Shown: positions 1 to 64,000, numbered from the stretch's first letter. The stretch is DNA of 64,000 nucleotides from Candidatus Binatia bacterium (GCA_963667495.1 OY763426.1:4878927-4942926); one strand, 5' to 3'. The notes: a model not told the origin generated them from the sequence alone. Made by a program: numbers and translations.

Positions 1-229
1 ACCGCAGTCCCAGTCGCAAGACCTCAAGCGCGAGTTGCTGGAGCGCAACAAGCCCGCGCTTTCCGGCCGGGTCGTGGCTGGCCTTATATGTAGCAACCGC
101 CCCGAGCAAATCGCCCTGCTTGGCCTGGTCCACTGCGGACTCGTCCTCAGTCGCCCTGGCGAAGGGGGGGGCGCTGACGAGCAGCAGCAAGAAAATCAGT
201 AGACTGTAGGCATGACAGCGTTTCTTCAT
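1..229 (-). CDS. Hypothetical secreted protein, N-terminal fragment. Gene starts at 229 and continues past the window edge.
   Basis: Minus-strand ATG at 229-227 is preceded by AAGGAG (reverse complement of 235-240). The translation MKKRCHAYSLLIFLLLLVSAPP... has a signal-peptide-like hydrophobic core. Confidence 0.35.
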   Translation of the reverse strand, partial: MKKRCHAYSLLIFLLLLVSAPPFARATEDESAVDQAKQGDLLGAVATYKASHDPAGKRGLVALQQLALEVLRLGLR

Positions 230-296
230 GCTTACTCCTTTCGTCTGGCACCCAAGGCGCGCCCTTCCGTCTCTCTCTAAAAGAGCAGCGGTTCAG

Positions 297-731
297 CTAT
301 GCGAGATGGCCGACCTGTCGCAGTACCGCAGCGTGGTCCCAGTAAATGCGTTCCGCGGACATCTTCCCATCCCGAAACTCAATGATAATGACGAGTTCTG
401 CGGTGATAGTCTTGCCGGTCGGAGGAATCCCGGGCAGGAACCAGTCCATCTGTTTTGAATGGACCATACGGATTGTGGCTTCCTCGACAATACAGTCGTC
501 AGTCACCACCCGGTTTGTCATGGAGTGTTCCCATTCAGCGGGAATCGAAGGGATGAACATATCCCGATAATAGGCACGGAGTTCGGCCTTGCCCTTCCCT
601 CCGGAGCGCGTCGGCATATGCATGACCGACGCGTCTTCCACCATGGTCGAAAGAGACAGCTCTTCGTCTTTTTCGACAAACTCGCCTATCACGTGCTCTT
701 CCCAGAGTTTGACCATACCTTCCGCAGCCAT
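297..731 (-). CDS. NTF2-like / SnoaL-like domain protein
   Basis: About 144 aa with an alpha+beta-barrel-type sequence (MAAEGMVKLWEEHVIGEFVEKDEELS...RIYWDHAAVLRQ). Start moved to the internal ATG at 731, which has AAGGGAGA 8 nt upstream. Function unknown. Confidence 0.5.
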   Translation of the reverse strand: MAAEGMVKLWEEHVIGEFVEKDEELSLSTMVEDASVMHMPTRSGGKGKAELRAYYRDMFIPSIPAEWEHSMTNRVVTDDCIVEEATIRMVHSKQMDWFLPGIPPTGKTITAELVIIIEFRDGKMSAERIYWDHAAVLRQVGHLA

Positions 732-764
732 CTCGGCGTCTCCCTTTTTCCGGCTCTCCACAGG

Positions 765-1788
765 TCATCTCACTGACGGGATGACTTCTTTGGCAAATCG
801 TTCAATCGTCGTACGCGCCACCGCTTCATTCTGGGTTGTCACAAAGATAGCAATATCGGTCAGGCCGGCGGCTTTGAGTTCATACGCTTTGTCAATACAG
901 TCTTGCGGCGTTCCGGCAATGGTACATTTCCGGGCAACGACATCAGGAATAAGTTCCCGATGTTTGGCGGTCAAGTCAAGATGCTCAGAGAAACGGTAGC
1001 TTTCGGTCACCGCTTTCACCACATCGGCATGCTCAAGGCCAAGCGTATCCGGCAGCCAGAGTTTGTTGGCGATATTCCGCGCTGCGGTGGGACGCACCTG
1101 ATCGAGTGCCACGCTCCGATCATCGTCAATGGCCGCGTCAATTGCGGCGATAAAGCGGAGTTGGGCGGGGTCCTTACCCGCTTTTCGTGCACCTTCACCC
1201 GCCGCCTCAACCGCAACCCGCGCACCCTCCCCGTTTCCGCCCATATGGCCATCAACAATAACGCCGTCGCCTATTTCACCGATCAGCGCGGCGGCTCGCG
1301 GACTCATGATCGCAACCTCGATGGGCACCTTCCCCCACGCTTCAGCCCCGGCCACTCTCAGCCGTAATTCCTGGCCCCAGGTTTTCTTTTGCCCAGGGTT
1401 GGACACAGCCGGAGCTTCCACCTCTTGTCCGGACAGCAAATTGCGAATAAAGACTACATCCCGACGCAGTTGGTCTCGCTTAGCCGGGGATAGGCCCGCG
1501 GTTCTCACGGCCGAGTCGCCTGCACCGATACCGAGCACGGCGCGGCCTTGGCTGAGCATATTGAGCGAGACCATTGCATTGGCCGTCACGGTTGGATGGC
1601 GGGTGACCAGATTCGTCACACCGGGCCCGAGTTTCACCCGTCGTGTGGCTTGGGCGCAGCAGGCCAGACACATATAGACATCGTTCCACAGCATCTGCGA
1701 GTCACCGACATACACCGTCTCAAAGCCACCGGCTTCGGCGCACTGGGCGAGGCGAAGTAGTAGGGCCAGATCATGACACTAAATCGCA
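765..1788 (-). CDS. Luciferase-like monooxygenase (LLM, flavin/F420-dependent family). The 5' end is apparently frameshifted.
   Basis: The ORF 765..1715 translates to LLM hallmarks (AEAGGFETVYVGDSQ ... LGPGVTNLVTRHP ... LGIGAGD). A strong SD plus ATG sits at 1788 and encodes MRFSVMIWP (the LLM beta-1 signature), but in a different frame from the downstream LLM body. The frame switch is near 1745-1752. This is either a single-base indel or a sequencing error. Confidence 0.6.
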
Positions 1789-1898
1789 TCGCTCCTCTCT
1801 CCGATATGTCTCATTCAGCAGTTCACTGACTTATCCCTTCCACTTTTCTTCAAACATCATTCTGAGAGGAGACTGCCTTTAGGTGCTGCAGCTCCACG

Positions 1899-2153
1899 TT
1901 ACGCCGACTCAAGACCCGCACTAAGCTGTCTAGCCTGCTGGTCGAGCCCCTGAATGGCGGCCTGTATTGCGTTGATTTCGCGCTCCTCGAAATATGCCTC
2001 ACCACACTGCTCACATACCCAGGCGGGGACCGTGTCAAACACCAGGTGATAGCCTTTGCGATCAATATGGAAAGGCGCGTTCGAGTGCTCCATCTGTCCC
2101 TGACAGTGGATGCAGTTCATTGTGACCTCCTTGTACGTAAGTTTTGCTCCCAT
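1899..2153 (-). CDS. YgiT-type zinc-finger protein (MqsA-family antitoxin-like)
   Basis: 84 aa with CIHCQG...CEQCGE zinc ribbon followed by a short helical tail. Overlaps the upstream DUF4258 gene. Confidence 0.6.
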   Translation of the reverse strand: MGAKLTYKEVTMNCIHCQGQMEHSNAPFHIDRKGYHLVFDTVPAWVCEQCGEAYFEEREINAIQAAIQGLDQQARQLSAGLESA

Positions 2154-2443
2154 TCTTCCGCTGTAGGGAGATACGCCGTGATTATCGCAAGCAAATCCTC
2201 TTTAGGCGCGCAAACAACGTGGATATCCCGCTGGTCAACGCCCTGGCCATATAGCAGGCAGCTATGGCCGCGTACATCCTCGGGGTAGTCCTCGATTAAC
2301 TCACCTTGCATAATAATCGCTCGAACCTCACTTGGCGTAATCATCCTATCCGGCCGTGCCATTTGGCGAACTGCATGGGGAAGAAAAAGTATGCGTTGAG
2401 TAGCAGCGCGTCGTATGCGTTCAAGAATGTCTTGTGAAACCAT
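2117..2443 (-). CDS. DUF4258 domain protein (toxin-like)
   Basis: The internal start MVSQDILERIRR... was chosen. The core ILFLPHAVRQMARPDRMITPSEVRAIIMQGELIEDYPEDVRGHSCLLYGQG...IHVVCAPKEDLLAIITAY is typical of DUF4258. It lies between the HicB-like and YgiT genes. Confidence 0.6.
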   Translation of the reverse strand: MVSQDILERIRRAATQRILFLPHAVRQMARPDRMITPSEVRAIIMQGELIEDYPEDVRGHSCLLYGQGVDQRDIHVVCAPKEDLLAIITAYLPTAEEWEQNLRTRRSQ

Positions 2444-2486
2444 TCCTTCAATCTTGTCGCTATAATCGGCAAGAGGCTCGATGGAG

Positions 2487-2657
2487 TTAGGGTATCCCCT
2501 TTTCCGCCCGCATCTCAAGGCAAAGGACAATGGCTTCCTTGATATTATCGAGAGCCTCACCCCTCGTTTTGCCTTGACTCACACACCCCGGAATTGCGGA
2601 GCATTCAACAACCCATATCCCGTCTTCGTCTCGATCAACCGTCACATTAAATTTCAT
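2487..2657 (-). CDS. HicB-like / UPF0150 family antitoxin
   Basis: MKFNVTVDRDEDGIWVVECSAIPGCVSQGKTRGEALDNIKEAIVLCLE matches the HicB N-terminal fold pattern. The start was set at MKFNV. Confidence 0.55.
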   Translation of the reverse strand: MKFNVTVDRDEDGIWVVECSAIPGCVSQGKTRGEALDNIKEAIVLCLEMRAEKGIP

Positions 2658-2697
2658 TTTTTCCCCTGAGGTCCAAGGTTTGCAGTATAGAATACCT

Positions 2698-4452
2698 CTA
2701 ATCCTCTCCACTGCCCTGTCGCAATTGCGCGGTTTTTATAGCATCAACCTCGAATGTTATTGGATCCACCACTACCCCATAGTCTCGCTGTGCGCTTTCA
2801 ATAGAAACCAATCCATCCTTTACGTCTTGTACGACCTTTTCGATAGCACGCTTTTTGGGGTCGCCAAATCCGCCTCCGCCACTTGAGAGCAGTTCCACTT
2901 CATCTCTTTTGGACAGGGTACTCATGGAGTTGACGGCGACCTCTTCCGTCCGGCCGTCGGCATAGTGAAAAATCTGCCGGTTGGGCGGTGCGCCCTGTCC
3001 TCCCCGCAGGCCGAACGGTGCCGTGGCGGGTTGGGTACCGCTCCCGAAGTTCGCACACGCAATATTGTCAGCCTCGACCCGCCAGCGATAAGTCACACCC
3101 ATGCCACCCCGCCATTGCCCGGCTCCGGCGCTATCCTGACAATACTCAAACTGCTCAATGAAATACGGGTTGACCAGTTCGTGCAGTTCAGGGTCCGGCG
3201 AACGCAGTCCCCCCAGACATATGGCAGTCCCGATGTGGTCCCAGCCGTCAAAGCCGGCAGTGGCTCCGCCGCCACCTTTACTTAAAAAGTGAATCTCCCC
3301 GAACGGCCGCCCGGTACGTGGATTCATACCCGTGGTGGCTGGCGCACACCAGCGTCCCCAGGCGGCCTGAACACGCTCAGGGATAACCTCCGCCAGGGCC
3401 AACCAGATTGCTTCGGTTATGGTTTCGCCGGTTAAGACCGTACAGGCCGTGCTTGGTGCTGGCTCGACCGGATTCACCACACTCCCGCTCGGCGCCACGA
3501 TGGAAACCGGCCGCATGGCCCCTTCGTTATGTGGCACCTCGGAGTTGACCAGAGTAAACAACGCCAGGTAGCTCGCGGAAGCGGTATTGGCAAACGGACT
3601 GTTGACATAGCCGGGGACCTGACCGTCTGAGCCTGAGTAATCCAACGCTACAGACTCGTCCTGCACTTCGACTTTGACCCGGATGGTCACCGGCCGGTCG
3701 TGGACAACACCGTCGTTGTCGATCTGTCGCTCGGCCAGATACCTGCCATTCGGGATCGTTCGAATTTCCTCGCGCATGTGTTTTTCCGAGGCATCCAGGA
3801 GTTGCTCAATAACCTGCTCGACAACGGCGATTCCATGTTTCTTCACCAGCGCGGAGATATTGCGTTCGCCCAGGCCGGCGGCGCCAACCAGACACTGCAA
3901 ATCCCCCTCGACCAAAAACCGCAGGCGCACATTGGACACAATCATTTCCCACAGGCCGCGATTGATCTTTCCCTGCTCATAGAGTTTTGCGGGTGGAATC
4001 CGTAGCCCCTCGTCCCACACATCGCGTGCTTCCGGGTGATAACCCGCCGCACCGCCACCGCCTGTGTCTGCCTGATGTCCTTTCGTGACCGCCCAGAAGC
4101 GCAGTTCGCCATCAATATAAACCGGCTTGGCAATCGTAAAATCAGGCGGATGATTATTGCCCCGATACGGATCGTTGAGAATGAAGACGTCGCCCTCGTG
4201 CGTATCGTCGGCATAGGTCTCGGCAATCGAACGGACCGCCCAGGGCGTTGCAGCAAGGAGGATTGGAATATAAGCCGTCTGAGCGACCAGACGGAGCTTG
4301 CGGTCATAAATAGCGGTCACAAAATCGCGCGCCTCACTAAAAATGGGCGAGCGCGAGGTCCGCAGCATGGTCTGGCCCATTTCTTTGGTAATCGAGTCCA
4401 AGCGGTTCGCAATGACCGATACAAGGATCGGATCAATCCTGTCCGTTTGCAT
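2698..4452 (-). CDS. hyuB: Hydantoinase B / oxoprolinase family protein (HyuB-type)
   Basis: 585 aa starting MQTDRIDPILVSVIANRL. Conserved N-methylhydantoinase B / acetone-carboxylase-type blocks (ILNDPYRGNNHPPDFT, GLRIPPAKLYEQG). The start overlaps the end of hyuA. Confidence 0.85.
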   Translation of the reverse strand: MQTDRIDPILVSVIANRLDSITKEMGQTMLRTSRSPIFSEARDFVTAIYDRKLRLVAQTAYIPILLAATPWAVRSIAETYADDTHEGDVFILNDPYRGNNHPPDFTIAKPVYIDGELRFWAVTKGHQADTGGGGAAGYHPEARDVWDEGLRIPPAKLYEQGKINRGLWEMIVSNVRLRFLVEGDLQCLVGAAGLGERNISALVKKHGIAVVEQVIEQLLDASEKHMREEIRTIPNGRYLAERQIDNDGVVHDRPVTIRVKVEVQDESVALDYSGSDGQVPGYVNSPFANTASASYLALFTLVNSEVPHNEGAMRPVSIVAPSGSVVNPVEPAPSTACTVLTGETITEAIWLALAEVIPERVQAAWGRWCAPATTGMNPRTGRPFGEIHFLSKGGGGATAGFDGWDHIGTAICLGGLRSPDPELHELVNPYFIEQFEYCQDSAGAGQWRGGMGVTYRWRVEADNIACANFGSGTQPATAPFGLRGGQGAPPNRQIFHYADGRTEEVAVNSMSTLSKRDEVELLSSGGGGFGDPKKRAIEKVVQDVKDGLVSIESAQRDYGVVVDPITFEVDAIKTAQLRQGSGED

Positions 4453-6571
4453 TCCACGCCCCTTCCGCACCGGCCGGGCGACCGCCCAACGCTGTCAAGA
4501 GTTCGCCAAGTGGTCGCTCGGCCAGATGCATGGCATAATTACGGTAGGCATCACAGACCAGACGATAGCCAGGCGGGACCAGGACGGTGGTGTTGGACTG
4601 TTCGATCAAGGCCGGTCCGGTGAGAGCCATGCCGCAATCGAACTGCTCCCCAGCATACACAGAAACCTGATGCGGCGTACCGGAGAAATACGCTTGACGC
4701 TTGCCTTTGAGCGCGACAGTCGGGTCCGCGTCTCCAAGAAGACGTGGCGTAAGTCTCGGTTTCTCTGTAAGTCCCAGCGCCTTGACCCGCAGATTGATCA
4801 TTTCCAAAGCAGCTCCCGGCATGGCATATCCATAGAGCGCCTCATGGAGACGATGAAAACGTGCGGCGACTACCGCCAGTTCGGGTTCCGAGAGAGGGGG
4901 CTGGACCGGGACTTCGACCTCATGAAATTGGCCAACGTAGCGCACATCGAAGGTTGTGCGAATCTGTATTTTCTCCGTTGGGATGCCTTCCGACGCTAAG
5001 GTTGCTCGTGCCTGCTCTTCAATCTCCCTCAGGGTACGGTTGATCTCGTCGGGAACGATGGCGTCCCACTCTCGGGTGAAGGTCTGAACGTAGTCGTGCT
5101 GTAAATCAGAGATCAGCATGCCGGCCGCACAGAATACCGATGACTCCTGGGGAATCACAACCAGCGGAATATCCAATTCTCGGGCTATCATCCCGGCGTG
5201 CAACGGTCCGGCTCCACCGGCAACCACAAGAGCAAACTCACGCGGATCATAGCCCCGTTCGACCGAAACACCCTGAAGCGCCGTCGCCATGTTAGCGTTC
5301 ACAATGCGATAGATACCCTCGGCGGCCTCAATAGGAGAGAGGCCCAAGGGCTCGGCGATCGTGTTTGTCACCGCACGCTGAGCCCCATTATAATCGAGGG
5401 GCATCTCCCCGCCTAACAATCCATCTGAGGAAAGATAGCCAAGAACCAAGTTGGCATCTGTCACTGTGGGTTCGACTCCGCCGCGGCCATAACATACTGG
5501 ACCTGGCTCAGCTCCGGCACTCTTGGGTCCGACCTGGAGAATCCCCCCGGCATCGATCCAGGCAATACTACCCCCACCGGCGCCAACCGTGTGGATATCC
5601 AGCACGGGCAGAGCCAATCGATGGCCGCCAATCTCCCCCTCCGTTGTTGTCACCGGCTGACGGTCGTGAATGAGACAAGCATCAAAACTGGTCCCGCCCA
5701 TGTCAACCGTGATCACGTCACGCAGGGCGTAGGTGTCAGCATAGAACACGCCGGCCATGGGTCCGCCAGCCGGACCGGATAGGAGGGTATTCGCGGCAAA
5801 GCGGCGTGTCAGGTGGGGCGACATCACACCGCCATTCGACTGCATAATGAGCAAGACGCCGGGAAATCCCGATTCGTCCAACTGACTTTCAAGCTGAGTC
5901 AGATAACGCGACAGCGGGGGGCCAACGCTGGCGTTGAGGACGGTGGTGGAATGTCGCTCATAGGCCCGAATTTGCGGCAACACTTCAGAAGATAAGGACA
6001 CATACACCTTGGGTAAGGCCTCCTGGATAAGCTGACCGGTTCGTCGCTCATGGGCCGGATTTAAGAAAGACCACAGATAACTGACCGCCACCGCTTGGAT
6101 AGCATGCGTCCGGATGTGTGCAATCGCGTCCATCACATCCGCTTCGTGCAGGGGGGTTACCACCGCACCCTCAACATTGACCCGTTCGGTAATGGGATAA
6201 ATATGCGTCCGAGGAACCAAAGGTGGTGGCGGGCCGTATTTGCTATCGTACTGACGTTTGCGCAGCCCCCGCCGCATATTGAGCACATCGCGAAAGCCGC
6301 GCGTCGTCAGCAAGGCGGTCTTGGCCCCTTCCCCAGTCAAGACGGCGTTGGTCGTAATGGTCGTCCCATGAACGATGACGCTGACGCGGCCAAGGAAATC
6401 CGACAGCTCACGCTCGAAAGAAGCGGCAATCTTGCGGAGTCCCTGCAAGACGCCGACCGCGGGCTGGTGGGGCGTAGTCGGCGTCTTATAGATTTGAGCC
6501 GCGCCCTGCGAATCCGTGACAAGAAAGTCGGTGAACGTGCCGCCGACGTCAATGCCGATTTTGTATTTCAT
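4433..6571 (-). CDS. hyuA: Hydantoinase A / oxoprolinase family protein (HyuA-type)
   Basis: The start MKYKIGIDVGGTFTDFLV (actin-like ATPase fold motif) overlaps the DUF35 stop as ATGA. The family is recognisable along the whole length. Confidence 0.85.
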   Translation of the reverse strand: MKYKIGIDVGGTFTDFLVTDSQGAAQIYKTPTTPHQPAVGVLQGLRKIAASFERELSDFLGRVSVIVHGTTITTNAVLTGEGAKTALLTTRGFRDVLNMRRGLRKRQYDSKYGPPPPLVPRTHIYPITERVNVEGAVVTPLHEADVMDAIAHIRTHAIQAVAVSYLWSFLNPAHERRTGQLIQEALPKVYVSLSSEVLPQIRAYERHSTTVLNASVGPPLSRYLTQLESQLDESGFPGVLLIMQSNGGVMSPHLTRRFAANTLLSGPAGGPMAGVFYADTYALRDVITVDMGGTSFDACLIHDRQPVTTTEGEIGGHRLALPVLDIHTVGAGGGSIAWIDAGGILQVGPKSAGAEPGPVCYGRGGVEPTVTDANLVLGYLSSDGLLGGEMPLDYNGAQRAVTNTIAEPLGLSPIEAAEGIYRIVNANMATALQGVSVERGYDPREFALVVAGGAGPLHAGMIARELDIPLVVIPQESSVFCAAGMLISDLQHDYVQTFTREWDAIVPDEINRTLREIEEQARATLASEGIPTEKIQIRTTFDVRYVGQFHEVEVPVQPPLSEPELAVVAARFHRLHEALYGYAMPGAALEMINLRVKALGLTEKPRLTPRLLGDADPTVALKGKRQAYFSGTPHQVSVYAGEQFDCGMALTGPALIEQSNTTVLVPPGYRLVCDAYRNYAMHLAERPLGELLTALGGRPAGAEGAWNANGQD

Positions 6572-7044
6572 GCTGTGACAATTTTCACGGGGGAAGTTTC
6601 CCCCACGCCCCCTCGGACCAGGGTAAAAGTCGGCACATAGCGTTCGTCCCCCTCGGGGTCCCGCCCGACCGCAGACGGGCAGAGGCGGACAGTGCATCCC
6701 CGCTCAACCTGGGTAGGCTCCGTTTCAACTAGTCGCGTGAAGATGCGCAGCCCTTCGACCAAGACTACGGCAAAAATCAACGGACGCGGAAAGCCCGGCG
6801 GGACGCCGGCATCTTGGATGGTATAGGCGTGGATCGCCCCCCGGCTCGGCAGTTCAACCCAGTCGAGCCGATCCGAGAGACATTCCGGACAGACTACACG
6901 CGGTGGCCAGTGGCGCAGGGCACACGGCGGACAAAATGTTGTGAGCAGCTTTTGCGATCGCAGGGCTTCGTAAAACGGAGCCAGTCGGGTGTTCTGACTG
7001 CCCTGGAGTGGAAAGGGATCGACGGCGCGGAAATACTCGCTCAT
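6568..7044 (-). CDS. DUF35 OB-fold / C4 zinc-ribbon protein (thiolase partner, BbsA/ChsH2-C-like)
   Basis: CPPC...CPEC zinc ribbon followed by an OB-fold region. It sits directly downstream of the thiolase with a GGGAG SD. Confidence 0.7.
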   Translation of the reverse strand: MSEYFRAVDPFPLQGSQNTRLAPFYEALRSQKLLTTFCPPCALRHWPPRVVCPECLSDRLDWVELPSRGAIHAYTIQDAGVPPGFPRPLIFAVVLVEGLRIFTRLVETEPTQVERGCTVRLCPSAVGRDPEGDERYVPTFTLVRGGVGETSPVKIVTA

Positions 7045-7050
7045 GGGCTA

Positions 7051-8214
7051 CTACTCCCGCCCGTAAATCATAACCACATGCTCGCCCATGCCACTATTAT
7101 TATGCGTCAGTCCGATATGTGCCTCCGGGACTTGGCGCTCGCCGGCCTCCCCGCGTAGTTGCCAAAAGGCTTCGACCCCCTGAGCCACCCCCGTGGCCCC
7201 AAGCGGATGTCCGCAGCCCATCAGTCCACCGCGCGGATTAACAACCACGTCACCGCCATAATCGGACCGTCCTTCCGCAGCGAACGGACCGCCTTCGCCC
7301 TTAGAACAGAATCCAAGCTCTTCATAGGCAATAATCTCGGCGATGGCAAAACAATCGTGAACCTCGGCAAAATCGACCCCGCTCGCCGGTATCCCGGCCA
7401 TGGCATAGGCGTCCCCGGCGGCCTGTTTCATAGCCGGCCAACTGGCATAATCCGGGTCTAGGCTAGAGACAGAAAACCCGTGGACTGCCTGTCCGGTTCC
7501 GCGGATAAAGACGGGCTTATCCGTTATATCCCTGGCTCGCTCTTCGCTCGCCAGAATAACGGCCGCAGCACCATCGGTGATAGGCGAACACATAAACAGC
7601 CGGAGCGGAGATGCGATCATGCGCGAGCACACAACGGCGTCCAAGGTGACCCCGTTCTGAAAATGGGCGTACGGATTATTGCTTGAATGTGTATGGTTTT
7701 TCACCGCCACCTGAGCCAGTTGCTCTTCTGTTGTGCCGTATTCAGCCATATGCAGTTGGGCAGCCAGGGCAAAGGAAGGCGGGGCGGTGAGTCCAAAACA
7801 GGCTTCCCAGTCTCGGTCCACCCCAGCCCCCATATTCAGCACGGCCTCACCCATATTGGGGAGATTGAGCTTCTCGACCCCCAGCACCATGACGACATCG
7901 GCCAGACCGGCGGCAATAAACGCGTAGGCATAGCGTATCCCTGCCGTGCCACTGGCACACATATGTTCGGTCCGGGCCGAGAGCTTGCTTGGTTGAATGC
8001 CCAGCGTTTCCGCGGCAAGCGGAGCAATATGACTTTGAAAGGCCGCCCGCTCAGGCAGGACAGCACCGACGACCAGCCCTTCGATATCCTTGGGTGTCAG
8101 GGGCGGAACAGAAGCAAAGCAGGCCCGGCCAGCCTCGGCCAGCAATTCCCGAAAGCCGGCTGCGCGCACCCCAAAGCGCGACAGTCCCGCCCCAACCAGG
8201 GCAACCCGACGCAT
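7051..8214 (-). CDS. Thiolase-like protein (SCP-x / non-decarboxylating thiolase family)
   Basis: MRRVALVGAGLSRFG...CASGTAG (active-site Cys region) ...GCGHPLGATG (C-terminal thiolase motif). Start at the ATG at 8214, which has AAGGAG upstream. Confidence 0.8.
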   Translation of the reverse strand: MRRVALVGAGLSRFGVRAAGFRELLAEAGRACFASVPPLTPKDIEGLVVGAVLPERAAFQSHIAPLAAETLGIQPSKLSARTEHMCASGTAGIRYAYAFIAAGLADVVMVLGVEKLNLPNMGEAVLNMGAGVDRDWEACFGLTAPPSFALAAQLHMAEYGTTEEQLAQVAVKNHTHSSNNPYAHFQNGVTLDAVVCSRMIASPLRLFMCSPITDGAAAVILASEERARDITDKPVFIRGTGQAVHGFSVSSLDPDYASWPAMKQAAGDAYAMAGIPASGVDFAEVHDCFAIAEIIAYEELGFCSKGEGGPFAAEGRSDYGGDVVVNPRGGLMGCGHPLGATGVAQGVEAFWQLRGEAGERQVPEAHIGLTHNNSGMGEHVVMIYGRE

Positions 8215-8299
8215 ATACAACTCCTTTTTGTCTGAGACAGCCCTACCTAATCAAGAATTCTGTTTGCTGAAAAGGCGCTGCTGCTTCCTGGAAACAGTC

Positions 8300-10192
8300 T
8301 TACTCTTGAGGAGAAGCCACTGGCATCGCGCTCAGACGGTCACGAGTCTGTTTGGCCATGTCCGTCTTACCAGTCTTTTCATACAGCCGAGCGAGGTGTT
8401 CAAGCGTCTCGCGGGTCATCGAGCTGTTCGCGGGCAGGGCCTTCTCTTGGATCTGGACCGCTCGCTCTGTGAGCGACACGGCCGCTTCATTTTTTCCTTG
8501 CTCGGCATAGAACGTCGCCTGGGTGCGGAGATTCAGTGCGACGTTCGGATGATCCGCACCAAGCGACGCTTCCATAACGGAAGCAGCCTGCTCGTATATG
8601 GGTAAGAACGTCGCATAATCCTTGGTGTCCTGGAGGAGGTCGGCGATGCCGCTCAGTGTCGTGGCCAGATTATTCAGACTGACCGCAATATCACGCTGCC
8701 CAGGCTCCAACGCCTTGGTCTCAACCGCCAGAGCTTCTTCGTAATACAGCTGAGATGCAGTGAGGTCCCCGGCATCTTTCAGGAACAGCGCAAACTGATT
8801 CAGGCTCGTAGCAATATTCGGATGATCCTCACCCAGCGCGGTCTTCATGACCTGTACGGACCGTTCAAACAGCGGCCGGGCGGTCTCAAAGTTGCCGTTC
8901 TGATGGTGCAGAGAAGCCAGGTTATTCAGACTGACCGCAACATTGGGATGAACGCTGCCGTAGACCGTCTCGGTAATCTGAAGCGCCCGCTCGTACAAAG
9001 GCAACGGGCGGACGCTATCCCCTCCCTCGCGCAGGGCCAAGGCCATATTGTTCAGATTCATGGCCACAACCGGGTGGTCTTTGCCCAGCGCTTGTTCGTT
9101 GATCGCAATCACGCGCTCATAGACCGCTGCGGCCTCAGCGTAGTTCCGGACCTGGTACAAGAGAGAGGCCAGGTTGTTCAGGCTAGTCCCGACGTCAGGA
9201 TGCGTCAGACCATAGGCAGTGGTATAGATCTCGGCAGCCCGCTCAAACATGGGCCGTGCTGTGGCAAATTCTCCTATTTGATATAACGCCGATCCGAGAT
9301 TGTTGAGACTCGCAGCCACATCGGGATGTGACGGGCCAAGCGCAGCCTCTCGGATGTCGAGCGCACGTTGCTGCAATGCCCGTGCCTCGGCATAGTCCCC
9401 CATTTCCTTCAAGAGTAGACCCAACCGAGTCAGGTCGTCAGCTACAACAGGGTGCCGAGCACCGTGCGTGCTCTCATGGATAGAGAGCGCACTCTGGAGC
9501 AAGGTTCGCGCACCGTTATAATTCTTCGTCGCCATAAAAAGCTCGCCCAGATTAATCATGCTGAGGGCGACAGCTGGATGGTCACCACCCAGTTGCTGTT
9601 GGTGGATCGCCAACGCCCGTTCAAAAAGCGGACGGGCTTTCTCGTATTGCCTTTGCTCTTTGTACAGGATTGCCAGGTTGCCGACGCTCACGGCAACCGC
9701 GGCATGCGACTGCCCATAGGCGGCCTCTGTAATGCTCAGGGCCCGCTCGAACAGCGGACGGGCAGCCTCAAACTGCTGCTGGTCCTGGAGCACCAGGGCG
9801 AGATTGCTCAGACTGCGGACAATGCCGGGATGATCGCTCCCCAGTTCCTTCTCATCAATGCCCAGCGCCCGTTCGAAGAGCTGACGAGCTTCCGTGTATT
9901 GACGAGTCTGCTGAAGGAGGAGGGCGAGGTTATTGAGGCTTTGAGAGACGAGCGGATGATCGGGGCCGGCAACCTTTTCCGTCTGCTCAAGGAGCTCGCG
10001 CGCAACGGGGACGGCGGCCTGAAATTTTCCAGCCGCGTGTAAACGTCCGGCCTCTTCGGCTAATTGCTTGAGGCGGGTACCCGGCGCTTCGTCCGTACCA
10101 AAAGCAAACGGCGCAAAACAGAGTACGGCAACGGAAACGGCGACGCTGAGGATTCGGCTGGGACTATTCACTACAGGTGAGAGCCGAGACAT
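8300..10192 (-). CDS. Secreted tetratricopeptide-repeat protein (about 14 TPR units)
   Basis: Signal peptide MSRLSP...CFAPFAFG. Repeats of the form SLNNLAxLYxxxGxYxxAxPLxERALxIxExxLGxDHPxVA (TPR_10/12-like). Confidence 0.8.
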   Translation of the reverse strand: MSRLSPVVNSPSRILSVAVSVAVLCFAPFAFGTDEAPGTRLKQLAEEAGRLHAAGKFQAAVPVARELLEQTEKVAGPDHPLVSQSLNNLALLLQQTRQYTEARQLFERALGIDEKELGSDHPGIVRSLSNLALVLQDQQQFEAARPLFERALSITEAAYGQSHAAVAVSVGNLAILYKEQRQYEKARPLFERALAIHQQQLGGDHPAVALSMINLGELFMATKNYNGARTLLQSALSIHESTHGARHPVVADDLTRLGLLLKEMGDYAEARALQQRALDIREAALGPSHPDVAASLNNLGSALYQIGEFATARPMFERAAEIYTTAYGLTHPDVGTSLNNLASLLYQVRNYAEAAAVYERVIAINEQALGKDHPVVAMNLNNMALALREGGDSVRPLPLYERALQITETVYGSVHPNVAVSLNNLASLHHQNGNFETARPLFERSVQVMKTALGEDHPNIATSLNQFALFLKDAGDLTASQLYYEEALAVETKALEPGQRDIAVSLNNLATTLSGIADLLQDTKDYATFLPIYEQAASVMEASLGADHPNVALNLRTQATFYAEQGKNEAAVSLTERAVQIQEKALPANSSMTRETLEHLARLYEKTGKTDMAKQTRDRLSAMPVASPQE

Positions 10193-10225
10193 GAAGGCGG
10201 GTTCACAGCCCTACGAGACAGCAGA

Positions 10226-10717
10226 CTATTCCGTCTGCGTCATCTGATCAGGAGGGACAGAAACGACGTCTTCAGAGGGCTTATGAAAAGTTTCCGCTAC
10301 GTCAAAGGAACCGCGCAGTGAATACACGTCATCTTTGAACATGGGTAAGTGAGAATAGTAGGCACGATGGTAATAGCAGCCCAGGCCCTCACCCGGCGCT
10401 GCGGTTTCCTCCTCGACAATAGTGTCGGAAATTGTAGCGCTTCCGCTCTCTATCGAGGGGGGTGTCTTGACTGACGCGATATCAGGCTGTGCAGCCTGTT
10501 CAGCGTGACTTTTTTCAGTCAGCGTATCAGCATCATCCTTCCGGGTCGGTGTCGGCGGTCGGTGAGACGGATTTTCAAATTTGTCGAGCCAGCCGTAATA
10601 CGCGGAAGCCTTGGGTGCCGTTGGTTGCGGCTCTCCTTCTGCCCGGAGATCGCTGGCGATCAACACAATGCCAAGACTCAGAACGATAGTCAGGATGTGT
10701 TTCATACTGAAGCCCAT
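10226..10717 (-). CDS. Small secreted hypothetical protein sharing a motif with the adjacent DUF1329
   Basis: Signal peptide MKHILTIVLSLGIVLIASDLRA. The C-terminal GCYYHRAYYSHLPMFKDDVY parallels GTFYHKAYHSQMAMFPDNNY in the DUF1329 protein. Confidence 0.45.
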   Translation of the reverse strand: MGFSMKHILTIVLSLGIVLIASDLRAEGEPQPTAPKASAYYGWLDKFENPSHRPPTPTRKDDADTLTEKSHAEQAAQPDIASVKTPPSIESGSATISDTIVEEETAAPGEGLGCYYHRAYYSHLPMFKDDVYSLRGSFDVAETFHKPSEDVVSVPPDQMTQTE

Positions 10718-10806
10718 GTTCTCACCGTTCAGCGTTCTTATTGTAAGCCGCAACGTACAAGGGGAGCAGCTAGGCTGCTCCCCTCGGAGATGTCTTCTGA
10801 GGCTGC

Positions 10807-12249
10807 TTAGCGGTGCAGCTCGGTCAGACGGTTGAGGTCGTACAGGCCGTTAATGAAATCCATCGAAAAGTCAGGCAGACCACCGCCGTATTCACGCCAC
10901 AGGTTGCCGCGACCGTTCTGGATGTCGACCGTGTCCACGTTCCGCCAGTGAATCGCGCCACGATTGGCGTTCATGAACGTATACTTCTTGGAGTCGTCAG
11001 CCCACTGGTAGCCCCACTGCCACAGCTTCCACAGCTTTCCTTTCCGGTCGAAAGCGACGTGGTTCCAGGTTTCCCAGGTTTCCGGGTCGATCGCCATGAT
11101 GGCGCTCTTATACGGATGACGCGGGTCTTTCGGGATACGTTCCACCACGAACAGCTCGCGGATCTGCCACACATCCATATTGAGCCAGCCATCCGGTCCA
11201 CCATACCGCACACCATCATCATCCCACTTGGTTTTGGCGTGAACGGTCAGGAATTTCTTCTTGCCCCAGAACTTCCAGTCCCACTCAAGCGGACGACCCG
11301 AGAAGCCGTAGAAGTCTTCCAGCGTATGCTCAGTCCCCATCAGCGAGTCGGACTTCACCTCAGCCGAAATCCGGCGAACACGGCGCAGACTGGGAACATA
11401 GGCCCAACCATCATCGGTCCGACGGGGGTCGATATAACGCTGGATGATGAACGCGGTGCCCCGCACGTCGTACGGCTCGAAGAAACCGGTGAACTCTTTC
11501 CAGTGCACGGTTCCGGCGTCATCGTTTTCGGGCAAGTTATAATTGTTGTCCGGAAACATGGCCATCTGGGAGTGATACGCCTTATGATAGAAGGTTCCCA
11601 AGCTGCGCTCGTAGGTCCCGCCACCGCCATAGATCTCTTCCGTGTTATATTCCCAGTCGGTGTCGAGATCGATCTCGTCACCAATCCAGGCATCGGGCGG
11701 CTTGGTCGGCTCGGGGGCGGTATGCGTTCCGCCAAAGCGCAGCCACGTGGTCAACGCATTGGCCACGAAATATCCGCGCCAGTAAAAGCGTTTGTCATAG
11801 TTCCAGGCGACCTTGAGGCCCGCGATGCTGTCGTCGCCTTCACTCATAATGTCGTCGTTGGCAAACGGGTAGCCACAGACGTAGTTCTCAAGCGCGCCGT
11901 CAGCGGACAGCGCAACCTGCTTCTGGAACTTCTCGTCGCACTCCAAAACCGTCTGGTGCGCCTTCACGTGATAGGTTTCTACCACTTCCATACTGAGTGA
12001 GCCGTCGTTCCACTTCTCATACTGCTCGAAGTAACCGGGGAACATAAACGGCTTCACCTTGGGCAAGTCCGCATGGGTGAGGACATCGCCGGCTTTGAAC
12101 TCCGGCTCAACATCCTTGGATTGACTGAACCATTGGACAAAGGTGTCATGCGTATACTGCGTGGGGTCACCACTCTGGGCCCACACGCTGGTCTGTGCCC
12201 ACAACAGGCTACAGGCCGCGAGAAACGAAATCGCTGTGAGTCGTTTCAT
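10807..12249 (-). CDS. DUF1329 family protein (LolA-like, periplasmic/outer membrane associated)
   Basis: Signal peptide MKRLTAISFLAACSLLWAQ with GAGGAGGA SD. Length and blocks (ADGALENYVCGYPFA, VPSLRRVRR, LEDFYGFSGRPLEWDWKF) match DUF1329. Partner of DUF1302. Confidence 0.75.
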   Translation of the reverse strand: MKRLTAISFLAACSLLWAQTSVWAQSGDPTQYTHDTFVQWFSQSKDVEPEFKAGDVLTHADLPKVKPFMFPGYFEQYEKWNDGSLSMEVVETYHVKAHQTVLECDEKFQKQVALSADGALENYVCGYPFANDDIMSEGDDSIAGLKVAWNYDKRFYWRGYFVANALTTWLRFGGTHTAPEPTKPPDAWIGDEIDLDTDWEYNTEEIYGGGGTYERSLGTFYHKAYHSQMAMFPDNNYNLPENDDAGTVHWKEFTGFFEPYDVRGTAFIIQRYIDPRRTDDGWAYVPSLRRVRRISAEVKSDSLMGTEHTLEDFYGFSGRPLEWDWKFWGKKKFLTVHAKTKWDDDGVRYGGPDGWLNMDVWQIRELFVVERIPKDPRHPYKSAIMAIDPETWETWNHVAFDRKGKLWKLWQWGYQWADDSKKYTFMNANRGAIHWRNVDTVDIQNGRGNLWREYGGGLPDFSMDFINGLYDLNRLTELHR

Positions 12250-12278
12250 AAATCCTCCTCTAAGAAAATTCACCGCTC

Positions 12279-12308
12279 TATTTTTGGTTGCCGTTTTTGG
12301 GAAGTCAA
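12279..12308 (-). promoter_or_regulatory. Candidate internal promoter upstream of the DUF1329 gene
   Basis: The minus-strand TTGACT-N17-AAAAAT sits about 20 nt upstream of the GAGGAGGA SD, just downstream of the CCCTCCCCC-GCAA-GGGGGGAGG hairpin at about 12372-12393. Confidence 0.25.
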
Positions 12309-12401
12309 TAATACCTCAGCAGGTATTTTTCTAATTTTAGCCAGAACGAAGGGAGCAGCCCTCCATCCTGACCCTCCCCCGCAAGGGGGGAGGAAGGGTT
12401 A

Positions 12402-14546
12402 CTAGAAACGATAGCGCAGTCGGCTCCAGAATTCGTTCATCTTATTCCGCTCCGAGCCACCGGCCTGCATGTGGAACAGGCCGAAACCGGCTTCCGTATA
12501 CGGGTTGTTCGGGTCGCCCGTAAAAGCGCCGAACGCGCCGAGATCGTGTTTATGCCGTCCACCCAGAAACGCGGTGAAACCGAGCGTAACCGACCAGTTA
12601 TTGGTGATCAGATACTCGATATTACCGCCGGTCGTGCCGTCCTGGGCCGCGGTGCCGAACGCGCCAAAGACCAGGTAGACCAGTTGGTCGCGCATGAAGT
12701 GATTCTGCGCGAACACGGTGAAGATGAAGTTGTTGTTCTCGGCGGTGATGCCGCGGCGGCCGGCCCTCACATCGGGAAAGTGGGTTCCGTACGCCTGGGC
12801 GCTCAGGAAGAAGCTCCGCGTCGGGTTGAGCCAACGGATCAGGGTCGGCCGGTCAATCCCCAACACCCACTTGAAGGAGTTGCCGTCCCCGATCAGATCG
12901 ACCTTGGTCGTGTCGTTCAGCATCACGTTAGCGCTCCAGGACGATTCCCAGCGGAACACAAGGCCGGTGTACGGCTCGAACCAGTCGAGCGACAGGCCCA
13001 GCGTGTTGGTCTTGCGGTATCTGGCGGACAGCGAGCCGCCGAAGGTGCAGTGGTTGTGATATTCGGCGTGGCGGAATTTCTTCTTGGTGCCGTATGACGA
13101 CCCACCTTCTTTGAAGAGGGCTGCTTGCCTGACCTGGATCTGCTTCGGCTTGACGCCGACTATGACTGGACCAAGGCCGCCTGTGTTATTAACAACGGTG
13201 CCACCGTCCTTGGCGGTAATACCGACACCCGGCGCTTCATTCCGGTCCGCGGGCAGAATGCTGTTCCCGTTTCCGTCTGTCGTACACTCTGGCCGATTAG
13301 AGACGTTAAGGCGGTCCCAGCCGGTCGCGGGCAAGTCGGCAAACGCGAAATAGTCGGTGACCTGGATACGCAGGTTGCCGGCTGTGGCTTCCCAGCGCAT
13401 CCCTATGCCGCCGTTCTTCAGATTCCAGTGAGGAGCCCGGTTTTTGTACAGTGCCATGTTCTTGAACGGGAGATAGGGCCTATCTTCCGTTGCCATAGTC
13501 GGGTCGTCGGCCGTGCCGGGGAAAAGGGCGGTTGCAAACAGATCGTTCCCGAACACGAAGCCGTCTATCGTCCGTCCGAAGCCCGTGGCCCAGGGTTGGG
13601 CCGGGTGACCGAGACCGGTCGGCGTGTGGCGGTCGAAGACATACACGACACCACCGGCCACATCGCGCAGTGGGCCGATGTTGCCGAAGCGATGCTCGAA
13701 CAGGGCCGACCACAACGGCACGCGCGTATCGTCGAACAGATCAATGAAGAAGTGGTCGCCGAAGTCGACCGGGTTCACGATGTCTTGCAGGCGGAAGAAG
13801 TCGGCCTTCCCCCACACGTGCTGCTGCTTCCCGATACGCAGCCAGTTGCGACCGCCGAGGCCCTTCCAGAAGAAGTCGAAATACGCCTCGCGGACGGGAT
13901 AGTACAGGTCCATATTGGTCTCGCGGGTCATACCGAAGCGCAGGTCGTTCTGGCTGGCGTCCAGGCCGTAGTAGCCTCTGCTACGCGAATCGATATCGCG
14001 ACCGGCTACTCCGTACTTCGAGCCGGGGACCAGAGCGTGCATGAACTCGACGTTGCCCCCTGCCCCACCTTCCTTTGGCCAGAATCCGGCGTAGTTACCA
14101 GGATTAAGCCCAAAGGCCTGGAGGAATCCGGCATTGGCCGGTTTGGGATAACCGGAACGCCCAGAGACGAAGCGCTTGCCCTCGCCTTTCCGACCGTTTC
14201 CGAACTTGTCGTCTATGTCGTAGATCGACTCGTACTGAGGCCGCAGTTCGATGAAATACTCGAAGCGGTCAAAGTAGTCCTGCATTGCGTACAGGGGACC
14301 GGCCAACTGCACGCTGGCCCGGTAGCGGGACGACGCGACGTGATAGTCGGTCTTGAAGGTATTGTTCCGTAGAATGGAGAAGTTGTCCACGTAGCCGTGG
14401 ATGGCCATTCTATCGAAACTATCCAGGAGTCCTTTGTCTCCGCGCCCTGCCGCATCCACAGATGGAATAGCGAGCGCCATACTCAGACCAATGGCTGTTA
14501 TAGTCAGCCAGAGTCCGGCCAGCTTCCCTCTCCCTGCTCGTTTCAT
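12402..14546 (-). CDS. DUF1302 family outer-membrane protein
   Basis: Signal peptide MKRAGRGKLAGLWLTITAIGLSMALA. About 700 aa, alternating beta-strand-like composition, and a C-terminal ...RLRYRF (terminal Phe typical of OM barrels). Confidence 0.75.
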   Translation of the reverse strand: MKRAGRGKLAGLWLTITAIGLSMALAIPSVDAAGRGDKGLLDSFDRMAIHGYVDNFSILRNNTFKTDYHVASSRYRASVQLAGPLYAMQDYFDRFEYFIELRPQYESIYDIDDKFGNGRKGEGKRFVSGRSGYPKPANAGFLQAFGLNPGNYAGFWPKEGGAGGNVEFMHALVPGSKYGVAGRDIDSRSRGYYGLDASQNDLRFGMTRETNMDLYYPVREAYFDFFWKGLGGRNWLRIGKQQHVWGKADFFRLQDIVNPVDFGDHFFIDLFDDTRVPLWSALFEHRFGNIGPLRDVAGGVVYVFDRHTPTGLGHPAQPWATGFGRTIDGFVFGNDLFATALFPGTADDPTMATEDRPYLPFKNMALYKNRAPHWNLKNGGIGMRWEATAGNLRIQVTDYFAFADLPATGWDRLNVSNRPECTTDGNGNSILPADRNEAPGVGITAKDGGTVVNNTGGLGPVIVGVKPKQIQVRQAALFKEGGSSYGTKKKFRHAEYHNHCTFGGSLSARYRKTNTLGLSLDWFEPYTGLVFRWESSWSANVMLNDTTKVDLIGDGNSFKWVLGIDRPTLIRWLNPTRSFFLSAQAYGTHFPDVRAGRRGITAENNNFIFTVFAQNHFMRDQLVYLVFGAFGTAAQDGTTGGNIEYLITNNWSVTLGFTAFLGGRHKHDLGAFGAFTGDPNNPYTEAGFGLFHMQAGGSERNKMNEFWSRLRYRF

Positions 14547-14641
14547 AACGAGGTCTCCTTCCTTGCCCCTCGCCCTCACGAAGGGAAAATCTTTACTACC
14601 CCCAGAGGGGCCATTTGTCACAACAATCCCTCAAACTTTTA

Positions 14642-17065
14642 TCAGCTCGTTGGTTGCGGGCTCGGCTCCGCCATCATTGGCTGTTCTTCCTCAACCTGCA
14701 CAGGCTGCCCAACCACAAACTTCGGCTTCACAATCGCAATCATGGCCGGAATCATAGTCAGTGCCGACAACCAGTGTGTCACCAGCAGAATGGCCAATAA
14801 CAGGGCCATCTCCGCAGAGAAGCGCAAACTCGACAGAAAATACCACGGAATCACCCCGGCAATCATCGTCGTAGCGGTAAAGGTCACAGCCATACCCGTT
14901 GTTGATACCGTTTTTTTGATTCCTGCAATCAGGTCGCCCCCGGCCCGTGGGACTTCGAGTCGAATCCGGTCAACGACATATAAGATGTAGTCCACCCCAA
15001 TACCCATCCCCACCGCGGTCACCGGCAACGAATTGATATTAATGCCGATGCCCATAAAGGAGACGTACATATAACTGGCCACCCCCGCGGCAACGAGCGC
15101 GAGCATCACCAAGGTTGCCGCAATCAGAGAACCGTAGCTCAAAAGGACAAGGGTGTAAACGGTCATAATGACGAGCATGGCGGCCTGCTTCTCGGATCGA
15201 TCAATTTCCTCATTCAGTGCAGCCGTCGTACCGATAAATCCGCCGGCCAGGCGCAGACTTACCCCTTCAATAGGATGTTCGGCCATGAATTTCTTCGCCC
15301 TGGCGATTGCCTCGCGAACGGTATCGCCTTTCACGTCTTTGTAAAACACGACAAACTGGCCATTCTTGTAGACCATATCGGTGTACTCAAGAATAACACC
15401 CGATATAGGAGCTGAGGCTTCATACACGAAAATCAAATTTCCAGTGATAGATCTATCAGGCGGAATGACCTGCCAGCGTGGGTCGCCATAATGATAGCGG
15501 CGGTTCAAATTACGCGCCAAAGTGTACAGCTCGCGCGTGTCCCCCGCCTCAACCTGCTCCAACAGATAGCGGCGCATTTCCTCAAGGGTATCGAGCACAT
15601 GCGGCTCTTTGAGGATATGTTCCCGCTCGCCTTCCAGATAGATCACCAGTTGATTGGCCCCGGCAAATCGCTCGTTAATCGTCCGTGCGGACACATTGTA
15701 ATGGGCATCCTGCCACAGCAGCGGAGAGCCAGCTTCCTGTTCCCCAATCGGCACCGTAATCGCGGTCCGTACGCCAAAAAAGATGGTCACCGCGGCAACA
15801 ACCATAATCACCCAGCGGCTGGTTGCCCCGGTGGCGATATTGCCGACCGTGGTCAGTGTGACCTCCATCCAACGCGGAATAAAATGTTCCGTTGTCTTTG
15901 GGGTCGGGAAATACGATAACAGGATGGGCATGGTATGCGTAATGCAGAAAATATTGGCGAAGGCCCAGAAACTCCCGTAATAGGCCAGCTTTTCGATCAG
16001 AGGAATGGTGGCAACGGACAGGACCAGAATCCCACCGGCATCGCTGATGACACCCGTCACACCCGGCAGAAACAAGTCACTCAGACACGTAAAGGCCGCT
16101 TTCTCCTGGTCTTTTGAGACTTCGAGTTCTTCGAAATAGCGCTCAATCATCTGCACCGCGTGGCTGACCGAGCGAGCCGTGATCAGCAGCGGGATCACCA
16201 GGATGAGCGGGTCCAGATTAAAGCCCCACCAGCCGACCCAGCCCAAGCCCCATACCGTCTGGATGGCTGCGCCAATCAATGGGACGAGCACCCCGTAGGC
16301 CCGCCGAAAATAGATAATCAGCGCAAGAAAGACCATTATTCCGGTGAAGGAGAAGATCATGAACAGCTCACCGGTGAAAAACCACACCCAGCCTTTGAGG
16401 GCCGGCTCGCCAGCGACGTACACTTTTGTATTGTCGTCTTCTATTTCACTCCGGATGCGCGTGATTTCCCGTTGAATCTCCCGGTAATCCAACCGATCTT
16501 CGTTAAATCCGGCCAGAACGAGTGCGGCTTTGCCGTCCTCTGAGACGTATTTGTTCATAACGATATCGTTATTGAACATCTCGAACTTCAGCGCGCTGAG
16601 CTCATTGGGATCGTCCGGTATGTCAACGGGAAGCACCGGATACGAACGCACCATGCCGCCAGGCAAGGTCTTGATGTTGCGGATTTTCACGTGGGAAAGC
16701 GAAGCCACCTGGTTATGGTCCACACCGTTGATCTGGTCGAGCTGGTCCGTAAGGTAACGAACATTTTCCAGGTTTCCTTGGGTGAAAATATCACCTTCCT
16801 CTACCTGGAGGACCGCCGTCACAATATTGGCCCCACCAAAGGTCGTCCGATGCTGGTTGTAAGCTTGGATATAGGAATGGCCTTGGGGCAGGAGGTCGGC
16901 AAACTGGCTATACATTTCGACCTTCCGCGCCTGATAGCCCCACATGGCCGTCGCTATTGCCAATAGCACGAGGTACGCAATACGGTGTCGCCAGAGAACT
17001 GCCAGATAGGCTTGAATAATACGGTCGGCGGTGCCTTTTGGTTGACCTGGGGGAGTATGGGCCAT
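14642..17065 (-). CDS. RND-superfamily exporter (MMPL / HpnN-like sterol-sensing-domain transporter)
   Basis: 807 aa with two blocks of about 6 TM helices separated by soluble loop domains. Starts 21 nt upstream of the DUF1302 gene. Confidence 0.8.
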   Translation of the reverse strand: MAHTPPGQPKGTADRIIQAYLAVLWRHRIAYLVLLAIATAMWGYQARKVEMYSQFADLLPQGHSYIQAYNQHRTTFGGANIVTAVLQVEEGDIFTQGNLENVRYLTDQLDQINGVDHNQVASLSHVKIRNIKTLPGGMVRSYPVLPVDIPDDPNELSALKFEMFNNDIVMNKYVSEDGKAALVLAGFNEDRLDYREIQREITRIRSEIEDDNTKVYVAGEPALKGWVWFFTGELFMIFSFTGIMVFLALIIYFRRAYGVLVPLIGAAIQTVWGLGWVGWWGFNLDPLILVIPLLITARSVSHAVQMIERYFEELEVSKDQEKAAFTCLSDLFLPGVTGVISDAGGILVLSVATIPLIEKLAYYGSFWAFANIFCITHTMPILLSYFPTPKTTEHFIPRWMEVTLTTVGNIATGATSRWVIMVVAAVTIFFGVRTAITVPIGEQEAGSPLLWQDAHYNVSARTINERFAGANQLVIYLEGEREHILKEPHVLDTLEEMRRYLLEQVEAGDTRELYTLARNLNRRYHYGDPRWQVIPPDRSITGNLIFVYEASAPISGVILEYTDMVYKNGQFVVFYKDVKGDTVREAIARAKKFMAEHPIEGVSLRLAGGFIGTTAALNEEIDRSEKQAAMLVIMTVYTLVLLSYGSLIAATLVMLALVAAGVASYMYVSFMGIGININSLPVTAVGMGIGVDYILYVVDRIRLEVPRAGGDLIAGIKKTVSTTGMAVTFTATTMIAGVIPWYFLSSLRFSAEMALLLAILLVTHWLSALTMIPAMIAIVKPKFVVGQPVQVEEEQPMMAEPSPQPTS

Positions 17066-17171
17066 GTTATTCCTCCTTACGCGAGCAGGGGCGTAATAGC
17101 GTGTGAGTAATGTGTCCTGTTTATAGGCATGTCAGTCATGACAGCGCCGTTGGGCTGATGGATATACACCC

Positions 17172-18407
17172 TTAGAGGGACGGGTTCGCGGCATAGAGCT
17201 TTGCCTTATCCGTGGTGGTCCAGCTCTTGCCACCGTCAGACGTGACCAGAACCGTGCCCTTTCCTCCACACGCAACGCCAAACTGTCCGTCAGATGCAAA
17301 AGACGCCGTGCGAATCCATGTCAGCACATGCTGACGGACATCGTCGTCAAGCTGCCAGGCATCGCTTGTGGCCGAGGCCATCGTGCCAAGGACGCCGGTC
17401 GCAAAGTCATTACGGTTCTCATTTGGAGCAGCAGTCACGGACAGGAGTGTGTTAAAACTTCCGCTTGGAATATTTGTCCACGTCTCCCCCGCATCTGTCG
17501 TTTGTAATAACGTGCCACTCTCCCCCGTGACATACCCCTCCTGGGCGTTCCGAAAATCTACATCAATCAGGAAGAGGTCTTCAATATAGAGAGGGGGGAT
17601 ACGCTGCCGGATCGCTTCCTCTTCGGAGAGTTCCGGGCGGGTGTATTTCGGCAGGTTGTGCACATTGCGTTGCCGCTGCCAGGTGACGCCACCATCCTGG
17701 GTGCGCAAGATAATTCCAAATTCGCCCGTGACCCACCCGTCCGTATTCGTGGGGAAGGACACACCGTTCAGCGTCACATCGCACGGATTCAGCCGCAGGG
17801 TTGACTCGGGATCATCCGCGGGGTCCGACGTTGCGAAATTATCGAAGCTCAAATCGCACCACAGCGAGAGATTTTCCCAGGTTTCTCCACCGTCTTGTGA
17901 ACGGATAACCGCGCCCACCGGACCGACCGCCCAAATATGTTGTGCGTCCGCACCACGGCTGACCGCAAAATAGTGCGGCTGGGCTACCTGCCAGTCTTGA
18001 AGGGGCAATTCGATAGGAATTTTATTCCAGGCTTTTCCGCCGTCGCTGGTCTTGAGGACGATCCCATCCTGTCCAACGGCAACCCCGTCCTGAGCAGTCG
18101 CAAAATCAATCTCGTAGATTGCCTTTTGGACTCCGGTCTCCAGCATGGCAAAATCTTGTCCGTTATTGGTCACATGCAGAATGAGCCCCCGTCCGCCGGC
18201 GACCCAGGCATTATTGGCGTCAAGGACAAAAGCGTCATAGAAATCTTCACGGTCGGGAAACACATTCCCCCTGGACGCTCCCATTTCGTTGAGTTCACGC
18301 AGCACCTCTTCGTCGGCTGCTTCAACACAAGCAGACAGCGTAAAGAGGGCGGCGGCCAGAATGCTCCAAGCCGCACGCCGCCACACCAAATGCATTTGTC
18401 TTTTCAA
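17172..18407 (-). CDS. Ycf48-like / BNR-repeat beta-propeller lipoprotein
   Basis: Lipobox LSAC after the signal peptide. Repeated DGGxTW / SxDGGxxW motifs (TSDGGKAWN, SQDGGETWE, TQDGGVTWQ, TTDAGETWT, TSDGGKSWT). Confidence 0.7.
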   Translation of the reverse strand: MKRQMHLVWRRAAWSILAAALFTLSACVEAADEEVLRELNEMGASRGNVFPDREDFYDAFVLDANNAWVAGGRGLILHVTNNGQDFAMLETGVQKAIYEIDFATAQDGVAVGQDGIVLKTSDGGKAWNKIPIELPLQDWQVAQPHYFAVSRGADAQHIWAVGPVGAVIRSQDGGETWENLSLWCDLSFDNFATSDPADDPESTLRLNPCDVTLNGVSFPTNTDGWVTGEFGIILRTQDGGVTWQRQRNVHNLPKYTRPELSEEEAIRQRIPPLYIEDLFLIDVDFRNAQEGYVTGESGTLLQTTDAGETWTNIPSGSFNTLLSVTAAPNENRNDFATGVLGTMASATSDAWQLDDDVRQHVLTWIRTASFASDGQFGVACGGKGTVLVTSDGGKSWTTTDKAKLYAANPSL

Positions 18408-18474
18408 GATTTTCTCTCCTTACTAAGGCCGGGGAAGTGTTGTCGTCAGTCAGACCCGGAGGTTAAGCACCCTT

Positions 18475-18502
18475 ACTTATGAAGTACGGACGGAACTGTC
18501 AA
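18475..18502 (-). promoter_or_regulatory. Candidate sigma70-type promoter for the Ycf48-like / RND / DUF1302 / DUF1329 operon
   Basis: Perfect TTGACA on the minus strand (reverse complement of tgtcaa at about 18497-18502), with an A/T-rich -10-like hexamer about 17 nt downstream. Lies in the 150 nt gap upstream of the 18407 start. Confidence 0.25.
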
Positions 18503-18559
18503 GGGACCCCTTAGGGCCGCTTCACCAGGATGATTGAAGCTGTTTCTGGTTCAATTTTT

Positions 18560-18967
18560 TTATTTATAGCGAATGGCCAAACCAACCAGTTGGAATTCGT
18601 AGTCTGCCCGGCTTCGATAGTCTCGGGCAGTACTCGCCCCGACATGGGCCACTGTTATTTCGTCCTGGAACTCTCCGGCTTTCATCCGCTGCAGGACAAT
18701 GGCCTCTGCCCCTATCGCACACGCCTCACGGTGCAGTGCAGTCTGCATGGCTTCCATGCCCGTACCCGGATTGCCATACGTTTTCACGCGGGCGATCACC
18801 TCGTGGGCTGACGCGGGAGGAGAATCAAGAATAGGAATCGTGCAATTCGTCGTCGTGAATTCGACCGGAATCGCCCCTATCTGTTCAGTCAAAACCAGCG
18901 GTTTTGTCGGGCGACTCGCGCATCCGGTCAGGGCACAACCGACCAGAATCGTCAAAAGAATTTTCAA
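18560..18967 (-). CDS. Small lipoprotein, hypothetical
   Basis: MKILLTILVGCALTGCAS lipobox. 135 aa. A weak RcsF-like impression only. Confidence 0.45.
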   Translation of the reverse strand: MKILLTILVGCALTGCASRPTKPLVLTEQIGAIPVEFTTTNCTIPILDSPPASAHEVIARVKTYGNPGTGMEAMQTALHREACAIGAEAIVLQRMKAGEFQDEITVAHVGASTARDYRSRADYEFQLVGLAIRYK

Positions 18968-19166
18968 GGCTTTTCCGAACAGGACCCCTCGGGTCCTTGC
19001 ATCCTCTACAAAACTAACGGTCTCCTATAGCATACTCGGAAGCATTACTCTACATTTTTTGGCCACGTGCTGTCAAACTATGTTATATTATTACCCCTTC
19101 CTCTCGCGTATAGGGCAGGTGCCGCGGGCGGAAGCATAGAACCGGAAGGGCGAGGAGATTCTTCGT

Positions 19167-20189
19167 ATGGCACAAGTCAGGCCGTTAAAATGGGGTGTTC
19201 TCTTTAATGGAGATAAGCTGACCCTCGATCATATTGTCCGCTTTGCCACGCAAGCGGAAGACGCTGGGGCGGAGAGCATTTGGGCTGCGGAGCTGTGGCG
19301 GGATGCCTTTGTGCCCCTGACTGCCATAGCCAGTGCGGTCCGGACCGTCCGCCTCGGGACGGCAGTCGCCCATTTTGCTCGTCCTCCCATGTTGACCGAG
19401 TTAAGCACAATGTCCCTCGCCGAGTATACCCAAGGGCGTTTCATTTTGGGGCTTGGGACTGCACCGAAAGACTGGAACGAGCAGTGGCACGGCCTGGAAT
19501 ACCGCAAACCCGTTGCTCGGATGCGTGAATATGTCGAGTGTATTCGTACCATGTGGCAGGGCTCACCAACGCGGGCAGTCCAGTACAGCGGAGAATTTTA
19601 TCAAGTTCGCAATTATCAACGCCTTACGGAGCCGGCCCATCCCAGCGTCCCTATTTATCTGGCCGCGGTTCTGCCCAATATGATCCAGCTCTCCGGTGCC
19701 CTGGCCGACGGCATTATCCTCAACGTGCTCAATACGCCTCAATATTTTACGGATATCGTCCATCCAAATCTGAAAAAGGGCTTCAGCCGCAGCGGGCGAG
19801 ACAGAAACGGCTTCGAGATTTGCGCCGTGAAATGCTGCGCGGTGCATACCAACCGTCAGCAGGCACGCGATTTGGCCAGACATGCCGTCGCCTTTTATGC
19901 CACCCTGCCCTATTTCGATGTGATTCTTGACCCCCCAGGCTTTACGCAGGCCAAGCTCGCCATCCGAGACGCGATGAGACGGAATGACGTTGCGGCCATG
20001 CTTGCGGCCGTGAGCGACGATATGATTGATGCCCTGGTCTTAGCCGGGACACCCGATGATGTCCGGCAACAGCTCGCTGCGTTTGACGGTTTGTTTGATA
20101 CGCTGCTCTTGCTCAGCCCTTCTTTTGCCGCCGACCCGGAAGAGGTGCGTCGCAATAACGCCGCAATGATTGCCGCCTTTGCCGAATGA
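19167..20189 (+). CDS. Luciferase-like monooxygenase (LLM class, F420/flavin-dependent oxidoreductase)
   Basis: MAQVRPLKWGVLFNG...AEDAGAESIWAAELW...LGLGTAP. TIM-barrel LLM blocks throughout. Confidence 0.8.
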   Translation: MAQVRPLKWGVLFNGDKLTLDHIVRFATQAEDAGAESIWAAELWRDAFVPLTAIASAVRTVRLGTAVAHFARPPMLTELSTMSLAEYTQGRFILGLGTAPKDWNEQWHGLEYRKPVARMREYVECIRTMWQGSPTRAVQYSGEFYQVRNYQRLTEPAHPSVPIYLAAVLPNMIQLSGALADGIILNVLNTPQYFTDIVHPNLKKGFSRSGRDRNGFEICAVKCCAVHTNRQQARDLARHAVAFYATLPYFDVILDPPGFTQAKLAIRDAMRRNDVAAMLAAVSDDMIDALVLAGTPDDVRQQLAAFDGLFDTLLLLSPSFAADPEEVRRNNAAMIAAFAE

Positions 20190-20227
20190 CGCTATGGAGA
20201 GAGGACACATTGCATGGAGGAGTCACT

Positions 20228-21382
20228 ATGAATACGCAGTTACAACACGACCTGCTCCCGACAGCCACCCACGATGAGTTGGCGCGGCAAAATTTTGTCC
20301 AAAGCCTCAAGGTCCATCTGGCAACCAAAGTCTCGCCCGGTAATAAGGCTATTTACGAGCACAAGGCGGCTCCCCGCTTTGCGCGTGAGCATCAGCGTCC
20401 TCCCCAAGATCGGCACGAAGTCCGCAGCGTCATGCAGGACGAACCCTATTACCAGATGTGGAGCACGCTGCTGCGGACCAGCCAGGAAATGATGTGGGAT
20501 GCGGTCAATGTGAGCGTGGAACGCCAGCTCCCACAGCTACGGGAGCGCGCTGCCACAAACGGAAAGACGCTCGGCTCTCTCACTCTGAATCCGGACTTAG
20601 CCATTCCAGCCTACCACACAGCCGTAGACATTCACTGTCAGCCGGGTGGCTATCATACCGAGTTGGAGCAGGACGACGTAGCCGCCGGAGCGACCTATGA
20701 CCGGGCCGTCTATATTTACGCCATGAGCCGCTTAGGCAGCCTGAACGATGAAATGGGTCAGTCGGTGATGCTGCACCTCAAAGAGCAGCATGCGGACTTC
20801 CGGCCCGCTCGCATCCTGGATATGGGTTGCACCGTCGGGCATAGCACCCTGCCCTATGTTGACGCCTATCCCGAAGCCGAAGTCTTTGCCATTGACGTGG
20901 GCGCACCCGTCCTGCGCTATGCCCATGCACGCGCCGAGGCACTGGGCAAGCGCGTCCATTTTTCTCAGCAGAATGCGGAGCGGACCAATTTCGAGGCGGG
21001 CTCGTTTGACCTTATCGTCTCTCATATTTTGCTGCACGAGACTTCGAGTCAGGCCATTCGCAATATCATGAAAGAGTGCCACCGCTTGTTGCGGCCGGGG
21101 GGCATGATGCTCCACCAAGAGGTGCCGCAATATGAAGGCATGCCACCCTACGAGGCATTTATTCTTGACTGGGACACCTATAACAACAACGAACCCTTCT
21201 GGGGAACGGTGCATTCCATGGACCTCCAAAAGCTGGCCGAAGAGTCCGGTTTTGCCGCACGGGGTGTCATCCAGACGATGATCCCGAGTGCCCTGGAACG
21301 TGCCCAGGCCCGTACCGAGAAATTCCAGGGGGGCGATTTCGGCGGCGGCGGGGCGTGGTTCGTCTTTGGCGCGACCAAATAG
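20228..21382 (+). CDS. Class I SAM-dependent methyltransferase
   Basis: Motif I ILDMGCTVGHST, motif post-I EVFAIDV, FDLIVSHILLHE. Start set at MNTQLQHD. Confidence 0.7.
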   Translation: MNTQLQHDLLPTATHDELARQNFVQSLKVHLATKVSPGNKAIYEHKAAPRFAREHQRPPQDRHEVRSVMQDEPYYQMWSTLLRTSQEMMWDAVNVSVERQLPQLRERAATNGKTLGSLTLNPDLAIPAYHTAVDIHCQPGGYHTELEQDDVAAGATYDRAVYIYAMSRLGSLNDEMGQSVMLHLKEQHADFRPARILDMGCTVGHSTLPYVDAYPEAEVFAIDVGAPVLRYAHARAEALGKRVHFSQQNAERTNFEAGSFDLIVSHILLHETSSQAIRNIMKECHRLLRPGGMMLHQEVPQYEGMPPYEAFILDWDTYNNNEPFWGTVHSMDLQKLAEESGFAARGVIQTMIPSALERAQARTEKFQGGDFGGGGAWFVFGATK

Positions 21383-21394
21383 CAGGAGACCTTC

Positions 21395-21727
21395 ATGCCG
21401 CGCAAAGCAAAAGGCAAGCGCCCGACTTTTTTCAACGACCCCCAGATCGATACGGTTATGGGGATTGTCATGGCCCTGGCCGGCGAGGTCTCTGTGCTGC
21501 GGGAACGCCTCGACAGCGTTGAGCGTCTCGCTGCTGCCAAGGGCCTGTTCACCCAGCACGACATCGAAGCCTATCGTCCGGATGACGCCATTATGGCCGA
21601 ACGGGAACGCTGGCGGGCGGAGTACCTCGAACGGGTCCTACGGGTTGTCCATCAGGAGTTGGAAGAAACCGACAAGGGCGAGACCACGGAATCATACCAA
21701 GCTGCGGTTCGCGCGGTTTCGTCCTGA
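21395..21727 (+). CDS. Hypothetical small protein
   Basis: 110 aa, helical. No family recognised. Confidence 0.35.
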   Translation: MPRKAKGKRPTFFNDPQIDTVMGIVMALAGEVSVLRERLDSVERLAAAKGLFTQHDIEAYRPDDAIMAERERWRAEYLERVLRVVHQELEETDKGETTESYQAAVRAVSS

Positions 21728-21804
21728 CGGCACAGAGAGCACGGGAAAAGGCGACCAACCCGTACCCGTGAATCAGCCCCTGAATCAGAAAGTGCAGGCT
21801 CTTC

Positions 21805-23859
21805 ATGTCCTTCAAACTTGGCGTTGATGTCGGTGGCACGTTTACCGACCTTATCCTTTTTGACGAGGAGAATGGTCGGCAGGTCCGCGCCAAAACTCCG
21901 TCTACCCCCAGCGATCCATCGGTGGGCGTGCTGGCCGGGATTGAGAAAATCTGCCGCTCGGCCAACATCTCGCCCGGCGACATCGCCCAGATTATGCACG
22001 GGACGACCGTGGCAACCAACGCTGTCCTTGAGGGCAAGGGCGCCAAGGTTGGCCTGATTACAACCCAAGGCTTTAAGCAAATCCTCCACCTGGCGCGCTC
22101 CTGGACGCCTGGTCCACTCGCCGGCTGGATGATTATGGAGAAGCCGGACCCGCCCGCGGCCATCGAATACACCCGCGAGGCCATTGAGCGTATCGACACC
22201 CGCGGGCAGGTGGTCACCCCGCTGGACGAGGACGCGTTGCGTGCCGACCTGCAAGATTTGGGTGCCCAAGGAATCGAAGCGCTGACGATTTCCCTCATTA
22301 ATTCGTACGCCAATCAAAGCCATGAAAAGCGCGTCAAAGAGATTGCCCAGGAGGTGCTACCCAACACGCCGATTACCGCTTCGTCGGAAGTCTTGCCGGA
22401 GTTTCGGGAATACGAACGCGCCCTCACCGCGGTGATGAATTCCTACGTGCGGCCGAAAGTCGCCCAGTATATGCGCAGCTTTGCAGATCAGCTCACAGCG
22501 CACGGCCTGAAGGCGGCCGTCAATATTCTCCGTTCTGACGCCGGCCTGATGACCTTGCGTATGGCACAGGAACGACCGGTGTACGCCGTGATGTCAGGCC
22601 CGGCCGGTGGCGTTGCGGGGGCGCTGTATATTGCCAAAAAGGCCGGCTTCCCGCATCTGTTGACCCTCGATATGGGCGGCACGTCCACCGACGTGGCCCT
22701 GTGTCAGGATGGCAGCCAGACGATTTCGCGGGAAACGACCCTGGGCTATTTCCCGATTAAGGTTCCTTCGGTTGATGTCCGCAGTATCGGGGCCGGCGGC
22801 GGCTCCATTGCGCATGTGCCCGAGATTACCAGCGCGCTCCGGGTCGGTCCGCAGAGTGCCGGCGCCGCTCCCGGTCCGGCCAGCTATGGCCAGGGTGGGA
22901 CGGAGCCCACGGTGACAGACGCCAACGTGGTCCTGGGCCATCTGCCCCCCAATCTGCTGGGCGGCGAGATGACGCTGGATACGGAGGCCGCCCACACCGC
23001 GGTCGAGCGTATTGGAAAAAAACTCGGCCTCGATGTATATCAGACCGCCCAGGGCATCCTGGACATCGTGAATGAGAATATGCATGGGGCCTTACGTTTG
23101 GTCTCCGTCCAGCGCGGCTACGATCCACGCAATTTCGCCCTGGCCGCATTTGGCGGCGCCGGGCCGTTGCACGCCAACGCGGTGGCTAAGCTTATTGGCG
23201 CGTTTCCGGTTATCGTCCCCCCCGCACCGGGCATTTTATGCGCAATGGGCGATGTGTGTTGCGACTACCGGGAAGAATTCTCTCGGACCGTCTTCCGCAC
23301 CCTGGATCAGATTACCGCGCCGGAGGTCATTGAGATCCTCGAAGGGCTGAGCGCGGAGGCGACCGGCTGGCTGGAGCAGGAAGGCATCTCTCGACAGCAG
23401 CAGCGGATTTTCTATAACGCCGACATGCGCTACTTCCGCCAGGGCTATGAACTGCCGATGACGACAACACTCGACGAGTTACAAACCAACGGAACGGCGG
23501 CGCTGGCGGAACAATTTCACGCCCTACACGAACAGCTCTACCGTTTTCGTCTGGACGCCGAGTGTGAGATCGTCAACCTTCGTGCGGTCGCCCTCGGCAC
23601 GGGAACGACGTTGCACTGGCCCGAGGGCGAAACGGACGGACCGTCCGCGGCCCACGCCCAAGTTGACGAACACCGGATTTATTTTGACGGCAACTTCTTG
23701 ACCACCCCGATTTATGATCGGGCCAAGCTCACACCGGGCAATCGCCTGCCCGGCCCGGCGATTGTGACCGAGATGGACTCAACGACGGTCGTGTTACCGG
23801 ATTATGCGGCAGAGGTAGATCGCTATGCGAATATTCTGATCCGACCAAGAGAACAGTAA
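21805..23859 (+). CDS. hyuA: Hydantoinase A / oxoprolinase family protein (second copy)
   Basis: MSFKLGVDVGGTFTDLILFD..., full-length family match. Confidence 0.85.
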   Translation: MSFKLGVDVGGTFTDLILFDEENGRQVRAKTPSTPSDPSVGVLAGIEKICRSANISPGDIAQIMHGTTVATNAVLEGKGAKVGLITTQGFKQILHLARSWTPGPLAGWMIMEKPDPPAAIEYTREAIERIDTRGQVVTPLDEDALRADLQDLGAQGIEALTISLINSYANQSHEKRVKEIAQEVLPNTPITASSEVLPEFREYERALTAVMNSYVRPKVAQYMRSFADQLTAHGLKAAVNILRSDAGLMTLRMAQERPVYAVMSGPAGGVAGALYIAKKAGFPHLLTLDMGGTSTDVALCQDGSQTISRETTLGYFPIKVPSVDVRSIGAGGGSIAHVPEITSALRVGPQSAGAAPGPASYGQGGTEPTVTDANVVLGHLPPNLLGGEMTLDTEAAHTAVERIGKKLGLDVYQTAQGILDIVNENMHGALRLVSVQRGYDPRNFALAAFGGAGPLHANAVAKLIGAFPVIVPPAPGILCAMGDVCCDYREEFSRTVFRTLDQITAPEVIEILEGLSAEATGWLEQEGISRQQQRIFYNADMRYFRQGYELPMTTTLDELQTNGTAALAEQFHALHEQLYRFRLDAECEIVNLRAVALGTGTTLHWPEGETDGPSAAHAQVDEHRIYFDGNFLTTPIYDRAKLTPGNRLPGPAIVTEMDSTTVVLPDYAAEVDRYANILIRPREQ

Positions 23860-23861
23860 AG

Positions 23862-24761
23862 ATGAATAATATCTTGAAACGTTTGCAGACGGTTCTTGGA
23901 TCAACGGAATCCTGTCAAGTTCCAGGCTGCGGGAATCCCGTGAACCAGAGAGGACACAAACTGTGCTACAGCCACTATAAGCAGAGAAGGTCCAACACGC
24001 CCGTCGAAAAAAATGGAAGGAGCACCAGGAAGGCCCCACACTCATCCCCTGTGCGGGCATCTAGCCGCAGGAGCGATACGGAGATGCTCACCGCCTCAAA
24101 GCTCGGCAAGGCCCTAGACATACCCAGCGCTCAGGTCAACTTACTCCTGGCCGAGTTGGGCTGGGTCGAGAAGTCCACCGAGGGTTGGAAAGTCACCAGC
24201 CAGGGCGAAAGGCAGGGCGGACGAACCCGAACATTCAAACAGAACGGCACCCCCTATGCTATTTGGCCAGACAGACTGCTCCAGAGCAAAGTTTTTCTCG
24301 CCGCGGTGAACGAGTTCGGCAAAGAGACTTACAAAAAGACTTACAAAGAGACTGCGGAATCTATCGCGGGTCCGCCCGTCGTCGCCGAAAAGCCACACGT
24401 CGCGGACCTCCGCACTCGCTTTCCTGCCAAATATCGAGCCGCCGACGGACATTACGTCCGCTCGCGTGCGGAGCTATCTATTGATAATTGGCTCTACATG
24501 CATGCCATCGTCCACGCCTACGAGCGGAAATTGCCCGTCGAGGAGGATGCCTACTATGACTTCTATCTGCCTCAGGGCAAAGTATATATTGAGTACTGGG
24601 GAATGGAAAAGGACCCGGCTTACGCACAGCGAAAGAAAGAGAAGCAAGTAATCTACGCTCGGTATGGCCTGAACTTGGTCGAGTTGGCGGACGCCGAACT
24701 CGAGAACCTTGACGACAACCTGGCACGGCTCCTGCTCCCCTTCGGCGTTGACTGTACCTGA
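23862..24761 (+). CDS. Zinc-finger plus wHTH-like plus PD-(D/E)XK nuclease-like protein, inserted between hyuA and hyuB
   Basis: Starts 3 nt after the hyuA stop. N-terminal C-x-VPGCG-x9-LCYSHY (HNH-associated zinc-ribbon pattern). C-terminal SRAEL...DFYLPQGKVYIEYWG...KQVIYARYGLNLVEL resembles Vsr/DUF559/DUF2726-type restriction-endonuclease-fold motifs. Confidence 0.5.
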   Translation: MNNILKRLQTVLGSTESCQVPGCGNPVNQRGHKLCYSHYKQRRSNTPVEKNGRSTRKAPHSSPVRASSRRSDTEMLTASKLGKALDIPSAQVNLLLAELGWVEKSTEGWKVTSQGERQGGRTRTFKQNGTPYAIWPDRLLQSKVFLAAVNEFGKETYKKTYKETAESIAGPPVVAEKPHVADLRTRFPAKYRAADGHYVRSRAELSIDNWLYMHAIVHAYERKLPVEEDAYYDFYLPQGKVYIEYWGMEKDPAYAQRKKEKQVIYARYGLNLVELADAELENLDDNLARLLLPFGVDCT

Positions 24762-24836
24762 CGAAACTCCAATGCGCCGGTTAAGAGCTGAATTAGCCTG
24801 ACTGATTCGACCACAAGTATAATCGAGGGAGAATCA

Positions 24837-25040
24837 ATGAACACACAGTTGACCATGGTGTATTGGAAGTCGGATACATTCTGGCTGGGCAAACTCCTCG
24901 AACATCCCGAAATCATGACTCAGGGCGAGACGCTGGAAGAATTGGAAGAAAATCTTAAAGATGCTTACTTGCTGATGGCCATGGATGACGTTCCAGAGGA
25001 CTACCGGATGAAAACAATTCGCTGTGAAGTCCGGACATGA
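24837..25040 (+). CDS. hicB: HicB-family antitoxin
   Basis: WLGKLLEHPEIMTQGETLEELEENLKDAYLLM fits the HicB_lk_antitox pattern. Overlaps hicA by ATGA. Confidence 0.6.
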   Translation: MNTQLTMVYWKSDTFWLGKLLEHPEIMTQGETLEELEENLKDAYLLMAMDDVPEDYRMKTIRCEVRT

Positions 25041-25228
25041 AGCGGAATGAGTTTGTCCGCCGTCTTCTGGCCGAGGGATGCGTTCTACACAGACACGGTG
25101 CCAGGCATGACCTCTATCTCAACCCTTCCACAGGAGAGAAACAGCCGGTGCCGAGACATACAGAGATTGACAACCGTTTGGTCAGGCATATTCGGAAAAA
25201 CCTGGGACTGAAGGACAGCATAAACTAA
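25037..25228 (+). CDS. hicA: HicA-family toxin (YcfA-like mRNA interferase)
   Basis: RRLLAEGCVLHRHGARHDLYLNPSTGEKQPVPRH...RHIRKNLGL matches the HicA consensus (G-[SA]-H ... VP.H ... GL). Confidence 0.65.
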   Translation: MKRNEFVRRLLAEGCVLHRHGARHDLYLNPSTGEKQPVPRHTEIDNRLVRHIRKNLGLKDSIN

Positions 25229-25290
25229 CGTGCTGTAGGCGTAGGTCTCGTTGCCCTTCGCTCATCCGACCTATGTAGAGGAGCAGTGTT

Positions 25291-27180
25291 ATGCGCGATG
25301 TGAAAATTGCTGAGATTCCAGATATCGAGGTCGATCCCGTTACTCTCGACATTATCGAGAGTGCACTCAAGAATTACCGCTATGAAATGGATGCGGTGCT
25401 GTTCCGCACGGCCATGTCACCGGTGATCCGTGAGCAGCACGACGAATTCCCCATGATCTGCGACCCCAACGGCCGGATGGTCGTTGGACAGTTTGGCTCC
25501 TATATCCGGGAGATGATGGAGCGTTTTGACCAGCCGCTCTATCCCGGTGATGTCATTCTGCTCAACGACCCCTATCTGTGCGGGGGGGCTATTTCCCACA
25601 TCAACGACTTTCTCGTGCTGGTGCCCGTCTTTGACGGCGACGAACTCATCGGCTGGACCTCGATGTTCGGCCATCAAATGGACGTGGGCGGCCCGCTGCC
25701 CGGCTCGTTTCCGACCAACGCGACCTCAATCTTTGGTGAGGGACTCCGCATTCCGCCCGTCAAACTGTTTGAAAAAGGAGAACTCAACCAGGCCGTCCTG
25801 GATCTGATTCTGAACAATGTCCGCATCCCGATGATGAACCGCTCGGACCTCATGGGGATTGTGGCTGGCTGTAAAACCGCTGAGCAGCGTGTACGGGAAC
25901 TGTGTGAGCGTTTTGGGCGGGATATCTATCTGGCCGCCTGCCAGGCATTACTGGACCGGACCTATCGGGCCGTCCAGACCCTCATCCAGCGCAATATCCC
26001 GACTGAGCCCCAGTCCTTCGAGGACTATATTGATGATGACGGGCTCGGCAACGGCCCGTTCAAAATGAAACTCACCATCTGGCGTGAGGGCGACAAGGCG
26101 ATTTTCGATTGGACCGGCACCGACCCGCAGGCGGTTGGGCCGATCAATTTCTATCTCAATCCGGGCATGTTCAAGATGTTCATCGGCGTCTACCTCATCA
26201 TGGTCTACGACCCCCAGATTCTGTTTAACGACGGCTTTTACGATCTGATAGACGCCCGCATGCCGGACGGCTCCCTCCTCCATCCGAAATTCCCCGCTCC
26301 GCTGGGCTGCCGCACCCATGCCCTGGCCCGCCTGTTTGATGTCATGGGCGGCTGTCTCGGCCAGCAGAGCCCGGAACTGACAACTGCGGCCGGCTACGGC
26401 ACCAGCCCTCACTTGCTGTACAGCGGCAACGATAAGGATGACAACTTCTTCTTTATTATGGAGATTGGCTATGGCGGCATTCCGGGCCGACCGATTGGGG
26501 ACGGTATGGATGGTCACTCCTGGTGGCCGCTCTTCACCAATATTCCAACCGAATACCTCGAAAGCTATTGCCCCCTGCGCGTGGATCGCTATTCGTCCGT
26601 CATCGACTCCGGCGGAGCCGGTTTGCATCGGGGCGGGAACGGCATCGACAAATGGTACACCTTTCTCGAACCGGGCGAGATCGCCATTCACGACGACCGC
26701 TGGCTGACTCCCCCCTGGGGGATTCTCGGGGGCAAACCGGGGATGCGCTCGACGAAAATTCTGGTCCACACCGATGGAACCCGAACCGTCCTGCCCTCAA
26801 AATGCGACCAGATCAAAGTCGAACCGGGCGACCAGCTCATCTTCCAAACCGCAGGCGGCGGTGGCTGGGGCGACCCGCTGGAACGCGACATCGAAAAAGT
26901 CCGGGTTGATGTCGTGCGCGAGTTGGTGTCCGTGAAAAAAGCTGCCTCCGATTACGGTGTGGTGTGCGACCCAGAAACATCTGAAGTGGACGAGGAGGCC
27001 ACCCAAGCGTTGCGGCAGCGCATGAAGGAGAGCCGGGGCGAGCTACAGACGTTCGATTTTGGTCCGCCACTCCAAGAACTCCTGGCACGCTGTAAAGAGG
27101 AGACTGGGCTGGAGCCGCCCACGGCTCCCAGCTTACCACCCGGCTGGGAAACAAACGGGGTGAAGAAAGTCGCGGCCTGA
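25291..27180 (+). CDS. hyuB: Hydantoinase B / oxoprolinase family protein (second copy)
   Basis: ILLNDPYLCGGAISHINDF, GLRIPPVKLFEKG. Full-length family match. GAGGAG SD upstream. Confidence 0.85.
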   Translation: MRDVKIAEIPDIEVDPVTLDIIESALKNYRYEMDAVLFRTAMSPVIREQHDEFPMICDPNGRMVVGQFGSYIREMMERFDQPLYPGDVILLNDPYLCGGAISHINDFLVLVPVFDGDELIGWTSMFGHQMDVGGPLPGSFPTNATSIFGEGLRIPPVKLFEKGELNQAVLDLILNNVRIPMMNRSDLMGIVAGCKTAEQRVRELCERFGRDIYLAACQALLDRTYRAVQTLIQRNIPTEPQSFEDYIDDDGLGNGPFKMKLTIWREGDKAIFDWTGTDPQAVGPINFYLNPGMFKMFIGVYLIMVYDPQILFNDGFYDLIDARMPDGSLLHPKFPAPLGCRTHALARLFDVMGGCLGQQSPELTTAAGYGTSPHLLYSGNDKDDNFFFIMEIGYGGIPGRPIGDGMDGHSWWPLFTNIPTEYLESYCPLRVDRYSSVIDSGGAGLHRGGNGIDKWYTFLEPGEIAIHDDRWLTPPWGILGGKPGMRSTKILVHTDGTRTVLPSKCDQIKVEPGDQLIFQTAGGGGWGDPLERDIEKVRVDVVRELVSVKKAASDYGVVCDPETSEVDEEATQALRQRMKESRGELQTFDFGPPLQELLARCKEETGLEPPTAPSLPPGWETNGVKKVAA

Positions 27181-27257
27181 CCCTTTGTCTTTACCCTGTT
27201 CCTAAGGAAGAGAATGAAGGTCAGGGACATCGAGCACTCGCCTGTCATTCGAGACCA

Positions 27258-27764
27258 ATGATAGCCCTCAACGCTTCTCCTGTTGGTTTGCATCGAAAGG
27301 CCTGGCGTGTGTTCGTCCTCGCCTTCTTCCTTCTCTTTTCCTGTGACCAACTCCGTACCCAGCCGTTGACCGGACACCGCGACATTGCAGCCGCTCTCCG
27401 ACCGTTGCTGGACCTGGGATATGCCGGACTGGATTATCCGACCTACCATGCCGAGTTCCAGGCGTTTCAAACCGTCGTGCAGCAAAAGATAGAGGAAACG
27501 CCCCACGAAATGCGGCCGTACGTCGAGACCATCATGACCTATCTGCACGTCGCAGACAAAGTGCTGGAGTGGCACGCGCAACAGCACACAGAACAGCCCC
27601 CGCAGCTCACCACCTGGATAACACACCATCCATTTCTGAAGGCCGCCCTAGGTGCCCGGCTCGAAGCGCCGCATGTCTTTGATGTGGAAACCGCACTCCA
27701 GCTCCTGTTTGAAAAAACGGACCAGACCCTGGTGGCCATGCAGGTGAAAAACAAACCCATATAA
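27258..27764 (+). CDS. Hypothetical protein with N-terminal hydrophobic segment
   Basis: 168 aa, VFVLAFFLLFSC signal-like region. No family recognised. Confidence 0.35.
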   Translation: MIALNASPVGLHRKAWRVFVLAFFLLFSCDQLRTQPLTGHRDIAAALRPLLDLGYAGLDYPTYHAEFQAFQTVVQQKIEETPHEMRPYVETIMTYLHVADKVLEWHAQQHTEQPPQLTTWITHHPFLKAALGARLEAPHVFDVETALQLLFEKTDQTLVAMQVKNKPI

Positions 27765-27795
27765 TCGCAGCATCACAAAAAGCGAGGAGAGACCT

Positions 27796-28551
27796 ATGGG
27801 AAAGCTCGACAATAAAATCGCCCTCATCACCGGCTCAAGCAGTGGGATTGGAAAAGCGGTCGCCATGGCCTTTGCCACAGAGGGGGCCGACTTGGCCCTC
27901 AATTACCCGAATGACTCCCAGGCCGATAACGCTGCGGCGGTACAACGCGAGATTGAAGCCCTTGGCCGTCGAGCTATCGCCATCCGGGCGGACGTTTCCC
28001 AGGAAGACGAGGTGCAGCACCTCGTTGATACCACGGTACAGACCTACGGCCGCATCGACATTCTGGTCAACAACGCCGGGATTGCCTCTGCCGCAACCGT
28101 TGGGGACATGCCGGTTTCCATGTGGGACCAGATGTTAGCGGTCAACCTGAGAAGTGTCTTTCTGTGTACGCGCCTGGTCTTACCGCTGATGTATAAACAG
28201 GACTACGGAAAAATTATCAGCACCGCCTCGCAACTCGCCTATCTCGGCTCGCCCGGCCTGAGTCATTATTGTGCGGCCAAAGCCGCCATCATTGCGTTTA
28301 CCCGCTCGCTGTCACGTGAGATCGGAACCCGTAATATCAATGCGAATTGCGTCGGCCCCGGCGCAACACAAACTCCAATCCTCCAGGGCATCAGCAGCGA
28401 GGCTCTGGAGGCCATTCGGGCCAGTATTCCCAAAGGCCATCTGGCAACGGTTGACGATATTGCACCGACCTATGTCTTTCTGGCCTCTGACGAATCGAGC
28501 CACTATGTCGGGCAATGCCTCAGCCCCAATGGTGGAGATATCATGCTCTAA
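27796..28551 (+). CDS. SDR-family oxidoreductase (FabG-like)
   Basis: TGSSSGIG Rossmann motif, NNAG, catalytic S...YCAAK. Confidence 0.85.
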   Translation: MGKLDNKIALITGSSSGIGKAVAMAFATEGADLALNYPNDSQADNAAAVQREIEALGRRAIAIRADVSQEDEVQHLVDTTVQTYGRIDILVNNAGIASAATVGDMPVSMWDQMLAVNLRSVFLCTRLVLPLMYKQDYGKIISTASQLAYLGSPGLSHYCAAKAAIIAFTRSLSREIGTRNINANCVGPGATQTPILQGISSEALEAIRASIPKGHLATVDDIAPTYVFLASDESSHYVGQCLSPNGGDIML

Positions 28552-28599
28552 ATTCGCGTCCCTTGCTCCTCCCCACTGCCGCCTATAGACTCAGCCGCC

Positions 28600-29787
28600 G
28601 TGCCTGAGTCTCCCTCCCCCTCGCAACGCCCGGAAGCCTTGTTCACACGAGATTTTATCCTGCTGTGTCTGGGGACCTTTTTGTTTGCCGGCAGCATGTT
28701 CCTGCTCTTTGCCGTCCTGCCGGTCTTTGTGGTTGAGGAACTCCACGGCGCGGACTCCCAGGTCGGCCTGATCATGGGTGCGTTCGCCGTCTCCGCCCTG
28801 CTCGTGCGTCCCATGACCGGCCGTTTGGTTGACCAGTGGAGCCGCAAAACCATTCTCAGTATTGGCGCCCTCATCTACTGTCTGGCTCCCGCGCTCTATA
28901 CCCAGGCCGAGTCTGTCCCGATCATGCTGGGTCTGCGCTTTTTTCACGGCTTCGGGATAGCCGCCTATACGACCGCCGCCGGGGTCATTGTTGCCGACCT
29001 GGCCCCGCCGAGTCGGCGCGGAGAGGGGATGGGGTATTACGGCATGTCCCTCAACCTGGCCATGACCATCGGGCCGGCCCTGGGGGTCATGCTCATCGGC
29101 CACATCGGTTATGATTCCCTGTTCTGGCTGTGTGCGGCACTCGGCCTCGGTAGTCTTGTCCTGTCACAGCTCATACGGGAGCCGGCGCGCGCTCCGTCCC
29201 CGCACCAGCCAGGCACCCAGCCGCATAAATGGGTGAGCCGGACCGCGCTCTTTCCCGGTTTTATCGCCGTCTGCATGACGGTCACCTTCGGTGCGGTGGT
29301 CTCCTTTCTTCCGCTCTTTGTGAAGGCCGCCGACCTTGGCAATCCGGGCCTCTACTTTAGCGTGTATTCCATTGTGGTCGTAGTCTCACGCCCCTTTGCC
29401 GGACGGCTGTCCGACCGCTTTGGCCGCGCGGCAGTGATTGTTCCCGGCATGGTCTGTCTTACGGTCGCAATGACCACGCTCGCGTTTTCGTCGTCCCTTT
29501 TCGGCCTTCTGGTTGCAGCCGCCTTGCAAGGCTTGGGATTCGGAGGGGTGCAACCCTCCATCATGGCCCTGGTGGTTGATCGCGCGCCCCTGCATGAGCG
29601 CGGGGCGGCGCTGGCCACGCTGATGGGAGCGTTTGATGTAGGGGTGGGGTTGAGCAGTATCGTCTTGGGGGCCGTCCTCGAATACACGGATTTTACGGTG
29701 ATGTTTTTGTGCGCGGGCGGGGTCGCTCTCATCGGCGCGCTTGGAGCAGCAGGGGGGACGCGAGAAAGCGCCCAGCCGGAGGGCTGA
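28600..29787 (+). CDS. MFS transporter
   Basis: About 12 TM segments. MFS signature-like GRLVDQWSRK between TM2 and TM3. Confidence 0.8.
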   Translation: MPESPSPSQRPEALFTRDFILLCLGTFLFAGSMFLLFAVLPVFVVEELHGADSQVGLIMGAFAVSALLVRPMTGRLVDQWSRKTILSIGALIYCLAPALYTQAESVPIMLGLRFFHGFGIAAYTTAAGVIVADLAPPSRRGEGMGYYGMSLNLAMTIGPALGVMLIGHIGYDSLFWLCAALGLGSLVLSQLIREPARAPSPHQPGTQPHKWVSRTALFPGFIAVCMTVTFGAVVSFLPLFVKAADLGNPGLYFSVYSIVVVVSRPFAGRLSDRFGRAAVIVPGMVCLTVAMTTLAFSSSLFGLLVAAALQGLGFGGVQPSIMALVVDRAPLHERGAALATLMGAFDVGVGLSSIVLGAVLEYTDFTVMFLCAGGVALIGALGAAGGTRESAQPEG

Positions 29788-29943
29788 CGCATTCTGTATC
29801 TACGCCTGCTTCCTGCCCCTCTCCATCCACAACCGTTTTCGCCGGACTTTCTCAAGGCGCTTGGGCCGACCGTATCCTTGCGGCAGTACGAGGGCTCGGT
29901 TAGGCTAGCAATCAGAGAATCGGACCTGAAGGAAACGGACGAC

Positions 29944-31302
29944 ATGCACAAAACGGCTTTTTCCATCCTTATTTGCGGCGTCCTGGTTGCCCTTGCACTC
30001 GGCGGGGTATTCACGAATGCTGCGCACTCGCAGGGCCAGGGTCTGCCCACTCGGGAAGATATCCAAGGGTGGATCAGCACGAATCTGACCACGCTGCCCC
30101 AATTCAAAGAAGGCGATGTACTGAGACAGGCCGACCTGGAGAAGCTGCGTCCCTTCTTGCCACCGCGCTATATTGACGAGTTTGATTTTCCTGAAGTCGA
30201 GTTTCATGTTGCACCCACGGGCCATTACCCGCCCCACCCCGATTATCTGGCTGCTACCGAGCAGTACGCTAATCAAACCCGCCTCGCCGCCGACGGGGCA
30301 CTTGAGAATTATATTGCCGGGCGGCCATTTGCCCAAGCGCTGATCAATCCCGACGACCCGACCTCAGGAGTCAAAGCCGCCTGGAACTTCAATTACCGCT
30401 GGCAGTACTACGGCATGAATGTCGAGCGCTATCTGGGTGCCCTCATTGCCAAGGGCGGCAGCGGGCCACGACTCTCCGGGTTCCCGGAGGACCTGATTCA
30501 GGGCGGAGGGAGAGCCATCCGCCATCTCGTTGCCCTCTACCAACGCGTCTACCACAATCATCTGGCGCAACTGTCACAGCAGGGTCATCTCCTGCCCCTC
30601 AATGACGCAGGGCGATTTGAGTACAAGGATTATGTCGAAGTGCTGGAGCCGTACGATGTCCGCGGACAACGGTTTATGATCTATCGCTATGATAACCCGC
30701 GGCAGCAGGACGACGCCTGGGGATTCCTGCCCCAATTGCGTAAGGTCCGCCGCCTGTCCACGCATGAGCGGGATGATTCCGTGGCCGGAACAGAAATGAC
30801 GCTGGACGATTTTACCGGATTCTCCGGTCGTATCCTTGACCATGAGTGGAAATTTCTGGGATGGAAAGTGTTGTTGCACGTCATGAACTCCCAGCACCCA
30901 TATGCCCGCTTCTACGGCCCCAACGGCTGGCTACCCAACGACCGCTGGGAGCTGCGTTTATGTGCCGTTGTCGAACAAACGCCGACCAGCACCCGCAACT
31001 ACAGCAGCAAAATTTACTTTTGGGATGCGGAGACCTATGAGACGGCAATGGTCCTGGTCTTTGACTCCGAAGGCAAGCTCTGGAAGGTCAACGACTTGCT
31101 GCACGGCTGGTCCGAAGACTCGAGTCAGGCCGAGTCGGACCGGGGCAAACAGGTGCCGCGTAACATCGGTTTTACGATTGTTGATGTCAAACAAGAGCAG
31201 GCTACGATTTTCTCCGCCTACACCATTGAATACCCCGAGGTTGATATGGAACACGTCGAAGAGCGTTACGACGTCAACATTTTAAGCCAGGGACGGCGGT
31301 AG
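29944..31302 (+). CDS. DUF1329 family protein (second paralog)
   Basis: Signal peptide MHKTAFSILICGVLVALALGG. ADGALENYIAGRPFA, LPQLRKVRRL and MTLDDFTGFSGRILDHEWKF parallel the 10807..12249 protein. Confidence 0.7.
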   Translation: MHKTAFSILICGVLVALALGGVFTNAAHSQGQGLPTREDIQGWISTNLTTLPQFKEGDVLRQADLEKLRPFLPPRYIDEFDFPEVEFHVAPTGHYPPHPDYLAATEQYANQTRLAADGALENYIAGRPFAQALINPDDPTSGVKAAWNFNYRWQYYGMNVERYLGALIAKGGSGPRLSGFPEDLIQGGGRAIRHLVALYQRVYHNHLAQLSQQGHLLPLNDAGRFEYKDYVEVLEPYDVRGQRFMIYRYDNPRQQDDAWGFLPQLRKVRRLSTHERDDSVAGTEMTLDDFTGFSGRILDHEWKFLGWKVLLHVMNSQHPYARFYGPNGWLPNDRWELRLCAVVEQTPTSTRNYSSKIYFWDAETYETAMVLVFDSEGKLWKVNDLLHGWSEDSSQAESDRGKQVPRNIGFTIVDVKQEQATIFSAYTIEYPEVDMEHVEERYDVNILSQGRR

Positions 31303-31309
31303 AGCGGAG

Positions 31310-32506
31310 TTAGACCACTCCATCCTCGCGCAACCGCCCAATCTCCTGCGTCGAATAGCCAAGCAACCCCGTCAAAACCTCGTCCGTATGCTCTCCTAAT
31401 AGAGGCGGCGGGAGGCGGAACTCGACGGGGGTCGCAGAGAGTTTGAGCGGCGAGCCGGCAAGCAGGACTTCTCCTGCGGTCGGATGCGGCATGGCCACGC
31501 GCATGTCGCGGGCAAGTACCTGTTGATCCGCAAAGACTTCATCAATGGACTGAATGGGCCCGCAGGCAATACCCGCAGCACGGATTTTTCGTAGCCAGCC
31601 ATGTACCGTGTCCGTGCTAAACACACTTTGAAGGAGAGGGATGAGGGTCTCCCGGTTTTGCACGCGGGCGGGGTTGGTTGAAAAACGTTCGTCAGCCGCC
31701 AGCTCAGGGCGGGCAATGAGCTGACAGAGTTTCTGCCATTGGCCATCGTTGCCGACGGCCAGACAAAAATAGCCGTCTTGGGCCTGAAAGGACTGATAGG
31801 GCACAATGGATGGATGAGCGTTGCCATATCGCCCGGGCTTTGTACCGGACACCAAATAATTACTGCCAGCATTAGCCAGCCACGCGACCTGGACGTCCAG
31901 CAGAGAGATGTCGATCGCCTGCCCCTGACCCGTTTTCGTGCGAGCCAGCAAGGCGGCCTGAATGGCATTGGCAGCGAACAAACCCGCGGTAATGTCGGTA
32001 ATGGCGACCCCGACTTTCATCGGCTCGCCCTCGGCCTCGCCGGTGATGCTCATCACCCCACCCCGGCCCTGAATAATGAAGTCATATCCGGGCAGGTCTT
32101 TGTCCGGTCCGGTCTGTCCGTAGCCGGTAATGGCACAATAGACCAGCCCAGCATTCTCCTGCTTGAGTTGTTCATACCCCAGTTGCAGCGACGCCATTTC
32201 CCCGGATTTGAAGTTTTCAATAAGCACATCGCTGACTCGGACGAGACGACGGATCAATTCCTTTCCAGCATCCGATTTGAGGTTGACGGTGATACTTTTC
32301 TTATTGCGGTTGGCGCATAGATAATACGCGCTTTCCCCGCCCGCAAACGGCGGACCCCAGGCGCGGGTATCATCACCGCTTCCCGGCCGTTCGACCTTGA
32401 TGACCTCGGCTCCAAGGTCTCCCAGGGTCATGGCGCAGAACGGCCCGGCTAATATGCGCGAGAGATCAAGGACACGAAAGCCAGCCAACGGTTGCGTCAT
32501 GCTCAT
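31310..32506 (-). CDS. CoA-transferase family III (CaiB/BaiF) protein
   Basis: LAGFRVLDLSRILAGPFCAMTLGDLGAEVIKVERPG..GDDTR N-terminal signature. Start set at MSMTQPLAG. Confidence 0.8.
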   Translation of the reverse strand: MSMTQPLAGFRVLDLSRILAGPFCAMTLGDLGAEVIKVERPGSGDDTRAWGPPFAGGESAYYLCANRNKKSITVNLKSDAGKELIRRLVRVSDVLIENFKSGEMASLQLGYEQLKQENAGLVYCAITGYGQTGPDKDLPGYDFIIQGRGGVMSITGEAEGEPMKVGVAITDITAGLFAANAIQAALLARTKTGQGQAIDISLLDVQVAWLANAGSNYLVSGTKPGRYGNAHPSIVPYQSFQAQDGYFCLAVGNDGQWQKLCQLIARPELAADERFSTNPARVQNRETLIPLLQSVFSTDTVHGWLRKIRAAGIACGPIQSIDEVFADQQVLARDMRVAMPHPTAGEVLLAGSPLKLSATPVEFRLPPPLLGEHTDEVLTGLLGYSTQEIGRLREDGVV

Positions 32507-32692
32507 TCCCCCACGCAGGTGGAGTATGCGCAAACAGCAGCCCCGCGCAATCCCCCACACCTCTTAACCGCGTACGCTGCAGAGTTCGTACCGTTGAGAA
32601 GAAACTGGTATAGTCAGCGAGTGGCTGTCTATTCGGGCAATGGAGGGAGTAGACAGTGGGCGGTTCCTGTGGATGAGGTGAGGAGGTTGTGG

Positions 32693-32902
32693 ATGAAGGG
32701 AACGTTTACCTACCAGTGTCAACAATGTGAAGGATTATTCACCAACGCTCCCATGGGGAGCTGTTCTTTCTGTGGGTCACAAGCCATAGTCTCTGTAGGC
32801 TGGTATCAATTGCCTGAGGATAAACGAAAGGGCTGGCTTGATCGTATTCATGGTCAGCCAAGCCTAGAGCTTGGCGAAGAGGCTACGCAGACTGCGAAAT
32901 AG
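32693..32902 (+). CDS. Small C4 zinc-ribbon protein, hypothetical
   Basis: CQQCEG...CSFCGS. GAGGAGG SD before the internal ATG. Convergent with res. Confidence 0.35.
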   Translation: MKGTFTYQCQQCEGLFTNAPMGSCSFCGSQAIVSVGWYQLPEDKRKGWLDRIHGQPSLELGEEATQTAK

Positions 32903-32909
32903 CGGTTGC

Positions 32910-35552
32910 TCAGGCAGTACCGGTTTTCTCTATCAACTGCTGGTATACGTCCCGGTCGTTGAGTAGTTTTTCAACAACGAGGAAAAGGCCCCTGCCGTTG
33001 CTTTTTTGTTGCCATAATTCGCCGATGGTCCGTTTCTCTGCGGTATCCGCTCCATCAGCGATATGCGCCCCCTTATATTCGACAACGAGCAGCCGCCCAT
33101 CGTTCAACATCGCCACAAAGTCGGGGTAAAACTTATCCGTGGCGGTCGGTAGCCAGAATGATTCCGTGTGGCGGGCCACATTGCGAACCCAGTATTTCAC
33201 GCCAGGCAGACTGTCGAGAGCCTGAGCGCAACGCACTTCCTCGCCATCGTCTGCGCCGTCAAAGGCCGGAACGTGGTCCGCGCCTAAAAAGTGCTTCCCC
33301 GGCTTCCAACGCCCCCGGTATCGCCGCTGATCCTGATACATCCCAGCCTTGAATGAGAAGGCAGCGTCGAAGGATATTGCGACTTTTGCTTCGGGCGTAA
33401 AAAGACGCTGCTGATAGGCGCTCTTCCGTTCTTGCCGACGAATAGTGTTGATCTTGTCGCGTATCTTTCGCGCCAGGATAAACTTGCACCGCATGAGCGC
33501 GGCAATATGAATACCCCGTCCGATCATCAGGTGGTTGACGAGGTCGGAAAGCCACCTGAGCCGTTCGCTCTGCCTTATATCGTCCTGACGCACCTGCCGG
33601 TCGAGCCACAGGACCAGGGCTTCAGGCGTCCAGCCTTTCACGTCTATATTCAGCGTGCGTTGTTCTTTCTCGCTGGCGAACCGATAGGTGACGTGCCTGC
33701 CGTCAATGTCGATCTCAAAGCTGCGCGCGGTCTCACGGATCGTAAATTCCCCTTCGTCCATTTGCGGCGCATGGGTGAGCAGCGACCATTCGTGGGACTC
33801 CATGAACACGTCAGTATCGGCAAACTCAAGCTCCCCCTGGAGTTCTGACATAAGACGCGGCACATCGAATTGCTCGCCACATTCGGCAGGCGAGAGACGG
33901 TTGTGCATCAGCTTCCGATATTCCCCGAAGGACTCGTCAATCCGCCCGTGTTCCACCTCTGGAACCGCCTCACGGATGACCTTTTCCAAGGCGTCGTCCA
34001 CAGGGCCAACAATCTCGATCTCAACCGTCCCACTGCCGGTAGCGCGTACCGTCAAACCGTCTCGTTGAGTCTGCTTCAAAGCCGATAGCATCTCCGGTGT
34101 CGCTGTGAACGTATGCCGGAAGACGGGCTGGGAATTATCGCGCGGACCGAAAAGATCATCCTTGCCGCCCAACTCTCTCTGCATCGGCTCGATGTTGTCG
34201 TGTGCCTCGTCCTCCTCGAACCCCATCGCCACGAGCTTATCGGTCAATGCCCGCGCGGATGCCCCCGAGGACGGCTCGGACAGATAGGCATATGCCTGGT
34301 TCAAATCAGCAGCTCTGCGCCGCTTAGCGTAGGGCATGCGCAGCACCCGGCCCAATAGCTGTTCCACATCCGTCGCGCTGTGAATACGCGAGACCGAGCA
34401 AAATACATAGGCGAAGGAACAGTCCCAGCCCTCTTTCAGGGCTTCGACTGTGATGACGTATTCAATCGGACAACGCGGGTCGAACAGATCGATACCGTCC
34501 AATTCGCGCTGGTCGCCGGTGGCGATGGCAATCGCGTGGTCGGGAATGTGCTCGACATCCATCAGATGTTTTTTCAGCGCTTCGACAGTGATTTCCTGGT
34601 TCTTCTTCTGAGCCTGGAACAGGACGATAGGCCGGAGGTAGGCGGCGTCCCGTTTGGCAGCTTCAGCCAGAGACGCACGCTTAGCAATCGCACCGTTGAC
34701 TGCATTTTGCCAGGTATCGTGCTCGGACAGCATGATCGGCAGCTTGATCATATCCTCGCGTTTGAGTTCCAGGGCGGAGACGCTGTACAGGATATTCGAC
34801 TTGGGCCGGGGAGTGGCAGTGAACTCGATAATCGCGCACGGATTGACCCGCGTTTGCATCTCACGAGTCAGACCGGTCACCGCGTTGTGCGCCTCGTCCA
34901 CAATCATCAGCGGGAGGTGGATATGCAGCAGGTTAGCAAAGGAGAACTTGACGCCGCCACCCTCCATTTTCTCCAGACCCGGCGTAGCGTCTGGGACAGC
35001 GGAGAAATGCGGCTCCATTTCCTCGTGATGGGCATACACCTTGCGGCCTTCGGTGTTCGTCACCCGCAGCGTCTGAATGGTGCCGACCACAATACAGCAG
35101 TGGTCGCGCAGGTCGTGCGACCGAATGTGGGTGAAGTCGGCAATATCGAACACGCGTACCCGGCCATCAAAGCCTTCATCCAGCGCTTGCCGATACGGGT
35201 GGCCGGCGTTCTTCAAAGCCTCGACGGTTTGCGAGCGAATGGTCTTTGTCGGCACCAGCCACAGGACCAGCGGATAGTCTTTCTCTACCCAGGCGTCGCG
35301 CGCCACAGCAACGGCGTGAGCGCCCAATATCGTTTTGCCGCCACCGGTCGGCAGGCGCAGGCAGACGTACGGTACGTTCGGCAGGTCCGCGAGCGGAGCG
35401 CGATACGTTTCACCGTAGCGTCCGAGCCGGTCCGCATAGTCAGGTTCCTTGGTAATGGTTTCGTAGGCATTCTTCGGCCCGGCCATGCGGGCTTCTTCAA
35501 AGAAGCGGCGCAGAACGGCCAGCGCATCGGCCTGATATTGCTTCAGTTGCAC
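32910..35552 (-). CDS. res: Type III restriction-modification system restriction subunit (Res; SF2 helicase plus C-terminal PD-(D/E)XK)
   Basis: Walker A LPTGGGKT, DEAH-like MIVDEAHN, helicase C-terminal blocks, terminal FYPDFVAMLNDGRLLVVEYKG nuclease motif. GTG start. Confidence 0.8.
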   Translation of the reverse strand: MQLKQYQADALAVLRRFFEEARMAGPKNAYETITKEPDYADRLGRYGETYRAPLADLPNVPYVCLRLPTGGGKTILGAHAVAVARDAWVEKDYPLVLWLVPTKTIRSQTVEALKNAGHPYRQALDEGFDGRVRVFDIADFTHIRSHDLRDHCCIVVGTIQTLRVTNTEGRKVYAHHEEMEPHFSAVPDATPGLEKMEGGGVKFSFANLLHIHLPLMIVDEAHNAVTGLTREMQTRVNPCAIIEFTATPRPKSNILYSVSALELKREDMIKLPIMLSEHDTWQNAVNGAIAKRASLAEAAKRDAAYLRPIVLFQAQKKNQEITVEALKKHLMDVEHIPDHAIAIATGDQRELDGIDLFDPRCPIEYVITVEALKEGWDCSFAYVFCSVSRIHSATDVEQLLGRVLRMPYAKRRRAADLNQAYAYLSEPSSGASARALTDKLVAMGFEEDEAHDNIEPMQRELGGKDDLFGPRDNSQPVFRHTFTATPEMLSALKQTQRDGLTVRATGSGTVEIEIVGPVDDALEKVIREAVPEVEHGRIDESFGEYRKLMHNRLSPAECGEQFDVPRLMSELQGELEFADTDVFMESHEWSLLTHAPQMDEGEFTIRETARSFEIDIDGRHVTYRFASEKEQRTLNIDVKGWTPEALVLWLDRQVRQDDIRQSERLRWLSDLVNHLMIGRGIHIAALMRCKFILARKIRDKINTIRRQERKSAYQQRLFTPEAKVAISFDAAFSFKAGMYQDQRRYRGRWKPGKHFLGADHVPAFDGADDGEEVRCAQALDSLPGVKYWVRNVARHTESFWLPTATDKFYPDFVAMLNDGRLLVVEYKGAHIADGADTAEKRTIGELWQQKSNGRGLFLVVEKLLNDRDVYQQLIEKTGTA

Positions 35553-35578
35553 GACTCAGGCCCTCGCCTTAGGGGACT

Positions 35579-35776
35579 TCATATTTTCTTCGTACTTCCC
35601 GCCTCTCTCAGAATAGCGTTTGCCGTATGGCGGCTTTTCAAGTTGCGCGGAACCAGCAAAATCTTACCAGTTGTCAGGCTTTTCCACTTTTCGTGTGAAC
35701 CTTTTGCACTTTTCCAATACTCAAAATTAAGTTTTGAGATTTCTTTGGTGACCCTCTTGTAGAGACTGACCGCCAA
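35579..35776 (-). CDS. hicA: HicA-family toxin-like protein
   Basis: RVTKEISKLNFEYWKSAKGSHEKWKS...KILLVPRN...ANAILREAG matches the HicA consensus. The probable TTG start overlaps the stop of the upstream DUF1902 gene. Confidence 0.5.
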   Translation of the reverse strand: MAVSLYKRVTKEISKLNFEYWKSAKGSHEKWKSLTTGKILLVPRNLKSRHTANAILREAGSTKKI

Positions 35777-35777
35777 A

Positions 35778-36053
35778 TTATGCCACCGCCTTCTCAGTCT
35801 CCGGGCGCTGCCATACAATGGCCGGTATCAGTTCCTTGAGCGAATGCTCGGCAAGCTCGGAGGCGCTGCGATGATTCACCATGATGAGTTCAGGCGCTAC
35901 GTCCAGCATGATTGTTTCAAATTCATCCAGGGTAGCCGCCTCAATGTGCAAGCCCTCGATATCGCTTTCAGAGTAGAACACTTCTGCCTCAGCGTCCCAC
36001 ACAGCTTTCACTCGAAAGGTCTGCTGCATTCCGATATCCTCCCGTAGCGTCAT
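35778..36053 (-). CDS. DUF1902 / HicB-like antitoxin-type protein
   Basis: QQTFRVKAVWDAEAEVFYSESDIEGLHIEAATLDEFETIMLDVAPELI has the HicB-N/DUF1902 fold pattern. Sits between mod and res. Confidence 0.5.
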   Translation of the reverse strand: MTLREDIGMQQTFRVKAVWDAEAEVFYSESDIEGLHIEAATLDEFETIMLDVAPELIMVNHRSASELAEHSLKELIPAIVWQRPETEKAVA

Positions 36054-36067
36054 GATCCTTGGTCTTA

Positions 36068-36106
36068 TTCCCTCTCCCCTGGAGGGAGAGGGCTAGGGTG
36101 AGGGGG
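36068..36106. repeat. REP-like GC-rich palindromic element (CCCTCTCCCCTGGAGGGAGAGGG plus GGAGAGGGCTAGGGTGAGGGGG)
   Basis: Intergenic hairpin between mod and the DUF1902 gene. The 20-mer GGAGAGGGCTAGGGTGAGGG recurs (reverse-complemented) at about 41324-41343 and closely at about 59315-59333. Confidence 0.5.
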
Positions 36107-36130
36107 ATAAACACACTCAACCTCATCTCC

Positions 36131-37684
36131 TCACGTCCGGGCTTTCACCTCATACGGCATCTGCTTGAAGGTGACGCCAATCCTTTCCAAAGTCGCAGAG
36201 GCCAAGCGTGACTGTTCGCCATAGACCGTCAGCGGACCGTTGAAGCGCGCATGCTTGCGCTCAATCTCCTCCCGAATCATAGCAAGTGTGGCCCGCGTCA
36301 GCACATTACCACCATTCGGTCGCCTGTCGCCCAGGATGCCATTGTACAGCAGCGCATAGGCGTGGCTACCGTGCAGACCCAGGAAAGGTGAATCCCCACC
36401 TCCGTTCCACGGATGCCCGGTCTCGCTGAACCAGACATGGGCAGCCAGCACCGGAAAGCGGATGTCCGCTCGAATCTGCCCCGCCTCATCAAACACTGGT
36501 GGCCCGAGCCGGTAGAAACGAAACCCGCCCCCGCCCTGCCAACCCACACTTTTTGAGATGCCGCCCTGTTCGCCGTCAATAACCTTGCGCAAGCGGGGCA
36601 CGCAATGCGTCACTGCGTGCTCGCCCATCTCAATACCGATATAGCGCCGGCCCATCTTGTGGGCTACTGCCGCCGTGGTGCCGGAGCCGAGGAAGGAGTC
36701 GAGCACCAAGTCGCCGGGGTTGGTCGCTGCCTCAAAGATATATTCAATAAGACCTTCAGGCTTAGGAAAGGCGAATTTGTTCTGCAAGCCGAATAGCTCC
36801 ATACTTTGATACGTTCCGTGCTGCGTATAATGTCTCTCGATTATGGTTTGCGGCTTGCGTTTCCTTTCTTCGCCTCCCTCATCTTTGAGGTATTGCTTGT
36901 AAGAAACGACCGTTTTCCCTTTTCTTTTGGAAATCACCAACTCCCCGTCTACAAGCGCCCGATGGGAACGTTCTTTTGACCATTGCCACTGCTTTTCCGG
37001 CCAAATCTCTTCGCCGTTCTCAAGTGTAATCGGGTATCTAAGATTCGGACGATCATCCATGCTCGTAGTTGCCAACGGCTGCAAACGATACGGCCCTCTC
37101 TCCGCGAATTTTTCATCCTGATATTTGTAATACTTTCTCACGACATCGGGATCAGGAGGCAAGAACATCTCGGGGAATTTGCTCATGTCTTTTGTGTAAC
37201 AGAGGACTTCTTCGTGTAGGCCCACAAACCACTTCGCTTTGGCACCGCCACCGTAGCTTTTCTTCCAAATGAATGTGGTCAAGAAGTTTGACCTTCCGAA
37301 CACCTCGTCCATGATGACCTTGAGGTAGTGGGCTTCATTGTCGTCAATCGACACCCAGATTGACCCGTCTTCGGCCAGCAAGTCACGCAGGAGTTCGAGG
37401 CGCGGCCACATCATCGCCAGCCATTGTGTATGTTCGAGATTGTCGTCGTAATGCTCGAAGGCTGAGTGCGTGTTATACGGCGGGTCAATATAGATGCACT
37501 TCACCCGTCCGGCGTAGAACGGCAGCAACGCCTTGAGCGCTTCCAGGTTGTCACCCTGAATCAGCATGTTGCCCGTGTCCGGCTCCCCTGCCGACAGGTC
37601 AGGCGCTTCTTCCAACAGCCGATACGGCACGCGAGAGGCGGTGCGGAGGTCTTCGTCTCGGGTGAGCCAGTGGAGGATGGGCAT
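36131..37684 (-). CDS. mod: Type III R-M system DNA methyltransferase (Mod, N6-adenine)
   Basis: DPPY motif (CIYIDPPYNT). SAM-binding motif I region (the FxGSGTT-type motif) is present (VLDSFLGSGTTAAVAHKMG). The ATG overlaps the stop of the upstream pentapeptide-repeat gene. Confidence 0.85.
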   Translation of the reverse strand: MPILHWLTRDEDLRTASRVPYRLLEEAPDLSAGEPDTGNMLIQGDNLEALKALLPFYAGRVKCIYIDPPYNTHSAFEHYDDNLEHTQWLAMMWPRLELLRDLLAEDGSIWVSIDDNEAHYLKVIMDEVFGRSNFLTTFIWKKSYGGGAKAKWFVGLHEEVLCYTKDMSKFPEMFLPPDPDVVRKYYKYQDEKFAERGPYRLQPLATTSMDDRPNLRYPITLENGEEIWPEKQWQWSKERSHRALVDGELVISKRKGKTVVSYKQYLKDEGGEERKRKPQTIIERHYTQHGTYQSMELFGLQNKFAFPKPEGLIEYIFEAATNPGDLVLDSFLGSGTTAAVAHKMGRRYIGIEMGEHAVTHCVPRLRKVIDGEQGGISKSVGWQGGGGFRFYRLGPPVFDEAGQIRADIRFPVLAAHVWFSETGHPWNGGGDSPFLGLHGSHAYALLYNGILGDRRPNGGNVLTRATLAMIREEIERKHARFNGPLTVYGEQSRLASATLERIGVTFKQMPYEVKART

Positions 37685-39048
37685 CAGTTATCGCTCTCCT
37701 CGGGAACCTCTGACATGGCTTCGTTGTACTCGGCAATCCACTGTTCGGCTTCTTCGGCGGTGTAGGTTCCGGTAATGGCCCTACTATTTCCTGGCAGTTC
37801 ATTACTGGCTGGCTGGTCAATGTTCGGTGTCAGCCTTTCTCGAAACTGTTTTACTGCTCCATGGGGCAAACCTTCGACAAGGGAATCCAAGTGTCCTTGA
37901 CTCAGTCCGCCGGCGAAAATCGCTCCACTCAGATCGCTCTCTTTACCAATCTTCTCATTTATACGGTTTTCAAATGAATAGAAAATTTCCCTTTGGCTGG
38001 TGACCCCTTGTAGCTGGACTTCCCCAAGCGTAGCCGCTTGCAACTCTACTCCGGTAAGATCAGCCCCTTGAAATTGTGCCCCGCTAAGATGAGAGCCTTG
38101 CATCCGTGCATCACCAAGCATAGCTCCTTGGAACTGTGCAAAATGGAGAAGGGACCCTTGAAAATTTGCACCGGCAAGAAAGGCTCCCTGGAAACGTGCT
38201 TCGTTGAGAATAGCTCCTTGCAAATGCACCTCGTGGAGACTCGCCCCTTGGAAGTATGATCCACGGAGGTAAGCCACTTGTAATTGTGTCTCGTAGAGGC
38301 GAGATCTCTGCAACTGAGCCCCATCAAGGTCGGCTCCTGCCATCAGAGCCCATCTAAGATTAGCACTCTGTAGATATGCCTTGATTAGGTTGGCCTTTTC
38401 TAAACGCGCTCTCGGAAGATTAGCTCCATTCAGCCAGCTCTCCTGCAAATTGACATGAAGTCTGTTGAAGACTTCGTGCTCCTGTACGAACAGCAGGGTC
38501 AGCAGGCTTTGAATTTCCTCCGAAGGTTTCGACTTATACTTTTCTCTGTATTTGCTTTCACCCGTTGTCTGGCGGATATGGGCACAGAGAATATCCAGTA
38601 CGGTCTGACGTAGCTCTTTCGTATCTTCCGCCAGGTGGAACAGTTCGTAAGCCCCACCCAAACGTACAGAATCCGACTCATGCCCCAAGTGCTCAATGGC
38701 GTTTTTCAGGCGTTCCTGCCTCTGCCCCTGTTCGGTGTTCTGGTTAGCTTTCGCCTGTTCCTCCGCCGCGTTTTCCATGGCTTTGGCGCGTTTATTAGCA
38801 ATGACAGCCTGAATGGCGAGAATGACGCCACCCATGCTAATCCCCAGAAATTTTAGAGCCTCGTTTTTTTCGGATGCCCCTAAAATCTGAACAACATATT
38901 TCTCAGCACTTTCGCAGGACATGACCAACACAAAAGCGCTCAGCAATACGACAAGCACAATGCCGGAAAGGCCGATCAGAACGGTTGAAACCGGGTTCGT
39001 CTTGAACGCTGGGCCAAGACGACTCAGTAGACTTGAGAGAAGACTCAT
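37684..39048 (-). CDS. Membrane-anchored pentapeptide-repeat protein (paralog 1)
   Basis: Two N-terminal TM helices, a HEAT-like helical region, about 20 consecutive pentapeptide repeats (ANLxxAxLxxAxLxGAxL...), and an acidic C-tail ITGTYTAEEAEQWIAEYNEAMSEVPEESDN. Start at MSLLSSLL chosen by alignment with paralog 2 and the ATGA overlap with the upstream gene. Confidence 0.7.
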   Translation of the reverse strand: MSLLSSLLSRLGPAFKTNPVSTVLIGLSGIVLVVLLSAFVLVMSCESAEKYVVQILGASEKNEALKFLGISMGGVILAIQAVIANKRAKAMENAAEEQAKANQNTEQGQRQERLKNAIEHLGHESDSVRLGGAYELFHLAEDTKELRQTVLDILCAHIRQTTGESKYREKYKSKPSEEIQSLLTLLFVQEHEVFNRLHVNLQESWLNGANLPRARLEKANLIKAYLQSANLRWALMAGADLDGAQLQRSRLYETQLQVAYLRGSYFQGASLHEVHLQGAILNEARFQGAFLAGANFQGSLLHFAQFQGAMLGDARMQGSHLSGAQFQGADLTGVELQAATLGEVQLQGVTSQREIFYSFENRINEKIGKESDLSGAIFAGGLSQGHLDSLVEGLPHGAVKQFRERLTPNIDQPASNELPGNSRAITGTYTAEEAEQWIAEYNEAMSEVPEESDN

Positions 39049-39851
39049 CGTTTCACAACCTGCCTCAATAATTCCAGAGCGGATTCCGACTCCAACCAGT
39101 ACTTGCCGAACAATTTCCAATACGCATAGGCTTGGTCGGCTCCTCCGTGAGAAATATAGCCTTCGATCTGGGATTTCGGCCTGGGATGTCTCTTTTTCAA
39201 CAGCTCCCTGCCGACCAAGGGCAGCTCAGCAACACAATGCTCCAGCGCCGTCCGCGCCTCCTCGTCGCGTCCAAGACGCGCAAGCGCTAACGCCTCCGAA
39301 TAGAGGGTTTCGGGAGCAATGTCGTCCCGATACTTCCGGCAATGCGTAACAATTCTCGCTGGTGCGTTTTTTTCAAACCAACATTTCGGCAGCAGATACC
39401 TCACTCCCTGATTGTCGTTTGGGTTCACAGACAAAAGCCGTCTAAAAATCTCGATGGCCTCATCGTACCTGGCGTTGTGGAGATTCCACACACCGAGGCT
39501 GTGGTAGGCTCTCAGGAAGGGACGATTCTCCAACCACAGCCACTCCAGCCTCGCGGTTTTCCAGCTAAATTTCTGGGGAAGCGCGTGCAGTCCGATACCG
39601 ACGGCGGCTTGACAACAAATGTACGCTTCCGTCTCCCTTCCCTGCTCGCGGTAGATCAGCGAGAGATGATGAATTGCGTCTATGTGACGAGGACATTCCG
39701 CTACGATGGACTGGAGCATTTTTTCCGCGACTTCATCGTGACCCTTCTCCCAAATATCCAAGGCTTGATCGAACCTTTCAAAAATCTCAGGAGTGAAGGT
39801 CGAATCCTCCTCGAAACCCCAGTTGTTTTTTTCCATCTCCACCAGTTTCAT
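39045..39851 (-). CDS. TPR-like helical-repeat protein
   Basis: 268 aa of alpha-helical repeat composition (AYHSLGVWNLHNARYDEAIEIFRRLLSVNPND). GGAGGA SD. Its stop overlaps the start of paralog 1. Confidence 0.55.
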   Translation of the reverse strand: MKLVEMEKNNWGFEEDSTFTPEIFERFDQALDIWEKGHDEVAEKMLQSIVAECPRHIDAIHHLSLIYREQGRETEAYICCQAAVGIGLHALPQKFSWKTARLEWLWLENRPFLRAYHSLGVWNLHNARYDEAIEIFRRLLSVNPNDNQGVRYLLPKCWFEKNAPARIVTHCRKYRDDIAPETLYSEALALARLGRDEEARTALEHCVAELPLVGRELLKKRHPRPKSQIEGYISHGGADQAYAYWKLFGKYWLESESALELLRQVVKR

Positions 39852-39926
39852 AATGTTTTTCCTCCAGGATACACGGGCGACAGTGGACGAGGGATTCGTT
39901 TGGGGTAAATCAGTGTCGGGGGAGCA

Positions 39927-41288
39927 TCAGTTATCAAGCTCTGTCGGAACCTCTGACATGGCTTTTTTGTATTCGGCAATCCACTGTTCGGCTTCTTCTG
40001 CGGTGTAGGCTCCCGTAATGGCGAGGCTGTTTTCTGGTAGTTCACGAATTGCCGGCTTACCAATGTGAGGCTTCAGCTTCTCTCGCAATTCTTTCGCCTT
40101 CTCATCGGGCAAACATCCGGTAAAGGAATCCAGGTCTTCCTGGCTCAACTCTCCCTCAAAAATAATCCCGTTGAGGTCACTTCCTACGCCAACTCTGTTT
40201 TTCATTAGCTCTTCAAACGGAGGTAAAAGCCCTCCGCTTACGCTGCTGATGACCCCTTGCATCTTTGTCCCGTGTAGAACGGCCCCTTGCATCTTTGCCG
40301 CGCCCAAACTAGCCCCTTGCATCTCTGCCGCGCGCAGATAAGACCCCTGTAGTCGTGCAAGGCGCAGATCGGCCCCTTGCATCTTTACTCCCGAAAGATT
40401 CGCCTCTTGTAGGCGTGCTAGGCTCAGATCAGCCCCTTGCAGGCCCGCCATGACAAGATCAGTCTCCTGTAGCTGTGCTCCACCAAGCCTAGCCCCTTGT
40501 AGACGCGTCCAGGAAAGCTCGGCTCCTTGAAGGTTCGCCTCACGAAGATTAGCCATTTGCAGATGCGTATCGCTAAGGTCAGCCTTTTGTAGAGACGACT
40601 CGCTGAGATCAACCCCTTCTAACCACGCACCGGCCATAAAGGCGTTCTCTAAACGTGCCCCCCTGAGATTGGCCATGTCCAGCCAACTCCCCTGCAAGTT
40701 AATATGCAGCCCTTTGAAGACGTTATGCTCCTGTACGAACAACAAGGTAAGTAGGCTTTGAATTTCTTCCGAAGGTTTTGACTGATACTTTTCTCTGTAT
40801 TTGCTTTCACCCGTCGTCCGTCGGATATGAGAGCATAGGATGTCCAAGACCGTCTTGCGCAACTCTTTGGTATCTTGTGCCAGATGGAACAGTTCGTAAG
40901 CTCCACCAAGGCGCACGGAGGCATTGTCATGTCCCAGGTGCTCGACGGCGTTTTTCAGGCGTTCCTGCCGCTGGCCTTGCTCGGTATTCTGGTTGGCTTT
41001 TACCTGTTCTTCCGTGGCCTTGGCTTGGGCCTTTGCGGCCTCAGCCTGCGCGTTCGCGGTGTCCTCCAGCGCTTTGGCACGTTTGTAGGACATCAAGGCT
41101 TGCAAGGCGAGCAGGACGCCGCCCATGCCGATGCCGAGAAATTTCAGGATTGAGTTTTTTGTGTGTAAGCCTAAGCGTTCCCCTACCCACCCCTCACAGG
41201 TCTCACAGAACACGACGGACGAGAAGAGCGTCACCAACATGACGAGTAGGCCGACAAGGCTGTACTGGAAAATGAGAAAAAGACTCAT
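39927..41288 (-). CDS. Membrane-anchored pentapeptide-repeat protein (paralog 2)
   Basis: Same architecture as 37684..39048. The coiled-coil (NQNTEQGQRQERLKNA.EHLGH), HEAT-like and C-tail regions are near-identical to paralog 1. Confidence 0.7.
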   Translation of the reverse strand: MSLFLIFQYSLVGLLVMLVTLFSSVVFCETCEGWVGERLGLHTKNSILKFLGIGMGGVLLALQALMSYKRAKALEDTANAQAEAAKAQAKATEEQVKANQNTEQGQRQERLKNAVEHLGHDNASVRLGGAYELFHLAQDTKELRKTVLDILCSHIRRTTGESKYREKYQSKPSEEIQSLLTLLFVQEHNVFKGLHINLQGSWLDMANLRGARLENAFMAGAWLEGVDLSESSLQKADLSDTHLQMANLREANLQGAELSWTRLQGARLGGAQLQETDLVMAGLQGADLSLARLQEANLSGVKMQGADLRLARLQGSYLRAAEMQGASLGAAKMQGAVLHGTKMQGVISSVSGGLLPPFEELMKNRVGVGSDLNGIIFEGELSQEDLDSFTGCLPDEKAKELREKLKPHIGKPAIRELPENSLAITGAYTAEEAEQWIAEYKKAMSEVPTELDN

Positions 41289-41337
41289 CGCAGAGCACTG
41301 ACTATGAACTTATCTCACAATGACCCCTCACCCTAGC

Positions 41338-42567
41338 CCTCTCCCCCCAGGGGCTCAGGTCCCGACAGTTTTGGGTAAGATGGGGAGATGGGGGATGAAG
41401 GCGAAGTCGGCGGCTAAGGGGCGGTCAAGGGCGAGCCAGCGCGTGAAGAGGCGCAAGCCGAGTTGGAGGACGCTATGGCGCCAGCGTTTGCCGTACGTCA
41501 CTTCCCGGCGCAGGCGGGGGTGGCGAATGACCTGCGTGCCCACACTACTCATCCAGGCGGAGGCCAAGGCCAAGACGAGCCACAAGCGATTGGCGTGGGC
41601 GGGCGAGCGAATCTGGGAGCGGTGCCACTGCCAGCCGCCCGATTTCAAGTCCCGAAACGCGGCCTCTTCCCACATCCGCAGCCCATACCAGTTCGCCTGC
41701 GCCTGGGACCAATTGGTCAACAACAGCCAGGGCTGGGCATAGCGGCCTTGCCAGCGGCCCACGGCCCAACACGGGCGCCAGCCCCGTTTCTTGAACGCCC
41801 GCACCGCTCCCGCCCAGCGGGCGCCAGGTTTAGGGACCAGCGTCCCAAAGGCCACCTCTCGGCCTGCCACCTGAAGGCGGACCGTCCGCTGCACCCGGAC
41901 CAAGAAGAACCAGCCCAGCGCCTCAATGGCCGCCAGCAAGTCCGGGCTACAGCCAATCCCCCGGTCGGCTTGGACCAAGACCGGGCAGCCCGCCGGGACA
42001 TGCGGCGCGACTTGGTGCAGCAAGGTGCGAATCAAGGCCACTTGGCCCATCGGCCACGCCGTCTGGCGATAACACCACCACGCCAGCGGCAGGGCGCGCC
42101 CACGATAAGCCAGACTGACGACCATGACCTTGAGATGCGCTTGGAGACTGGTCTCATCGACCAGCAGCACGAGCGGGCCGGGGGAGTGGAGCCGGCGCAG
42201 AATCCAGGCCGTCAAGCCCTGCGCCCCGACGCGCCAATCGAGCCGCGGATTGGCCACAAACCGTTGGAGGCGGCGCTCCACCGTGTCCGGCTTGCCCAAG
42301 GTGGGCAGCGCTTCGGCTACCCCGCGTTGCGAACACCGCCGGGCGACCGCTACTCCCCAGCTAAAGGCTGCCCAGACTTTGGCCTGCGACTTGCGCACCT
42401 GGGGAATCTGGCGTGCAACCGTGTCCATCCACTGATATACTGCGCGCTGTTGACTCATGGGGACCTCCCGGGACCGTGGACTTGTGAGATGGCCCACCAT
42501 GCCCCGGCCAACCCGCATGAGTCAACGCTCACAAACTGTCGGGTCTTCAGCCCCCAAGGGGGAGGGA
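41338..42567 (-). mobile_element. IS element (DDE transposase, IS4/IS5-superfamily-like), about 1.2 kb, with imperfect terminal inverted repeats
   Basis: Terminal IRs GGGGCTCAGGTCCCGACAGTTT (about 41350-41371) and CAAACTGTCGGGTCTTCAGCCCCC (about 42532-42555). The transposase ORF ends inside the IR. The flanks look like two halves of a CCCTCTCCCC...GGGGGAGGG hairpin. Confidence 0.6.
41355..42458 (-). CDS. IS-element DDE transposase
   Basis: LVLLVDETSL (D1 region), LVQADRGIG (D2), WEEAAFRDLK (the Y-x2-R-x3-E-x6-K-like block of DDE_Tnp_1). Start at MSQQRAVYQW, or possibly the upstream M at 42518. Confidence 0.7.
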   Translation of the reverse strand: MSQQRAVYQWMDTVARQIPQVRKSQAKVWAAFSWGVAVARRCSQRGVAEALPTLGKPDTVERRLQRFVANPRLDWRVGAQGLTAWILRRLHSPGPLVLLVDETSLQAHLKVMVVSLAYRGRALPLAWWCYRQTAWPMGQVALIRTLLHQVAPHVPAGCPVLVQADRGIGCSPDLLAAIEALGWFFLVRVQRTVRLQVAGREVAFGTLVPKPGARWAGAVRAFKKRGWRPCWAVGRWQGRYAQPWLLLTNWSQAQANWYGLRMWEEAAFRDLKSGGWQWHRSQIRSPAHANRLWLVLALASAWMSSVGTQVIRHPRLRREVTYGKRWRHSVLQLGLRLFTRWLALDRPLAADFAFIPHLPILPKTVGT

Positions 42568-42590
42568 ATAGGACTCGTGCAACGGGACGC

Positions 42591-42800
42591 TCAATGCAAT
42601 GTTCTCCCGGTCTGACGGTCCTTCTCTGCCTTCTTGACCTCGGCACGTGCCTCGGCTGCAAGCTCCTTGCAAGGGTCGGAACAGTATTTACGACGGGACG
42701 CGAACAGCGTCATGAACCGGTGGACCTACCTGTCACAGGCGGCGCAGACCCAATAGTCCCACCGACGCCCCTTACTGTGTTTGTGAATACGGCTGCTCAT
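42591..42800 (-). pseudogene. Zinc-ribbon ORF interrupted by an in-frame TAG at 42726..42728. Possible disrupted partner of the upstream AbrB-like gene.
   Basis: MSSRIHKHSKGRRWDYWVCAACDR then TAG, then VHRFMTLFASRRKYCSDPCKELAAEARAEVKKAEKDRQTGRTLH. Forms a CxxC-x17-CxxC ribbon. Starts 19 nt after the AbrB-like stop and ends about 14 nt before the IS end. Confidence 0.25.
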
Positions 42801-42818
42801 AAGAGGTTGAGACTGGGT

Positions 42819-43043
42819 TCATCCGGTACGACGAGACCACGCTACTGCCTCATCAATGTCAGTCTCAGATAGCCCGAGTTCGGCCAGCTTGGCCCGCACG
42901 GCACCCTCCCGTTCGAGACGCACAGGTGTCAGCACGATGCAGCCGCTCTCTTCAGTCACCTCGAAATACTCAGTGTCTTTGAAATTGGACAACACCGCTT
43001 TCGGAAGGGTCAGTTGGTTTTTGGACGTGAGCCTGGCGAGCAT
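42819..43043 (-). CDS. AbrB/MazE/SpoVT-family antitoxin-like DNA-binding protein
   Basis: The MLARLTSKNQLTLPKAVL swapped-hairpin N-terminus is typical of AbrB/MazE. Confidence 0.6.
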   Translation of the reverse strand: MLARLTSKNQLTLPKAVLSNFKDTEYFEVTEESGCIVLTPVRLEREGAVRAKLAELGLSETDIDEAVAWSRRTG

Positions 43044-43045
43044 AA

Positions 43046-43300
43046 TTACTTCCCTAGTAAGGCAATGTCGTATTGACTCTGGAGTTCGAGCCAGAAACCG
43101 GGCCGGTTGCCGAAATAACAGCTAAGCCGCACCGCTGTCTCGGCAGTGATTGACCGGCGGCCATTCAAAATATCGGTGATGCGGTCGGAGGGCACCCCAA
43201 GGGCGAGAGCCAATCTATTGGCGCTCAGGTTACGCGCCTCAAGTTCGCGTTTCAGCAGTCTGCCGGGATGTGAAATTACGCACGCCATAGGTACCGCCAT
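43046..43300 (-). CDS. HigA-family (XRE HTH) antitoxin-like protein
   Basis: HPGRLLKRELEARNLSANRLALALGVPSDRITDILNGRRSITAETAVRLSCYFGNRPGFWLELQSQYDI matches the HigA consensus. No HigB-like ORF is evident upstream. Confidence 0.6.
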   Translation of the reverse strand: MAVPMACVISHPGRLLKRELEARNLSANRLALALGVPSDRITDILNGRRSITAETAVRLSCYFGNRPGFWLELQSQYDIALLGK

Positions 43301-43360
43301 ACTGAATAATTTGATCGGTATGGATGGCGAGGACATCCGCCAGGGTGAGATAGTCACGCT

Positions 43361-43588
43361 TCAATTTGCGAGTTTCTTATATAACGAGCCGAAACGGGCA
43401 TGACTCTTCTGGTAAGCGTCCAGCACATGTGTTCGTGCCTTTCCCTGCCGACGTTCTTCGAGAAGCGTCCTTACGGCTTCTTCAACAAGGGTCTGAATCT
43501 GGCACCCCTCGGCTTCCGCCAAAATACGCAGGTCTGCCAGCAGGGTGCTCTCGATTTGCGTTGCGAATTTCTCGCGGATTTGCGGCAT
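43361..43588 (-). CDS. Ribbon-helix-helix (ParD/CopG-like) small protein
   Basis: The about 75 aa MPQIREKFATQIESTLLADLRILAEAEG...LVEEAVRTLLEERRQGK has an RHH-like pattern. Start set at MPQIREKF. Confidence 0.4.
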   Translation of the reverse strand: MPQIREKFATQIESTLLADLRILAEAEGCQIQTLVEEAVRTLLEERRQGKARTHVLDAYQKSHARFGSLYKKLAN

Positions 43589-43641
43589 ATTCCTTTCCAC
43601 CTTTTCGACACAGTTACGATATCTTCTCGTTTCCTGAAACG

Positions 43642-44214
43642 TCAAGGCATCCGGCGAAACCAGTCCCGGACCGTGGCCAGCAGAGAAGACGGCGCGGATG
43701 GCGTGGTGGCAGGAGGGGCAGCCAGGCTGCGGCTCTCCTCCCACCACTCGACGTGAGTCAGGTGGAGTTGGGCGATGCGGGCGATGGCAGGAATGAGTTG
43801 AGTCGTGATGAACGCCTTGTTCACCGCGCTTTCAAGCAGCAGGTCTGTCTGAGCGATATAGTTCTCGGTGCTGGAACTCAGGCTTGAGATGATGGCACCG
43901 TCGGTCATACCGGGCACTGCTGTCTTCAGGGCGCTCCCCTCAAGCCGGGCTAGGGCTTTCTGGACGACGAGTCGGGTTGCGGAGTCAGGAGTGTCAACGA
44001 GAAAAATGAGGGAGAGATAGCGCAACGTCGAGCTGTGGGGCTTTGGCTGGGCAATGCGACACAGCCCGGAGAGCGCCTCGTTTCCGGAACGCTCCAGCGT
44101 GAACTCAAAGAACGCCAGCATTTGCTCGCCGGCATACAGGTCAATCAACTCCTGTCTGAGGTCGATGACGCCCTGCGGTCCCTGTCTATTCCCCGTGTCC
44201 TTTATTTTCTCCAT
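43642..44214 (-). CDS. Hypothetical protein
   Basis: 190 aa. No family recognised. Lies downstream of the amidohydrolase operon terminator. Confidence 0.35.
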   Translation of the reverse strand: MEKIKDTGNRQGPQGVIDLRQELIDLYAGEQMLAFFEFTLERSGNEALSGLCRIAQPKPHSSTLRYLSLIFLVDTPDSATRLVVQKALARLEGSALKTAVPGMTDGAIISSLSSSTENYIAQTDLLLESAVNKAFITTQLIPAIARIAQLHLTHVEWWEESRSLAAPPATTPSAPSSLLATVRDWFRRMP

Positions 44215-44239
44215 ACCTACGCCTCCGACGCTCGAAAGC

Positions 44240-44270
44240 GAAAAAAAAGGGCGCCCTTTTTGGACGCCCC
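44240..44270 (-). terminator. Rho-independent terminator candidate (minus strand)
   Basis: The minus-strand sequence GGCGTCC-AAAAA-GGGCGCC forms a 7 bp stem with one G-U pair and is followed by T8. Located 23 nt after the amidohydrolase stop at 44293. Confidence 0.5.
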
Positions 44271-44292
44271 GGTTTGTACGCTTGCCAGTCTC

Positions 44293-45396
44293 TTAGTCCA
44301 GGTTATACAGCTCGGCCACGTTGTCGTGAAGAATCCAGTTCTTCTCTTCTTCGGTGAGGTGGGCGGTGTGCTTTTCGAGTATTTCCTGCGACCACGGCCA
44401 GGTCGAGTCGCTGTGCGGGAAGTCGTTGGCCCACATCAGACGGCGCGGGTTGCACATATCTTTCATGCGGAACGCCACCCAGTCGTCCTGAAAGGTGGTG
44501 TAGATATGTTCGCTGAAATACTCGCTCGGCATCTTTGACAGTTCCTGGCCGGGTTTCAGCCAGTAGCGGTGCCGGTCGTAGGCATGATCCATGCGGTACA
44601 TATAGTGTGGCACCCAGCCGGCATCTGCTTCGACACACACGATTTTCAGTTTGGGGTTACGTTCAAACACGCCGCCCAGGATAAACGTGCCCATCAGGTC
44701 CTGGTTGCCCCGAATAATGGACAGGAAGCCGTTCAGCTTCGGTCCGCGCGGAGAGGAGCCGACCACATCGCTCCGGCTGGTGAGGATGTGAAAACTCAGC
44801 GGCATCTGCATGTCGATGGCCGCCTGCCAGAATACGTCGTAGAGCGGGTCGTCATAATCGGACACCTGAGGATTGCCCGGCATCATCACTCCGCGCAGAC
44901 CCAGCTCTTTGATCTTGCGCAGGTCGGCTATGCCCTCATCAACCGAACGCATGGCGGTCTGGCCCAGGCCGATCAGGCGGTCCGGATGGGCGGAGCAGTA
45001 TTCCGCGATCCATTCGTTATAAGCGTCAAAGCAGGCTTTTTTATAGTCGAAGTCGGAGTGATTACACAGCAGCATGCCAACAGTGGGATAGATAACCTCG
45101 GCGGCAACGCCGTCCCGGTCCTGGTCGGCCAGACGCGCTTCCGGGTCCCAGCCGCCACGGTGCAGGTCCTCAAACTTGGCACCGAACATAGCGAGGTCTT
45201 CGGCCTTCTGCCCGGCAGCGGCAACCAGACCCATGGGGACCGGCTGCTTCATGCCACTGATAACGAATAGATCACCCTTCTTCTCGTCGTGGATCATGTG
45301 CGGCGCGGTATCTTTATACTTCTTGTCAATACGATCCACATAGGTGCCCGGTGGTTCGGTGATATGCGAATCAGAAGAGATAATGGGTTTGAGCAT
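44293..45396 (-). CDS. Amidohydrolase-2 family protein (PF04909-like, ACMSD/metal-dependent hydrolase)
   Basis: N-terminal IISSDSHITEP (metal-binding His pair region), HIL...H...D pattern, about 367 aa TIM-barrel hydrolase. Confidence 0.8.
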   Translation of the reverse strand: MLKPIISSDSHITEPPGTYVDRIDKKYKDTAPHMIHDEKKGDLFVISGMKQPVPMGLVAAAGQKAEDLAMFGAKFEDLHRGGWDPEARLADQDRDGVAAEVIYPTVGMLLCNHSDFDYKKACFDAYNEWIAEYCSAHPDRLIGLGQTAMRSVDEGIADLRKIKELGLRGVMMPGNPQVSDYDDPLYDVFWQAAIDMQMPLSFHILTSRSDVVGSSPRGPKLNGFLSIIRGNQDLMGTFILGGVFERNPKLKIVCVEADAGWVPHYMYRMDHAYDRHRYWLKPGQELSKMPSEYFSEHIYTTFQDDWVAFRMKDMCNPRRLMWANDFPHSDSTWPWSQEILEKHTAHLTEEEKNWILHDNVAELYNLD

Positions 45397-45422
45397 GTAG
45401 TGCTTCTCCTTGTGTAGCGGCC

Positions 45423-46541
45423 TTATTTTGCCGAGAACAACGTCTCCTCGGTCGGCGTTGCTTTGTGCGGATTGAAATACGGAATCACGTACTGTCCGAT
45501 CCGATCAATCGAGCGCATGATGTTCTTGTGCGGAATCCGACCGGCCTGCTTGAAGAAAATCACCTGGTCCAGCCCGGCCTGATCAAAGGTTTCGAGCTTG
45601 CGGTTGACCTCATCCGGGTTGCCGACCGTGACCATGGGGTGCTCTTTGATCTGCGCGTCGCTCAAATCGTTGGCATCCGCGTCCAGGTCGAACAGGCTGC
45701 GCAGATATTCATACGAGTACAGATTATTCTTGACCATCAGGGGCTCGAATAACTTGGCCACGTTGTGCAGAAACCAGCGCGCCCCGGCGATCCCGATCGT
45801 CTCTTCCTCTTTGCTCTCGGCCACATGACAGATGGCCACCCCGGCAAACCGCTCGTTAATCACCTGCGACACCACGTCGCTACGGTCTTTGCACTTCTCA
45901 CGATAGGTGTCCATGGTCTTCTGGACCTGTTCCCAGTTCAGATTGAAGCTGAGCACGCCCAGGCCGCGGTCGGCCGCCATCTCATAGCTGTCCGGTGCCA
46001 CGCAGGCCATCCACATCGGCGGGTGCGGCTCTTGAATAGGTTTGGGTACGACCCGCCTGGGCGGGACCTGAATCGTTTTGCCGTTGTATTCCAGGATTTC
46101 TTCAGTCCAGGCCTTCACGATCACGTCAAGGGCCTCACGCACCTCCTCACGCGTCCGATCATAATCAACCCCAAAGCCGTCCAGCTCCTGGGCCGTGGTT
46201 GACCGGCCCGTGCCCAGGTCCATCCGCCCATTGCTCAGAATGTCGAGCACCGCGGCCTGTTCCGCCACCTTGATGGGATGATTGAAGCGGTGCGGCAGGA
46301 GGCGTACACCGTGGGCGATGCGGATGTTCTTGGTGCGCTGCGAGACCGCACCGTAGAACACTTCGGGGGCCGGGCTGTGGGAGTATTCCTCCAGAAAATG
46401 GTGCTCAACCTCCCACACATAGTCAAAGCCAATCTGGTCGGCCCGTTCTATCTGGGCCAGGGCTTCGTGGTAGACATTGTACTCACTCAGCTTGTTCCAC
46501 GGGCGGGGCGTTTCCATTTCGTATAAAAGACCGAATTGCAT
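45423..46541 (-). CDS. Luciferase-like monooxygenase (LLM class flavin-dependent oxidoreductase)
   Basis: MQFGLLYE...ADQIGFDYVWEVEHHF...LDILSNGRMDLGTGRS LLM blocks. Confidence 0.8.
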   Translation of the reverse strand: MQFGLLYEMETPRPWNKLSEYNVYHEALAQIERADQIGFDYVWEVEHHFLEEYSHSPAPEVFYGAVSQRTKNIRIAHGVRLLPHRFNHPIKVAEQAAVLDILSNGRMDLGTGRSTTAQELDGFGVDYDRTREEVREALDVIVKAWTEEILEYNGKTIQVPPRRVVPKPIQEPHPPMWMACVAPDSYEMAADRGLGVLSFNLNWEQVQKTMDTYREKCKDRSDVVSQVINERFAGVAICHVAESKEEETIGIAGARWFLHNVAKLFEPLMVKNNLYSYEYLRSLFDLDADANDLSDAQIKEHPMVTVGNPDEVNRKLETFDQAGLDQVIFFKQAGRIPHKNIMRSIDRIGQYVIPYFNPHKATPTEETLFSAK

Positions 46542-46600
46542 AGCGTACTCCTTTTTTGCTGGTCGTTCGTTTCTCTCCCCATACAGACACGCGCGTCGGA

Positions 46601-47755
46601 TCAGGACAATCCATACACGCCGGCCACATTCTCACCTAAGACTTTACGCCTGCTCTCTTCAGACAGCGGCGCCACCATATTCGTCAGGTCTTTAATATAG
46701 TCGCAGGTATGATCGTCGTGAGGAAAATCGCTCGCCCAGAAAAATTTGTCCGCGCCGATATACTCGATCAGGTAGGGCAGAGCGCGTTCATCCGGGTCGG
46801 CCGATATCCAACACTGACGCTGGAAGTAGTAGCTCGGGACTTCTTTGAGCGGGACACTTCGGCCGAGCGCGGTCTTATACGCCGCGTCCATGCGATCAAG
46901 CATATGTCCGATCCAGCCCGCCCCGGATTCGAGCACGACAACTTTTACGCTGGGGAAACGGTCGAACAGGCCGTATTGGAACAGCCCCAAAAAGGCCTGT
47001 TGGGGACCCTGGCCGCCCAGCATATCCACCCACCATTCGCCCCATTTATACATCTCCCGAAACCGCTGGTAGACGCGCCGTTTGGGCGGTTCGGCCACGG
47101 GATGAATCCCGATCGGGACCCCCAGGTCCTGTGCCGTGGCCCAGAACGGATCGTGGTCCGTATGCGCGTGGGCCTTGTCGGTCAGCGTATAGGGTGAGAT
47201 AAAAGCGCCCTTGGCCCCGGCTTTGACGGCGCGCTCCAGTTCCTGGGCCGCGGCTTCACCAGAAGTGAGACAGATGTGGGCAATCGGAATCAGCCGGCCA
47301 CCGGAGTCGGAACAAAAATCGACGATCCAGCGATTATAGGCGCGGGTATACGCCTGGGCCAGATCGTGCTCGGTGACTTCGGCTTCCCACTCCAGACAGA
47401 TCGTCGGATAGATCAGCGCCTTGGTCAGGTTTTCCTGATCGAGCAGGATCAGACGTTCCTGGGGATCGTTTCCCCCAAAGGGGACACCTTTGGTGTAACC
47501 CTGTTGCTTGATGCCACTACGCTCTTCAAACGTACTGCCCATGCTGGTGCCACGGGCCAGGATTTCCGCGTCAAAATAGCGCGAGCGTTGGCCGTTCAAT
47601 TCCAGATGGTCGAGTCCGTCCGGGCCGGGCCGAATCCGAATGGCCCGATCACGATATACCGGATCGATATACCGTTCCCACAGATCGGCGGGTTCGTTGA
47701 TATGGCCATCGGCATCAATGGCCCCTGCATACGGTAGCCGTGAGGTTTGAAACAC
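46601..47755 (-). CDS. Amidohydrolase-2 family protein
   Basis: IDADGHINEP N-terminal motif. Paralogous in layout to 44293..45396. Confidence 0.8.
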   Translation of the reverse strand: MFQTSRLPYAGAIDADGHINEPADLWERYIDPVYRDRAIRIRPGPDGLDHLELNGQRSRYFDAEILARGTSMGSTFEERSGIKQQGYTKGVPFGGNDPQERLILLDQENLTKALIYPTICLEWEAEVTEHDLAQAYTRAYNRWIVDFCSDSGGRLIPIAHICLTSGEAAAQELERAVKAGAKGAFISPYTLTDKAHAHTDHDPFWATAQDLGVPIGIHPVAEPPKRRVYQRFREMYKWGEWWVDMLGGQGPQQAFLGLFQYGLFDRFPSVKVVVLESGAGWIGHMLDRMDAAYKTALGRSVPLKEVPSYYFQRQCWISADPDERALPYLIEYIGADKFFWASDFPHDDHTCDYIKDLTNMVAPLSEESRRKVLGENVAGVYGLS

Positions 47756-47840
47756 CTTCCCTCCTCCGTCAATGCGCCTGTGCGTATTGGAAACTCCCGT
47801 TCGTATGAGGCGTTATTGTTACCGTGCCCCTCCGGGGGTG

Positions 47841-48383
47841 TCAATCCGAAGCAGGGCCGGTGTTTTGAAAAAAGTCCAGCACCTGTGCTACCAGTTCGTC
47901 CGCCCGCGTGTCCAACTCGTCTTCCGTCAGATTGGCGATGGGGTGGGCAGTCACCAGAAACCGATAGTCCTGGACCCCCCAACTGGTTGCCATGGCGCGA
48001 CCAGTTGCAATAAAGGGTGTGGTCACGATAGACGCAGTGGGAATACCGGCGCGCTCCAATTTCAGGCCGTCGAGCACACTGCTCGAACTGCACGACCCTC
48101 AATCACCCACGCCGGCCAGAACAATATCGACCTGTTGCTGAAACAGCGCAATCGCCTCCTGGCTGACGGCGTGGCCGGATGACAGCTTGCGATTCACGGA
48201 CACCAAGCGCATGTCGTGTTGCTGCTCCAGGCGCTCGGCCACCTTGCACAGCAATTCCTTGGAATTGAACTTGGTATTTTCGACCAGTCCGACTCGGAGC
48301 CCCCGGAACGCGCCGGGCCGCGGCGCATACGCAAATTCCTGCGTTTCCAAGAGGAGAGTCGGATCAAAAACCGTACGACGCAT
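47841..48383 (-). CDS. UGSC-family selenoprotein (in-frame TGA at 48099..48101 read as selenocysteine)
   Basis: ORFs 48099..48383 and 47841..48077 are in the same frame and are separated only by TGA plus 7 sense codons. The joined product reads ...DIVLAGVGD-U-GSCSSSSVLDGLKLE... The hairpin UCGAGCA-GUG-UGCUCGA begins about 12 nt 3' of the UGA, which is SECIS-like. Confidence 0.6.
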
Positions 48384-48408
48384 TCGTCTTCCTCCTTTAT
48401 CGTCTCAG

Positions 48409-49443
48409 TTACACCCGTACCAATTCAGTCACGCTGCGCGTCCACTTATTCCCCCAGCCGGGTAAACACGCCGACCAGCTCCCGCCTTGGGCCCCCGCGC
48501 AGACAATCAGCACATCATCTGGGTCACGCATCACATAGCGCCAGGTTGTTTCATCTTCGGGACTAATCTCGCCCGGCAGCCGCCCAGCCCGTTTGAAATC
48601 GGCCACGCTCCGCCGCGCCTGTTGAATCACACCCTCCTGGACCTGCCGCCGGCTCCAACCGCTGTGTTTTATGATTGCGGCGTGCTCGCCGGCGAGCACC
48701 AGCAGGCTTTGATTAAACCCATACACGTTCGGTGAGGCGAGATTACACACGGCATCCGCAAATTCCAGCAACAGGGGTTCGGGCGTACTGGCAAGCTGGT
48801 TATACACCCCCATGAGGGTATTGGAGGCATACAACGTCACCGTACTGTCCTCGGGGCGAAAGCCGCGTTCAACGTGGAGCGGTTGCCAGGGATGGTTATC
48901 CTCGTTCTCGGCAAAACAGAAGGCATATTTCCCCGGTGAACCCAAGGTGGCCTTGTCCAGCAGCCCTGGCCGGGTATTGAGCACGTTGAGCATGACCAGG
49001 CGCAGCGCCCGGCCGATGGTCGCATTGGGGCGAAATCCCGGCCCAAAGGCGTTATGGGTCGCGTTGATCCCGAGCGCGGGACCAATCGGACCGTTCACGA
49101 TCAGGGTGATCGCCGACCCGCCGGTGCTGGTTGCCGGATTGTGATAGTGAAACTCGGGTCGGCACAGCCCCCGTACCGCAGCCAGCACAACGGGGAAATA
49201 CTCGGGCAAACAGCCGGCCATCACCGCGTTGATGGCCACCTTCTCAGCCGGGATGGTCACGTTGCGTTCCGCAATAGTTCCCAGACCCTCATCCGCCTCG
49301 ACCTGTCCGACCTTCAGCATCGCCCGGACCGACTCTTCGGTTGGCGGGACGAACGGCAGCCCGTCACTCCAGCCCTGCTGGTAATAGAACTCAACCCAGG
49401 CCGCGGCTTCAGCCGGGTCGGTTGGAGGTATGTGTTCGTCCAT
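48409..49443 (-). CDS. Conserved hypothetical protein (upstream neighbour of the UGSC gene)
   Basis: 344 aa. No family recognised by eye. Confidence 0.45.
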   Translation of the reverse strand: MDEHIPPTDPAEAAAWVEFYYQQGWSDGLPFVPPTEESVRAMLKVGQVEADEGLGTIAERNVTIPAEKVAINAVMAGCLPEYFPVVLAAVRGLCRPEFHYHNPATSTGGSAITLIVNGPIGPALGINATHNAFGPGFRPNATIGRALRLVMLNVLNTRPGLLDKATLGSPGKYAFCFAENEDNHPWQPLHVERGFRPEDSTVTLYASNTLMGVYNQLASTPEPLLLEFADAVCNLASPNVYGFNQSLLVLAGEHAAIIKHSGWSRRQVQEGVIQQARRSVADFKRAGRLPGEISPEDETTWRYVMRDPDDVLIVCAGAQGGSWSACLPGWGNKWTRSVTELVRV

Positions 49444-49555
49444 ATAACCTCAGACGCTTCAGAGTCTCATAGCATAAGCATTGCACGAGAGTCAGGAGCC
49501 AGTACAATGACAACAATATACGGAGAGCCTTGGAGCATGTTTTGGGGAGACCGGC

Positions 49556-49807
49556 ATGAATGAGGCAAAGCTGCTCGAACGTATTACTATCAATCCGAAA
49601 ATCTTCGGCGGTAAGCCTACTGTCCGAGGACGAAGACTCGCAGTCGAGCATGTTCTTGGTATGCTGGCAGCGGGAGATACAGCCGAGACCATACTTTCAG
49701 GCTATGCTTGGCTTGAGCCGGAAGACATCCAGGCTTGCCTGCTCTATGCGCGGCAGCTTGTTGGTCATGAACGCGTCGGGCCATTCTTTGTTAAGCCCCC
49801 CGCCTGA
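49556..49807 (+). CDS. DUF433 domain protein (antitoxin-like)
   Basis: ITINPKIFGGKPTVRGRRLAVEHVLGMLAAGDTAETILSGYAWLEPEDIQACLLYA matches the DUF433 consensus. Confidence 0.65.
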   Translation: MNEAKLLERITINPKIFGGKPTVRGRRLAVEHVLGMLAAGDTAETILSGYAWLEPEDIQACLLYARQLVGHERVGPFFVKPPA

Positions 49808-50166
49808 GGCTTCTGCTTGATAGCTATGTCTGGGGCGGAGTCCGCCAGGATATAAGAACCGCTGGCCATGATGTCCCGTGGGCGGGCGAGTGGGATGAAG
49901 ACCCCGGCGATGAAGAAATTCTCAGGCGAGCTTTCCGTGACAGTCGTATCCCCGTGACCTTAGATAAGGACTTTGGCGAACTTGTTATCGTCCGCGGCCA
50001 ACGCCATGCAGGCATTCTTCGCCTCGTCAATCTCTCAGCACGTCAACAAGCAGATGTCTGCATTCAAGTCCTCACCACGCATGGTACGGATTTGGAAGCT
50101 GGAGCGATCATTACCGCCGAGCCCGGCAGATTACGCATTCGCCCGGCGTCGGCCACTTCTTCATAG
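49804..50166 (+). CDS. DUF5615 family PIN-like protein (toxin-like partner of DUF433). The start codon is non-canonical or degraded.
   Basis: Frame-continuous LLLDSYVWGGVRQDIRTAGHDVPWAGEWDEDPGDEEILRRAFRDSRIPVTLDKDFGELV... matches DUF5615. There is no in-frame ATG. A CTG overlapping the DUF433 TGA is the only candidate start. Confidence 0.45.
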   Translation: MRLLLDSYVWGGVRQDIRTAGHDVPWAGEWDEDPGDEEILRRAFRDSRIPVTLDKDFGELVIVRGQRHAGILRLVNLSARQQADVCIQVLTTHGTDLEAGAIITAEPGRLRIRPASATSS

Positions 50167-50363
50167 GTTGTCCCGATACTCCAGGGCTGAGCGTACGCGC
50201 TTTACCGCCCGGATGCGTCCTCTTTATGCAGAGCTCGACCCGACATCTCGCGTGTTCCCCTATCTTGTGGAATGGCCCAAGTGGGGAAAGCCACAGAGAC
50301 CGAGCAGCCTCCGAAAGAGTATGGTATGGAAAGAAAAAAGGGCCAGCCTGAAAGGATTCTGCC

Positions 50364-51401
50364 ATGCCACACCGCTTTATGACCTTGCGCGAAATTCGCC
50401 GCGCCGCAAAAACCATGCTGCCGCCCGGACCGTGGGCGTTTGGCGCTGGGGGCGCGGAAACGGAAACCACGCGCCGTCGCAACCGCCGGGCGCTCAAGCG
50501 TCTGGCTATCCGCCAGCGGGTGCTGCGCGATGTCCGCCATATCGATATCAGCACGACCTTTCTGGGCCTCGAACTCCCTACTCCCTTTGCCATCGCGCCG
50601 ATGGGCGGTCTGGTCCTCTTTCATCCGGAAGGCGACCTCGAAATGGTGCGCGGAGCAAGCCCCAGCCACAACCTCGCCTTTGTGAGCGGGGTCACCGGTT
50701 GGCCGGTCGAAGACCTGGCTCAGGCCGCCCGCGGCCCCTTGATATATCAGCTCTACTGGAGCGGCCCCCGTTCCTGGTGCCAGGATTTGCTCGCCCGGGT
50801 GGAAGCCTCGGGCTATCACGCTGTCTGCCTGACGGTTGACGTACAGACCTATAGCCGCCGTGAACGGGACGTTGAACTGCGTTTTGATCCGCAGCGGGCA
50901 CGGGCAATCGCCCCCAACGAACAGCCGCCTGAGTTCGACTATCAGACCCGTCTGACCTGGGACGATGTGGCTTGGCTCAAGAGTATTCTGTCGGTTCCGC
51001 TGGGCTTAAAGGGCATTCTCACTCCGGAAGACGCCAAGCTGGCCGTTGAGGTCGGAGCCGAGATCATTTGGGTCTCGAACCACGGCGGCCGCCAGCTCGA
51101 TTCCACCCTGGCAACGATTGATGCCTTGCCGGACATCGTCGAGGCGGTTGAGGGTAAAGCCCAGATCGTGATTGATGGCGGCTTCCGGCGGGGCACGGAC
51201 ATCATTAAAGCCCTGGCCTTAGGCGCAAACCTGGTTGCCATGGGTCGGCCTATGCTGTGGGGTTTGGCCGCGGACGGCGCGGCCGGAGTGCACCGGACAA
51301 TTGAACTATTCCGTGACGAGTTGGAAACCAACCTGGCCTTATGCGGACAAACCAGCGTACGCAGGCTGGAGCCGAATCTGGTTCGCCCGGTGGAGTATTA
51401 A
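50364..51401 (+). CDS. FMN-dependent alpha-hydroxy-acid dehydrogenase (LldD/glycolate oxidase family)
   Basis: AIAPMGG..., SNHGGRQLD (FMN/active-site region), GGFRRGTD, C-terminal glycine-rich loop. Full family layout. Confidence 0.8.
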   Translation: MPHRFMTLREIRRAAKTMLPPGPWAFGAGGAETETTRRRNRRALKRLAIRQRVLRDVRHIDISTTFLGLELPTPFAIAPMGGLVLFHPEGDLEMVRGASPSHNLAFVSGVTGWPVEDLAQAARGPLIYQLYWSGPRSWCQDLLARVEASGYHAVCLTVDVQTYSRRERDVELRFDPQRARAIAPNEQPPEFDYQTRLTWDDVAWLKSILSVPLGLKGILTPEDAKLAVEVGAEIIWVSNHGGRQLDSTLATIDALPDIVEAVEGKAQIVIDGGFRRGTDIIKALALGANLVAMGRPMLWGLAADGAAGVHRTIELFRDELETNLALCGQTSVRRLEPNLVRPVEY

Positions 51402-51461
51402 GCCAGCGGCTTCCATCGAAAAGAGGCGCATAGCCAGGATGAATCACCAACAGGAGGACGC

Positions 51462-52544
51462 ATGCAGTTTGGCATTATCTTTCCTACCCGCATCGATGAC
51501 TGGCAACTGGTGAAAGACGCCGAGGACCTGGGCTATGACCGCGCCTGGATACCGGACTCCCAGATGATCTGGTCGGACTGTTATGCCACCCTGGCTCTGG
51601 CCGCGCATAACACCTCGCGGATTCATATTGGCAGCGGAGTCTCGATTCCCGGCAGCCGCATTGCTCCGGTCACGGCCCATTCCATTGCCTCAATCAATCA
51701 GATTGCACCGGGTCGCGTCTTCCTCGGCCTCGGCACCGGGCATACTGCTATGCGCGTCATGGGTATGAGGCCCATGCGCATCAAACCCTTCCGCGAGTAC
51801 CTGCGCGTTGTGCGTGCGCTCCTGCACGGGGAAGAGGTTGACTACACCTTTGATGACACCACGCGCACGATTCGCTTTCTCCACCGGGACCTGCGCTTTA
51901 TCAACCTGGAAGACCCCATTCCGATTTATATTGCCGCCAACGGACCGCGGGCACTTGGCCTCACGGGTGAATTCGGGGACGGTCTCACGACCCTACTCTA
52001 CGAAGATACCAGCGTCCTGCGCGATCATTTGGAGTTGATCCGGGCAGGAGCGGCCAAAGCCGGGCGCAACCTGCCGGACCCCTTTCATGTTTCTGCCGTC
52101 ACCGCCGCCGTCATTCTGCGTCCGGGCGAGACATTGGAATCGGACCGGATCATCGACGCCTGCGGTGCCTGGGTCACCACGGCGCTCCATTTTGTGTATG
52201 AGGTCTATCAGTTGACCAAGAATGAGGAAGTCATTCCGCCGGCGTTTGCGGATACCTGGGAGGAGTATTGTGCCCATGTCGATCAGATGGAGACGCCGGC
52301 CGACAAACGCTATCTCCAACTTCACGACGGCCACAGCACCTACCTGGTGCCGGCCGAGCGGCGTTTTGTAACCCCCAAGGCGATTCAGGGTACGAGTCTG
52401 GTGGGTACGCCGGAGGAGATTATTGAACGCATCCGCGCGGCAGAGCAAGCGGGCATGCGCGAGCTAACCATCCTGCCTCCGACCCAGACAAACCGGGAGA
52501 TGCTGACGGAGTTTGCCGAGTTGGTGATGCGCAAGGTAAAATAA
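51462..52544 (+). CDS. Luciferase-like monooxygenase (LLM class F420-dependent-type oxidoreductase)
   Basis: MQFGIIFPT...AEDLGYDRAWIPDSQ...LGLGTGH LLM blocks. Confidence 0.8.
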   Translation: MQFGIIFPTRIDDWQLVKDAEDLGYDRAWIPDSQMIWSDCYATLALAAHNTSRIHIGSGVSIPGSRIAPVTAHSIASINQIAPGRVFLGLGTGHTAMRVMGMRPMRIKPFREYLRVVRALLHGEEVDYTFDDTTRTIRFLHRDLRFINLEDPIPIYIAANGPRALGLTGEFGDGLTTLLYEDTSVLRDHLELIRAGAAKAGRNLPDPFHVSAVTAAVILRPGETLESDRIIDACGAWVTTALHFVYEVYQLTKNEEVIPPAFADTWEEYCAHVDQMETPADKRYLQLHDGHSTYLVPAERRFVTPKAIQGTSLVGTPEEIIERIRAAEQAGMRELTILPPTQTNREMLTEFAELVMRKVK

Positions 52545-52616
52545 TAAACTGGGCAGCGTGGGCTGTACGATTGTGCCGTTCGGGAGGGAAACATCTACAT
52601 CTGCCGAAAAATTTAA

Positions 52617-53219
52617 TTGGATTTCAGAGTCATGAAAATGAAAGAAAGAGAATGGGCAAGGAAAATTGCGGAACGCCTCGATAAGGAGATACAGGACTGT
52701 CGCGCTGAGCCTGAAAAAGATCTGATTTATGCAAGTGAAATTCTAAATCATGACGGAGATGAGCCTTTATACAACGAGCCTGCAACCTATACGACTGACA
52801 TTCTCATATATAAAAAATTAGAAGGCAAAAAATGGAAACCTAGGGTGGTCATCGAGACTAAACTAGGAAATGAAAAAGGTAGTGGAATTACGACACATGA
52901 TGCAATCACATATAGCCAGAAGTCATCTTCTCATAAAAACGTTTATCCATATTTGAGGTATGGGATATTCATCGGCAATAGAAAGCACCATCCGCTTCCG
53001 GGCCGCTTATTTAGACATGGGGCCAATTTTGACTTTATGCTTTCGTGGGAGGGATATCATCCAAAAGGGAAGGAATGGCAAATCTTGGTAGACATTCTTC
53101 ACAAAGAAATCAAGGCTTCTGAAAAACTAGAAGAGATGATATTCGAAAGCAGGAAGCGGCAAAGAAAAAAATACTTTGCTTTACACAGACCACTCATTAC
53201 CAAGTTGATCGCAGAATAG
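52617..53219 (+). CDS. Hypothetical protein in an AT-rich islet, with a PD-(D/E)XK-like motif
   Basis: Codon usage is visibly AT-rich compared with the surroundings (runs of aaa/gaa/att). The TDILIYKK...PRVVIETKLG pattern (D...E-x-K) suggests a restriction-endonuclease-like fold. Confidence 0.45.
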   Translation: MDFRVMKMKEREWARKIAERLDKEIQDCRAEPEKDLIYASEILNHDGDEPLYNEPATYTTDILIYKKLEGKKWKPRVVIETKLGNEKGSGITTHDAITYSQKSSSHKNVYPYLRYGIFIGNRKHHPLPGRLFRHGANFDFMLSWEGYHPKGKEWQILVDILHKEIKASEKLEEMIFESRKRQRKKYFALHRPLITKLIAE

Positions 53220-53227
53220 AGAAAATC

Positions 53228-54370
53228 CTAACCCTCAAGCTGCTCATTCAGTCTGGCGATAGCTTCGACATAGCCCTCCACCATTTCCCGCACGACATCG
53301 CGGGTGGCCCGCACGCTGTTTTGCGTGCCGATGCCCTGCCCGACGGGATAGGAGTACAGCTGATAGGCGCCGGACTCCGGGGTCACGCCGGGGGCCTTCA
53401 TGGCGTGGTCGATGCGGCGCAGTGAAGAATAATTCAAAACGCTCTGGAGTGGGGTTTTGAGGGGCTCCGGGGTATCGGGCCGATCCCAGGCCTCGGTCCA
53501 TGCCGAGCGTAAAAACCGGGCGTGTTTGCCCGTCATGGATCGGGTTCGTACCGTGTCATCCGTCCCCGCGACCAGCATCTTTTGCTTGGCTATCCGGTCC
53601 AACTCGGACTCGGCCGTCGTCAGCCAGACAGAACCGCACCACACACCCTGGGCACCAAGCGCCATGGCAGCGGCCATCTGCCGCCCGCTGCCTATGCCGC
53701 CGGCGCCGAGCACCGGGGTCGGAGCAACGGCATCGACAATTTCCGGGATCAGCACCATGCCGCCAATCTCTCCGGTATGGCCTCCGGCTTCGTAGGACTG
53801 GGCAATAATCACGTCCACACCCGCGGCTTTGTGGCGCTCGGCGTGCTTTTTCTTGCCAGCCAAGGCCCCAACGTAGAGACCGCGCGCATGGGCCGCCTCA
53901 GTGACCCAATCCGGCGGCGTACCGAGCGCACTCACCAGAAACCTGGCCTTGTGGGCAAAGGCAATATCCACGATACCTTTGGCCTGTTTCTGGGAATAGC
54001 GTAAACCACGTTCCTTTTTGGAGGCGGTCAGATGATCCGGCAAATCGGGCACCCCTGCATCTTCTAGGAGTTTCTCCACGAACTGCCGATGCTCGTCCGG
54101 GATGTACTCCCGGAGCGCCTTTTGATCCATTCCGCCGGTTGCAGCACCAACGTAGTTTGACGGCATCATCAGGTCCACGCCATACGGGATATCGCCGAGT
54201 TGATCGTCTATCCATTGCAGGTCGATTTCCAGACGTTCGTCCGTGTGAATCGCGGCCCCCAGCACGCCGAGTCCGCCGGCCTTACTGACTGCAACGACCA
54301 CGTCGCGGCAGTGTGTGAAGGCAAAAATAGGATATTCGATACCAAACATGCCTGTGAGCGCCTGTGTCAT
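53228..54370 (-). CDS. Nitronate monooxygenase (NMO, 2-nitropropane dioxygenase / FabK-like FMN TIM-barrel) family protein
   Basis: GIEYPIFAFTHCRD..., GAGGIGSGRQ, AQSYEAGGHTG motifs. Confidence 0.8.
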   Translation of the reverse strand: MTQALTGMFGIEYPIFAFTHCRDVVVAVSKAGGLGVLGAAIHTDERLEIDLQWIDDQLGDIPYGVDLMMPSNYVGAATGGMDQKALREYIPDEHRQFVEKLLEDAGVPDLPDHLTASKKERGLRYSQKQAKGIVDIAFAHKARFLVSALGTPPDWVTEAAHARGLYVGALAGKKKHAERHKAAGVDVIIAQSYEAGGHTGEIGGMVLIPEIVDAVAPTPVLGAGGIGSGRQMAAAMALGAQGVWCGSVWLTTAESELDRIAKQKMLVAGTDDTVRTRSMTGKHARFLRSAWTEAWDRPDTPEPLKTPLQSVLNYSSLRRIDHAMKAPGVTPESGAYQLYSYPVGQGIGTQNSVRATRDVVREMVEGYVEAIARLNEQLEG

Positions 54371-54475
54371 ACTGGCTCCTCAATCTTCTTTCGACCGTAT
54401 ACAACCACGCTTGAGACAAAGAGGCTACAACCTCGGTACTAGGAGTAGAGAGAAGAGTGCGCTAATCACTCACTC

Positions 54476-55462
54476 ATGAGCAATCACATGAGCGGTCAGG
54501 CGATCAAACGCATTAGCGTCGTTGGCGCAGGCTTAATGGGCCATGGCATTGCACAGGAGTTTGCCTTGGCCGGCTACCACGTGACCATGCATGCGCGCAC
54601 CCAAGCCAGTCTGACCCGAGCGGAGGAAAATATCCAGGCCAATCTTGCCCGCTTGATCGCACTCGGCGCGCTGACTGAGGACCGAGCCAGGCCGGTCCTG
54701 TCCCATATTCGGGCCGAGCTTGACCTGAAAGGAGCGGTCGAGGATGCCGATCTTGTGATTGAGTCGGTGTTTGAAGAGAGAGAACTGAAGCGAGGCATCT
54801 TTGAGCAGCTTGACCGCCTTTGTCCTTCGCATACCATCCTGGCGAGCAATACCTCGACGCTCATGCCCAGCCAGTTCATGCATACCGTGCAGCGCGTCGA
54901 CAAGGTCTTAGTCGCGCACTATGCCAACCCCCCTTATCTCATTCCCATTGTTGAACTTGTACGTGGCCCGGCCACGTCAGATGAGACACTCGACACCCTG
55001 TCCGGATTACTCACGCGCGTGGGCAAACGACCCGTTGTCGTGCAAAAAGAAGTGCCTGGCTTTATTCTCAATCGTTTGCAGGGTGCGCTGCTGCGTGAAG
55101 CCCTTTCCATGGTGCAAAACGGTATTGCCAGCCCGCAGGATATTGATACGGCCATGAAGAACAGTATTGGCCGACGCTGGGCAGTTGCCGGGATTTTTGA
55201 AGTTTTTGAGCTGGCCGGCTGGGACTTGATCTCCGCCGCCATGCAAGGGCTGTATCCACATCTCACAACGTCGCAGAAGATTCCGCCGGTCCTATCCGCA
55301 AAAGTTGTCCAGGACGAGCTTGGGGTAAAAACAGGCAAAGGGTTCTATGACTGGACACCAGAGTCCGCTGACGTTCTACGCCAACGGATCGCTCACGCCT
55401 TGGTTGAAACGGAGAAGTGGACACAGCAAGCAGGGCAACAAGATCGGGCTAAACCGCATTGA
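54476..55462 (+). CDS. 3-hydroxyacyl-CoA dehydrogenase (Hbd/FadB C-terminal type)
   Basis: ISVVGAGLMGHGIAQ Rossmann motif. PGFILNRL, and the C-terminal dimerisation domain, match the 3-hydroxyacyl-CoA dehydrogenase family (the family motif is PGFxxNR). Confidence 0.85.
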   Translation: MSNHMSGQAIKRISVVGAGLMGHGIAQEFALAGYHVTMHARTQASLTRAEENIQANLARLIALGALTEDRARPVLSHIRAELDLKGAVEDADLVIESVFEERELKRGIFEQLDRLCPSHTILASNTSTLMPSQFMHTVQRVDKVLVAHYANPPYLIPIVELVRGPATSDETLDTLSGLLTRVGKRPVVVQKEVPGFILNRLQGALLREALSMVQNGIASPQDIDTAMKNSIGRRWAVAGIFEVFELAGWDLISAAMQGLYPHLTTSQKIPPVLSAKVVQDELGVKTGKGFYDWTPESADVLRQRIAHALVETEKWTQQAGQQDRAKPH

Positions 55463-55522
55463 CACTGAAAACCTCATGGCGCTAGGCTCCAGCACTATAC
55501 AGATGAAAAGGGATTCTTCAGC

Positions 55523-57916
55523 ATGGCATATATCGGCAGTGCGGTCAGCGGCATCCTGGATACCAAACTCGTGGCCGGCAAGGGACAATACACCGCAGAC
55601 GTGAGTCTGCCGGACATGGGCTATATGGCCGTTGTCCGCAGCCCCTATGCCCACGCCCGGATTCTCAACATCGACACCGGAGCGGCGCAGCGGCACCCAG
55701 GCGTGCGTATCGTTGTCACCGGAGCGGATATCCAGCAGTGGAGCAAGCCTATTCCGCACACGTTGAACCCCAGCGCCTTTGGGGGAAAAACGACCGACAT
55801 CTACTGCCTGGCGATTGACCGGGTGCATTATGTCGGCACGCCGGTGGCCGCGGTGGTAGCCGATACCAGACACGCCGCGACCGAGGCGGCCAATCTTATC
55901 GAAGTCGAGTACGCAGACCTGCCGGTGGTGATCGATGCCGAACGGGCTCTGGAGCCGGATTCCCCCCTGCTCTACCCTGAGTGGGAAACCAATGAACTGA
56001 TGCATGTTCGCTTTCAGGGCGGCGATGTTGAGCAAGCCTTTGCCGACGCCGACCATATCCTGGACGACACCCTCCGCCTGCATCGCCATACGGCCACGCC
56101 GCTGGAACCGCGCGCGGCCCTGGCGCATTATGACGACCGCGCCGAACGTCTGACCCTGTGGGTCTCCACCCAGGCGCCCCATCCCCTGCGCACAACCTTG
56201 GCCAACACCTTGCAGATGGATGAGAACGATATCCAGGTGATTCAGCCCCAGGTGGGTGGCGCGTTTGGGGTCAAGATTCCAACCTATCAGGAAGACCCGC
56301 TGGCCTGCCTGCTATCGAAACGGACTGGCAAGCCAGTCAAATGGGTCGAGGAGCGCACCGAACATTTGATGGCCGGCGGTCACGCTCGCGAGCAAACCCT
56401 CAAGTTCTCGGTCGCCTGCAAGGCGGACGGAACCGTGACCGGCCTTAAAGTTCGCATCATCGGCGACGTCGGGGCCCTGGCCGCGGTGGGCGGTTGGGGT
56501 ATGTCCTATGTGGCCTCCTTTGTTGTGCCCGGCCCGTACAAAATCCCAAACTGTGAGGTGGATCTATCCATTGTGGTGACCAATAAGGGCCCCTGGAACG
56601 CCTATCGTGGGTTTGGCAAGGAGGCAGCTTCTTTTCTCATGGATCGCGTCATGGACCGGGTTGCCGATACGGTCCAAATGGACCGCGCCGCGGTGCGGCT
56701 CAAGAATTTTGTACCCAAAGACGAGTTTCCTTACGTGCAAATCTCGGGCGCCACCCTGGACAGCGGAGATTATGTCAAGGCGCTGCAAGACGTCATGGAC
56801 AAAGCCGGCTACCAGACCTTCGCCGAGGAACAACAGCGCCTCCGAGACCAAGGCCGGCATATCGGTATGGGCGTGGGCTTTGAACTCACGCCCGAAGGCG
56901 GCTGCATCCCCGACTCTTTTATCGGCGGCTACGAAGGCGCCACCGTCCGCGTCAGCCCGAGTGGCCAGGTCACCGTCCTGACCGGTGTCACCTCGCCCGG
57001 CTCGGGCAATGAAACCGGCATTGCCCAGATTGTGGCGGATACCCTCGGCGTCCCGCTCGGCACTGTCAGGGTCATACAGGGCGATACCCAGGCCTGCCCG
57101 TATGGCCTGGGCAACTGGAGTTCGCGCAGCCTGTTCATGGGCGGCTCGGCCTCGCTGTACGCGGCACGGGAAGTGCAGCATAAGGTTCTACGGGTTGCGG
57201 CGAGCATGTTAGAAACGGCGCCTGAAGATCTGGACTGCGAACAGGGCCGCATCCGCGTCAAGGGGCAGGCTGACCGTGAGGTCGCGTTCAACGATATTGC
57301 CGAGTACGTCCACAAACGCGCCTTCGACCATCACGCCTTTGATATGGAACCGGGCTTGGAGTCCACACGCTATTTCCGCATGGGCAATATCCACCACGTG
57401 CCGGATGACAAGGGCCGGATCAACACTTATCCGTCCTACCCCTATGCGGCCTGTGTGGCCGTGGTTGAGGTCGATGTTGAAACCGGCGTCATCACCCTCT
57501 TACGCTATGTGACCGTCCACGACTGCGGCACAGTCATTAATCCCTTACTGGTCGAAGGACAATTTCAGGGTGCCGTCGCGCAGGGACTCGGCGGGCTGAT
57601 CTATGAACAGCTCAGCTATGATGACAACGGCCAACTCCAGACCGGGACGTTCATGGACTATACCCTGCCTACCGCCGTGGAAGTGCCGAGTGTTGAGATT
57701 CACCACCAGGAAGTCCCAAGTCCGTTCACGCCACTCGGCACCAAAGGTGCGGGCGAGTCCGGCGTGTCCAGCCCATTTGGGACCATCGTCAGCGCGGTAG
57801 AAAACGCCCTTGCGCCCTTTGGGGTGAGAATTCACGATACCCCGCTGACACCGCAACGCGTCTGGCGCATGATTCAAGCGGCCAAGAATGGCACTAACGG
57901 AGGGGCGGACGCATGA
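55523..57916 (+). CDS. Molybdopterin-binding large subunit of a xanthine dehydrogenase / CO dehydrogenase-family molybdenum hydroxylase
   Basis: 797 aa. GGAFG and the Ald_Xan_dh_C2 blocks. GTPxxP-like regions. Confidence 0.85.
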   Translation: MAYIGSAVSGILDTKLVAGKGQYTADVSLPDMGYMAVVRSPYAHARILNIDTGAAQRHPGVRIVVTGADIQQWSKPIPHTLNPSAFGGKTTDIYCLAIDRVHYVGTPVAAVVADTRHAATEAANLIEVEYADLPVVIDAERALEPDSPLLYPEWETNELMHVRFQGGDVEQAFADADHILDDTLRLHRHTATPLEPRAALAHYDDRAERLTLWVSTQAPHPLRTTLANTLQMDENDIQVIQPQVGGAFGVKIPTYQEDPLACLLSKRTGKPVKWVEERTEHLMAGGHAREQTLKFSVACKADGTVTGLKVRIIGDVGALAAVGGWGMSYVASFVVPGPYKIPNCEVDLSIVVTNKGPWNAYRGFGKEAASFLMDRVMDRVADTVQMDRAAVRLKNFVPKDEFPYVQISGATLDSGDYVKALQDVMDKAGYQTFAEEQQRLRDQGRHIGMGVGFELTPEGGCIPDSFIGGYEGATVRVSPSGQVTVLTGVTSPGSGNETGIAQIVADTLGVPLGTVRVIQGDTQACPYGLGNWSSRSLFMGGSASLYAAREVQHKVLRVAASMLETAPEDLDCEQGRIRVKGQADREVAFNDIAEYVHKRAFDHHAFDMEPGLESTRYFRMGNIHHVPDDKGRINTYPSYPYAACVAVVEVDVETGVITLLRYVTVHDCGTVINPLLVEGQFQGAVAQGLGGLIYEQLSYDDNGQLQTGTFMDYTLPTAVEVPSVEIHHQEVPSPFTPLGTKGAGESGVSSPFGTIVSAVENALAPFGVRIHDTPLTPQRVWRMIQAAKNGTNGGADA

Positions 57917-58791
57917 TACGCGTACCCTTTCAGTTCCATAGGCCACACTCGATCGACGAAGTCGTCCGTCTCTTATCCCAGTGCGTACAAAACGGTGAAG
58001 ACGTAAAGCTGCTGGCCGGGGGGCAGTCGCTGATGCCAAGCATGAACCTCGGCCTGGTCGCGCCGGCCCATATCGTCAGCCTCAACCATGTTGCCGGTCT
58101 CGACTCCATTCGCCAGGACGGGGATATGCTCGCCATCGGAGCGGGGACTACCCATCATGCCCTGGCCAAATCCGAGGTCGTGCAAGCCCACTGTCCGATT
58201 CTCAGCGAGACCGCAGCCTGTATTGGTGATGTCCAGGTTCGCAACCGGGGGACGTTGGGCGGCTCGATTGGCCATTTTGATCCCGCGGCTGACTATCCGC
58301 CCGTACTCGTCCTGCTTGATGCAGCCTGTCAGATTGTTAGCCCAAGTGGAGAGCGAACTGTTGCCGCCAAAGACGTCTTTGTTGATTATATGACGACGAG
58401 TCTGAGCGCGGATGAGGTCCTGACCGAAATTCGCGTCCCGGCCCTACCCTCGGACACTGGTACGGCCTACGTGAAGTTCACCAGGGTAGAGGGCGGCTTT
58501 GCCATTGTCGGCGCAGGCGCATGTCTGAGGCTCAACCCGGATAACACCTGTCGGTCCATCCGGGTCGGCATCTGTGGCGCAGCCCCCGTCCCGGTCCGTT
58601 TGACCGCTATCGAGGACACGCTGACAGGCAAGGCCGTGGACGACGCCTTTGTTGAGGTGGTTGCGGCTGCCGCGTATGAGTCGGCTCACGACCCAGTCGC
58701 AGAGTTGCACGCCGATGCGGACTACAAACGAGAGATGGTCCGGGTGTTTACCCGTCGGGCGGTGAAGACGGCCTGGGAACGGGCGGATTAA
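57913..58791 (+). CDS. FAD-binding subunit (CoxM/XdhB-like) of the molybdenum hydroxylase
   Basis: LLAGGQSL and GTLGGSIGH FAD-binding motifs. The start overlaps the large-subunit stop. Confidence 0.8.
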   Translation: MIRVPFQFHRPHSIDEVVRLLSQCVQNGEDVKLLAGGQSLMPSMNLGLVAPAHIVSLNHVAGLDSIRQDGDMLAIGAGTTHHALAKSEVVQAHCPILSETAACIGDVQVRNRGTLGGSIGHFDPAADYPPVLVLLDAACQIVSPSGERTVAAKDVFVDYMTTSLSADEVLTEIRVPALPSDTGTAYVKFTRVEGGFAIVGAGACLRLNPDNTCRSIRVGICGAAPVPVRLTAIEDTLTGKAVDDAFVEVVAAAAYESAHDPVAELHADADYKREMVRVFTRRAVKTAWERAD

Positions 58792-58810
58792 GGAACGGTA
58801 TGGGAAGGCT

Positions 58811-59293
58811 ATGCAGACCACCATTCAGCTCATAGTGAACAATACTCCGTGTGAAGCCACGGTCGATACGCGCACGCTTCTGGTCGATTTTTTGCGCGAT
58901 CAACTCGACCTAACCGGGACCCACCTCGGCTGTGCCACCGGCAATTGCGGCGCGTGTACCGTTATGCTCGACGGTCTGACGGTCAAGGCGTGTACCATTC
59001 TGGCGGCCGACGTTGCGGGTTCCACAGTCACCACCATTGAAGGTTGGACACAAGCCGCCCGGCAATCGGGCGACCTGCACCCGATTCAGGATGCCTTTGT
59101 CAAACACCACGCCTTACAGTGCGGCTTTTGCACCCCTGGCATGGTGTTGTCGGTGCAGCAACTTTTACAGGAAAAATCGCAGCCGACCGAGGCGGATATC
59201 CGGCACGGCATAGCCGGCAATCTGTGTCGATGCACCGGCTATGCCAGCATTGTCAAGGCGGTTCAGGAAGTCGCGCAGACAAGCAGCGAATAG
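58811..59293 (+). CDS. [2Fe-2S] ferredoxin-type small subunit (CoxS-like) of the molybdenum hydroxylase
   Basis: CATGNCGACTV and QCGFCTPG...CRCTGY cysteine clusters. Confidence 0.85.
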   Translation: MQTTIQLIVNNTPCEATVDTRTLLVDFLRDQLDLTGTHLGCATGNCGACTVMLDGLTVKACTILAADVAGSTVTTIEGWTQAARQSGDLHPIQDAFVKHHALQCGFCTPGMVLSVQQLLQEKSQPTEADIRHGIAGNLCRCTGYASIVKAVQEVAQTSSE

Positions 59294-59312
59294 AACAACC
59301 GCCATTCTCCTC

Positions 59313-59343
59313 AAGGAGAGGGCCAGGGTGAGGATCCCTCACT
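59313..59343. repeat. REP-like GC-rich palindrome between convergent genes
   Basis: GGAGAGGGCCAGGGTGAGG-AT-CCCTCAC. Related to the 36085 and 41324 copies. Acts as a bidirectional hairpin after the coxS-like and methyltransferase stops. Confidence 0.45.
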
Positions 59344-60193
59344 CCGCCGGCTTCTTGAACTTGAGCGTCATGCGGTCGCTCTCTCCAATCGCCAGATATT
59401 TTTCCCTATCCTCGTCTCCGAGCGACAGGGAGGGTGGCAGGGTCCACACGCCTTTGGGATGGTCGCGCGTATCTTTCGGATTGGCGTTTATTTCAGTCTG
59501 GTCCACGAGCTTGAAGCCCGCTTTTTCTGCCATTCGAACGGTCGCCGCTTCGGTGACATAACCCGAAGACGCCTTAGGGTCCTGCTCCGTGTTGGGATCG
59601 GCCCGGTGCTCCACCAGACCGAGAATCCCGCCGGGCTTGAGCGCCGCATACATGGCAGCAAAAACTCCGTCAGCCGTCCCGGCGCTCATCCAGTTGTGGA
59701 CGTTACGAAAGGTCAGCACCATGTCCGCCGAGCCTGCGGGGGCGATATCGACCTTGTTGGGCGGAGCGAGTTCGGTCGCCGTGGGCGTGCCGTACACTTC
59801 GGGCTTGGCGGCCAGCTTCTCGTCGAGGAGGGCGTTCAATTTCTTCATGTACGCAACCTCGGACTCTCTATCGAATCCGGCCAGGTATAAGCTTCCCTGG
59901 TCTTTCAGATAGGGAGCCAGAATCTCGGTATACCAGCCTCTTGACGGCGAGATTTCGACTACCGTCATATCCGGCTTGAGTCCCAGCCAGGTCAGCGTTT
60001 GCGCGGGATGGCGGTATTGGTCGCGCGCCTTGTACTCGGCCGAGCGATGCTCCCCGTCAATGGCGGCTTGCAGGGCAGGATCGACGCCTTCTGCCGCGGC
60101 GTGATGGTCGGCGCGAACCTGGCCGGCGAAGAGCAGGCCAAGACTCAGGGCGAGGCAGCAGTGAGAAAACCGAGATGCGAATGTTGTCTGCAT
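59339..60193 (-). CDS. Secreted class I SAM-dependent methyltransferase-like protein
   Basis: Signal peptide (LALSLGLLFAGQVRA). GILGLVEH / methyltransferase-domain blocks. Confidence 0.6.
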   Translation of the reverse strand: MQTTFASRFSHCCLALSLGLLFAGQVRADHHAAAEGVDPALQAAIDGEHRSAEYKARDQYRHPAQTLTWLGLKPDMTVVEISPSRGWYTEILAPYLKDQGSLYLAGFDRESEVAYMKKLNALLDEKLAAKPEVYGTPTATELAPPNKVDIAPAGSADMVLTFRNVHNWMSAGTADGVFAAMYAALKPGGILGLVEHRADPNTEQDPKASSGYVTEAATVRMAEKAGFKLVDQTEINANPKDTRDHPKGVWTLPPSLSLGDEDREKYLAIGESDRMTLKFKKPAE

Positions 60194-60268
60194 GAATCCT
60201 TCTCCTTCTTCTATCGTAAATTCACCGTCTGCCCGTAAGCCTGACCCGTTCCGAACGTTTCTGCAATA

Positions 60269-60297
60269 CCCCTCCCCTCTCCCAGAGGGAGAGGGGA
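60269..60297. repeat. REP-like palindrome CCCCTCTCCCAGAGGGAGAGGGG
   Basis: Perfect 9 bp arms. Lies between the degP stop and the methyltransferase start. Same CCCTCTCCC/GGGAGAGGG arms as the 36070 element. Confidence 0.45.
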
Positions 60298-60311
60298 ATG
60301 AGGCCGATATC

Positions 60312-61796
60312 CTATGGTGCCGACAGCGAGGCGTATTGGTTCACCCCGTTGTTCCGCCGGAGCAGGAGCAGCAGCGATTTGTCTTCCGCCACCGTGGCGA
60401 TTGCCTTCTTGAGTTCGTCCACCGTTTTGACCGGCGTCCGGTTGACCTCAAGGATCACGTCTCCCTCACGGACTCCCGCGTCCGCAGCCGGGCTGTCGGG
60501 CCGCACGCCAGCCACGATGACTCCTTCACTGGCTTTGAGGCGCATCCGGTCTCGTTCCTCCGGAGTGAGGTCACGCAGCGCCATCCCCCACTTGCCTCTT
60601 TTGGCAGCCGCAGGTCCGCTGGCGACTTCAGGCTCGTCAAGTTTGGCAATTTCGACGGTGAGTGTCCTGGTCTTTCCGTCGCGCACCACGTCAATAGGAA
60701 CTTTTATCCCGACTTTCGTGTTGGCGACCAGCAGCGGCAGGTCGGCATTTTCTTTCACCGTGTGGCCGTCGTAGCTGACAATAACATCGCCGCGTTCCAG
60801 GCCTCCCCTATCGGCCGGGCTGTCTGGGGTGACATCGGCAACCAGGGCACCATTTGGACCATCGAGATCGAGGGATTCCGCCAGCTCTGTGGTCATCTTC
60901 TGTATAGTCACTCCCAGCCAGCCGCGCGTCACATGGCCTTTGGTCTCCAGGTCGGGCACGAGTTGCTTGGCCAGATTGATCGGGATGGCAAAACCAATAC
61001 CGATATTCCCGCCGCCATTGCCGAAGATTGCGGTGTTAATGCCAACCACTTCGCCCTTTTCGTTAAATAGTGGTCCTCCCGAGTTGCCGGGGTTAATGGA
61101 GGCGTCGGTCTGAATAAAGTCATCGTACGGTCCGGCCCCGATGGTTCGGCCTTTGGCACTGACGATGCCCGCGGTCACGGTATTGCTCAGCCCAAACGGG
61201 TTGCCAATGGCCATGACCCAGTCACCGACGCGGACATCTTCGGAATCGCCCAGGTTTGCGACCGGCAAATCCCGCTCGGGTTCAACCTTGAGTACAGCCA
61301 GGTCGGTTTTGGGGTCACGGCCGAGAATCTTTGCCTGATATTCGCGCTCATCCGGAAGAGTCACCATAATCTCGCTGGCACTCTCAACCACATGGTTATT
61401 GGTGATGATCAGCCCGTCGTTGCGGATGATAAATCCGGAGCCGGAGCTGCGGCGCGGTATACCCTGGTGGGGACGTGGGCCGCCAAACCCAGGCGGGAAC
61501 GGGAATTGGGGACCGAACGGATTCCGTGGGCCGCCCCTTCTTCTCTCAAAAGAGGGGTGGCCACGCTCAGACGCTCTTTCTACGCCAACAACGCGGACGT
61601 GGACCACAGCCGGCGAGACATGGTCGGCCAAGTCGGCAAATGAGGGTAATCCGGACGGCGTTACGGTGATTCCGGGGGCTGCCGTTTCCGGCGCCGCCTG
61701 GACCACATCCATTGGGGTCAGCCGACCCAGGGTAAAGCCACCTAGCGCCAGAGAAACTACCAGTGCTCCAGCCAGTATTTTTTTCTTCGTCTGCAT
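60312..61796 (-). CDS. degP: Do/DegP-family periplasmic serine endoprotease with two PDZ domains
   Basis: Signal peptide. Catalytic-triad regions (H in ITNNHVV, D in DLAVLKV, GNSGGPL). Two PDZ-like C-terminal domains. Confidence 0.85.
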   Translation of the reverse strand: MQTKKKILAGALVVSLALGGFTLGRLTPMDVVQAAPETAAPGITVTPSGLPSFADLADHVSPAVVHVRVVGVERASERGHPSFERRRGGPRNPFGPQFPFPPGFGGPRPHQGIPRRSSGSGFIIRNDGLIITNNHVVESASEIMVTLPDEREYQAKILGRDPKTDLAVLKVEPERDLPVANLGDSEDVRVGDWVMAIGNPFGLSNTVTAGIVSAKGRTIGAGPYDDFIQTDASINPGNSGGPLFNEKGEVVGINTAIFGNGGGNIGIGFAIPINLAKQLVPDLETKGHVTRGWLGVTIQKMTTELAESLDLDGPNGALVADVTPDSPADRGGLERGDVIVSYDGHTVKENADLPLLVANTKVGIKVPIDVVRDGKTRTLTVEIAKLDEPEVASGPAAAKRGKWGMALRDLTPEERDRMRLKASEGVIVAGVRPDSPAADAGVREGDVILEVNRTPVKTVDELKKAIATVAEDKSLLLLLRRNNGVNQYASLSAP

Positions 61797-62078
61797 CGTA
61801 CTCCTCCTCGTATGAGATTGCTGTGTTCTTTGACGTTCAGTATGGCAACTGCATATGAGAGGAAGATGAGACCAAGATTAGAGGTTTCTCATTTTCGGCG
61901 GCTTGCTGCGAAAGGGTTATCTTATGCTGAGGCATACACCGACCTCAGGACAGCATCCCTAATCCTGAAGCCGGGGGAGAGTCAAGGGGGAAACGCGGGG
62001 CGCTCTGGTCAGGCCATGTCGAGCAGTGTTATACGGGAGACCAAGCAGGCACACCACCCGACCACGAGGAATAGGACT

Positions 62079-62978
62079 ATGCAAAGTGTCAAAACCGGCG
62101 GGGTTGAGATGATCCCGATTGATGGCAAATACACCGTCTGGACCAAGCGCCTTGGCTCCGGATCGATTCCCCTGCTCACCCTGCACGGCGGGCCCGGCTG
62201 CACGCATGAGTATTTTGAGTGTTTTGAAGACTTCCTGCCGCAGCATGATATTCAGATTATTTACTACGACCAGCTCGGCTCGGCCTATTCCGACCAGCCG
62301 GACGATACCAGCCTGTGGACGGTAGAGCGTTTTCGGGAAGAAGTCGAGCAGGTCCGGCTTGCGCTTGGGCTTGAGCACTTCTATCTGCTCGGCCATTCCT
62401 GGGGCGGGCTGCTCGGTATGGAGTACGCCCTAGCCTATCAGCAGCACATCAAGGGACTCATCCTCTCCAATATGACCGCCAGTATTCCGGCCTATGTCGC
62501 GTATATCAACGAGTTACGCGCCCAGCAGCCGCCCGAGGTCCTGCGTGTTCTCGAAAAATATGAGGCGACCGAAGACTATGACGCTCCGGAATACGAGGAG
62601 GCCCTGTTCACCCATGTGTACCGGCAGCATCTGTGCCGGCTCGATCCCTGGCCGGAACCGCTGGTGCGCATGTTTCGCAACCTGGCCAAGCCGGTCTATA
62701 ACACCATGCAGGGCCCGAACGAATTTGTTGTGACCGGCACCTTCAAGGACTGGGACCGATGGGAAGATCTGCACCGGATTCAGTGTCCGACCTTGGTCTC
62801 CGGCGCGCGCTTCGACACCATGCGCGTGTCCGAGATTGAACGCATGGGCGAGTTGATCCCCAACTCACGCGTGTCCATATGTGAAAACGGCAGCCATTGC
62901 GCCATGTATGACGATCAGGAGGCGTATTTTCGGGACGTGGTGCAATTCATTCAGGACGTCGAGGCAGAGTCGTTCTGA
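62079..62978 (+). CDS. Proline iminopeptidase-family alpha/beta hydrolase
   Basis: HGGPGC, the GHSWGG nucleophile elbow, and the C-terminal catalytic His region. The start was moved to the internal MQSVKTGGVE, which leaves the listed ORF as a long N-terminal extension. Confidence 0.65.
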   Translation: MQSVKTGGVEMIPIDGKYTVWTKRLGSGSIPLLTLHGGPGCTHEYFECFEDFLPQHDIQIIYYDQLGSAYSDQPDDTSLWTVERFREEVEQVRLALGLEHFYLLGHSWGGLLGMEYALAYQQHIKGLILSNMTASIPAYVAYINELRAQQPPEVLRVLEKYEATEDYDAPEYEEALFTHVYRQHLCRLDPWPEPLVRMFRNLAKPVYNTMQGPNEFVVTGTFKDWDRWEDLHRIQCPTLVSGARFDTMRVSEIERMGELIPNSRVSICENGSHCAMYDDQEAYFRDVVQFIQDVEAESF

Positions 62979-63088
62979 CCCTTTTCCATGTCCCGCCACT
63001 CTCCCGTAGGCACATCGGCGCAACCGATTCGAGCTTGCTCAGGCTGTGAAAAAATCATACCCTCCCTACCGCGAGGAGGATGGACACA

Positions 63089-63763
63089 ATGGCCCACTTA
63101 CTCATTGCCTTTCAGCGGAAAGATGGTCTCAGTCTGGCGGACTTCTCACGCCACTGGCGCGAGGTGCACGCTCCACTCGCCAAACAGATGCCCGGCCTGC
63201 GCGGCTATGTCCAAAACCACAGTTCATCCGTGGTAAGCCGGCGCCAAGCCTATGACGGTGTGGTGGAAATCTGGATGGACAGCGAGGAAGCCATCACAGC
63301 CGCCTTTCGGAGCAAGGAATATCGTGAAGGCGCGTACGCGGATGAGCCGAATTTTGCGGATGTCAAAAACGTGGTGCAACTCGTCACCACAGACCAGGTG
63401 CTGCGCGAGGGAGAGGAGCATACCAGCCCCGAGCCACGGATCAAACGGCTGTCTTTCATCAAACGGAAGCCCGACTGGGACCGGGATGAGTTCTTTCGCT
63501 ACTGGAAAGATGTGCACGGCCCGATGGCACTCGCCCTGCCCGGTCTACAGCGCTATGTCCAGTGCCACGCCCTGCCTTCGGCGTATGAACGAGGCGAGCC
63601 GCAGTACGATGGAGTGGCCGAGCTGTGGTTTGAGACCTTGGGCGATCTGAATTTTGCTCTGACATCTTCGGCGTACAAAGATCAGGCCCAGCCGGACGGT
63701 GCAAAGTTCGTTGACCCAACATCAACGTTCACTCTGATTACCGAAGAATACCGGATTGTGTAG
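63089..63763 (+). CDS. Tandem EthD-domain protein
   Basis: Two repeats of the EthD pattern (LLIAFQRKDGLSLADFSRHWREVHAPLAKQMPGLRGYVQNH, and LSFIKRKPDWDRDEFFRYWKDVHGPMALALPGLQRYVQCH). Confidence 0.6.
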   Translation: MAHLLIAFQRKDGLSLADFSRHWREVHAPLAKQMPGLRGYVQNHSSSVVSRRQAYDGVVEIWMDSEEAITAAFRSKEYREGAYADEPNFADVKNVVQLVTTDQVLREGEEHTSPEPRIKRLSFIKRKPDWDRDEFFRYWKDVHGPMALALPGLQRYVQCHALPSAYERGEPQYDGVAELWFETLGDLNFALTSSAYKDQAQPDGAKFVDPTSTFTLITEEYRIV

Positions 63764-63828
63764 CGTCCTTCTGCGCTACAACAGGATAGTACCTGCACTC
63801 CCAGATTGAGTCTCCATCCCCACGGGCC

Positions 63829-64000
63829 TCAGATCCGGGACGGCAAGCGCACCACGCCCGTGCTGAGCACGGACAGTTCGCCGTCCTGGTTTTTGGCGTT
63901 TTGCTGTACCTCGACGCAGTGCTGGCCGTCTTGCTCGAAAATCCGAGTCACCTCACCGTTGATAAAAAGTGTATCGCCGACCGGATTGTGACGCCGTATC
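63829..64000 (-). CDS. MaoC-like (hotdog-fold) dehydratase, C-terminal fragment. The gene continues past the window end.
   Basis: The minus-strand translation ...NPVGDTLFINGEVTRIFEQDGQHCVEVQQNAKNQDGELSVLSTGVVRLPSRI then stop resembles a MaoC C-terminus. Confidence 0.35.
   Translation of the reverse strand, partial: IRRHNPVGDTLFINGEVTRIFEQDGQHCVEVQQNAKNQDGELSVLSTGVVRLPSRI

Follow-up and report, generated by a model that had tools for sequence, protein, structure and literature searches.

An iaa operon for anaerobic degradation of the auxin indoleacetate was reportedly described in Aromatoleum by Ebenau-Jehle in 2012. This operon, which serves anaerobic indoleacetate degradation in Aromatoleum aromaticum and A. 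evansii (Schuhle 2016, 2021), combines a HyuAB-type ATP-dependent lactamase (IaaC/IaaE, the predicted 2-oxoindoleacetyl-CoA gamma-lactamase) with a CoA-dependent shortening of the side chain whose last step is thiolysis. The iaa thiolase is predicted to split 2-aminobenzoylacetyl-CoA, and a GGG motif is diagnostic of the IaaF-type acyl-CoA dehydrogenase (ACAD) (PMC8360864). The acetophenone (Apc) pathway likewise ends with the thiolysis of an aroylacetyl-CoA. Within the HyuAB superfamily, the Hyd branch is recognized by two adjacent genes, hydA-hydB, without a gamma or alpha-prime subunit gene, and the HyuB-type subunit comprises ~570-600 aa in Hyd, ~680 aa in Apc and 720-780 aa in Acx enzymes (PMC5214803). 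The roles of the ATP-site (HyuA) and metal-site (HyuB) residues come from work on caprolactamase (PMC8453981), and phosphorylation of the carbonyl by the HyuA-type subunit is a mechanism shown for the family.

Here we describe four tightly packed genes of an uncultured Binatia bacterium, which look like an ATP-driven ring-opening amidase (HyuAB) accompanied by a thiolase and its zinc-ribbon partner. We propose, at slightly better than even odds, that they form a catabolic module that opens a lactam at the expense of ATP and couples this to the thiolytic breakage of a C-C bond in a CoA thioester formed from the opened ring. The iaa operon, a published precedent for such a pairing, is absent from the initial annotation of this DNA.

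Organization of the gene block

The window, that is the whole stretch of 64,000 nucleotides analysed (Candidatus Binatia bacterium, GCA_963667495.1 OY763426.1:4878927-4942926), carries the block on the minus strand in the order thiolase, DUF35, hyuA, hyuB:

7051..8214, minus strand: SCP2-type thiolase (ATG 8214, TAG 7051, 387 aa; Pfam, NCBIfam, alignments)
6568..7044, minus strand: DUF35 protein (ATG 7044, TGA 6568, 158 aa; Pfam, PDB matches)
4433..6571, minus strand: HyuA, ATP-binding (ASKHA) subunit (ATG 6571, TGA 4433, 712 aa; Pfam, PDB matches)
2698..4452, minus strand: HyuB, metal-dependent hydrolytic subunit (ATG 4452, end 2698, 584 aa; Pfam, PDB matches)

ORF reading and Pfam confirmed the identities, coordinates and packing that the initial annotation had given for these genes. 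Neighbours abut or overlap (ORF listing and direct reading): 7 nt before the thiolase ATG lies AAAAGGAG, the DUF35 ATG follows 6 nt past the thiolase stop, the hyuA ATG and the DUF35 TGA share an ATGA at 6571-6568, and hyuB overlaps hyuA by 20 nt. The catalytic motifs are intact throughout the block. Overlaps of 4 nt at an ATGA occur in many bacterial operons and are unremarkable alone. The overlap from which translational coupling had been claimed is present in the window but is confined to its species, and the coupling is not conserved: in relatives a gap of ~35-415 nt separates DUF35 from hyuA, or a gene for a luciferase-like (LLM) oxidoreductase is inserted there. What goes beyond chance is that co-directional adjacency has been kept in diverged lineages and in two thiolase clades.

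Downstream of hyuB the following features were found:

1803..2697, minus strand: toxin-antitoxin (TA) cassette, a strain-specific insertion (blastn against the near-identical strain L001; Pfam)
2487-2657: HicB-like antitoxin (HicB_lk_antitox match)
2117-2560: DUF4258 toxin-like gene (Pfam DUF4258)
1899-2153: MqsA-like zinc-finger gene (weak MqsA match)
765..1789, minus strand: luciferase-like (F420-type LLM class) oxidoreductase, frameshifted (comparison with L001)
297..761, minus strand: SnoaL-like (NTF2-fold) protein (Pfam SnoaL and SnoaL_2)

The TA insertion (~0.9 kb between hyuB and the LLM gene; in blastn ~1 kb of the window replaces ~0.1 kb of L001) is not part of the pathway. The hyuB C-terminus is homologous to that of L001, and the gene is therefore intact. 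The LLM gene starts at ATG 1789 (MRFSVMIWPY) and has then lost a net 22 nt compared with L001; the residual ORF (765-1715) is without the first 32 codons; the intact L001 orthologue has 348 aa, overlaps hyuB and finds its best matches in F420-dependent LLM families, all under their cut-offs. In relatives the operon runs on past hyuB into the LLM gene (or an ACAD gene) and then into the SnoaL-like gene, a constant downstream companion in all relatives with enough flank (73-99 % conservation; L001-L004, L009, L089-L091, L102). Because the LLM gene is frameshifted and cut off by the TA insertion, the downstream half of the operon may be dispensable or decaying in this strain. Neither the LLM/SnoaL continuation nor the TA cassette and the frameshift had been remarked upon in the initial annotation.

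Conservation of the block and its iaa-type sister clade

The four-gene block recurs in seven diverged relatives (among them L009, L089, L090, L091, L101 and L102), with identities of 68-86 % for HyuA and 83-94 % for the thiolase, in the conserved order thl-DUF35-hyuA-hyuB(-LLM/ACAD)-SnoaL. L102 has the block in a different upstream neighbourhood, and there an ACAD with a GEG, not a GGG, motif takes the place of the LLM protein. Conservation of thiolase and DUF35 with hyuAB, proposed earlier as a check, is thus found in these relatives, including the one in which the block is placed elsewhere.

Comparison was extended to about 80 iaa-type clusters (L093-L096 and L103-L179), recognized by gene content and the GGG motif. 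In 77 metagenome loci the thiolase shares 76-79 % identity with that of the window; wherever flank was available, all of them were iaa-type clusters with the order HyuA-HyuB-ACAD-(MaoC/SDR/abhydrolase)-thiolase-DUF35-B12 mutase-Mo hydroxylase-CoA transferase. The IaaF-diagnostic GGG motif is present in all four ACADs examined (L093-L096), and these loci carry the iaa companion genes that the block of the window is without. The DUF35 proteins of the iaa-type clusters share 46-53 % identity with that of the window. In the thiolase tree the Binatia-type and the iaa-type clades have 100 % bootstrap each and are joined with 91 %; the window pair is sister to the iaa-type pair, not nested inside it. 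In L015 (Bacillota), a thiolase of a third lineage (63 %) likewise occurs with DUF35, MaoC, SDR, ACAD, mutase and hyuAB.

Alternatively, the two gene pairs could be independent neighbours, the thiolase and DUF35 serving general beta-oxidation or acetoacetyl-CoA metabolism and the adjacency to hyuAB being synteny inherited within Binatia. This would agree with the lack of any other beta-oxidation or CoA-activation gene in the block, the generic thiolase or acetyl-CoA acetyltransferase models that are the top NCBIfam matches of the thiolase, the one-species ATGA overlap and variable DUF35-hyuA spacing, the insertion of TA cassettes within the region, and the HyuAB of L092 and L097, which are nested in the Binatia-type clade and occur without the thiolase pair. 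However, the block is held down to 68 % HyuA identity and in the different neighbourhood of L102, and the sister clade (about 80 loci) and the third clade (L015) are embedded with hyuAB of other lineages. Since other thiolase clades also sit with hyuAB of other lineages, functional independence is hard to uphold, and we regard it as rather unlikely. Fortuitous adjacency, which the initial annotation had named as the finding that would speak against it, is contradicted by the recurrence of the block and by the sister thiolase pair found with HyuAB in ~80 iaa-type clusters; on this comparative gene order, the link between thiolase/DUF35 and hyuAB is not fortuitous.

HyuAB and its branch

HyuA comprises the Pfam domains Hydant_A_N, Hydantoinase_A and Hydant_A_C, and HyuB matches Hydantoinase_B (529 bits, E 1e-158). 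The best PDB matches are the caprolactamase subunits CapA (6yra_A, 554 bits) and CapB (6yra_B, 367 bits), the N-methylhydantoinase 7hk5 coming next for HyuA, and 6yra and 7hk5 score far over 5l9w, 5m45 and 5svb. HyuA/HyuB reach 383/125 bits with acetophenone carboxylase and 259/47 bits with acetone carboxylase, and among NCBIfam models the caprolactamase pair NF050156/NF050157 yields 707.6/448.8 bits versus 391.9/126.6 for ApcC/ApcD (equivalog cut-offs 1000 and 1500 bits, respectively). Alignment to 6yra_A shows Asp8, ITVDMGGTSFD and GAEPGPVCYG conserved in HyuA, and alignment to 6yra_B matches the CapB tetrad Asp41/His99/Asp102/His124 to Asp43/His101/Asp104/His126 of HyuB, and Tyr136 to Tyr138. 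The window enzyme thus has in common with CapAB of Pseudomonas jessenii the two subunits, the ATP-site motifs, the Asp-His-Asp-His metal site and this Tyr, while the pocket residue Leu38 of CapB is replaced by Glu, the vicinal Cys410-Cys411 by one Cys, and the genomic context is unlike that of CapAB. Equivalog identity with CapAB was rejected, both scores being under the 1000-bit cut-off and identity to CapA only ~40 %.

The genes hyuA and hyuB follow each other as the only two subunit genes, and HyuB has 584 aa (598 aa in L001), compared with 581 aa for CapB, 684 aa for Apc delta and 776 aa for Acx alpha in the PDB chains. The neighbouring ORFs scanned gave zero matches to Acetone_carb_G, the gamma subunit, and in intact relatives hyuB directly overlaps the LLM gene, leaving no room for a gamma gene. 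Because of the two-gene architecture, the size of HyuB and the higher hydrolase scores, the window HyuAB is assigned to the two-subunit hydrolase (Hyd) branch, with caprolactamase as its best characterized match; it shares a superfamily with the Apc and Acx enzymes, while subunit number, size and scores put it outside both branches.

The same features bear on a ketone carboxylase reading, in which HyuAB would use ATP and bicarbonate to convert an (aryl) methyl ketone into a beta-keto acid, in the manner of the acetophenone and acetone carboxylases; once this acid had been activated with CoA, the aroylacetyl-CoA would be cleaved by the thiolase. Caprolactamase is itself bicarbonate-dependent (PMC8453981), and the chemistry predicted for the sister thiolase clade, cleavage of 2-aminobenzoylacetyl-CoA, is that of benzoylacetyl-CoA thiolysis after acetophenone carboxylase (PMC5214803, PMC8360864). 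Lacking a gamma (Cys4) or alpha-prime gene and a CoA ligase, with a HyuB of hydrolase size and carboxylase scores much under the hydrolase scores, the block makes such a route quite improbable, and the carboxylation branch of the initial annotation is accordingly not supported, hydrolytic lactam opening being the preferred reading.

The thiolase and its presumed DUF35 partner

The thiolase (Pfam Thiolase_N and Thiolase_C_1) retains the nucleophile Cys88 (EHMCASG), the HDCF acid/base motif at ~285-288 and GHPLGATG in alignments to 6esq_A, 7yvy_A and 6hsj_A. The DUF35 protein shows a CxxC...CxxC zinc ribbon (CppC...CpeC, four Cys visible in the alignment) and an OB fold; its PDB matches are ChsH2(DUF35) (6ok1_B), archaeal DUF35 (6esq_E) and BbsA (7pxp_A). 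The archaeal thiolase/HMG-CoA synthase/DUF35 complex (6esq), BbsAB (7pxp), ChsH2(DUF35)-Ltp2 (6ok1) and PhlABC (5m3k) have in common with the window the SCP2-type thiolase fold and the adjoining gene for a DUF35 zinc-ribbon/OB protein. The best PDB match of the window thiolase is 6esq_A, and its catalytic Cys, HDCF and GHP are as in active thiolases; unlike Ltp2, it keeps the nucleophilic Cys. Among the scanned ORFs of the window none had an HMG-CoA synthase domain, and NF053570 gave 351.6 bits (cut-off 600), which sets the block apart from the archaeal-type mevalonate complex. Scores are far under the equivalog cut-offs for BbsA/BbsB (benzoylsuccinyl-CoA thiolase).

DUF35 is presumed to be the non-catalytic partner of the thiolase; that it should instead be an accessory zinc subunit of HyuAB, like the Cys4 gamma subunit of ketone carboxylases, is hardly credible, for although it has a Cys4 ribbon and overlaps the start of hyuA, and a gamma gene precedes the HyuA-like gene in apc operons (PMC5214803), Pfam finds zf-ChsH2 and OB_ChsH2_C only, in iaa-type clusters its closest homologues are encoded behind the thiolase rather than behind hyuA, solved DUF35 proteins pair with SCP2-type thiolases or aldolases, and relatives do not keep the overlap.

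The second hyuAB copy

The window carries a further hyuAB copy:

21805-23859: hyuA2 (ORF and domain reading)
25291-27180: hyuB2 (ORF and domain reading)

This copy and its flanking LLM, methyltransferase, SDR and MFS genes, which the initial annotation took for a second, differently decorated pathway, are real, but with only ~38 % (hyuA) and 33 % (hyuB) identity it is a very distant paralogue with no demonstrated tie to the first.

Proposed pathway and relation to the iaa operon

In the proposed lactam-opening pathway, HyuA would phosphorylate the amide carbonyl at its conserved ATP site, and the activated intermediate would pass to HyuB and be hydrolysed at the predicted metal site. The product would either be a CoA ester from the outset or be activated by an enzyme whose gene lies elsewhere, and would then be oxidized to a beta-ketoacyl-CoA, for which the LLM oxidoreductase (in L102 the ACAD) and the SnoaL-like protein are candidates. 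Finally, the DUF35-scaffolded thiolase would release acetyl-CoA and a shortened, probably aroyl- or otherwise bulky, acyl-CoA. Among the window ORFs scanned, the block is without a CoA ligase or transferase, an enoyl-CoA hydratase and a 3-hydroxyacyl-CoA dehydrogenase; the nearest CoA-transferase III is 23 kb and the nearest 3HCDH 46 kb away. Outside the block, the nearest relatives of HyuAB adjoin acyl-CoA mutases, an AMP ligase, ACADs, Mo-hydroxylases or dihydropyrimidine-type genes, and many HyuAB relatives of the window enzyme adjoin B12 acyl-CoA mutases, ACADs, CoA-transferases and Mo-hydroxylases. Together with the iaa-sister pair, these mutase, ACAD and CoA-transferase neighbours back the general idea of ring opening followed by thiolysis.

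The iaa operon offers the closest comparison for the thiolase and DUF35. The window HyuAB represents another Hyd lineage: HyuA is excluded from the iaa HyuA clade with 100 % bootstrap, at 39-41 % identity, and was rejected as an iaa-type lactamase. The block also differs in having none of the B12 mutase (IaaGH), IaaL CoA-transferase, IaaF (GGG) ACAD, Mo-hydroxylase, CoA ligase (IaaB), MaoC/SDR and GntR regulator, while window-type blocks have the F420-type LLM oxidoreductase (in L102 the GEG-motif ACAD) and the SnoaL-like protein. As HyuAB is not orthologous to the iaa lactamase, the iaa analogy rests on the thiolase/DUF35 half and the context. The block may have arisen as a mosaic, in which an iaa-sister thiolase/DUF35 pair was joined to a lactamase of a different Hyd-branch HyuAB lineage, and it seems to be related to the iaa operon, in trimmed and re-assorted form, and not to be a system of a new kind.

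Organization of the thiolase-DUF35-hyuA-hyuB block

The initial annotation described a thiolase gene, a DUF35 gene and two hydantoinase-type genes (hyuA and hyuB) on the minus strand. Direct ORF reading bears this layout out, and the family of all four proteins was confirmed with Pfam and NCBIfam.

8214 (ATG) to 7051 (TAG), minus strand: thiolase gene, with the Shine-Dalgarno sequence AAAAGGAG upstream
7044 (ATG) to 6568 (TGA), minus strand: DUF35 gene, starting 6 nt past the thiolase stop
6571 (ATG) to 4433 (TGA), minus strand: hyuA, its start and the DUF35 stop forming ATGA
4452 (ATG) to 2698, minus strand: hyuB, with a 20-nt overlap with hyuA

A promoter and terminator scan gave matches at background level only. 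In the thiolase, the nucleophile Cys88, GHPLGATG and the HDCF motif of SCP2-type enzymes are all present, and the DUF35 protein has a complete CxxC...CxxC zinc ribbon plus an OB domain. HyuA retains the aspartates of the ATP site as well as GAEPGP, the adenosine motif, and HyuB retains the caprolactamase metal tetrad as Asp43/His101/Asp104/His126, as well as Tyr138 (residue roles as in PMC8453981). The block bears the features both of the two-subunit hydrolase (Hyd) branch of HyuAB and of an SCP2-thiolase/DUF35 pair. A role of the latter as a mevalonate-pathway pair was rejected, no HMG-CoA synthase domain being found in the ORFs scanned.

HyuAB belongs to the hydrolase branch

Scores of the HyuA and HyuB proteins of the block against characterized relatives
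Caprolactamase 6yra (PDB): HyuA 554 bits, HyuB 367 bits
N-methylhydantoinase 7hk5 (PDB): HyuA 490 bits, HyuB 263 bits
Acetophenone carboxylase (PDB): HyuA 383 bits, HyuB 125 bits
Acetone carboxylase (PDB): HyuA 259 bits, HyuB 47 bits
NCBIfam caprolactamase equivalogs (cut-off 1000): HyuA 707.6 bits, HyuB 448.8 bits

Caprolactamase (CapAB) is the closest characterized enzyme and its models are the top NCBIfam matches of HyuAB, yet the scores lie under their cut-off, which places the window's enzyme outside CapAB proper. The Hyd branch is distinguished by two genes ordered hydAB, by a beta subunit about 570 amino acids long and by the absence of a gamma subunit (Weidenweber et al., PMC5214803), and all three characters are found here. 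Because caprolactamase is the top match and the three characters coincide, with hydrolases outscoring carboxylases, the carboxylation option raised earlier for HyuAB is unsupported. We dropped the notion that the window's HyuA is nearer to CapA than to the HyuA of anaerobic indoleacetate (auxin) degradation (iaa) clusters, as the global identities are about equal (39.5 % versus 39-41 %).

HyuAB genes are routinely annotated as 'N-methylhydantoinase/oxoprolinase'. According to the context analysis this label is probably wrong here, and so, probably, is the label 'acetyl-CoA acetyltransferase' of the thiolase.

Downstream extent and a toxin-antitoxin insertion

An identical DUF35 protein was found on eight metagenome contigs, and the closest genome among the matches listed is the Candidatus Binatia MAG OZ252051.1 (HyuA 86 %). 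In four near-identical strains (L001-L004) hyuB (598 aa) overlaps a 348-aa gene for a luciferase-like oxidoreductase (LLM). Downstream of it come SnoaL, a HEAT-repeat gene, a 129-aa gene, an alpha/beta hydrolase and a second LLM. The best matches of the first LLM are F420-dependent LLM families, all under cut-offs. In the window strain only, a toxin-antitoxin (TA) cassette of about 0.9 kb lies between the hyuB stop and the LLM (1757-2755):

2487-2657: HicB-like antitoxin
2117-2560: DUF4258 gene
1899-2153: MqsA-like zinc-finger gene

In the window this first LLM is frameshifted by a net 22-nt deletion past codon 10 (1715-1790). Truncation of hyuB by the insertion was ruled out, its C-terminus being homologous to that of L001; the LLM alone is damaged. 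Another TA pair, DUF433/DUF5615, is found immediately upstream of the thiolase in a diverged relative (L091).

Conservation of the thiolase link

The order thiolase-DUF35-hyuA-hyuB-LLM-SnoaL is repeated in the diverged relatives L009, L089, L090 and L091 (HyuA 86, 80, 73 and 68 %), while L101 has thiolase-DUF35-LLM-hyuA and L102 has thiolase-DUF35-hyuA-hyuB-ACAD-SnoaL (ACAD, acyl-CoA dehydrogenase), the upstream neighbourhood of L102 being quite unlike the others (Rieske oxygenase, amidohydrolase and CCP_MauG-like genes). The profile search of genome contigs with the HyuA alignment gave, among the matches listed, mostly distant HyuAs, with L009 as the sole close relative. The ATGA overlap noted initially is real in the window, but it is unconserved among the relatives, where DUF35 and hyuA lie about 35 to 415 nt apart.

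Trees were built by neighbour-joining with bootstrap from tblastn-derived translations. The whole Binatia-type HyuA clade has 100 % bootstrap support; nested in it, L092 and L097 (65 %) are without the thiolase pair and adjoin YdjM and Mo-hydroxylase genes, and monophyly of the thiolase-linked members has 10 % support. The thiolase link was therefore lost once or gained twice.

Outside this clade, a Bacillota locus (L015) with a third thiolase lineage (63 %) carries DUF35, MaoC, SDR, ACAD and mutase genes together with a hyuAB whose relatedness to that of the window is 49 %. The nearest outgroup HyuABs adjoin acyl-CoA mutases, an AMP ligase with MeaB and an ACAD, or an ACAD with Mo-hydroxylases; others adjoin dihydropyrimidine-dehydrogenase-like and amidohydrolase genes. 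That the link of thiolase and DUF35 with hyuAB is conserved is indicated by two independent lines of evidence, one from within the clade and one from the iaa-type clusters outside it. The recurrent pairing of HyuAB with CoA-dependent pathways and with this thiolase family argues for a functional tie between HyuAB and the thiolase.

Thiolase homologues in iaa-type clusters

A very large set of thiolase homologues shares 75-79 % identity with the window's; the few with a named source come from Methylomirabilota/Rokubacteria and Anaerolineae. A single architecture was found in all four contexts looked up and, among 77 further metagenome loci, in essentially all whose flank was usable: GntR - HyuA - HyuB - ACAD - (MaoC, SDR or alpha/beta hydrolase) - thiolase - DUF35 - B12-binding and mutase - Mo-hydroxylase - CoA-transferase III - PaaK-like ligase. 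In its gene content this architecture matches the published iaa pathway, which comprises the ligase IaaB, a predicted Hyd-family 2-oxoindoleacetyl-CoA gamma-lactamase, the transferase IaaL, the mutase IaaGH and the decarboxylating benzylmalonyl-CoA dehydrogenase IaaF, followed by beta-oxidation to 2-aminobenzoyl-CoA (PMC8360864, PMC5214803). No Iaa-specific models were found in NCBIfam, and in their absence the published IaaF motif served as the iaa marker: GGG replaces YEG only in IaaF orthologues (PMC8360864). GGG is present in 4/4 ACADs examined (L093-L096). From the architecture and the GGG-type ACADs, the thiolase of these clusters is therefore predicted to be a 2-aminobenzoylacetyl-CoA thiolase.

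Metagenomes of soil and groundwater contain iaa-type clusters in great abundance, a distribution much wider than that cited in PMC8360864 (Aromatoleum, sulfate-reducer and Ferroglobus). Sub-variants differ in what separates the ACAD from the thiolase, either MaoC and SDR or an alpha/beta hydrolase, and many clusters have a second ACAD, about 38-40 % identical, upstream of hyuA.

A mosaic block

In the thiolase tree the Binatia-type clade (100 %) is sister to the iaa-type clade (100 %), and the two together are supported at 91 % against the Bacillota homologue and more distant ones. The iaa-type HyuAs form their own 100 % clade, far from the window's HyuA (identity 39-41 %). With sister thiolases and distant HyuAs, the Binatia block is thus a mosaic, in which a thiolase/DUF35 pair related to that of the iaa clusters is combined with another lactamase of the Hyd branch. 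The iaa operon is the closest known system, but the window's HyuA falls outside the iaa clade and the block is without IaaF, mutase, transferase and ligase. The core idea of the initial annotation, ATP-driven ring opening and thiolysis in one operon, is sound, although the iaa precedent means that it is in principle not new. Our literature search found no paper joining DUF35 with hydantoinase, oxoprolinase or thiolase, and nothing relevant on Binatota with acetone carboxylase or hydantoinase.

Proposed function and alternatives

We propose, as a moderately probable reading, that the block couples ATP-dependent opening of a lactam to thiolysis of a CoA ester. HyuA would activate the lactam carbonyl with ATP, as in the family mechanism whose residues it retains, and the activated lactim would be hydrolysed at the metal site of HyuB. 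The ring-opened acid would be, or become, a CoA ester, no ligase being encoded in the block. Oxidation to a beta-ketoacyl-CoA may be carried out by the LLM and the SnoaL-fold protein, as their conserved position suggests; in L102 a GEG-motif ACAD with its catalytic Glu retained possibly takes the place of the LLM. Thiolase/DUF35, with its catalytic residues present, would finally cleave off acetyl-CoA, the substrate class being suggested by the sister clade.

That the thiolase/DUF35 pair and hyuAB are independent, functionally unconnected neighbours is rather unlikely in view of the recurrent pairing, although it would agree with the beta-oxidation and activation genes missing from the block, the unconserved ATGA, the pair-less L092/L097 lineages and the decayed LLM of the window. 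A ketone carboxylase acting with a thiolase is quite improbable for an enzyme of hydrolase-type subunit organization, and DUF35 as a gamma-like accessory subunit of HyuAB was rejected as having a negligible chance.

Lactam opening coupled to thiolysis could be extended, in a version that we regard as distinctly unlikely, to a compact route that needs no mutase and turns a lactam into acetyl-CoA and an aroyl-CoA (or other acyl-CoA), arising from recombination of an iaa-type thiolase/DUF35 with an unrelated HyuAB. The F420-type LLM and the SnoaL-fold protein would replace the dehydrogenase and hydratase of canonical beta-oxidation. Among six-membered benzo-lactams, 3,4-dihydro-2-quinolinone would be a candidate substrate; its ring-opened product, 3-(2-aminophenyl)propionate, would need no carbon-skeleton rearrangement. 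A benzo-fused or other lactam acid as substrate of the block is speculation.

Other gene sets of the window

A second, very divergent hyuAB cluster (19167-32560) has the LLM, methyltransferase, SDR and MFS neighbours originally reported; its HyuAB shares about 38 % / 33 % identity with that of the first copy.

First half: F420-type LLM, methyltransferase-domain protein, 110-aa ORF, hyuA2
Between hyuA2 and hyuB2: 299-aa ORF (23862-24761) for which no annotation was obtained, and a 530-nt gap
After hyuB2: 168-aa ORF, SDR, MFS, DUF1329, convergent family III CoA-transferase

The 299-aa ORF is missing in L079, the locus of the closest HyuA2 relative, and the CoA-transferase is 45 % identical to the iaa-cluster transferase. 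Upstream of the first operon (10226-18407) lies a conserved set of DUF1329 (LolA-like), DUF1302, MMPL/RND-type transporter and BNR/Ycf48-like genes, together with a TPR protein of 630 aa and an ORF of 175 aa without Pfam family. This set, syntenic in L001-L003, L090, L091 and L101 and absent from L102, may serve uptake or export of hydrophobic substrates; a second DUF1329 copy (29878-31302) adjoins the second hyuAB cluster.

32910-41288 (GC down to 0.51): ResIII/DEAD helicase (880 aa), DUF1902 (HicB-related), N6/N4 DNA methylase, two pentapeptide-repeat proteins
54476-59293: 3-hydroxyacyl-CoA dehydrogenase, then a three-subunit molybdenum hydroxylase (large MoCoBD; medium FAD_binding_5/CO_deh_flav_C; small 2Fe-2S)
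44293-47755, 51462-52544 and 63080-63763: LLMs, Amidohydro_2, FMN-dependent dehydrogenase, nitronate monooxygenase-like gene, tandem EthD-domain protein

The first of these resembles a mobile or defence island. Molybdenum hydroxylases make lactams from N-heteroaromatics; the set in the window is separated from the hyuAB-thiolase block by 46 kb, and no link between them is shown. The remaining genes together suggest a broad region of oxidative catabolism. The window holds five LLM paralogues, one flanked by two Amidohydro_2 (decarboxylase-type) genes.

Implications

To our knowledge, the catabolic repertoire of the Binatia, which are abundant and uncultured in soil and sediment, is known solely from annotation. 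The block reveals no new kind of system; it is an example of modular re-assortment of pathway halves. Its thiolase family (about 80 loci, >75 % identity) marks clusters for CoA-dependent N-heterocycle or auxin-type degradation, and the proposed sequence of lactam plus ATP, then beta-ketoacyl-CoA thiolysis, offers a testable handle for a large, as yet unassigned HyuAB clade.

Follow-up and report, generated by a model that had tools for sequence, protein, structure and literature searches.

We found that the four genes at the core of this locus, encoding a BNR/Ycf48-like protein, an RND permease, a DUF1302 protein and a DUF1329 protein, constitute an AmeABCD-type tetrapartite RND cassette of the HAE3 type, and that the Binatia locus is a version of this known system with three further exported proteins, namely a lipoprotein, a small protein and a TPR protein. 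The window, which is the whole stretch of 64,000 nucleotides analysed, comes from a Candidatus Binatia bacterium, and this lineage is uncultured and represented by metagenome-assembled genomes only. All genes named in the initial annotation (BNR, RND, DUF1302, DUF1329, small ORF and TPR) were found, all on the minus strand (Table 1), and its overall interpretation was supported with some corrections. The range that it gave, 10226-18407, covers the core and the small ORF but omits the TPR gene named in its own title as well as the lipoprotein gene at 18560-18967. It also described the cluster as uncharacterised; the gene content was right, but data on deletion and efflux have been published for the AmeABCD type, to which the core belongs. 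Long ORFs on the opposite strand, such as 10813-12000, were rejected as shadow ORFs of a GC-rich coding region.

Table 1. Genes, protein segments and regulatory candidates of the cluster, numbered from the first nucleotide of the window.
Feature	Position	Strand	Basis
Promoter-like site TTGACA-18-TAGAGT (predicted), upstream of the lipoprotein gene	19047..19076	minus	Consensus match
Lipoprotein, 135 aa	18560..18967	minus	Lipobox, synteny with BNR
Candidate promoter TTGACA-17-TAAGTA, upstream of BNR	18474..18502	minus	Conservation
Ycf48-like/BNR beta-propeller lipoprotein (AmeC/COG4447 counterpart)	17172..18407	minus	PF14870
RND permease, MMPL/HAE3 type (AmeD counterpart)	14642..17065	minus	PF03176, TIGR00921
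DUF1302, putative outer-membrane beta-barrel (AmeA counterpart)	ORF 12402..14621, likely ATG 14546	minus	PF06980
DUF1329, predicted LolA-like periplasmic protein (AmeB counterpart)	ORF 10807..12273, likely start 12249	minus	PF07044, PF17131
DUF1329 segment copied in the small ORF, LGTFYHKAYHSQMAMFPDNNYNLPENDDAGTVHWKEFTGFFE	11476..11601	minus	hhalign to the C-module; translation checked
Perfect 11-bp GC-rich hairpin directly 3' of the DUF1329 stop codon	10760..10784	minus	Position conserved
Small ORF, 163 aa, exported	10226..10717	minus	Signal peptide, homologues
Small-ORF C-module, AAPGEGLGCYYHRAYYSHLPMFKDDVYSLRGSFDVAETFHKPSEDVVS	10259..10402	minus	Homology to DUF1329
TPR protein, 630 aa, exported	8300..10192	minus	TPR_12, signal peptide

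HMM searches backed all four of the family assignments proposed for the core. The BNR protein matched PF14870 in Pfam (E 7e-30), and its gene is co-oriented with and adjoins the RND gene. The LSAC lipobox recognised in the initial annotation is retained as LS[AG]C in most Binatia orthologues and reads LPSC in one, and the TTG start codon and Shine-Dalgarno sequence are also conserved; the Azoarcus homologue, in contrast, carries a plain signal peptide. Identity with the photosystem II assembly factor Ycf48/HCF136 was rejected because the protein is not a Ycf48 equivalog, scoring 103.7 bits against NF010237 where the cut-off is 326, and no photosynthesis genes were present among the annotated ORFs in the window. 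The RND protein matched the MMPL family (PF03176, E 1e-30, 107 bits against a cut-off of 20.5). Its best NCBIfam match was TIGR00921 (HAE3, E 7e-33), yet this was under the curated subfamily cut-off, and its ACR_tran match was likewise under the cut-off (21.7 against 28 bits). None of the seven proteins matched an HlyD/MFP or OEP family, and a tripartite HAE1 RND efflux pump of the AcrAB-TolC type was rejected since the locus is without an HlyD-family MFP and a TolC-like factor.

The DUF1302 protein gave a weak match to PF06980 (38.7 bits against a cut-off of 23.2) and is about 714 aa long from the likely ATG, longer and more divergent than the proteobacterial members. It has a signal peptide, and its C-terminal end, RYRF, agrees with the terminal Phe originally proposed; together with the family match, these features point to an outer-membrane barrel. 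The DUF1329 protein of 480 aa matched PF07044 (E 2.7e-35) and PF17131 (LolA_like, E 3e-18). Its AF2 model had a pLDDT of 92.9, and a Foldseek search with this model returned 9tp6, 3bk5 and 4z48 (DUF1329 family) with a target-normalised TM-score of 0.79; the predicted fold is LolA-like. A role of DUF1329 as a lipoprotein was rejected because the Cys of a lipobox-like 'AAC' in the window copy is not conserved in orthologues. Comparison of orthologues revealed that export signals are conserved in every partner but the RND permease. A solo DUF1329 paralogue also lies at 29878-31302 of the window, with catabolic and transporter genes next to it, and the loci L040 and L042 have the same arrangement.

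Like AmeABCD of Castellaniella defragrans, the locus has the four families side by side in one orientation, lies among genes of hydrophobic-compound metabolism and includes a LolA-like periplasmic partner. The order differs, being DUF1302-DUF1329-BNR-RND in ameABCD and BNR-RND-DUF1302-DUF1329 here, and the Binatia locus is further distinguished by a BNR protein that is a lipoprotein and by the three extra conserved exported proteins. The same four families make up PP_0765/PP_0766 with PP_2018/PP_2019 of P. putida and Sama_1588-1591 of Shewanella, for which genetic cofitness and AlphaFold contacts back a single machine: RB-TnSeq shows cofitness of the four core genes in Shewanella, Kangiella and Pseudomonas (10.1101/072470), and AlphaFold models place DUF1329 in contact with the DUF1302 barrel and the BNR/RND pair (PMC10866462; PMC13499233, ipTM 0.84). 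No experimental DUF1302 structure exists (PMC13499233). The Pseudomonas genes are split over two loci with a LuxR-type regulator, unlike those of Binatia, and no lipoprotein, small ORF or TPR partner has been described for the Pseudomonas and Shewanella systems. A plasmid database search with DUF1329 yielded eight distant matches, from which the outgroup cassettes were taken. One of them, on plasmid 2 of Aromatoleum aromaticum EbN1 (YCF48-related, MMPL, DUF1302, DUF1329, NTF2), has an identical core order, followed by a SnoaL/NTF2 gene beside beta-oxidation genes. Neither it nor the Azoarcus cassette has the lipoprotein, small ORF or TPR gene; the Binatia loci carry the latter two between DUF1329 and the SnoaL-like gene. 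The sequences are very divergent from these known cassettes: the RND protein and the EbN1 MMPL protein share 34% identity along the whole length, and DUF1302 barely aligns.

The core also shares the logic of the Lol pathway (LolCDE-LolA-LolB), in which a membrane extractor passes hydrophobic cargo to a periplasmic carrier of the LolA fold and on to an outer-membrane acceptor. Here, however, the extractor would be a PMF-driven RND protein rather than an ABC transporter, and the acceptor a large beta-barrel rather than LolB. Family searches of the cluster found no LolCDE ABC transporter or LolB family protein, and identity with the Lol lipoprotein-sorting pathway was rejected, the likeness to LolA being limited to the fold of DUF1329. 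MmpL7/LppX is another carrier relay with a LolA-like fold.

The small ORF is a real gene whose product carries a signal peptide and has no Pfam or NCBIfam match. It has 79 homologues, with 24 representative clusters among 1.84 billion proteins, and on these searches the family is lineage-restricted. The resemblance of its C-terminus to a DUF1329 motif, first noticed from the sequence alone, proved to be above chance: pairwise BLASTP of the small ORF against DUF1329 gave an E-value of 2e-6, and profile-profile hhalign of the C-module gave 96.7% probability and an E-value of 3.4e-10 over 42 columns. A distant member, P0213, shares 55-61% identity over 51 aa with DUF1329 genes. The homology is specific to the DUF1329 of the cluster itself and does not include the paralogue in the window. 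With a homologous segment of only 42-51 aa, the small ORF is a derived DUF1329 fragment and not a member of the DUF1329 family. In the DUF1329 model, the copied segment covers one strand of the LolA-like sheet, the long loop after it and the beginning of the following strand.

Two islands are conserved in the small protein, the N-motif YYGWLDKFENP and the C-module, and the pN/pS values were 0.32 and 0.17 in these islands and 0.76 in the linker. The residues of the C-module are near-invariant among small ORFs sharing only 36% identity overall, and the motif is conserved more tightly in the small ORF than in DUF1329. Based on these observations, we conclude that the small ORF arose via partial duplication of the cluster's own DUF1329, with the strand-loop retained under very strong constraint. 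An HMM of the N-motif preferred the N-terminal helix of DUF1329 (WLxKY), which lies at an equal distance from the signal peptide, but the scores were not significant (at most 4.7 bits, against 3.7 for shuffled controls), so that a second DUF1329 remnant at this position is suggestive only. The AF2 model of the small protein had a pLDDT of 53; the protein is predicted to be mostly disordered, and a fold search would therefore be meaningless.

The seven genes follow the order lipoprotein, BNR, RND, DUF1302, DUF1329, small ORF, TPR across about 42 Binatia loci, and this order is held despite gene insertions immediately downstream and varying flanking genes; the small ORF falls to 36% identity over loci in which the order is intact and the flanks have changed. 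The initial annotation had allowed that the small ORF and TPR gene might be missing elsewhere. Both accompany the cluster in every sufficiently extended Binatia locus with the exception of L044, where the TPR gene is kept and the small ORF is absent, indicating that the small protein is not indispensable. The proposed extension of the cluster is a Binatia trait and not family-wide, as the Aromatoleum and Azoarcus cassettes demonstrate. Since the co-occurrence is all within one class, part of the synteny reflects common descent.

The TPR protein was correctly described as a secreted protein of 14 units. It is of the TPR_10/TPR_12 type (TPR_12, E 3.5e-142), some 14 repeats, each of 42 aa, run in register starting at residue 36, and its signal peptide is conserved in orthologues. 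In the window the gene starts 33 nt past the stop codon of the small ORF, and it always comes after the small ORF in Binatia loci carrying the latter. The lipoprotein, which lay outside the initial annotation, is the seventh conserved member of the unit and represents a lineage-restricted family. Its gene is directly upstream of BNR in every Binatia locus long enough to show this, and both its lipobox, L-[TALIS]-G-C, and the RPTKPLVLTEQ motif after it are conserved. None of its 101 homologues contains a Pfam domain, and searches of Pfam, NCBIfam and the PDB found no relative. The genes near the cluster are catabolic (thiolase, DUF35, hydantoinase-type carboxylases, LLM oxidoreductases and SDR). 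Across Binatia, the cluster retains as neighbours a divergent pair of LLM oxidoreductase and methyltransferase genes and, downstream, genes for SnoaL, HEAT, hydrolase and VTT proteins; the thiolase/hydantoinase block is present in some loci and missing from others.

In every Binatia locus a stable hairpin follows DUF1329, ahead of the small ORF, and its sequence differs between loci. Perfect hairpins with a stem of at least 9 bp occur only three times in the window, each just 3' of a gene. The hairpin at this position was found with a direct script, an inverted-repeat search having given no report of it, and an Rfam scan of 6000-19400 at E up to 0.1 gave no match, placing the hairpin and the 5' regions in no known RNA family. 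Because the hairpin is conserved, a single uninterrupted transcript is not to be assumed. It appears terminator-like, and the small ORF and TPR gene may be expressed differently or separately from the core. An internal promoter for these two genes was rejected, as the TACAAT after the hairpin is without a -35 partner and is not conserved.

We suggest that the locus is a relay for hydrophobic cargo across the periplasm with the small ORF and TPR pair as accessories, a reading whose chances we put at slightly better than even. A proton-driven RND permease in the inner membrane, with the lipid-anchored Ycf48-like propeller, would hand a hydrophobic molecule to DUF1329, and this LolA-like protein would carry it through the periplasm and then dock on the DUF1302 barrel in the outer membrane. 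The segment retained in the small ORF would act as a docking epitope, with the small protein occupying or bridging a site that DUF1329 uses too. The TPR protein would hold the disordered chain, and the pair would tune or scaffold the relay, presumably as a lineage-specific docking or regulatory accessory. Among the distant structural relatives of DUF1329 found by Foldseek are RseB and MucB, which bind RseA and MucA, a case of a LolA-like protein on a disordered periplasmic segment. Their relatedness in fold provides a precedent in which a LolA-like protein recognises a periplasmic peptide that lacks structure, although the parallel is an analogy only, with no sequence relationship and no anti-sigma factor context here.

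The most likely direction of the relay is outward, for removal or delivery of hydrophobic compounds, and we prefer this direction because catabolic genes surround the cluster. The direction of transport is disputed even in studied systems, and the same catabolic setting also suits an import of hydrophobic growth substrates, in which DUF1302 would be the entry pore and DUF1329 the inward carrier, the RND/BNR pair would receive the cargo or energise its transfer, and DUF1329 paralogues would resemble substrate-specific binding proteins. The solo paralogues beside catabolic and transporter genes, in the window and in L040 and L042, fit such an import. Against import, outward movement of cargo is the rule among characterised RND pumps, HpnN (an HAE3 member) and the MmpL proteins included. 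Mutant phenotypes of the four-gene core have been published for Castellaniella, Pseudomonas, Shewanella and Delftia. The core genes are needed for growth of P. putida on Tween 20, and mutants fail on Tween 20 or butyl stearate (10.1101/2020.07.04.188060); deletion of DUF1329 in Delftia is cited in PMC13101534 as impairing growth on phenanthrene, and benzene degraders express the cluster at a high level (PMC13101534). Deletion of ameABCD, on the other hand, lowers monoterpene tolerance and increases Nile Red accumulation, which points to efflux (PMC6394551). We regard import as somewhat unlikely.

An outward route could also serve outer-membrane biogenesis, as in MmpL7/LppX or HpnN, the cargo then being an envelope lipid or pigment that the cell itself produces through the conserved neighbours. 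The neighbour set comprises an F420-type LLM oxidoreductase, a methyltransferase, a SnoaL-like protein, an alpha/beta hydrolase and a DedA/VTT protein, which may resemble PDIM tailoring enzymes; its persistence by the cluster across Binatia is consistent with this route, and an NTF2/SnoaL gene follows DUF1329 in Aromatoleum too. From pleiotropic phenotypes, Price et al. proposed that a cell-wall component is exported (10.1101/072470). Nevertheless, the conserved block includes no lipid or polyketide synthase and the neighbours fit catabolism equally, making an endogenous cargo quite unlikely in our judgement. As for the accessory pair, the small ORF might be what is left of a DUF1329 duplication now in decay, and the TPR gene, itself unrelated, might have stayed alongside only through vertical descent. 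The terminator-like hairpin that separates them from the core, the loss of the small ORF from one locus, and the absence of both from proteobacterial cassettes, with evidence all from one class, would agree with such bystanders. We consider this very improbable, since the C-module is constrained far more than the linker and its residues are near-invariant despite low overall identity, the motif is tighter in the copy than in DUF1329, the order withstood insertions immediately downstream in about 42 loci, and both proteins have kept their export signals.

For the relay with accessory partners, a more specific possibility is that the small protein is an interface mimic derived from the carrier, presenting the docking strand-loop (perhaps with the N-terminal helix) on a flexible tether that a TPR scaffold spanning the periplasm would hold, and that it would gate or bridge the hand-over between the RND protein and the barrel. 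This proposal is tentative and we hold it to be unlikely. If true, the mimic would be a carrier-derived regulatory subunit, which is not described in the literature searched for DUF1302/DUF1329 systems, and it would show which surface serves for docking across the DUF1329 family as a whole. The DUF1302/DUF1329/BNR/RND system occurs widely: nearly all Pseudomonas aeruginosa have it, and it recurs in degradation clusters for hydrocarbons, terpenes, steroids and esters. The Binatia variant singles out one DUF1329 strand-loop as important enough to be copied and kept more tightly in the copy than in the parent, and this strand-loop offers a concrete site for mutation in tractable organisms. The variant also indicates that the cassette is able to recruit extra periplasmic partners. 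Binatia have been portrayed as alkane degraders and methylotrophs (PMC8262859), and with this variant a component of envelope transport joins that description.

Finally, the TTGACA that had been placed near 18500 is present at 18502-18497, upstream of BNR. It is invariant in 24 of the 25 aligned intergenic regions, in which the surrounding DNA is fully diverged, and a simple promoter scan missed it because its -10 element (TAAGTA) is weak. The best consensus match of the region, at 10 of 12 positions, is the predicted site upstream of the lipoprotein gene, and its TTTGA(C/T)A...TAGAGT pattern is kept among the closer Binatia loci.

Gene calls, family matches and the register of the TPR repeats bore out the initial annotation's description of the genes, while its range of 10226-18407 did not take in the TPR gene at one end or the lipoprotein gene at the other. 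The cluster consists of seven genes, all in the same orientation on the minus strand from 8300 to 18967. The top NCBIfam match of the RND permease was the HAE3 subfamily TIGR00921 (E 7e-33, under its cut-off), and the DUF1302 protein carries a signal peptide and ends in RYRF. The AF2 model of DUF1329 was confident (pLDDT 92.9), and its LolA-like matches in a Foldseek search included the DUF1329-family crystal structure 4z48 (target-normalised TM-score 0.79). In the TPR protein, a 42-residue unit repeats in register about 14 times from residue 36 onwards.

Features of the cluster and its surroundings, with strand and evidence
Feature	Position	Strand	Evidence
Promoter-like site upstream of lipoprotein gene	19076-19047
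135-aa lipoprotein	18560-18967	-	lipobox
TTGACA in lipoprotein-BNR spacer	18502-18497
Ycf48/BNR-like beta-propeller lipoprotein	17172-18407	-	PF14870 E 7e-30
RND permease	14642-17065	-	PF03176 MMPL E 1e-30
DUF1302 protein	12402-14546	-	PF06980 38.7 bits vs cut-off 23.2
DUF1329 protein	10807-12249	-	PF07044 E 2.7e-35, LolA_like
Hairpin 3' of DUF1329	10760-10784
Small ORF, 163 aa	10226-10717	-	signal peptide, no family match
TPR protein, 630 aa	8300-10192	-	signal peptide, TPR repeats
Hydantoinase A/B-type gene pair	2698-8220	-
F420-type luciferase-like oxidoreductase and 398-aa methyltransferase	19167-21382	+
Hydantoinase A/B-type gene pair	21805-27180	+
299-aa ORF between hydantoinase subunits	23862-24761		no family match
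Solo DUF1329 paralogue	29878-31302	+	PF07044 E 1e-43
Neighbours of the solo paralogue (MFS transporter, family III CoA-transferase)	28600-29787; 31310-32560	+; -
Probable mobile or restriction/defence island	32910-42518	-
Perfect hairpin	36070-36092
Perfect hairpin	60273-60297

The cluster was compared with three sets of loci: nine reached via small-ORF homologues, 30 via a DUF1329-alignment scan of one genome per species, and five via a metagenome scan for which the small-ORF sequences of greatest divergence served as seeds. The 30 DUF1329-scan loci were labelled Candidatus Binatia (Binatota) almost throughout, many of them on complete MAG chromosomes of 3.8-6 Mb; the phylum Binatota is uncultured, and methylotrophy and alkane degradation have been ascribed to it (PMC8262859). 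Wherever a Binatia locus was long enough, the order was lipoprotein, BNR, RND, DUF1302, DUF1329, small ORF and TPR, with the sole exception of locus L044. The DUF1329-small ORF-TPR part was found in about 42 Binatia loci, indicating that the small ORF and the TPR gene do travel with the cluster within this lineage. The lowest identities across the Binatia loci were 36% for the small ORF, 55% for TPR, 71% for DUF1329 and 83% for RND. Since the genes 3' of TPR differ between loci (a thiolase/DUF35/hydantoinase block in some, a SnoaL-like gene directly next elsewhere), the conserved unit is the seven-gene block. L044 keeps the lipoprotein, the four core genes and TPR (53% identical); its 273-nt gap at 17990-18263 contained hairpins only and no small-ORF homologue. 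In one sublineage (loci L007, L008, L018 and L035), extra small ORFs of 73-100 aa, none with a family match, lie between RND and DUF1302 and also between the small ORF and TPR.

Outside this arrangement, a paralogous Binatia cluster (L041) consists of BNR-RND-DUF1302-HEAT-DUF1329 and nothing more, and more distant DUF1329 genes are solo. The HEAT-repeat protein of L041 (8793-9968), inserted between DUF1302 and DUF1329, has no signal peptide and shares 29% identity with the HEAT protein encoded 3' of the main cluster. The cassettes of Aromatoleum EbN1 and Azoarcus KH32C contain the four core genes, without the lipoprotein, small ORF or TPR gene. On plasmid 2 of Aromatoleum aromaticum EbN1 (L046), an NTF2/SnoaL-family gene (9795-10193) comes directly 3' of DUF1329, whereas the SnoaL-like gene of Binatia comes after TPR; because of this difference, it looks as if the small ORF and TPR gene had been inserted next to DUF1329, separating it from an older neighbour.

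The small ORF had 79 homologues, the top match being 93% identical; the exact protein was absent from the protein collection, where close relatives were present. When 1.84 billion representative proteins were searched with its profile, only 24 clusters were recovered, so the family is narrow and lineage-restricted. Its alignment divides into four parts, namely a signal peptide, an invariant YYGW(L)D motif (the N-motif), a variable linker, and a near-invariant C-module with the consensus GxGLGCYYHRAYYSHLPMF..Y.L.GS.DV.E (window copy LGCYYHRAYYSHLPMF...). In a codon analysis of 36 distinct sequences, pN/pS was lowest in the C-module (0.17), followed by the N-motif (0.32), and reached 0.76 in the linker and 0.75 in the signal peptide. 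The AF2 model was disordered (pLDDT 53) except for two helices, that of the signal peptide and a short one covering the N-motif. The C-module matched DUF1329 residues 217-258 both in pairwise BLASTP (E 2e-6) and in hhalign (96.7% probability, E 3.4e-10, 42 columns), and a distant family member (P0213) was 55-61% identical to DUF1329 genes over 51 residues, the match running into WKEFxGxF. The small ORF is thus a real gene derived from DUF1329, to which its C-module shows homology. In the model of DUF1329, the copied segment runs from a beta-strand (212-225) through a long loop (226-247) into the next strand. The form LG[TC]FYH[RK]AY.S[HQ]LPMF was confined to the DUF1329 clade at least about 51% identical to the window copy; of the 117 relatives scanned, 15 have it and two others have a looser version. 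The shared motif is conserved more strictly in the small ORF than in DUF1329 itself. With 35% identity to the cluster copy, the solo DUF1329 paralogue of the window has the motif in its generic form, and its comparison with the small ORF gave no significant match. The N-motif may be a second, colinear remnant matching the N-terminal DUF1329 helix WLxKY; the two lie at equal distance from the signal peptide, and their score was not significant.

The core belongs to families for which mutant, cofitness, co-folding and expression evidence has been published, so the term "uncharacterised" in the initial annotation was too strong for these four genes. AmeABCD of Castellaniella defragrans comprises the same four families and was termed a tetrapartite HAE3 RND exporter by its authors; the proteins are induced on monoterpenes, and ameABCD deletion lowers monoterpene tolerance and raises Nile Red accumulation (PMC6394551). 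Cofitness links the four genes in Shewanella, Kangiella and Pseudomonas (10.1101/072470), and P. putida needs them to grow on Tween 20 and butyl stearate (10.1101/2020.07.04.188060). AlphaFold co-folding placed DUF1329 with the DUF1302 barrel and with the BNR/RND pair (PMC10866462), and a later study described an 18-stranded barrel and a DUF1302-DUF1329 ipTM of 0.84 (PMC13499233). The cluster is also expressed at a high level in a benzene-degrading member of the Desulfobacterota (PMC13101534). Identities between the EbN1 cassette and the Binatia cluster were 34% for RND, 30% for BNR and 28% for DUF1329, with DUF1302 barely alignable. The Binatia core is a new, divergent member of a known, partly characterised system. 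In Azoarcus, the homologue of BNR carries a plain signal peptide where the Binatia protein has a lipobox, so lipid anchoring of this protein would seem to be a trait of Binatia.

The small lipoprotein and BNR have conserved lipoboxes, and DUF1302, DUF1329 and TPR have conserved signal peptides. The TTGACA at about 18500, previously proposed as a candidate promoter, is unchanged in 24 of the 25 lipoprotein-BNR spacers that were aligned, also where the DNA around it cannot be aligned, which supports a real promoter despite its weak -10 element. The site upstream of the lipoprotein gene is closer to consensus. Directly 3' of the DUF1329 stop codon lies a perfect, GC-rich 11-bp hairpin, and every locus has a stable hairpin of differing sequence at this spot. 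Only three perfect hairpins of this kind (stem at least 9 bp) occur in the 64-kb window, each just 3' of a gene. The other two, both 3' of minus-strand genes, are based on CCCTCTCCC/GGGAGAGGG, suggesting that one type of terminator recurs. The core transcript is likely ended or attenuated at the DUF1329 hairpin, and the small ORF and TPR gene, separated by 33 nt, would then be a closely coupled pair whose expression, at another level, depends on read-through.

Based on the published phenotypes and models and the fold evidence obtained here, the system is most likely a periplasm-spanning relay for hydrophobic molecules, in which the RND pump and its beta-propeller partner would act at the inner membrane, DUF1329 would be a LolA-like periplasmic carrier, and DUF1302 would be the outer-membrane station. 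The catabolic neighbourhood and the growth phenotypes would also fit uptake, the main rival; we favour outward transport, because characterised RND pumps are exporters and the Ame data indicate efflux. Outward transport could instead serve an endogenous lipid, the second rival, as the conserved neighbours (F420-type LLM oxidoreductase, methyltransferase, SnoaL-like, hydrolase and DedA/VTT genes) suggest.

The small ORF and TPR gene could be bystanders, which the selection pattern and the synteny make unlikely. TPR proteins are typical binders of extended peptides, and the most economical reading of the pair, which we offer as a rather doubtful possibility, is that the small protein retains a DUF1329 docking epitope on a disordered tether, that the TPR protein would hold this tether, and that together they might scaffold or tune the hand-over. 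No description of the seven-gene form or of a carrier-derived disordered protein was found in the literature searched; what is new is this Binatia form, above all that protein. The finding would overturn nothing and the organism is uncultured; the variant points to one specific, putatively surface-exposed element of DUF1329 that can be tested, in a system that is widespread.

The conserved neighbourhood exceeds the cluster and spans about 15 genes, since the divergent oxidoreductase and methyltransferase genes lie beside it in nearly all Binatia loci and SnoaL-like, HEAT-repeat, alpha/beta-hydrolase and DedA/VTT genes occupy the other flank. For each RND/DUF1302 set, Binatia genomes hold several DUF1329 genes, an excess that recalls multiple substrate-binding proteins. 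Both hydantoinase pairs are acetone/acetophenone carboxylase-like; one comes after a thiolase and DUF35/ChsH2-type OB-fold pair, and the first block is present in some Binatia loci only. The probable island, likely unrelated to the cluster, encodes a ResIII helicase, an N6/N4 DNA methylase, two pentapeptide-repeat proteins, a small TPR protein and a DDE transposase. A close relative (L001) has an insertion at 18037-18744, where a HEPN gene and a HicAB toxin-antitoxin pair separate the hydantoinase block from the luciferase-like gene downstream.

Follow-up and report, generated by a model that had tools for sequence, protein, structure and literature searches.

A hypervariable slot between hyuA and hyuB in Binatia and its toxin-antitoxin and candidate defence cargo

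Hotspots of horizontal gene transfer that lack mobile elements, and core defence hotspots, have been described in bacterial genomes (Oliveira et al. 2017, PMC5635113; Johnson et al. 2023, PMC10250203). The locus considered here, the junction between the hyuA and hyuB genes of a Candidatus Binatia bacterium, resembles such hotspots in having variable content between conserved core genes, no integrase, mosaic flanks, and a cargo rich in defence and toxin-antitoxin genes. It departs from them in that the slot is an intercistronic junction of two subunit genes of one enzyme, and thus lies inside an operon, and in that the arrays it houses are tiny (0.25-3.8 kb), strictly co-oriented, and apparently reliant on transcription of the host operon. 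Moreover, each array replaces approximately the last 60 nt of hyuA.

A second point of reference is the PADLOC PDC set, which consists of 145 candidates predicted from their embedding in BREX, DISARM or type I RM operons (Payne et al. 2024, bioRxiv 10.1101/2024.01.29.577857). One of the genes in the slot, an ORF of 299 codons referred to here as X, is likewise embedded and co-oriented within another operon, although that operon is metabolic (hydantoinase/oxoprolinase family) rather than of the BREX, DISARM or type I RM kind. A third is provided by the EDxHD homing endonuclease I-Bth0305I (PDB 3R3P), with the catalytic residues E170, D196, N208, H213, and D222 (PMC3239194). Compared by spacing, X has the acidic residues E204, D233, E244, and E249, but it carries W246 at the His/Asn position and has no conserved His; it is also free-standing and intergenic, outside any intron or intein, and lacks NUMOD repeats.

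The slot and its contents

The window, that is, the whole stretch of 64,000 nucleotides that was analysed, contains two hyuAB pairs. The pair on the minus strand (2698-6571) is an insert-free distant paralog, with 38% and 29% identity to the pair of interest, which is laid out as follows, the positions of its five genes agreeing with those in the first-pass annotation.

21805-23859, + strand: hyuA, hydantoinase/oxoprolinase A subunit (Pfam Hydant_A_N, Hydantoinase_A, Hydant_A_C, E down to 8e-91); left flank of the slot
23797-23859, + strand: hyuA terminus of the array type, a replacement of roughly the last 60 nt, coding for ...AEVDRYANILIRPREQ and the stop
23836-23846, + strand: core copy 1, CTGATCCGACC, the LIRP codons of the functional hyuA end
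23862-24761, + strand: X, 299 aa (Zn-ribbon, wHTH, Vsr-like nuclease; PDC-S69 candidate family)
23913-23975, + strand: CCCH zinc-binding motif of X (C18, C23, C35, H38)
24075-24329, + strand: central wHTH-like DNA-binding domain of X, residues 72-156
24432-24758, + strand: Vsr/DUF559-like PD-(D/E)XK nuclease domain of X, residues 191-299
24762-24804, + strand: 3' flank of the X module, terminating in TAGCCTGACTG (24794-24804)
24802-24836, + strand: core copy 2, CTGATTCGACC (24802-24812), and hicB leader; relic hyuA-end-to-hicB junction
24837-25040, + strand: hicB-like ORF, 67 aa, short antitoxin, N-domain only
25037-25228, + strand: hicA toxin, 63 aa (Pfam HicA_toxin)
25261-25290, + strand: core copy 3, CTCATCCGACC, relic hyuA terminus and native hyuB leader (TAG in frame at 25276-25278, GAGGAG RBS at 25278-25283)
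25291-27180, + strand: hyuB, hydantoinase/oxoprolinase B subunit (Pfam Hydantoinase_B, 1e-148); right flank of the slot

The packing is tight, as 2 nt separate the hyuA stop codon from the start of X (TAA-AG-ATG) and hicB and hicA overlap by 4 nt (ATGA). The GC content is about 0.60 in hyuA and hyuB and falls to 0.49-0.55 across the insert. A scan of the insert detected neither a sigma-70-like promoter nor an intrinsic terminator, and an Rfam scan found no intron or RNA family in it. A perfect TATAAT is present at 24818-24823, without a -35 partner. Since the cargo is co-oriented and tightly packed, no terminator was detected, and the hyuB ribosome binding site is intact (a relic or native RBS 7 nt upstream of the hyuB ATG), X, hicBA and hyuB would most likely be expressed by read-through of the hyuA transcript, with translation of X probably coupled to that of hyuA.

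Orthologs of hyuA were recovered at 58 loci (61-99% identity), and those of hyuB are 71-100% identical to the window's gene. The related loci all derive from MAGs or metagenome contigs; however, complete long-read chromosomes make up many of them, and assemblies made independently agree. Both gene ends were resolved at 43 Binatia species-representative loci. Of these, 17 have an empty slot, with 16-127 nt between hyuA and hyuB, as do all eight outgroup loci (Actinomycetota, Ktedonobacteraceae). Empty sites share one layout: hyuA ends in ...NILI(Q/R)Pxx-stop, and an RBS and the hyuB ATG come next. The first-pass annotation had proposed that the segment between the two genes was an insertion splitting the operon, and the comparison of orthologs bears this out: near-identical relatives of the window include empty sites with spacings of 16-56 nt, and HyuB of one empty locus is 100% identical to that of the window, so the segment is an insertion and not an ancestral feature.

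The other 26 of the 43 loci are occupied, by at least ten cargo families in varied combinations that include HicB(A), DUF433/DUF5615, X, GmrSD, SNase, DUF4258, and carbonic anhydrase. The contents recorded across the related loci are these.

hicBA only: L012, L020, L061, L041, L045, L060
hicB only: L040, L065
DUF433, mostly with a DUF5615 PIN-like partner: L015, L024, L026, L030, L043, L046; and L037, with other + strand ORFs
X only: L004 (contig shared with L018)
X and DUF433: L016
X and hicBA: window, L001-L003
X, DUF433 and hicBA: L023
hicB fragment and X: L025
511-aa HicB-fusion, X, 141-aa ORF and DUF433: L010
hicBA and GmrSD: L019
GmrSD only: L021
SNase and X: L005, L035
DUF433, DUF5615 and hicB: L039
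DUF4258, then a + strand zinc-finger ORF (putatively of YgiT/MqsA type, from motifs): L034
beta-carbonic anhydrase with other cargo: L044, L066
IS5 transposase within more than 7 kb upstream of hyuB: L067

Every recurrent cargo family lies on the + strand, in the same direction as hyuAB, and up to four modules are stacked in one slot. Neither the gaps nor the 6 kb to either side of them contained an integrase, and the one transposase was the IS5 element of L067, which was all that an integrase search of the two largest gaps, L066 and L067, brought up. The GmrSD cargo matches HEC-06, an experimentally validated system, at 1e-79. The slot between hyuA and hyuB is thus hypervariable, and X and hicBA are separate modules in it. 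They had been viewed as a single three-gene cassette, a view that does not hold, because each occurs without the other: X stands alone in L004 and with DUF433 in L016, and hicBA stands alone in L012, L020, and L061. Far from all relatives carrying the same three genes, the arrangement of the window was found elsewhere in L001-L003 only.

Junctions, relic termini and the history of the flanks

By flank identity the nearest relative of the window is L022, which has an empty slot; nucleotide identity is 97-99% for hyuA and 96-98% for hyuB. Yet the final 60 nt of hyuA hold 25 mismatches, which implies that the array carries its own hyuA terminus. This replaced terminus is similar in length to the 66-nt repeat of the hyuA end that flanks the inserts of L005 (a perfect direct repeat) and L035 (98.5%). 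Shorter traces of the hyuA end occur within the window's insert. The 11-mer YTSATYCGRCC, a degenerate core motif defined after the 11-nt relic copies of the window had been seen, has four matches in the 64 kb against 1.07 expected, three of which lie on the + strand of the insert, one at each junction: at 23836 (the true hyuA end, encoding LIRP), at 24802 (the spacer between X and hicB), and at 25261 (30 nt upstream of the hyuB ATG). One copy per junction is also seen in L001 and L023. An nhmmer profile of the hyuA terminus recovered the long relics of L005 and L035 only, the window's 11-nt copies being too short for it.

The two internal copies can be read as former gene ends. Copy 3 encodes L-I-R-P-M-stop, followed by GAGGAG and the hyuB ATG, which is the layout of the empty-site junctions, and this relic terminus with its hyuB leader is kept in all hicBA-bearing loci of the close group. 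Copy 2 and the next 24 nt align with the hyuA-to-hicB junction of L012, L020, L061, and L065, and in L023 a junction of the same type is found 3' of DUF433. The 3' flank of the X module recurs downstream of X in L004 and L023. Its terminal TAGCCTGACTG also lies downstream of the DUF433 gene in L010, L037, and L023, so that the X and DUF433 modules have a common right end. Other junctions are less regular: in L010 a 38-nt copy of the hyuA end lies upstream of X and the 511-aa ORF reads into this copy, and in L005 an N-terminal fragment of DUF433 is fused directly to the hyuA relic, a scar of illegitimate recombination.

The flanks themselves carry a recombination signal, seen by identity comparison as a sharp break in identity against L022 near the end of hyuA and as differing best-matching relatives. 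On the hyuA side the best match of the window is L016 (X and DUF433), and on the hyuB side it is L012 (hicBA only); the different best relatives to the left and to the right mark the window locus as a mosaic.

The interpretation that we favour, with a probability of about 0.6, is that the slot is an operon-embedded defence and toxin-antitoxin hotspot that encodes no mobility genes itself and whose contents change through recombination anchored in hyuA and hyuB. The window would then be one state of this hotspot, in which an X module is stacked upstream of a hicBA module. Judging from the scars, cargo would be gained, lost, and reshuffled mainly through recombination anchored in the conserved flanks, and some illegitimate or single-ended events would duplicate the 3' end of hyuA. 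Each array would bring its own hyuA terminus of about 60 nt, which would leave relic termini at the module junctions.

A site-specific cassette system would likewise be consistent with the three core copies and with cargo that is strictly co-oriented. In such an integron-like or CIME-like array, a recombinase encoded elsewhere would read the core ATYCGRCC, sometimes in a hairpin, and insert promoterless circular cassettes in one orientation. As in CIMEs, integrative-element accretion, and integron arrays, the modules of the hyuAB slot have copies of the target gene's 3' end between them, are uniformly oriented, and lack a recombinase in cis. To the one-core-per-junction pattern of the window, L001, and L023 and the co-oriented stacks can be added the att-like 66-nt flanking repeats and the common right end of the X and DUF433 modules, as TAGCCTGACTG is often followed by a 9-bp hairpin with the core inside its right arm (significant in L010, z = -3.4). 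That hairpin is however limited to one junction type, with exact matches of GTCGGATTA...TAATCCGAC in only 2 of 69 loci, and the spacers of the window fold no better than shuffled sequence. The same count led us to reject the hairpin as a genome-wide REP-like element. Further, no recombinase is encoded in or near any locus, and no cognate integrase or attC-type site or structure was found at hyuAB; the core encodes LIRP within hyuA and is conserved on account of the protein; it is missing at the right boundary of many modules (GmrSD, DUF433/DUF5615, carbonic anhydrase); and the junctions are heterogeneous, some of them clearly illegitimate scars. We therefore regard a site-specific array as unlikely.

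A second site in Binatia speaks to the same issue. There, a homolog of X with 65% identity lies inside a 2.3-kb insert next to a uvrD-like gene, and the insert is flanked by an 813-nt direct repeat that comprises the 3' end and terminator of this upstream gene. The signature is the same as that of the hyuA slot, anchored by homology to the upstream gene, and the duplication shares no core motif with the hyuA slot, which again speaks against a core-reading recombinase. Homologs of X in other phyla have no flanking direct repeats, except for imperfect ones of 35-38 nt in L070 and L071, so the duplication signature is not a general property of the X family.

Divergence at synonymous sites provides a view of how long X has resided in the slot. 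Within the close group, dS is 0.13-0.54 for X and 0.25-0.44 for hyuB; that the former tracks the latter indicates long co-residence. The comparison of the window with L005 has a different outcome, with dS of 0.63 for X and 2.66 for hyuB, which indicates horizontal transfer of X into the same slot of a divergent lineage, where the cassette around it differs and supplies a TATAAT and an RBS of its own. The flank-like dS within the close group, together with the occurrence of X in the hyuA/hyuB slot of lineages with X proteins only 64-73% identical to that of the window, would be expected if X and hicBA were old residents of the operon, possibly tied functionally to HyuAB, and the empty sites reflected repeated losses. 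This ancestral arrangement was rejected and we consider it very improbable: the outgroups and the 17 empty Binatia loci all have the compact native junction, and the relic hyuA termini inside the arrays reveal the polarity of insertion; the empty outgroups and the relics by themselves largely refute it. The drop in GC across the insert, the low dS of X relative to hyuB in L005, and the differences in cargo among near-identical genomes also oppose it.

The X protein and the HicBA pair

X is a DNA-binding protein with a Zn-ribbon and a wHTH that carries a Vsr-like nuclease domain. It matches the PADLOC PDC-S69 model over nearly its full length (E = 1.6e-73, 245.9 bits; X residues 70-297 against profile positions 74-287 of 289), and its C-terminus also matches the PD-(D/E)XK ends of the HEAT_CxxC_PD-DEXK and PDC-S68 models. 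Profile scans for HNH, DUF559, DUF2726, and NERD had been suggested for the 299-aa protein; these and Vsr are among the Pfam and NCBIfam models, none of which matched X at E <= 1, and X accordingly differs from Vsr/DUF559 nucleases in having no Pfam match to either family. Searches of PDB sequences with X alone or with a 42-sequence profile produced nothing meaningful. The catalytic fold of X is nevertheless Vsr-like, and its best structural match is a homing endonuclease.

The family has 1366 matches, mostly unannotated, and some of the homologs carry the wrong database name 'glycerol kinase'. In an alignment of 42 members the central wHTH-like domain, which had been recognised from the outset, is invariant, as are E204, D208, D233, E244, E249, R257, and K261 of the C-terminal domain. 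The N-terminus takes two forms, either the CCCH zinc ribbon of the window or a second copy of the wHTH. Of the earlier description of this region as an HNH-associated zinc ribbon, the conserved CCCH zinc-binding N-terminus stands, the motif being kept among homologs of the Zn-ribbon form and modelled with a pLDDT of about 90 in the predicted structure; the association with HNH does not. X is a functional gene on which purifying selection acts, with dN/dS values of 0.14-0.26 for the whole gene and of about 0.05-0.1 for its nuclease domain. The Zn-ribbon and first linker evolve faster.

By analogy with its profile family, the most likely role of X is that of a defence nuclease of the PDC-S69 candidate type that works on its own, and a defence role, as first suggested, is plausible given this match. 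The assignment is one of guilt by association, because PDC-S69 is only a candidate family; a literature search found no paper naming it. Elsewhere, homologs of X neighbour NERD, DUF2726, Mrr, Schlafen-like or CHAT genes, and some distant ones are found in a plasmid context or in a TrwC-relaxase element.

The first-pass annotation had also raised the idea of a free-standing homing endonuclease. In that scenario X would cut the empty hyuA/hyuB junction, repair would copy X in with co-conversion of the hyuA terminus, and hicBA would be a hitch-hiker or addiction module. The modular, fast-evolving N-terminal DNA-binding domains are compatible with such a lifestyle, as are the patchy distribution of X among near-identical genomes, its horizontal movement into the identical slot of L005, and the recurrence of a duplicated upstream 3' end at the uvrD site. 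Yet the slot fills without X, an intact X gene being absent from 21 of the 26 occupied GTDB loci, and target duplications are not a product of homing. The departures from the EDxHD motif, above all W246, the lack of NUMOD motifs, and the lack of an intron or intein context weigh in the same direction. Purifying selection and co-divergence with the flanks suggest long vertical residence, a scan of 2.9 million viral contigs gave merely three X-like matches, all weak, and in other phyla the homologs are preceded by upstream regions of their own, show no general flanking repeats, and have neighbourhoods that resemble defence islands or belong to plasmids. The homing idea is weakened by these findings and we hold it to be unlikely.

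The companion genes were annotated as a hicB-hicA pair, which the profile searches uphold, firmly for the toxin and weakly yet specifically for the antitoxin. The hicA product matches HicA_toxin (PF07927) at 9.8e-9 and 35.6 bits, above the cut-off of 27 bits, and also the PHROG toxin family phrog_353 at 3e-13. The 67-aa partner has a weak match, below cut-off, to a Pfam UPF0150-like model (E 0.033), and its sole PDB matches, also weak (E 0.064), are N-domains of 'Antitoxin HicB'. On this sequence evidence the two genes appear to form a type II toxin-antitoxin pair of the ordinary kind, in which the antitoxin is short and has no DNA-binding domain. Like type II HicAB systems, the pair combines a HicA with a small acidic protein weakly resembling the HicB N-domain, in overlapping genes. 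It deviates from them in that the antitoxin comes first, in that at 67 aa (solved HicB proteins have 138-148 aa) it is without the C-terminal HTH/RHH autoregulation domain, and in that no promoter of its own was detected.

An operon junction as a docking slot

In Binatia, a duplicated 3' end of the upstream gene is present together with X at both the hyuA and the uvrD sites. A speculative reading of the family, which we think quite improbable, is that PDC-S69-type nucleases are selfish operon-embedding genes that promote their own insertion 3' of conserved genes and duplicate the 3' end of the upstream gene. If this were true, part of the 'guilt-by-embedding' defence signal would reflect a mobility habit and not immunity.

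Under the favoured interpretation of a recombination-driven hotspot, toxin-antitoxin and defence genes can find a durable place to dock where two subunit genes of a metabolic enzyme meet in a compact junction, and the direction of the cargo always leaves read-through of the operon possible. The idea of embedded defence genes would thereby be extended to operons that are not themselves concerned with defence. The dozens of near-isogenic empty and occupied alleles amount to a natural experiment on the gain of cargo without mobility genes, and the slot points to candidate defence proteins, namely X (PDC-S69) and the 511-aa HicB-fusion.

Repeats within X and around its homologs

The disordered linker of the 299-aa Vsr-like nuclease protein encoded by X contains the repeat KETYKKTYKETA, encoded by a CAAAGAGACTTA-like 12-nt unit that occurs three times in tandem at window 24320-24355. 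The length of this linker is variable, because the X of the relative locus L004 is without one unit.

Tandem repeats also accompany an X homolog at the second Binatia site, where the flank is a duplicated 3' end of a uvrD-like gene. Downstream of the homolog in L007 (7654-7784), at least five copies of a 27-nt unit break up the relic uvrD 3' fragment; these units are absent from L008. At two further loci, imperfect direct repeats may mark island boundaries.

Imperfect direct repeats of 35-38 nt
L070: 3236-3284 and 10347-10385
L071: 3236-3284 and 8853-8890

Between them lies a variable island with genes for an X homolog, a Schlafen/AlbA_2 ATPase (absent from the L071 island) and an SLFN-g3 helicase.

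A HicB-like ORF upstream of X

In L010, a long ORF shares 90% identity with the window HicB across its N-terminal 67 aa, and for the remaining ~440 aa, Pfam and PHROG gave no match and PADLOC no meaningful one.

HicB-like ORFs
L010: 4463-5998, 511-aa ORF, also in L011
L066: 4081-5669, related ORFs

Directly before X in L010 stands a relic hyuA terminus, a leftover copy of the hyuA 3' end, into which the 3' end of the ORF runs in frame. The L010 ORF is a chimera, or else it encodes a new fusion protein with a HicB domain.

Labels in public records

Four X homologs (P0079, P0082, P0094, P0120) are annotated as 'glycerol kinase' in NCBI and UniRef, which looks like a propagated misannotation, since these homologs have no kinase domain. 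Several MAG records (L028, L030, L036, L038, L042, L043, L045, L048) bear the title 'uncultured Enterobacteriaceae' or 'Klebsiella pneumoniae'. Their contigs encode a HyuB that shares 86-92% identity with that of Binatia, and the titles are probably binning or labelling errors.

Spacers of the hyuA-hyuB operon

Short TAAGAG(C/T)T repeats occur in some hyuA-hyuB spacers, empty or relic (L068:6873-7001, where they form inverted arrays; L057:6917-7001; L005:7095-7157). The 3' flank of X carries the similar GTTAAGAGCTGAAT (window 24781-24793); an old hyuA-hyuB spacer is a possible source of this flank.

In the paralogous hyuA/hyuB pair of the window (2698-6571, minus strand), the two genes overlap and nothing is inserted between them; they share 38% and 29% identity with those of the interrupted pair.

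Upstream of hyuA, the close relatives L001-L003 carry an orphan PhdYeFM-type antitoxin gene (3603-3875) between a 110-aa gene and hyuA; the same interval in the window (21728-21804) is a 77-nt spacer only. The interval is a second small insertion slot of the hyuA-hyuB operon.
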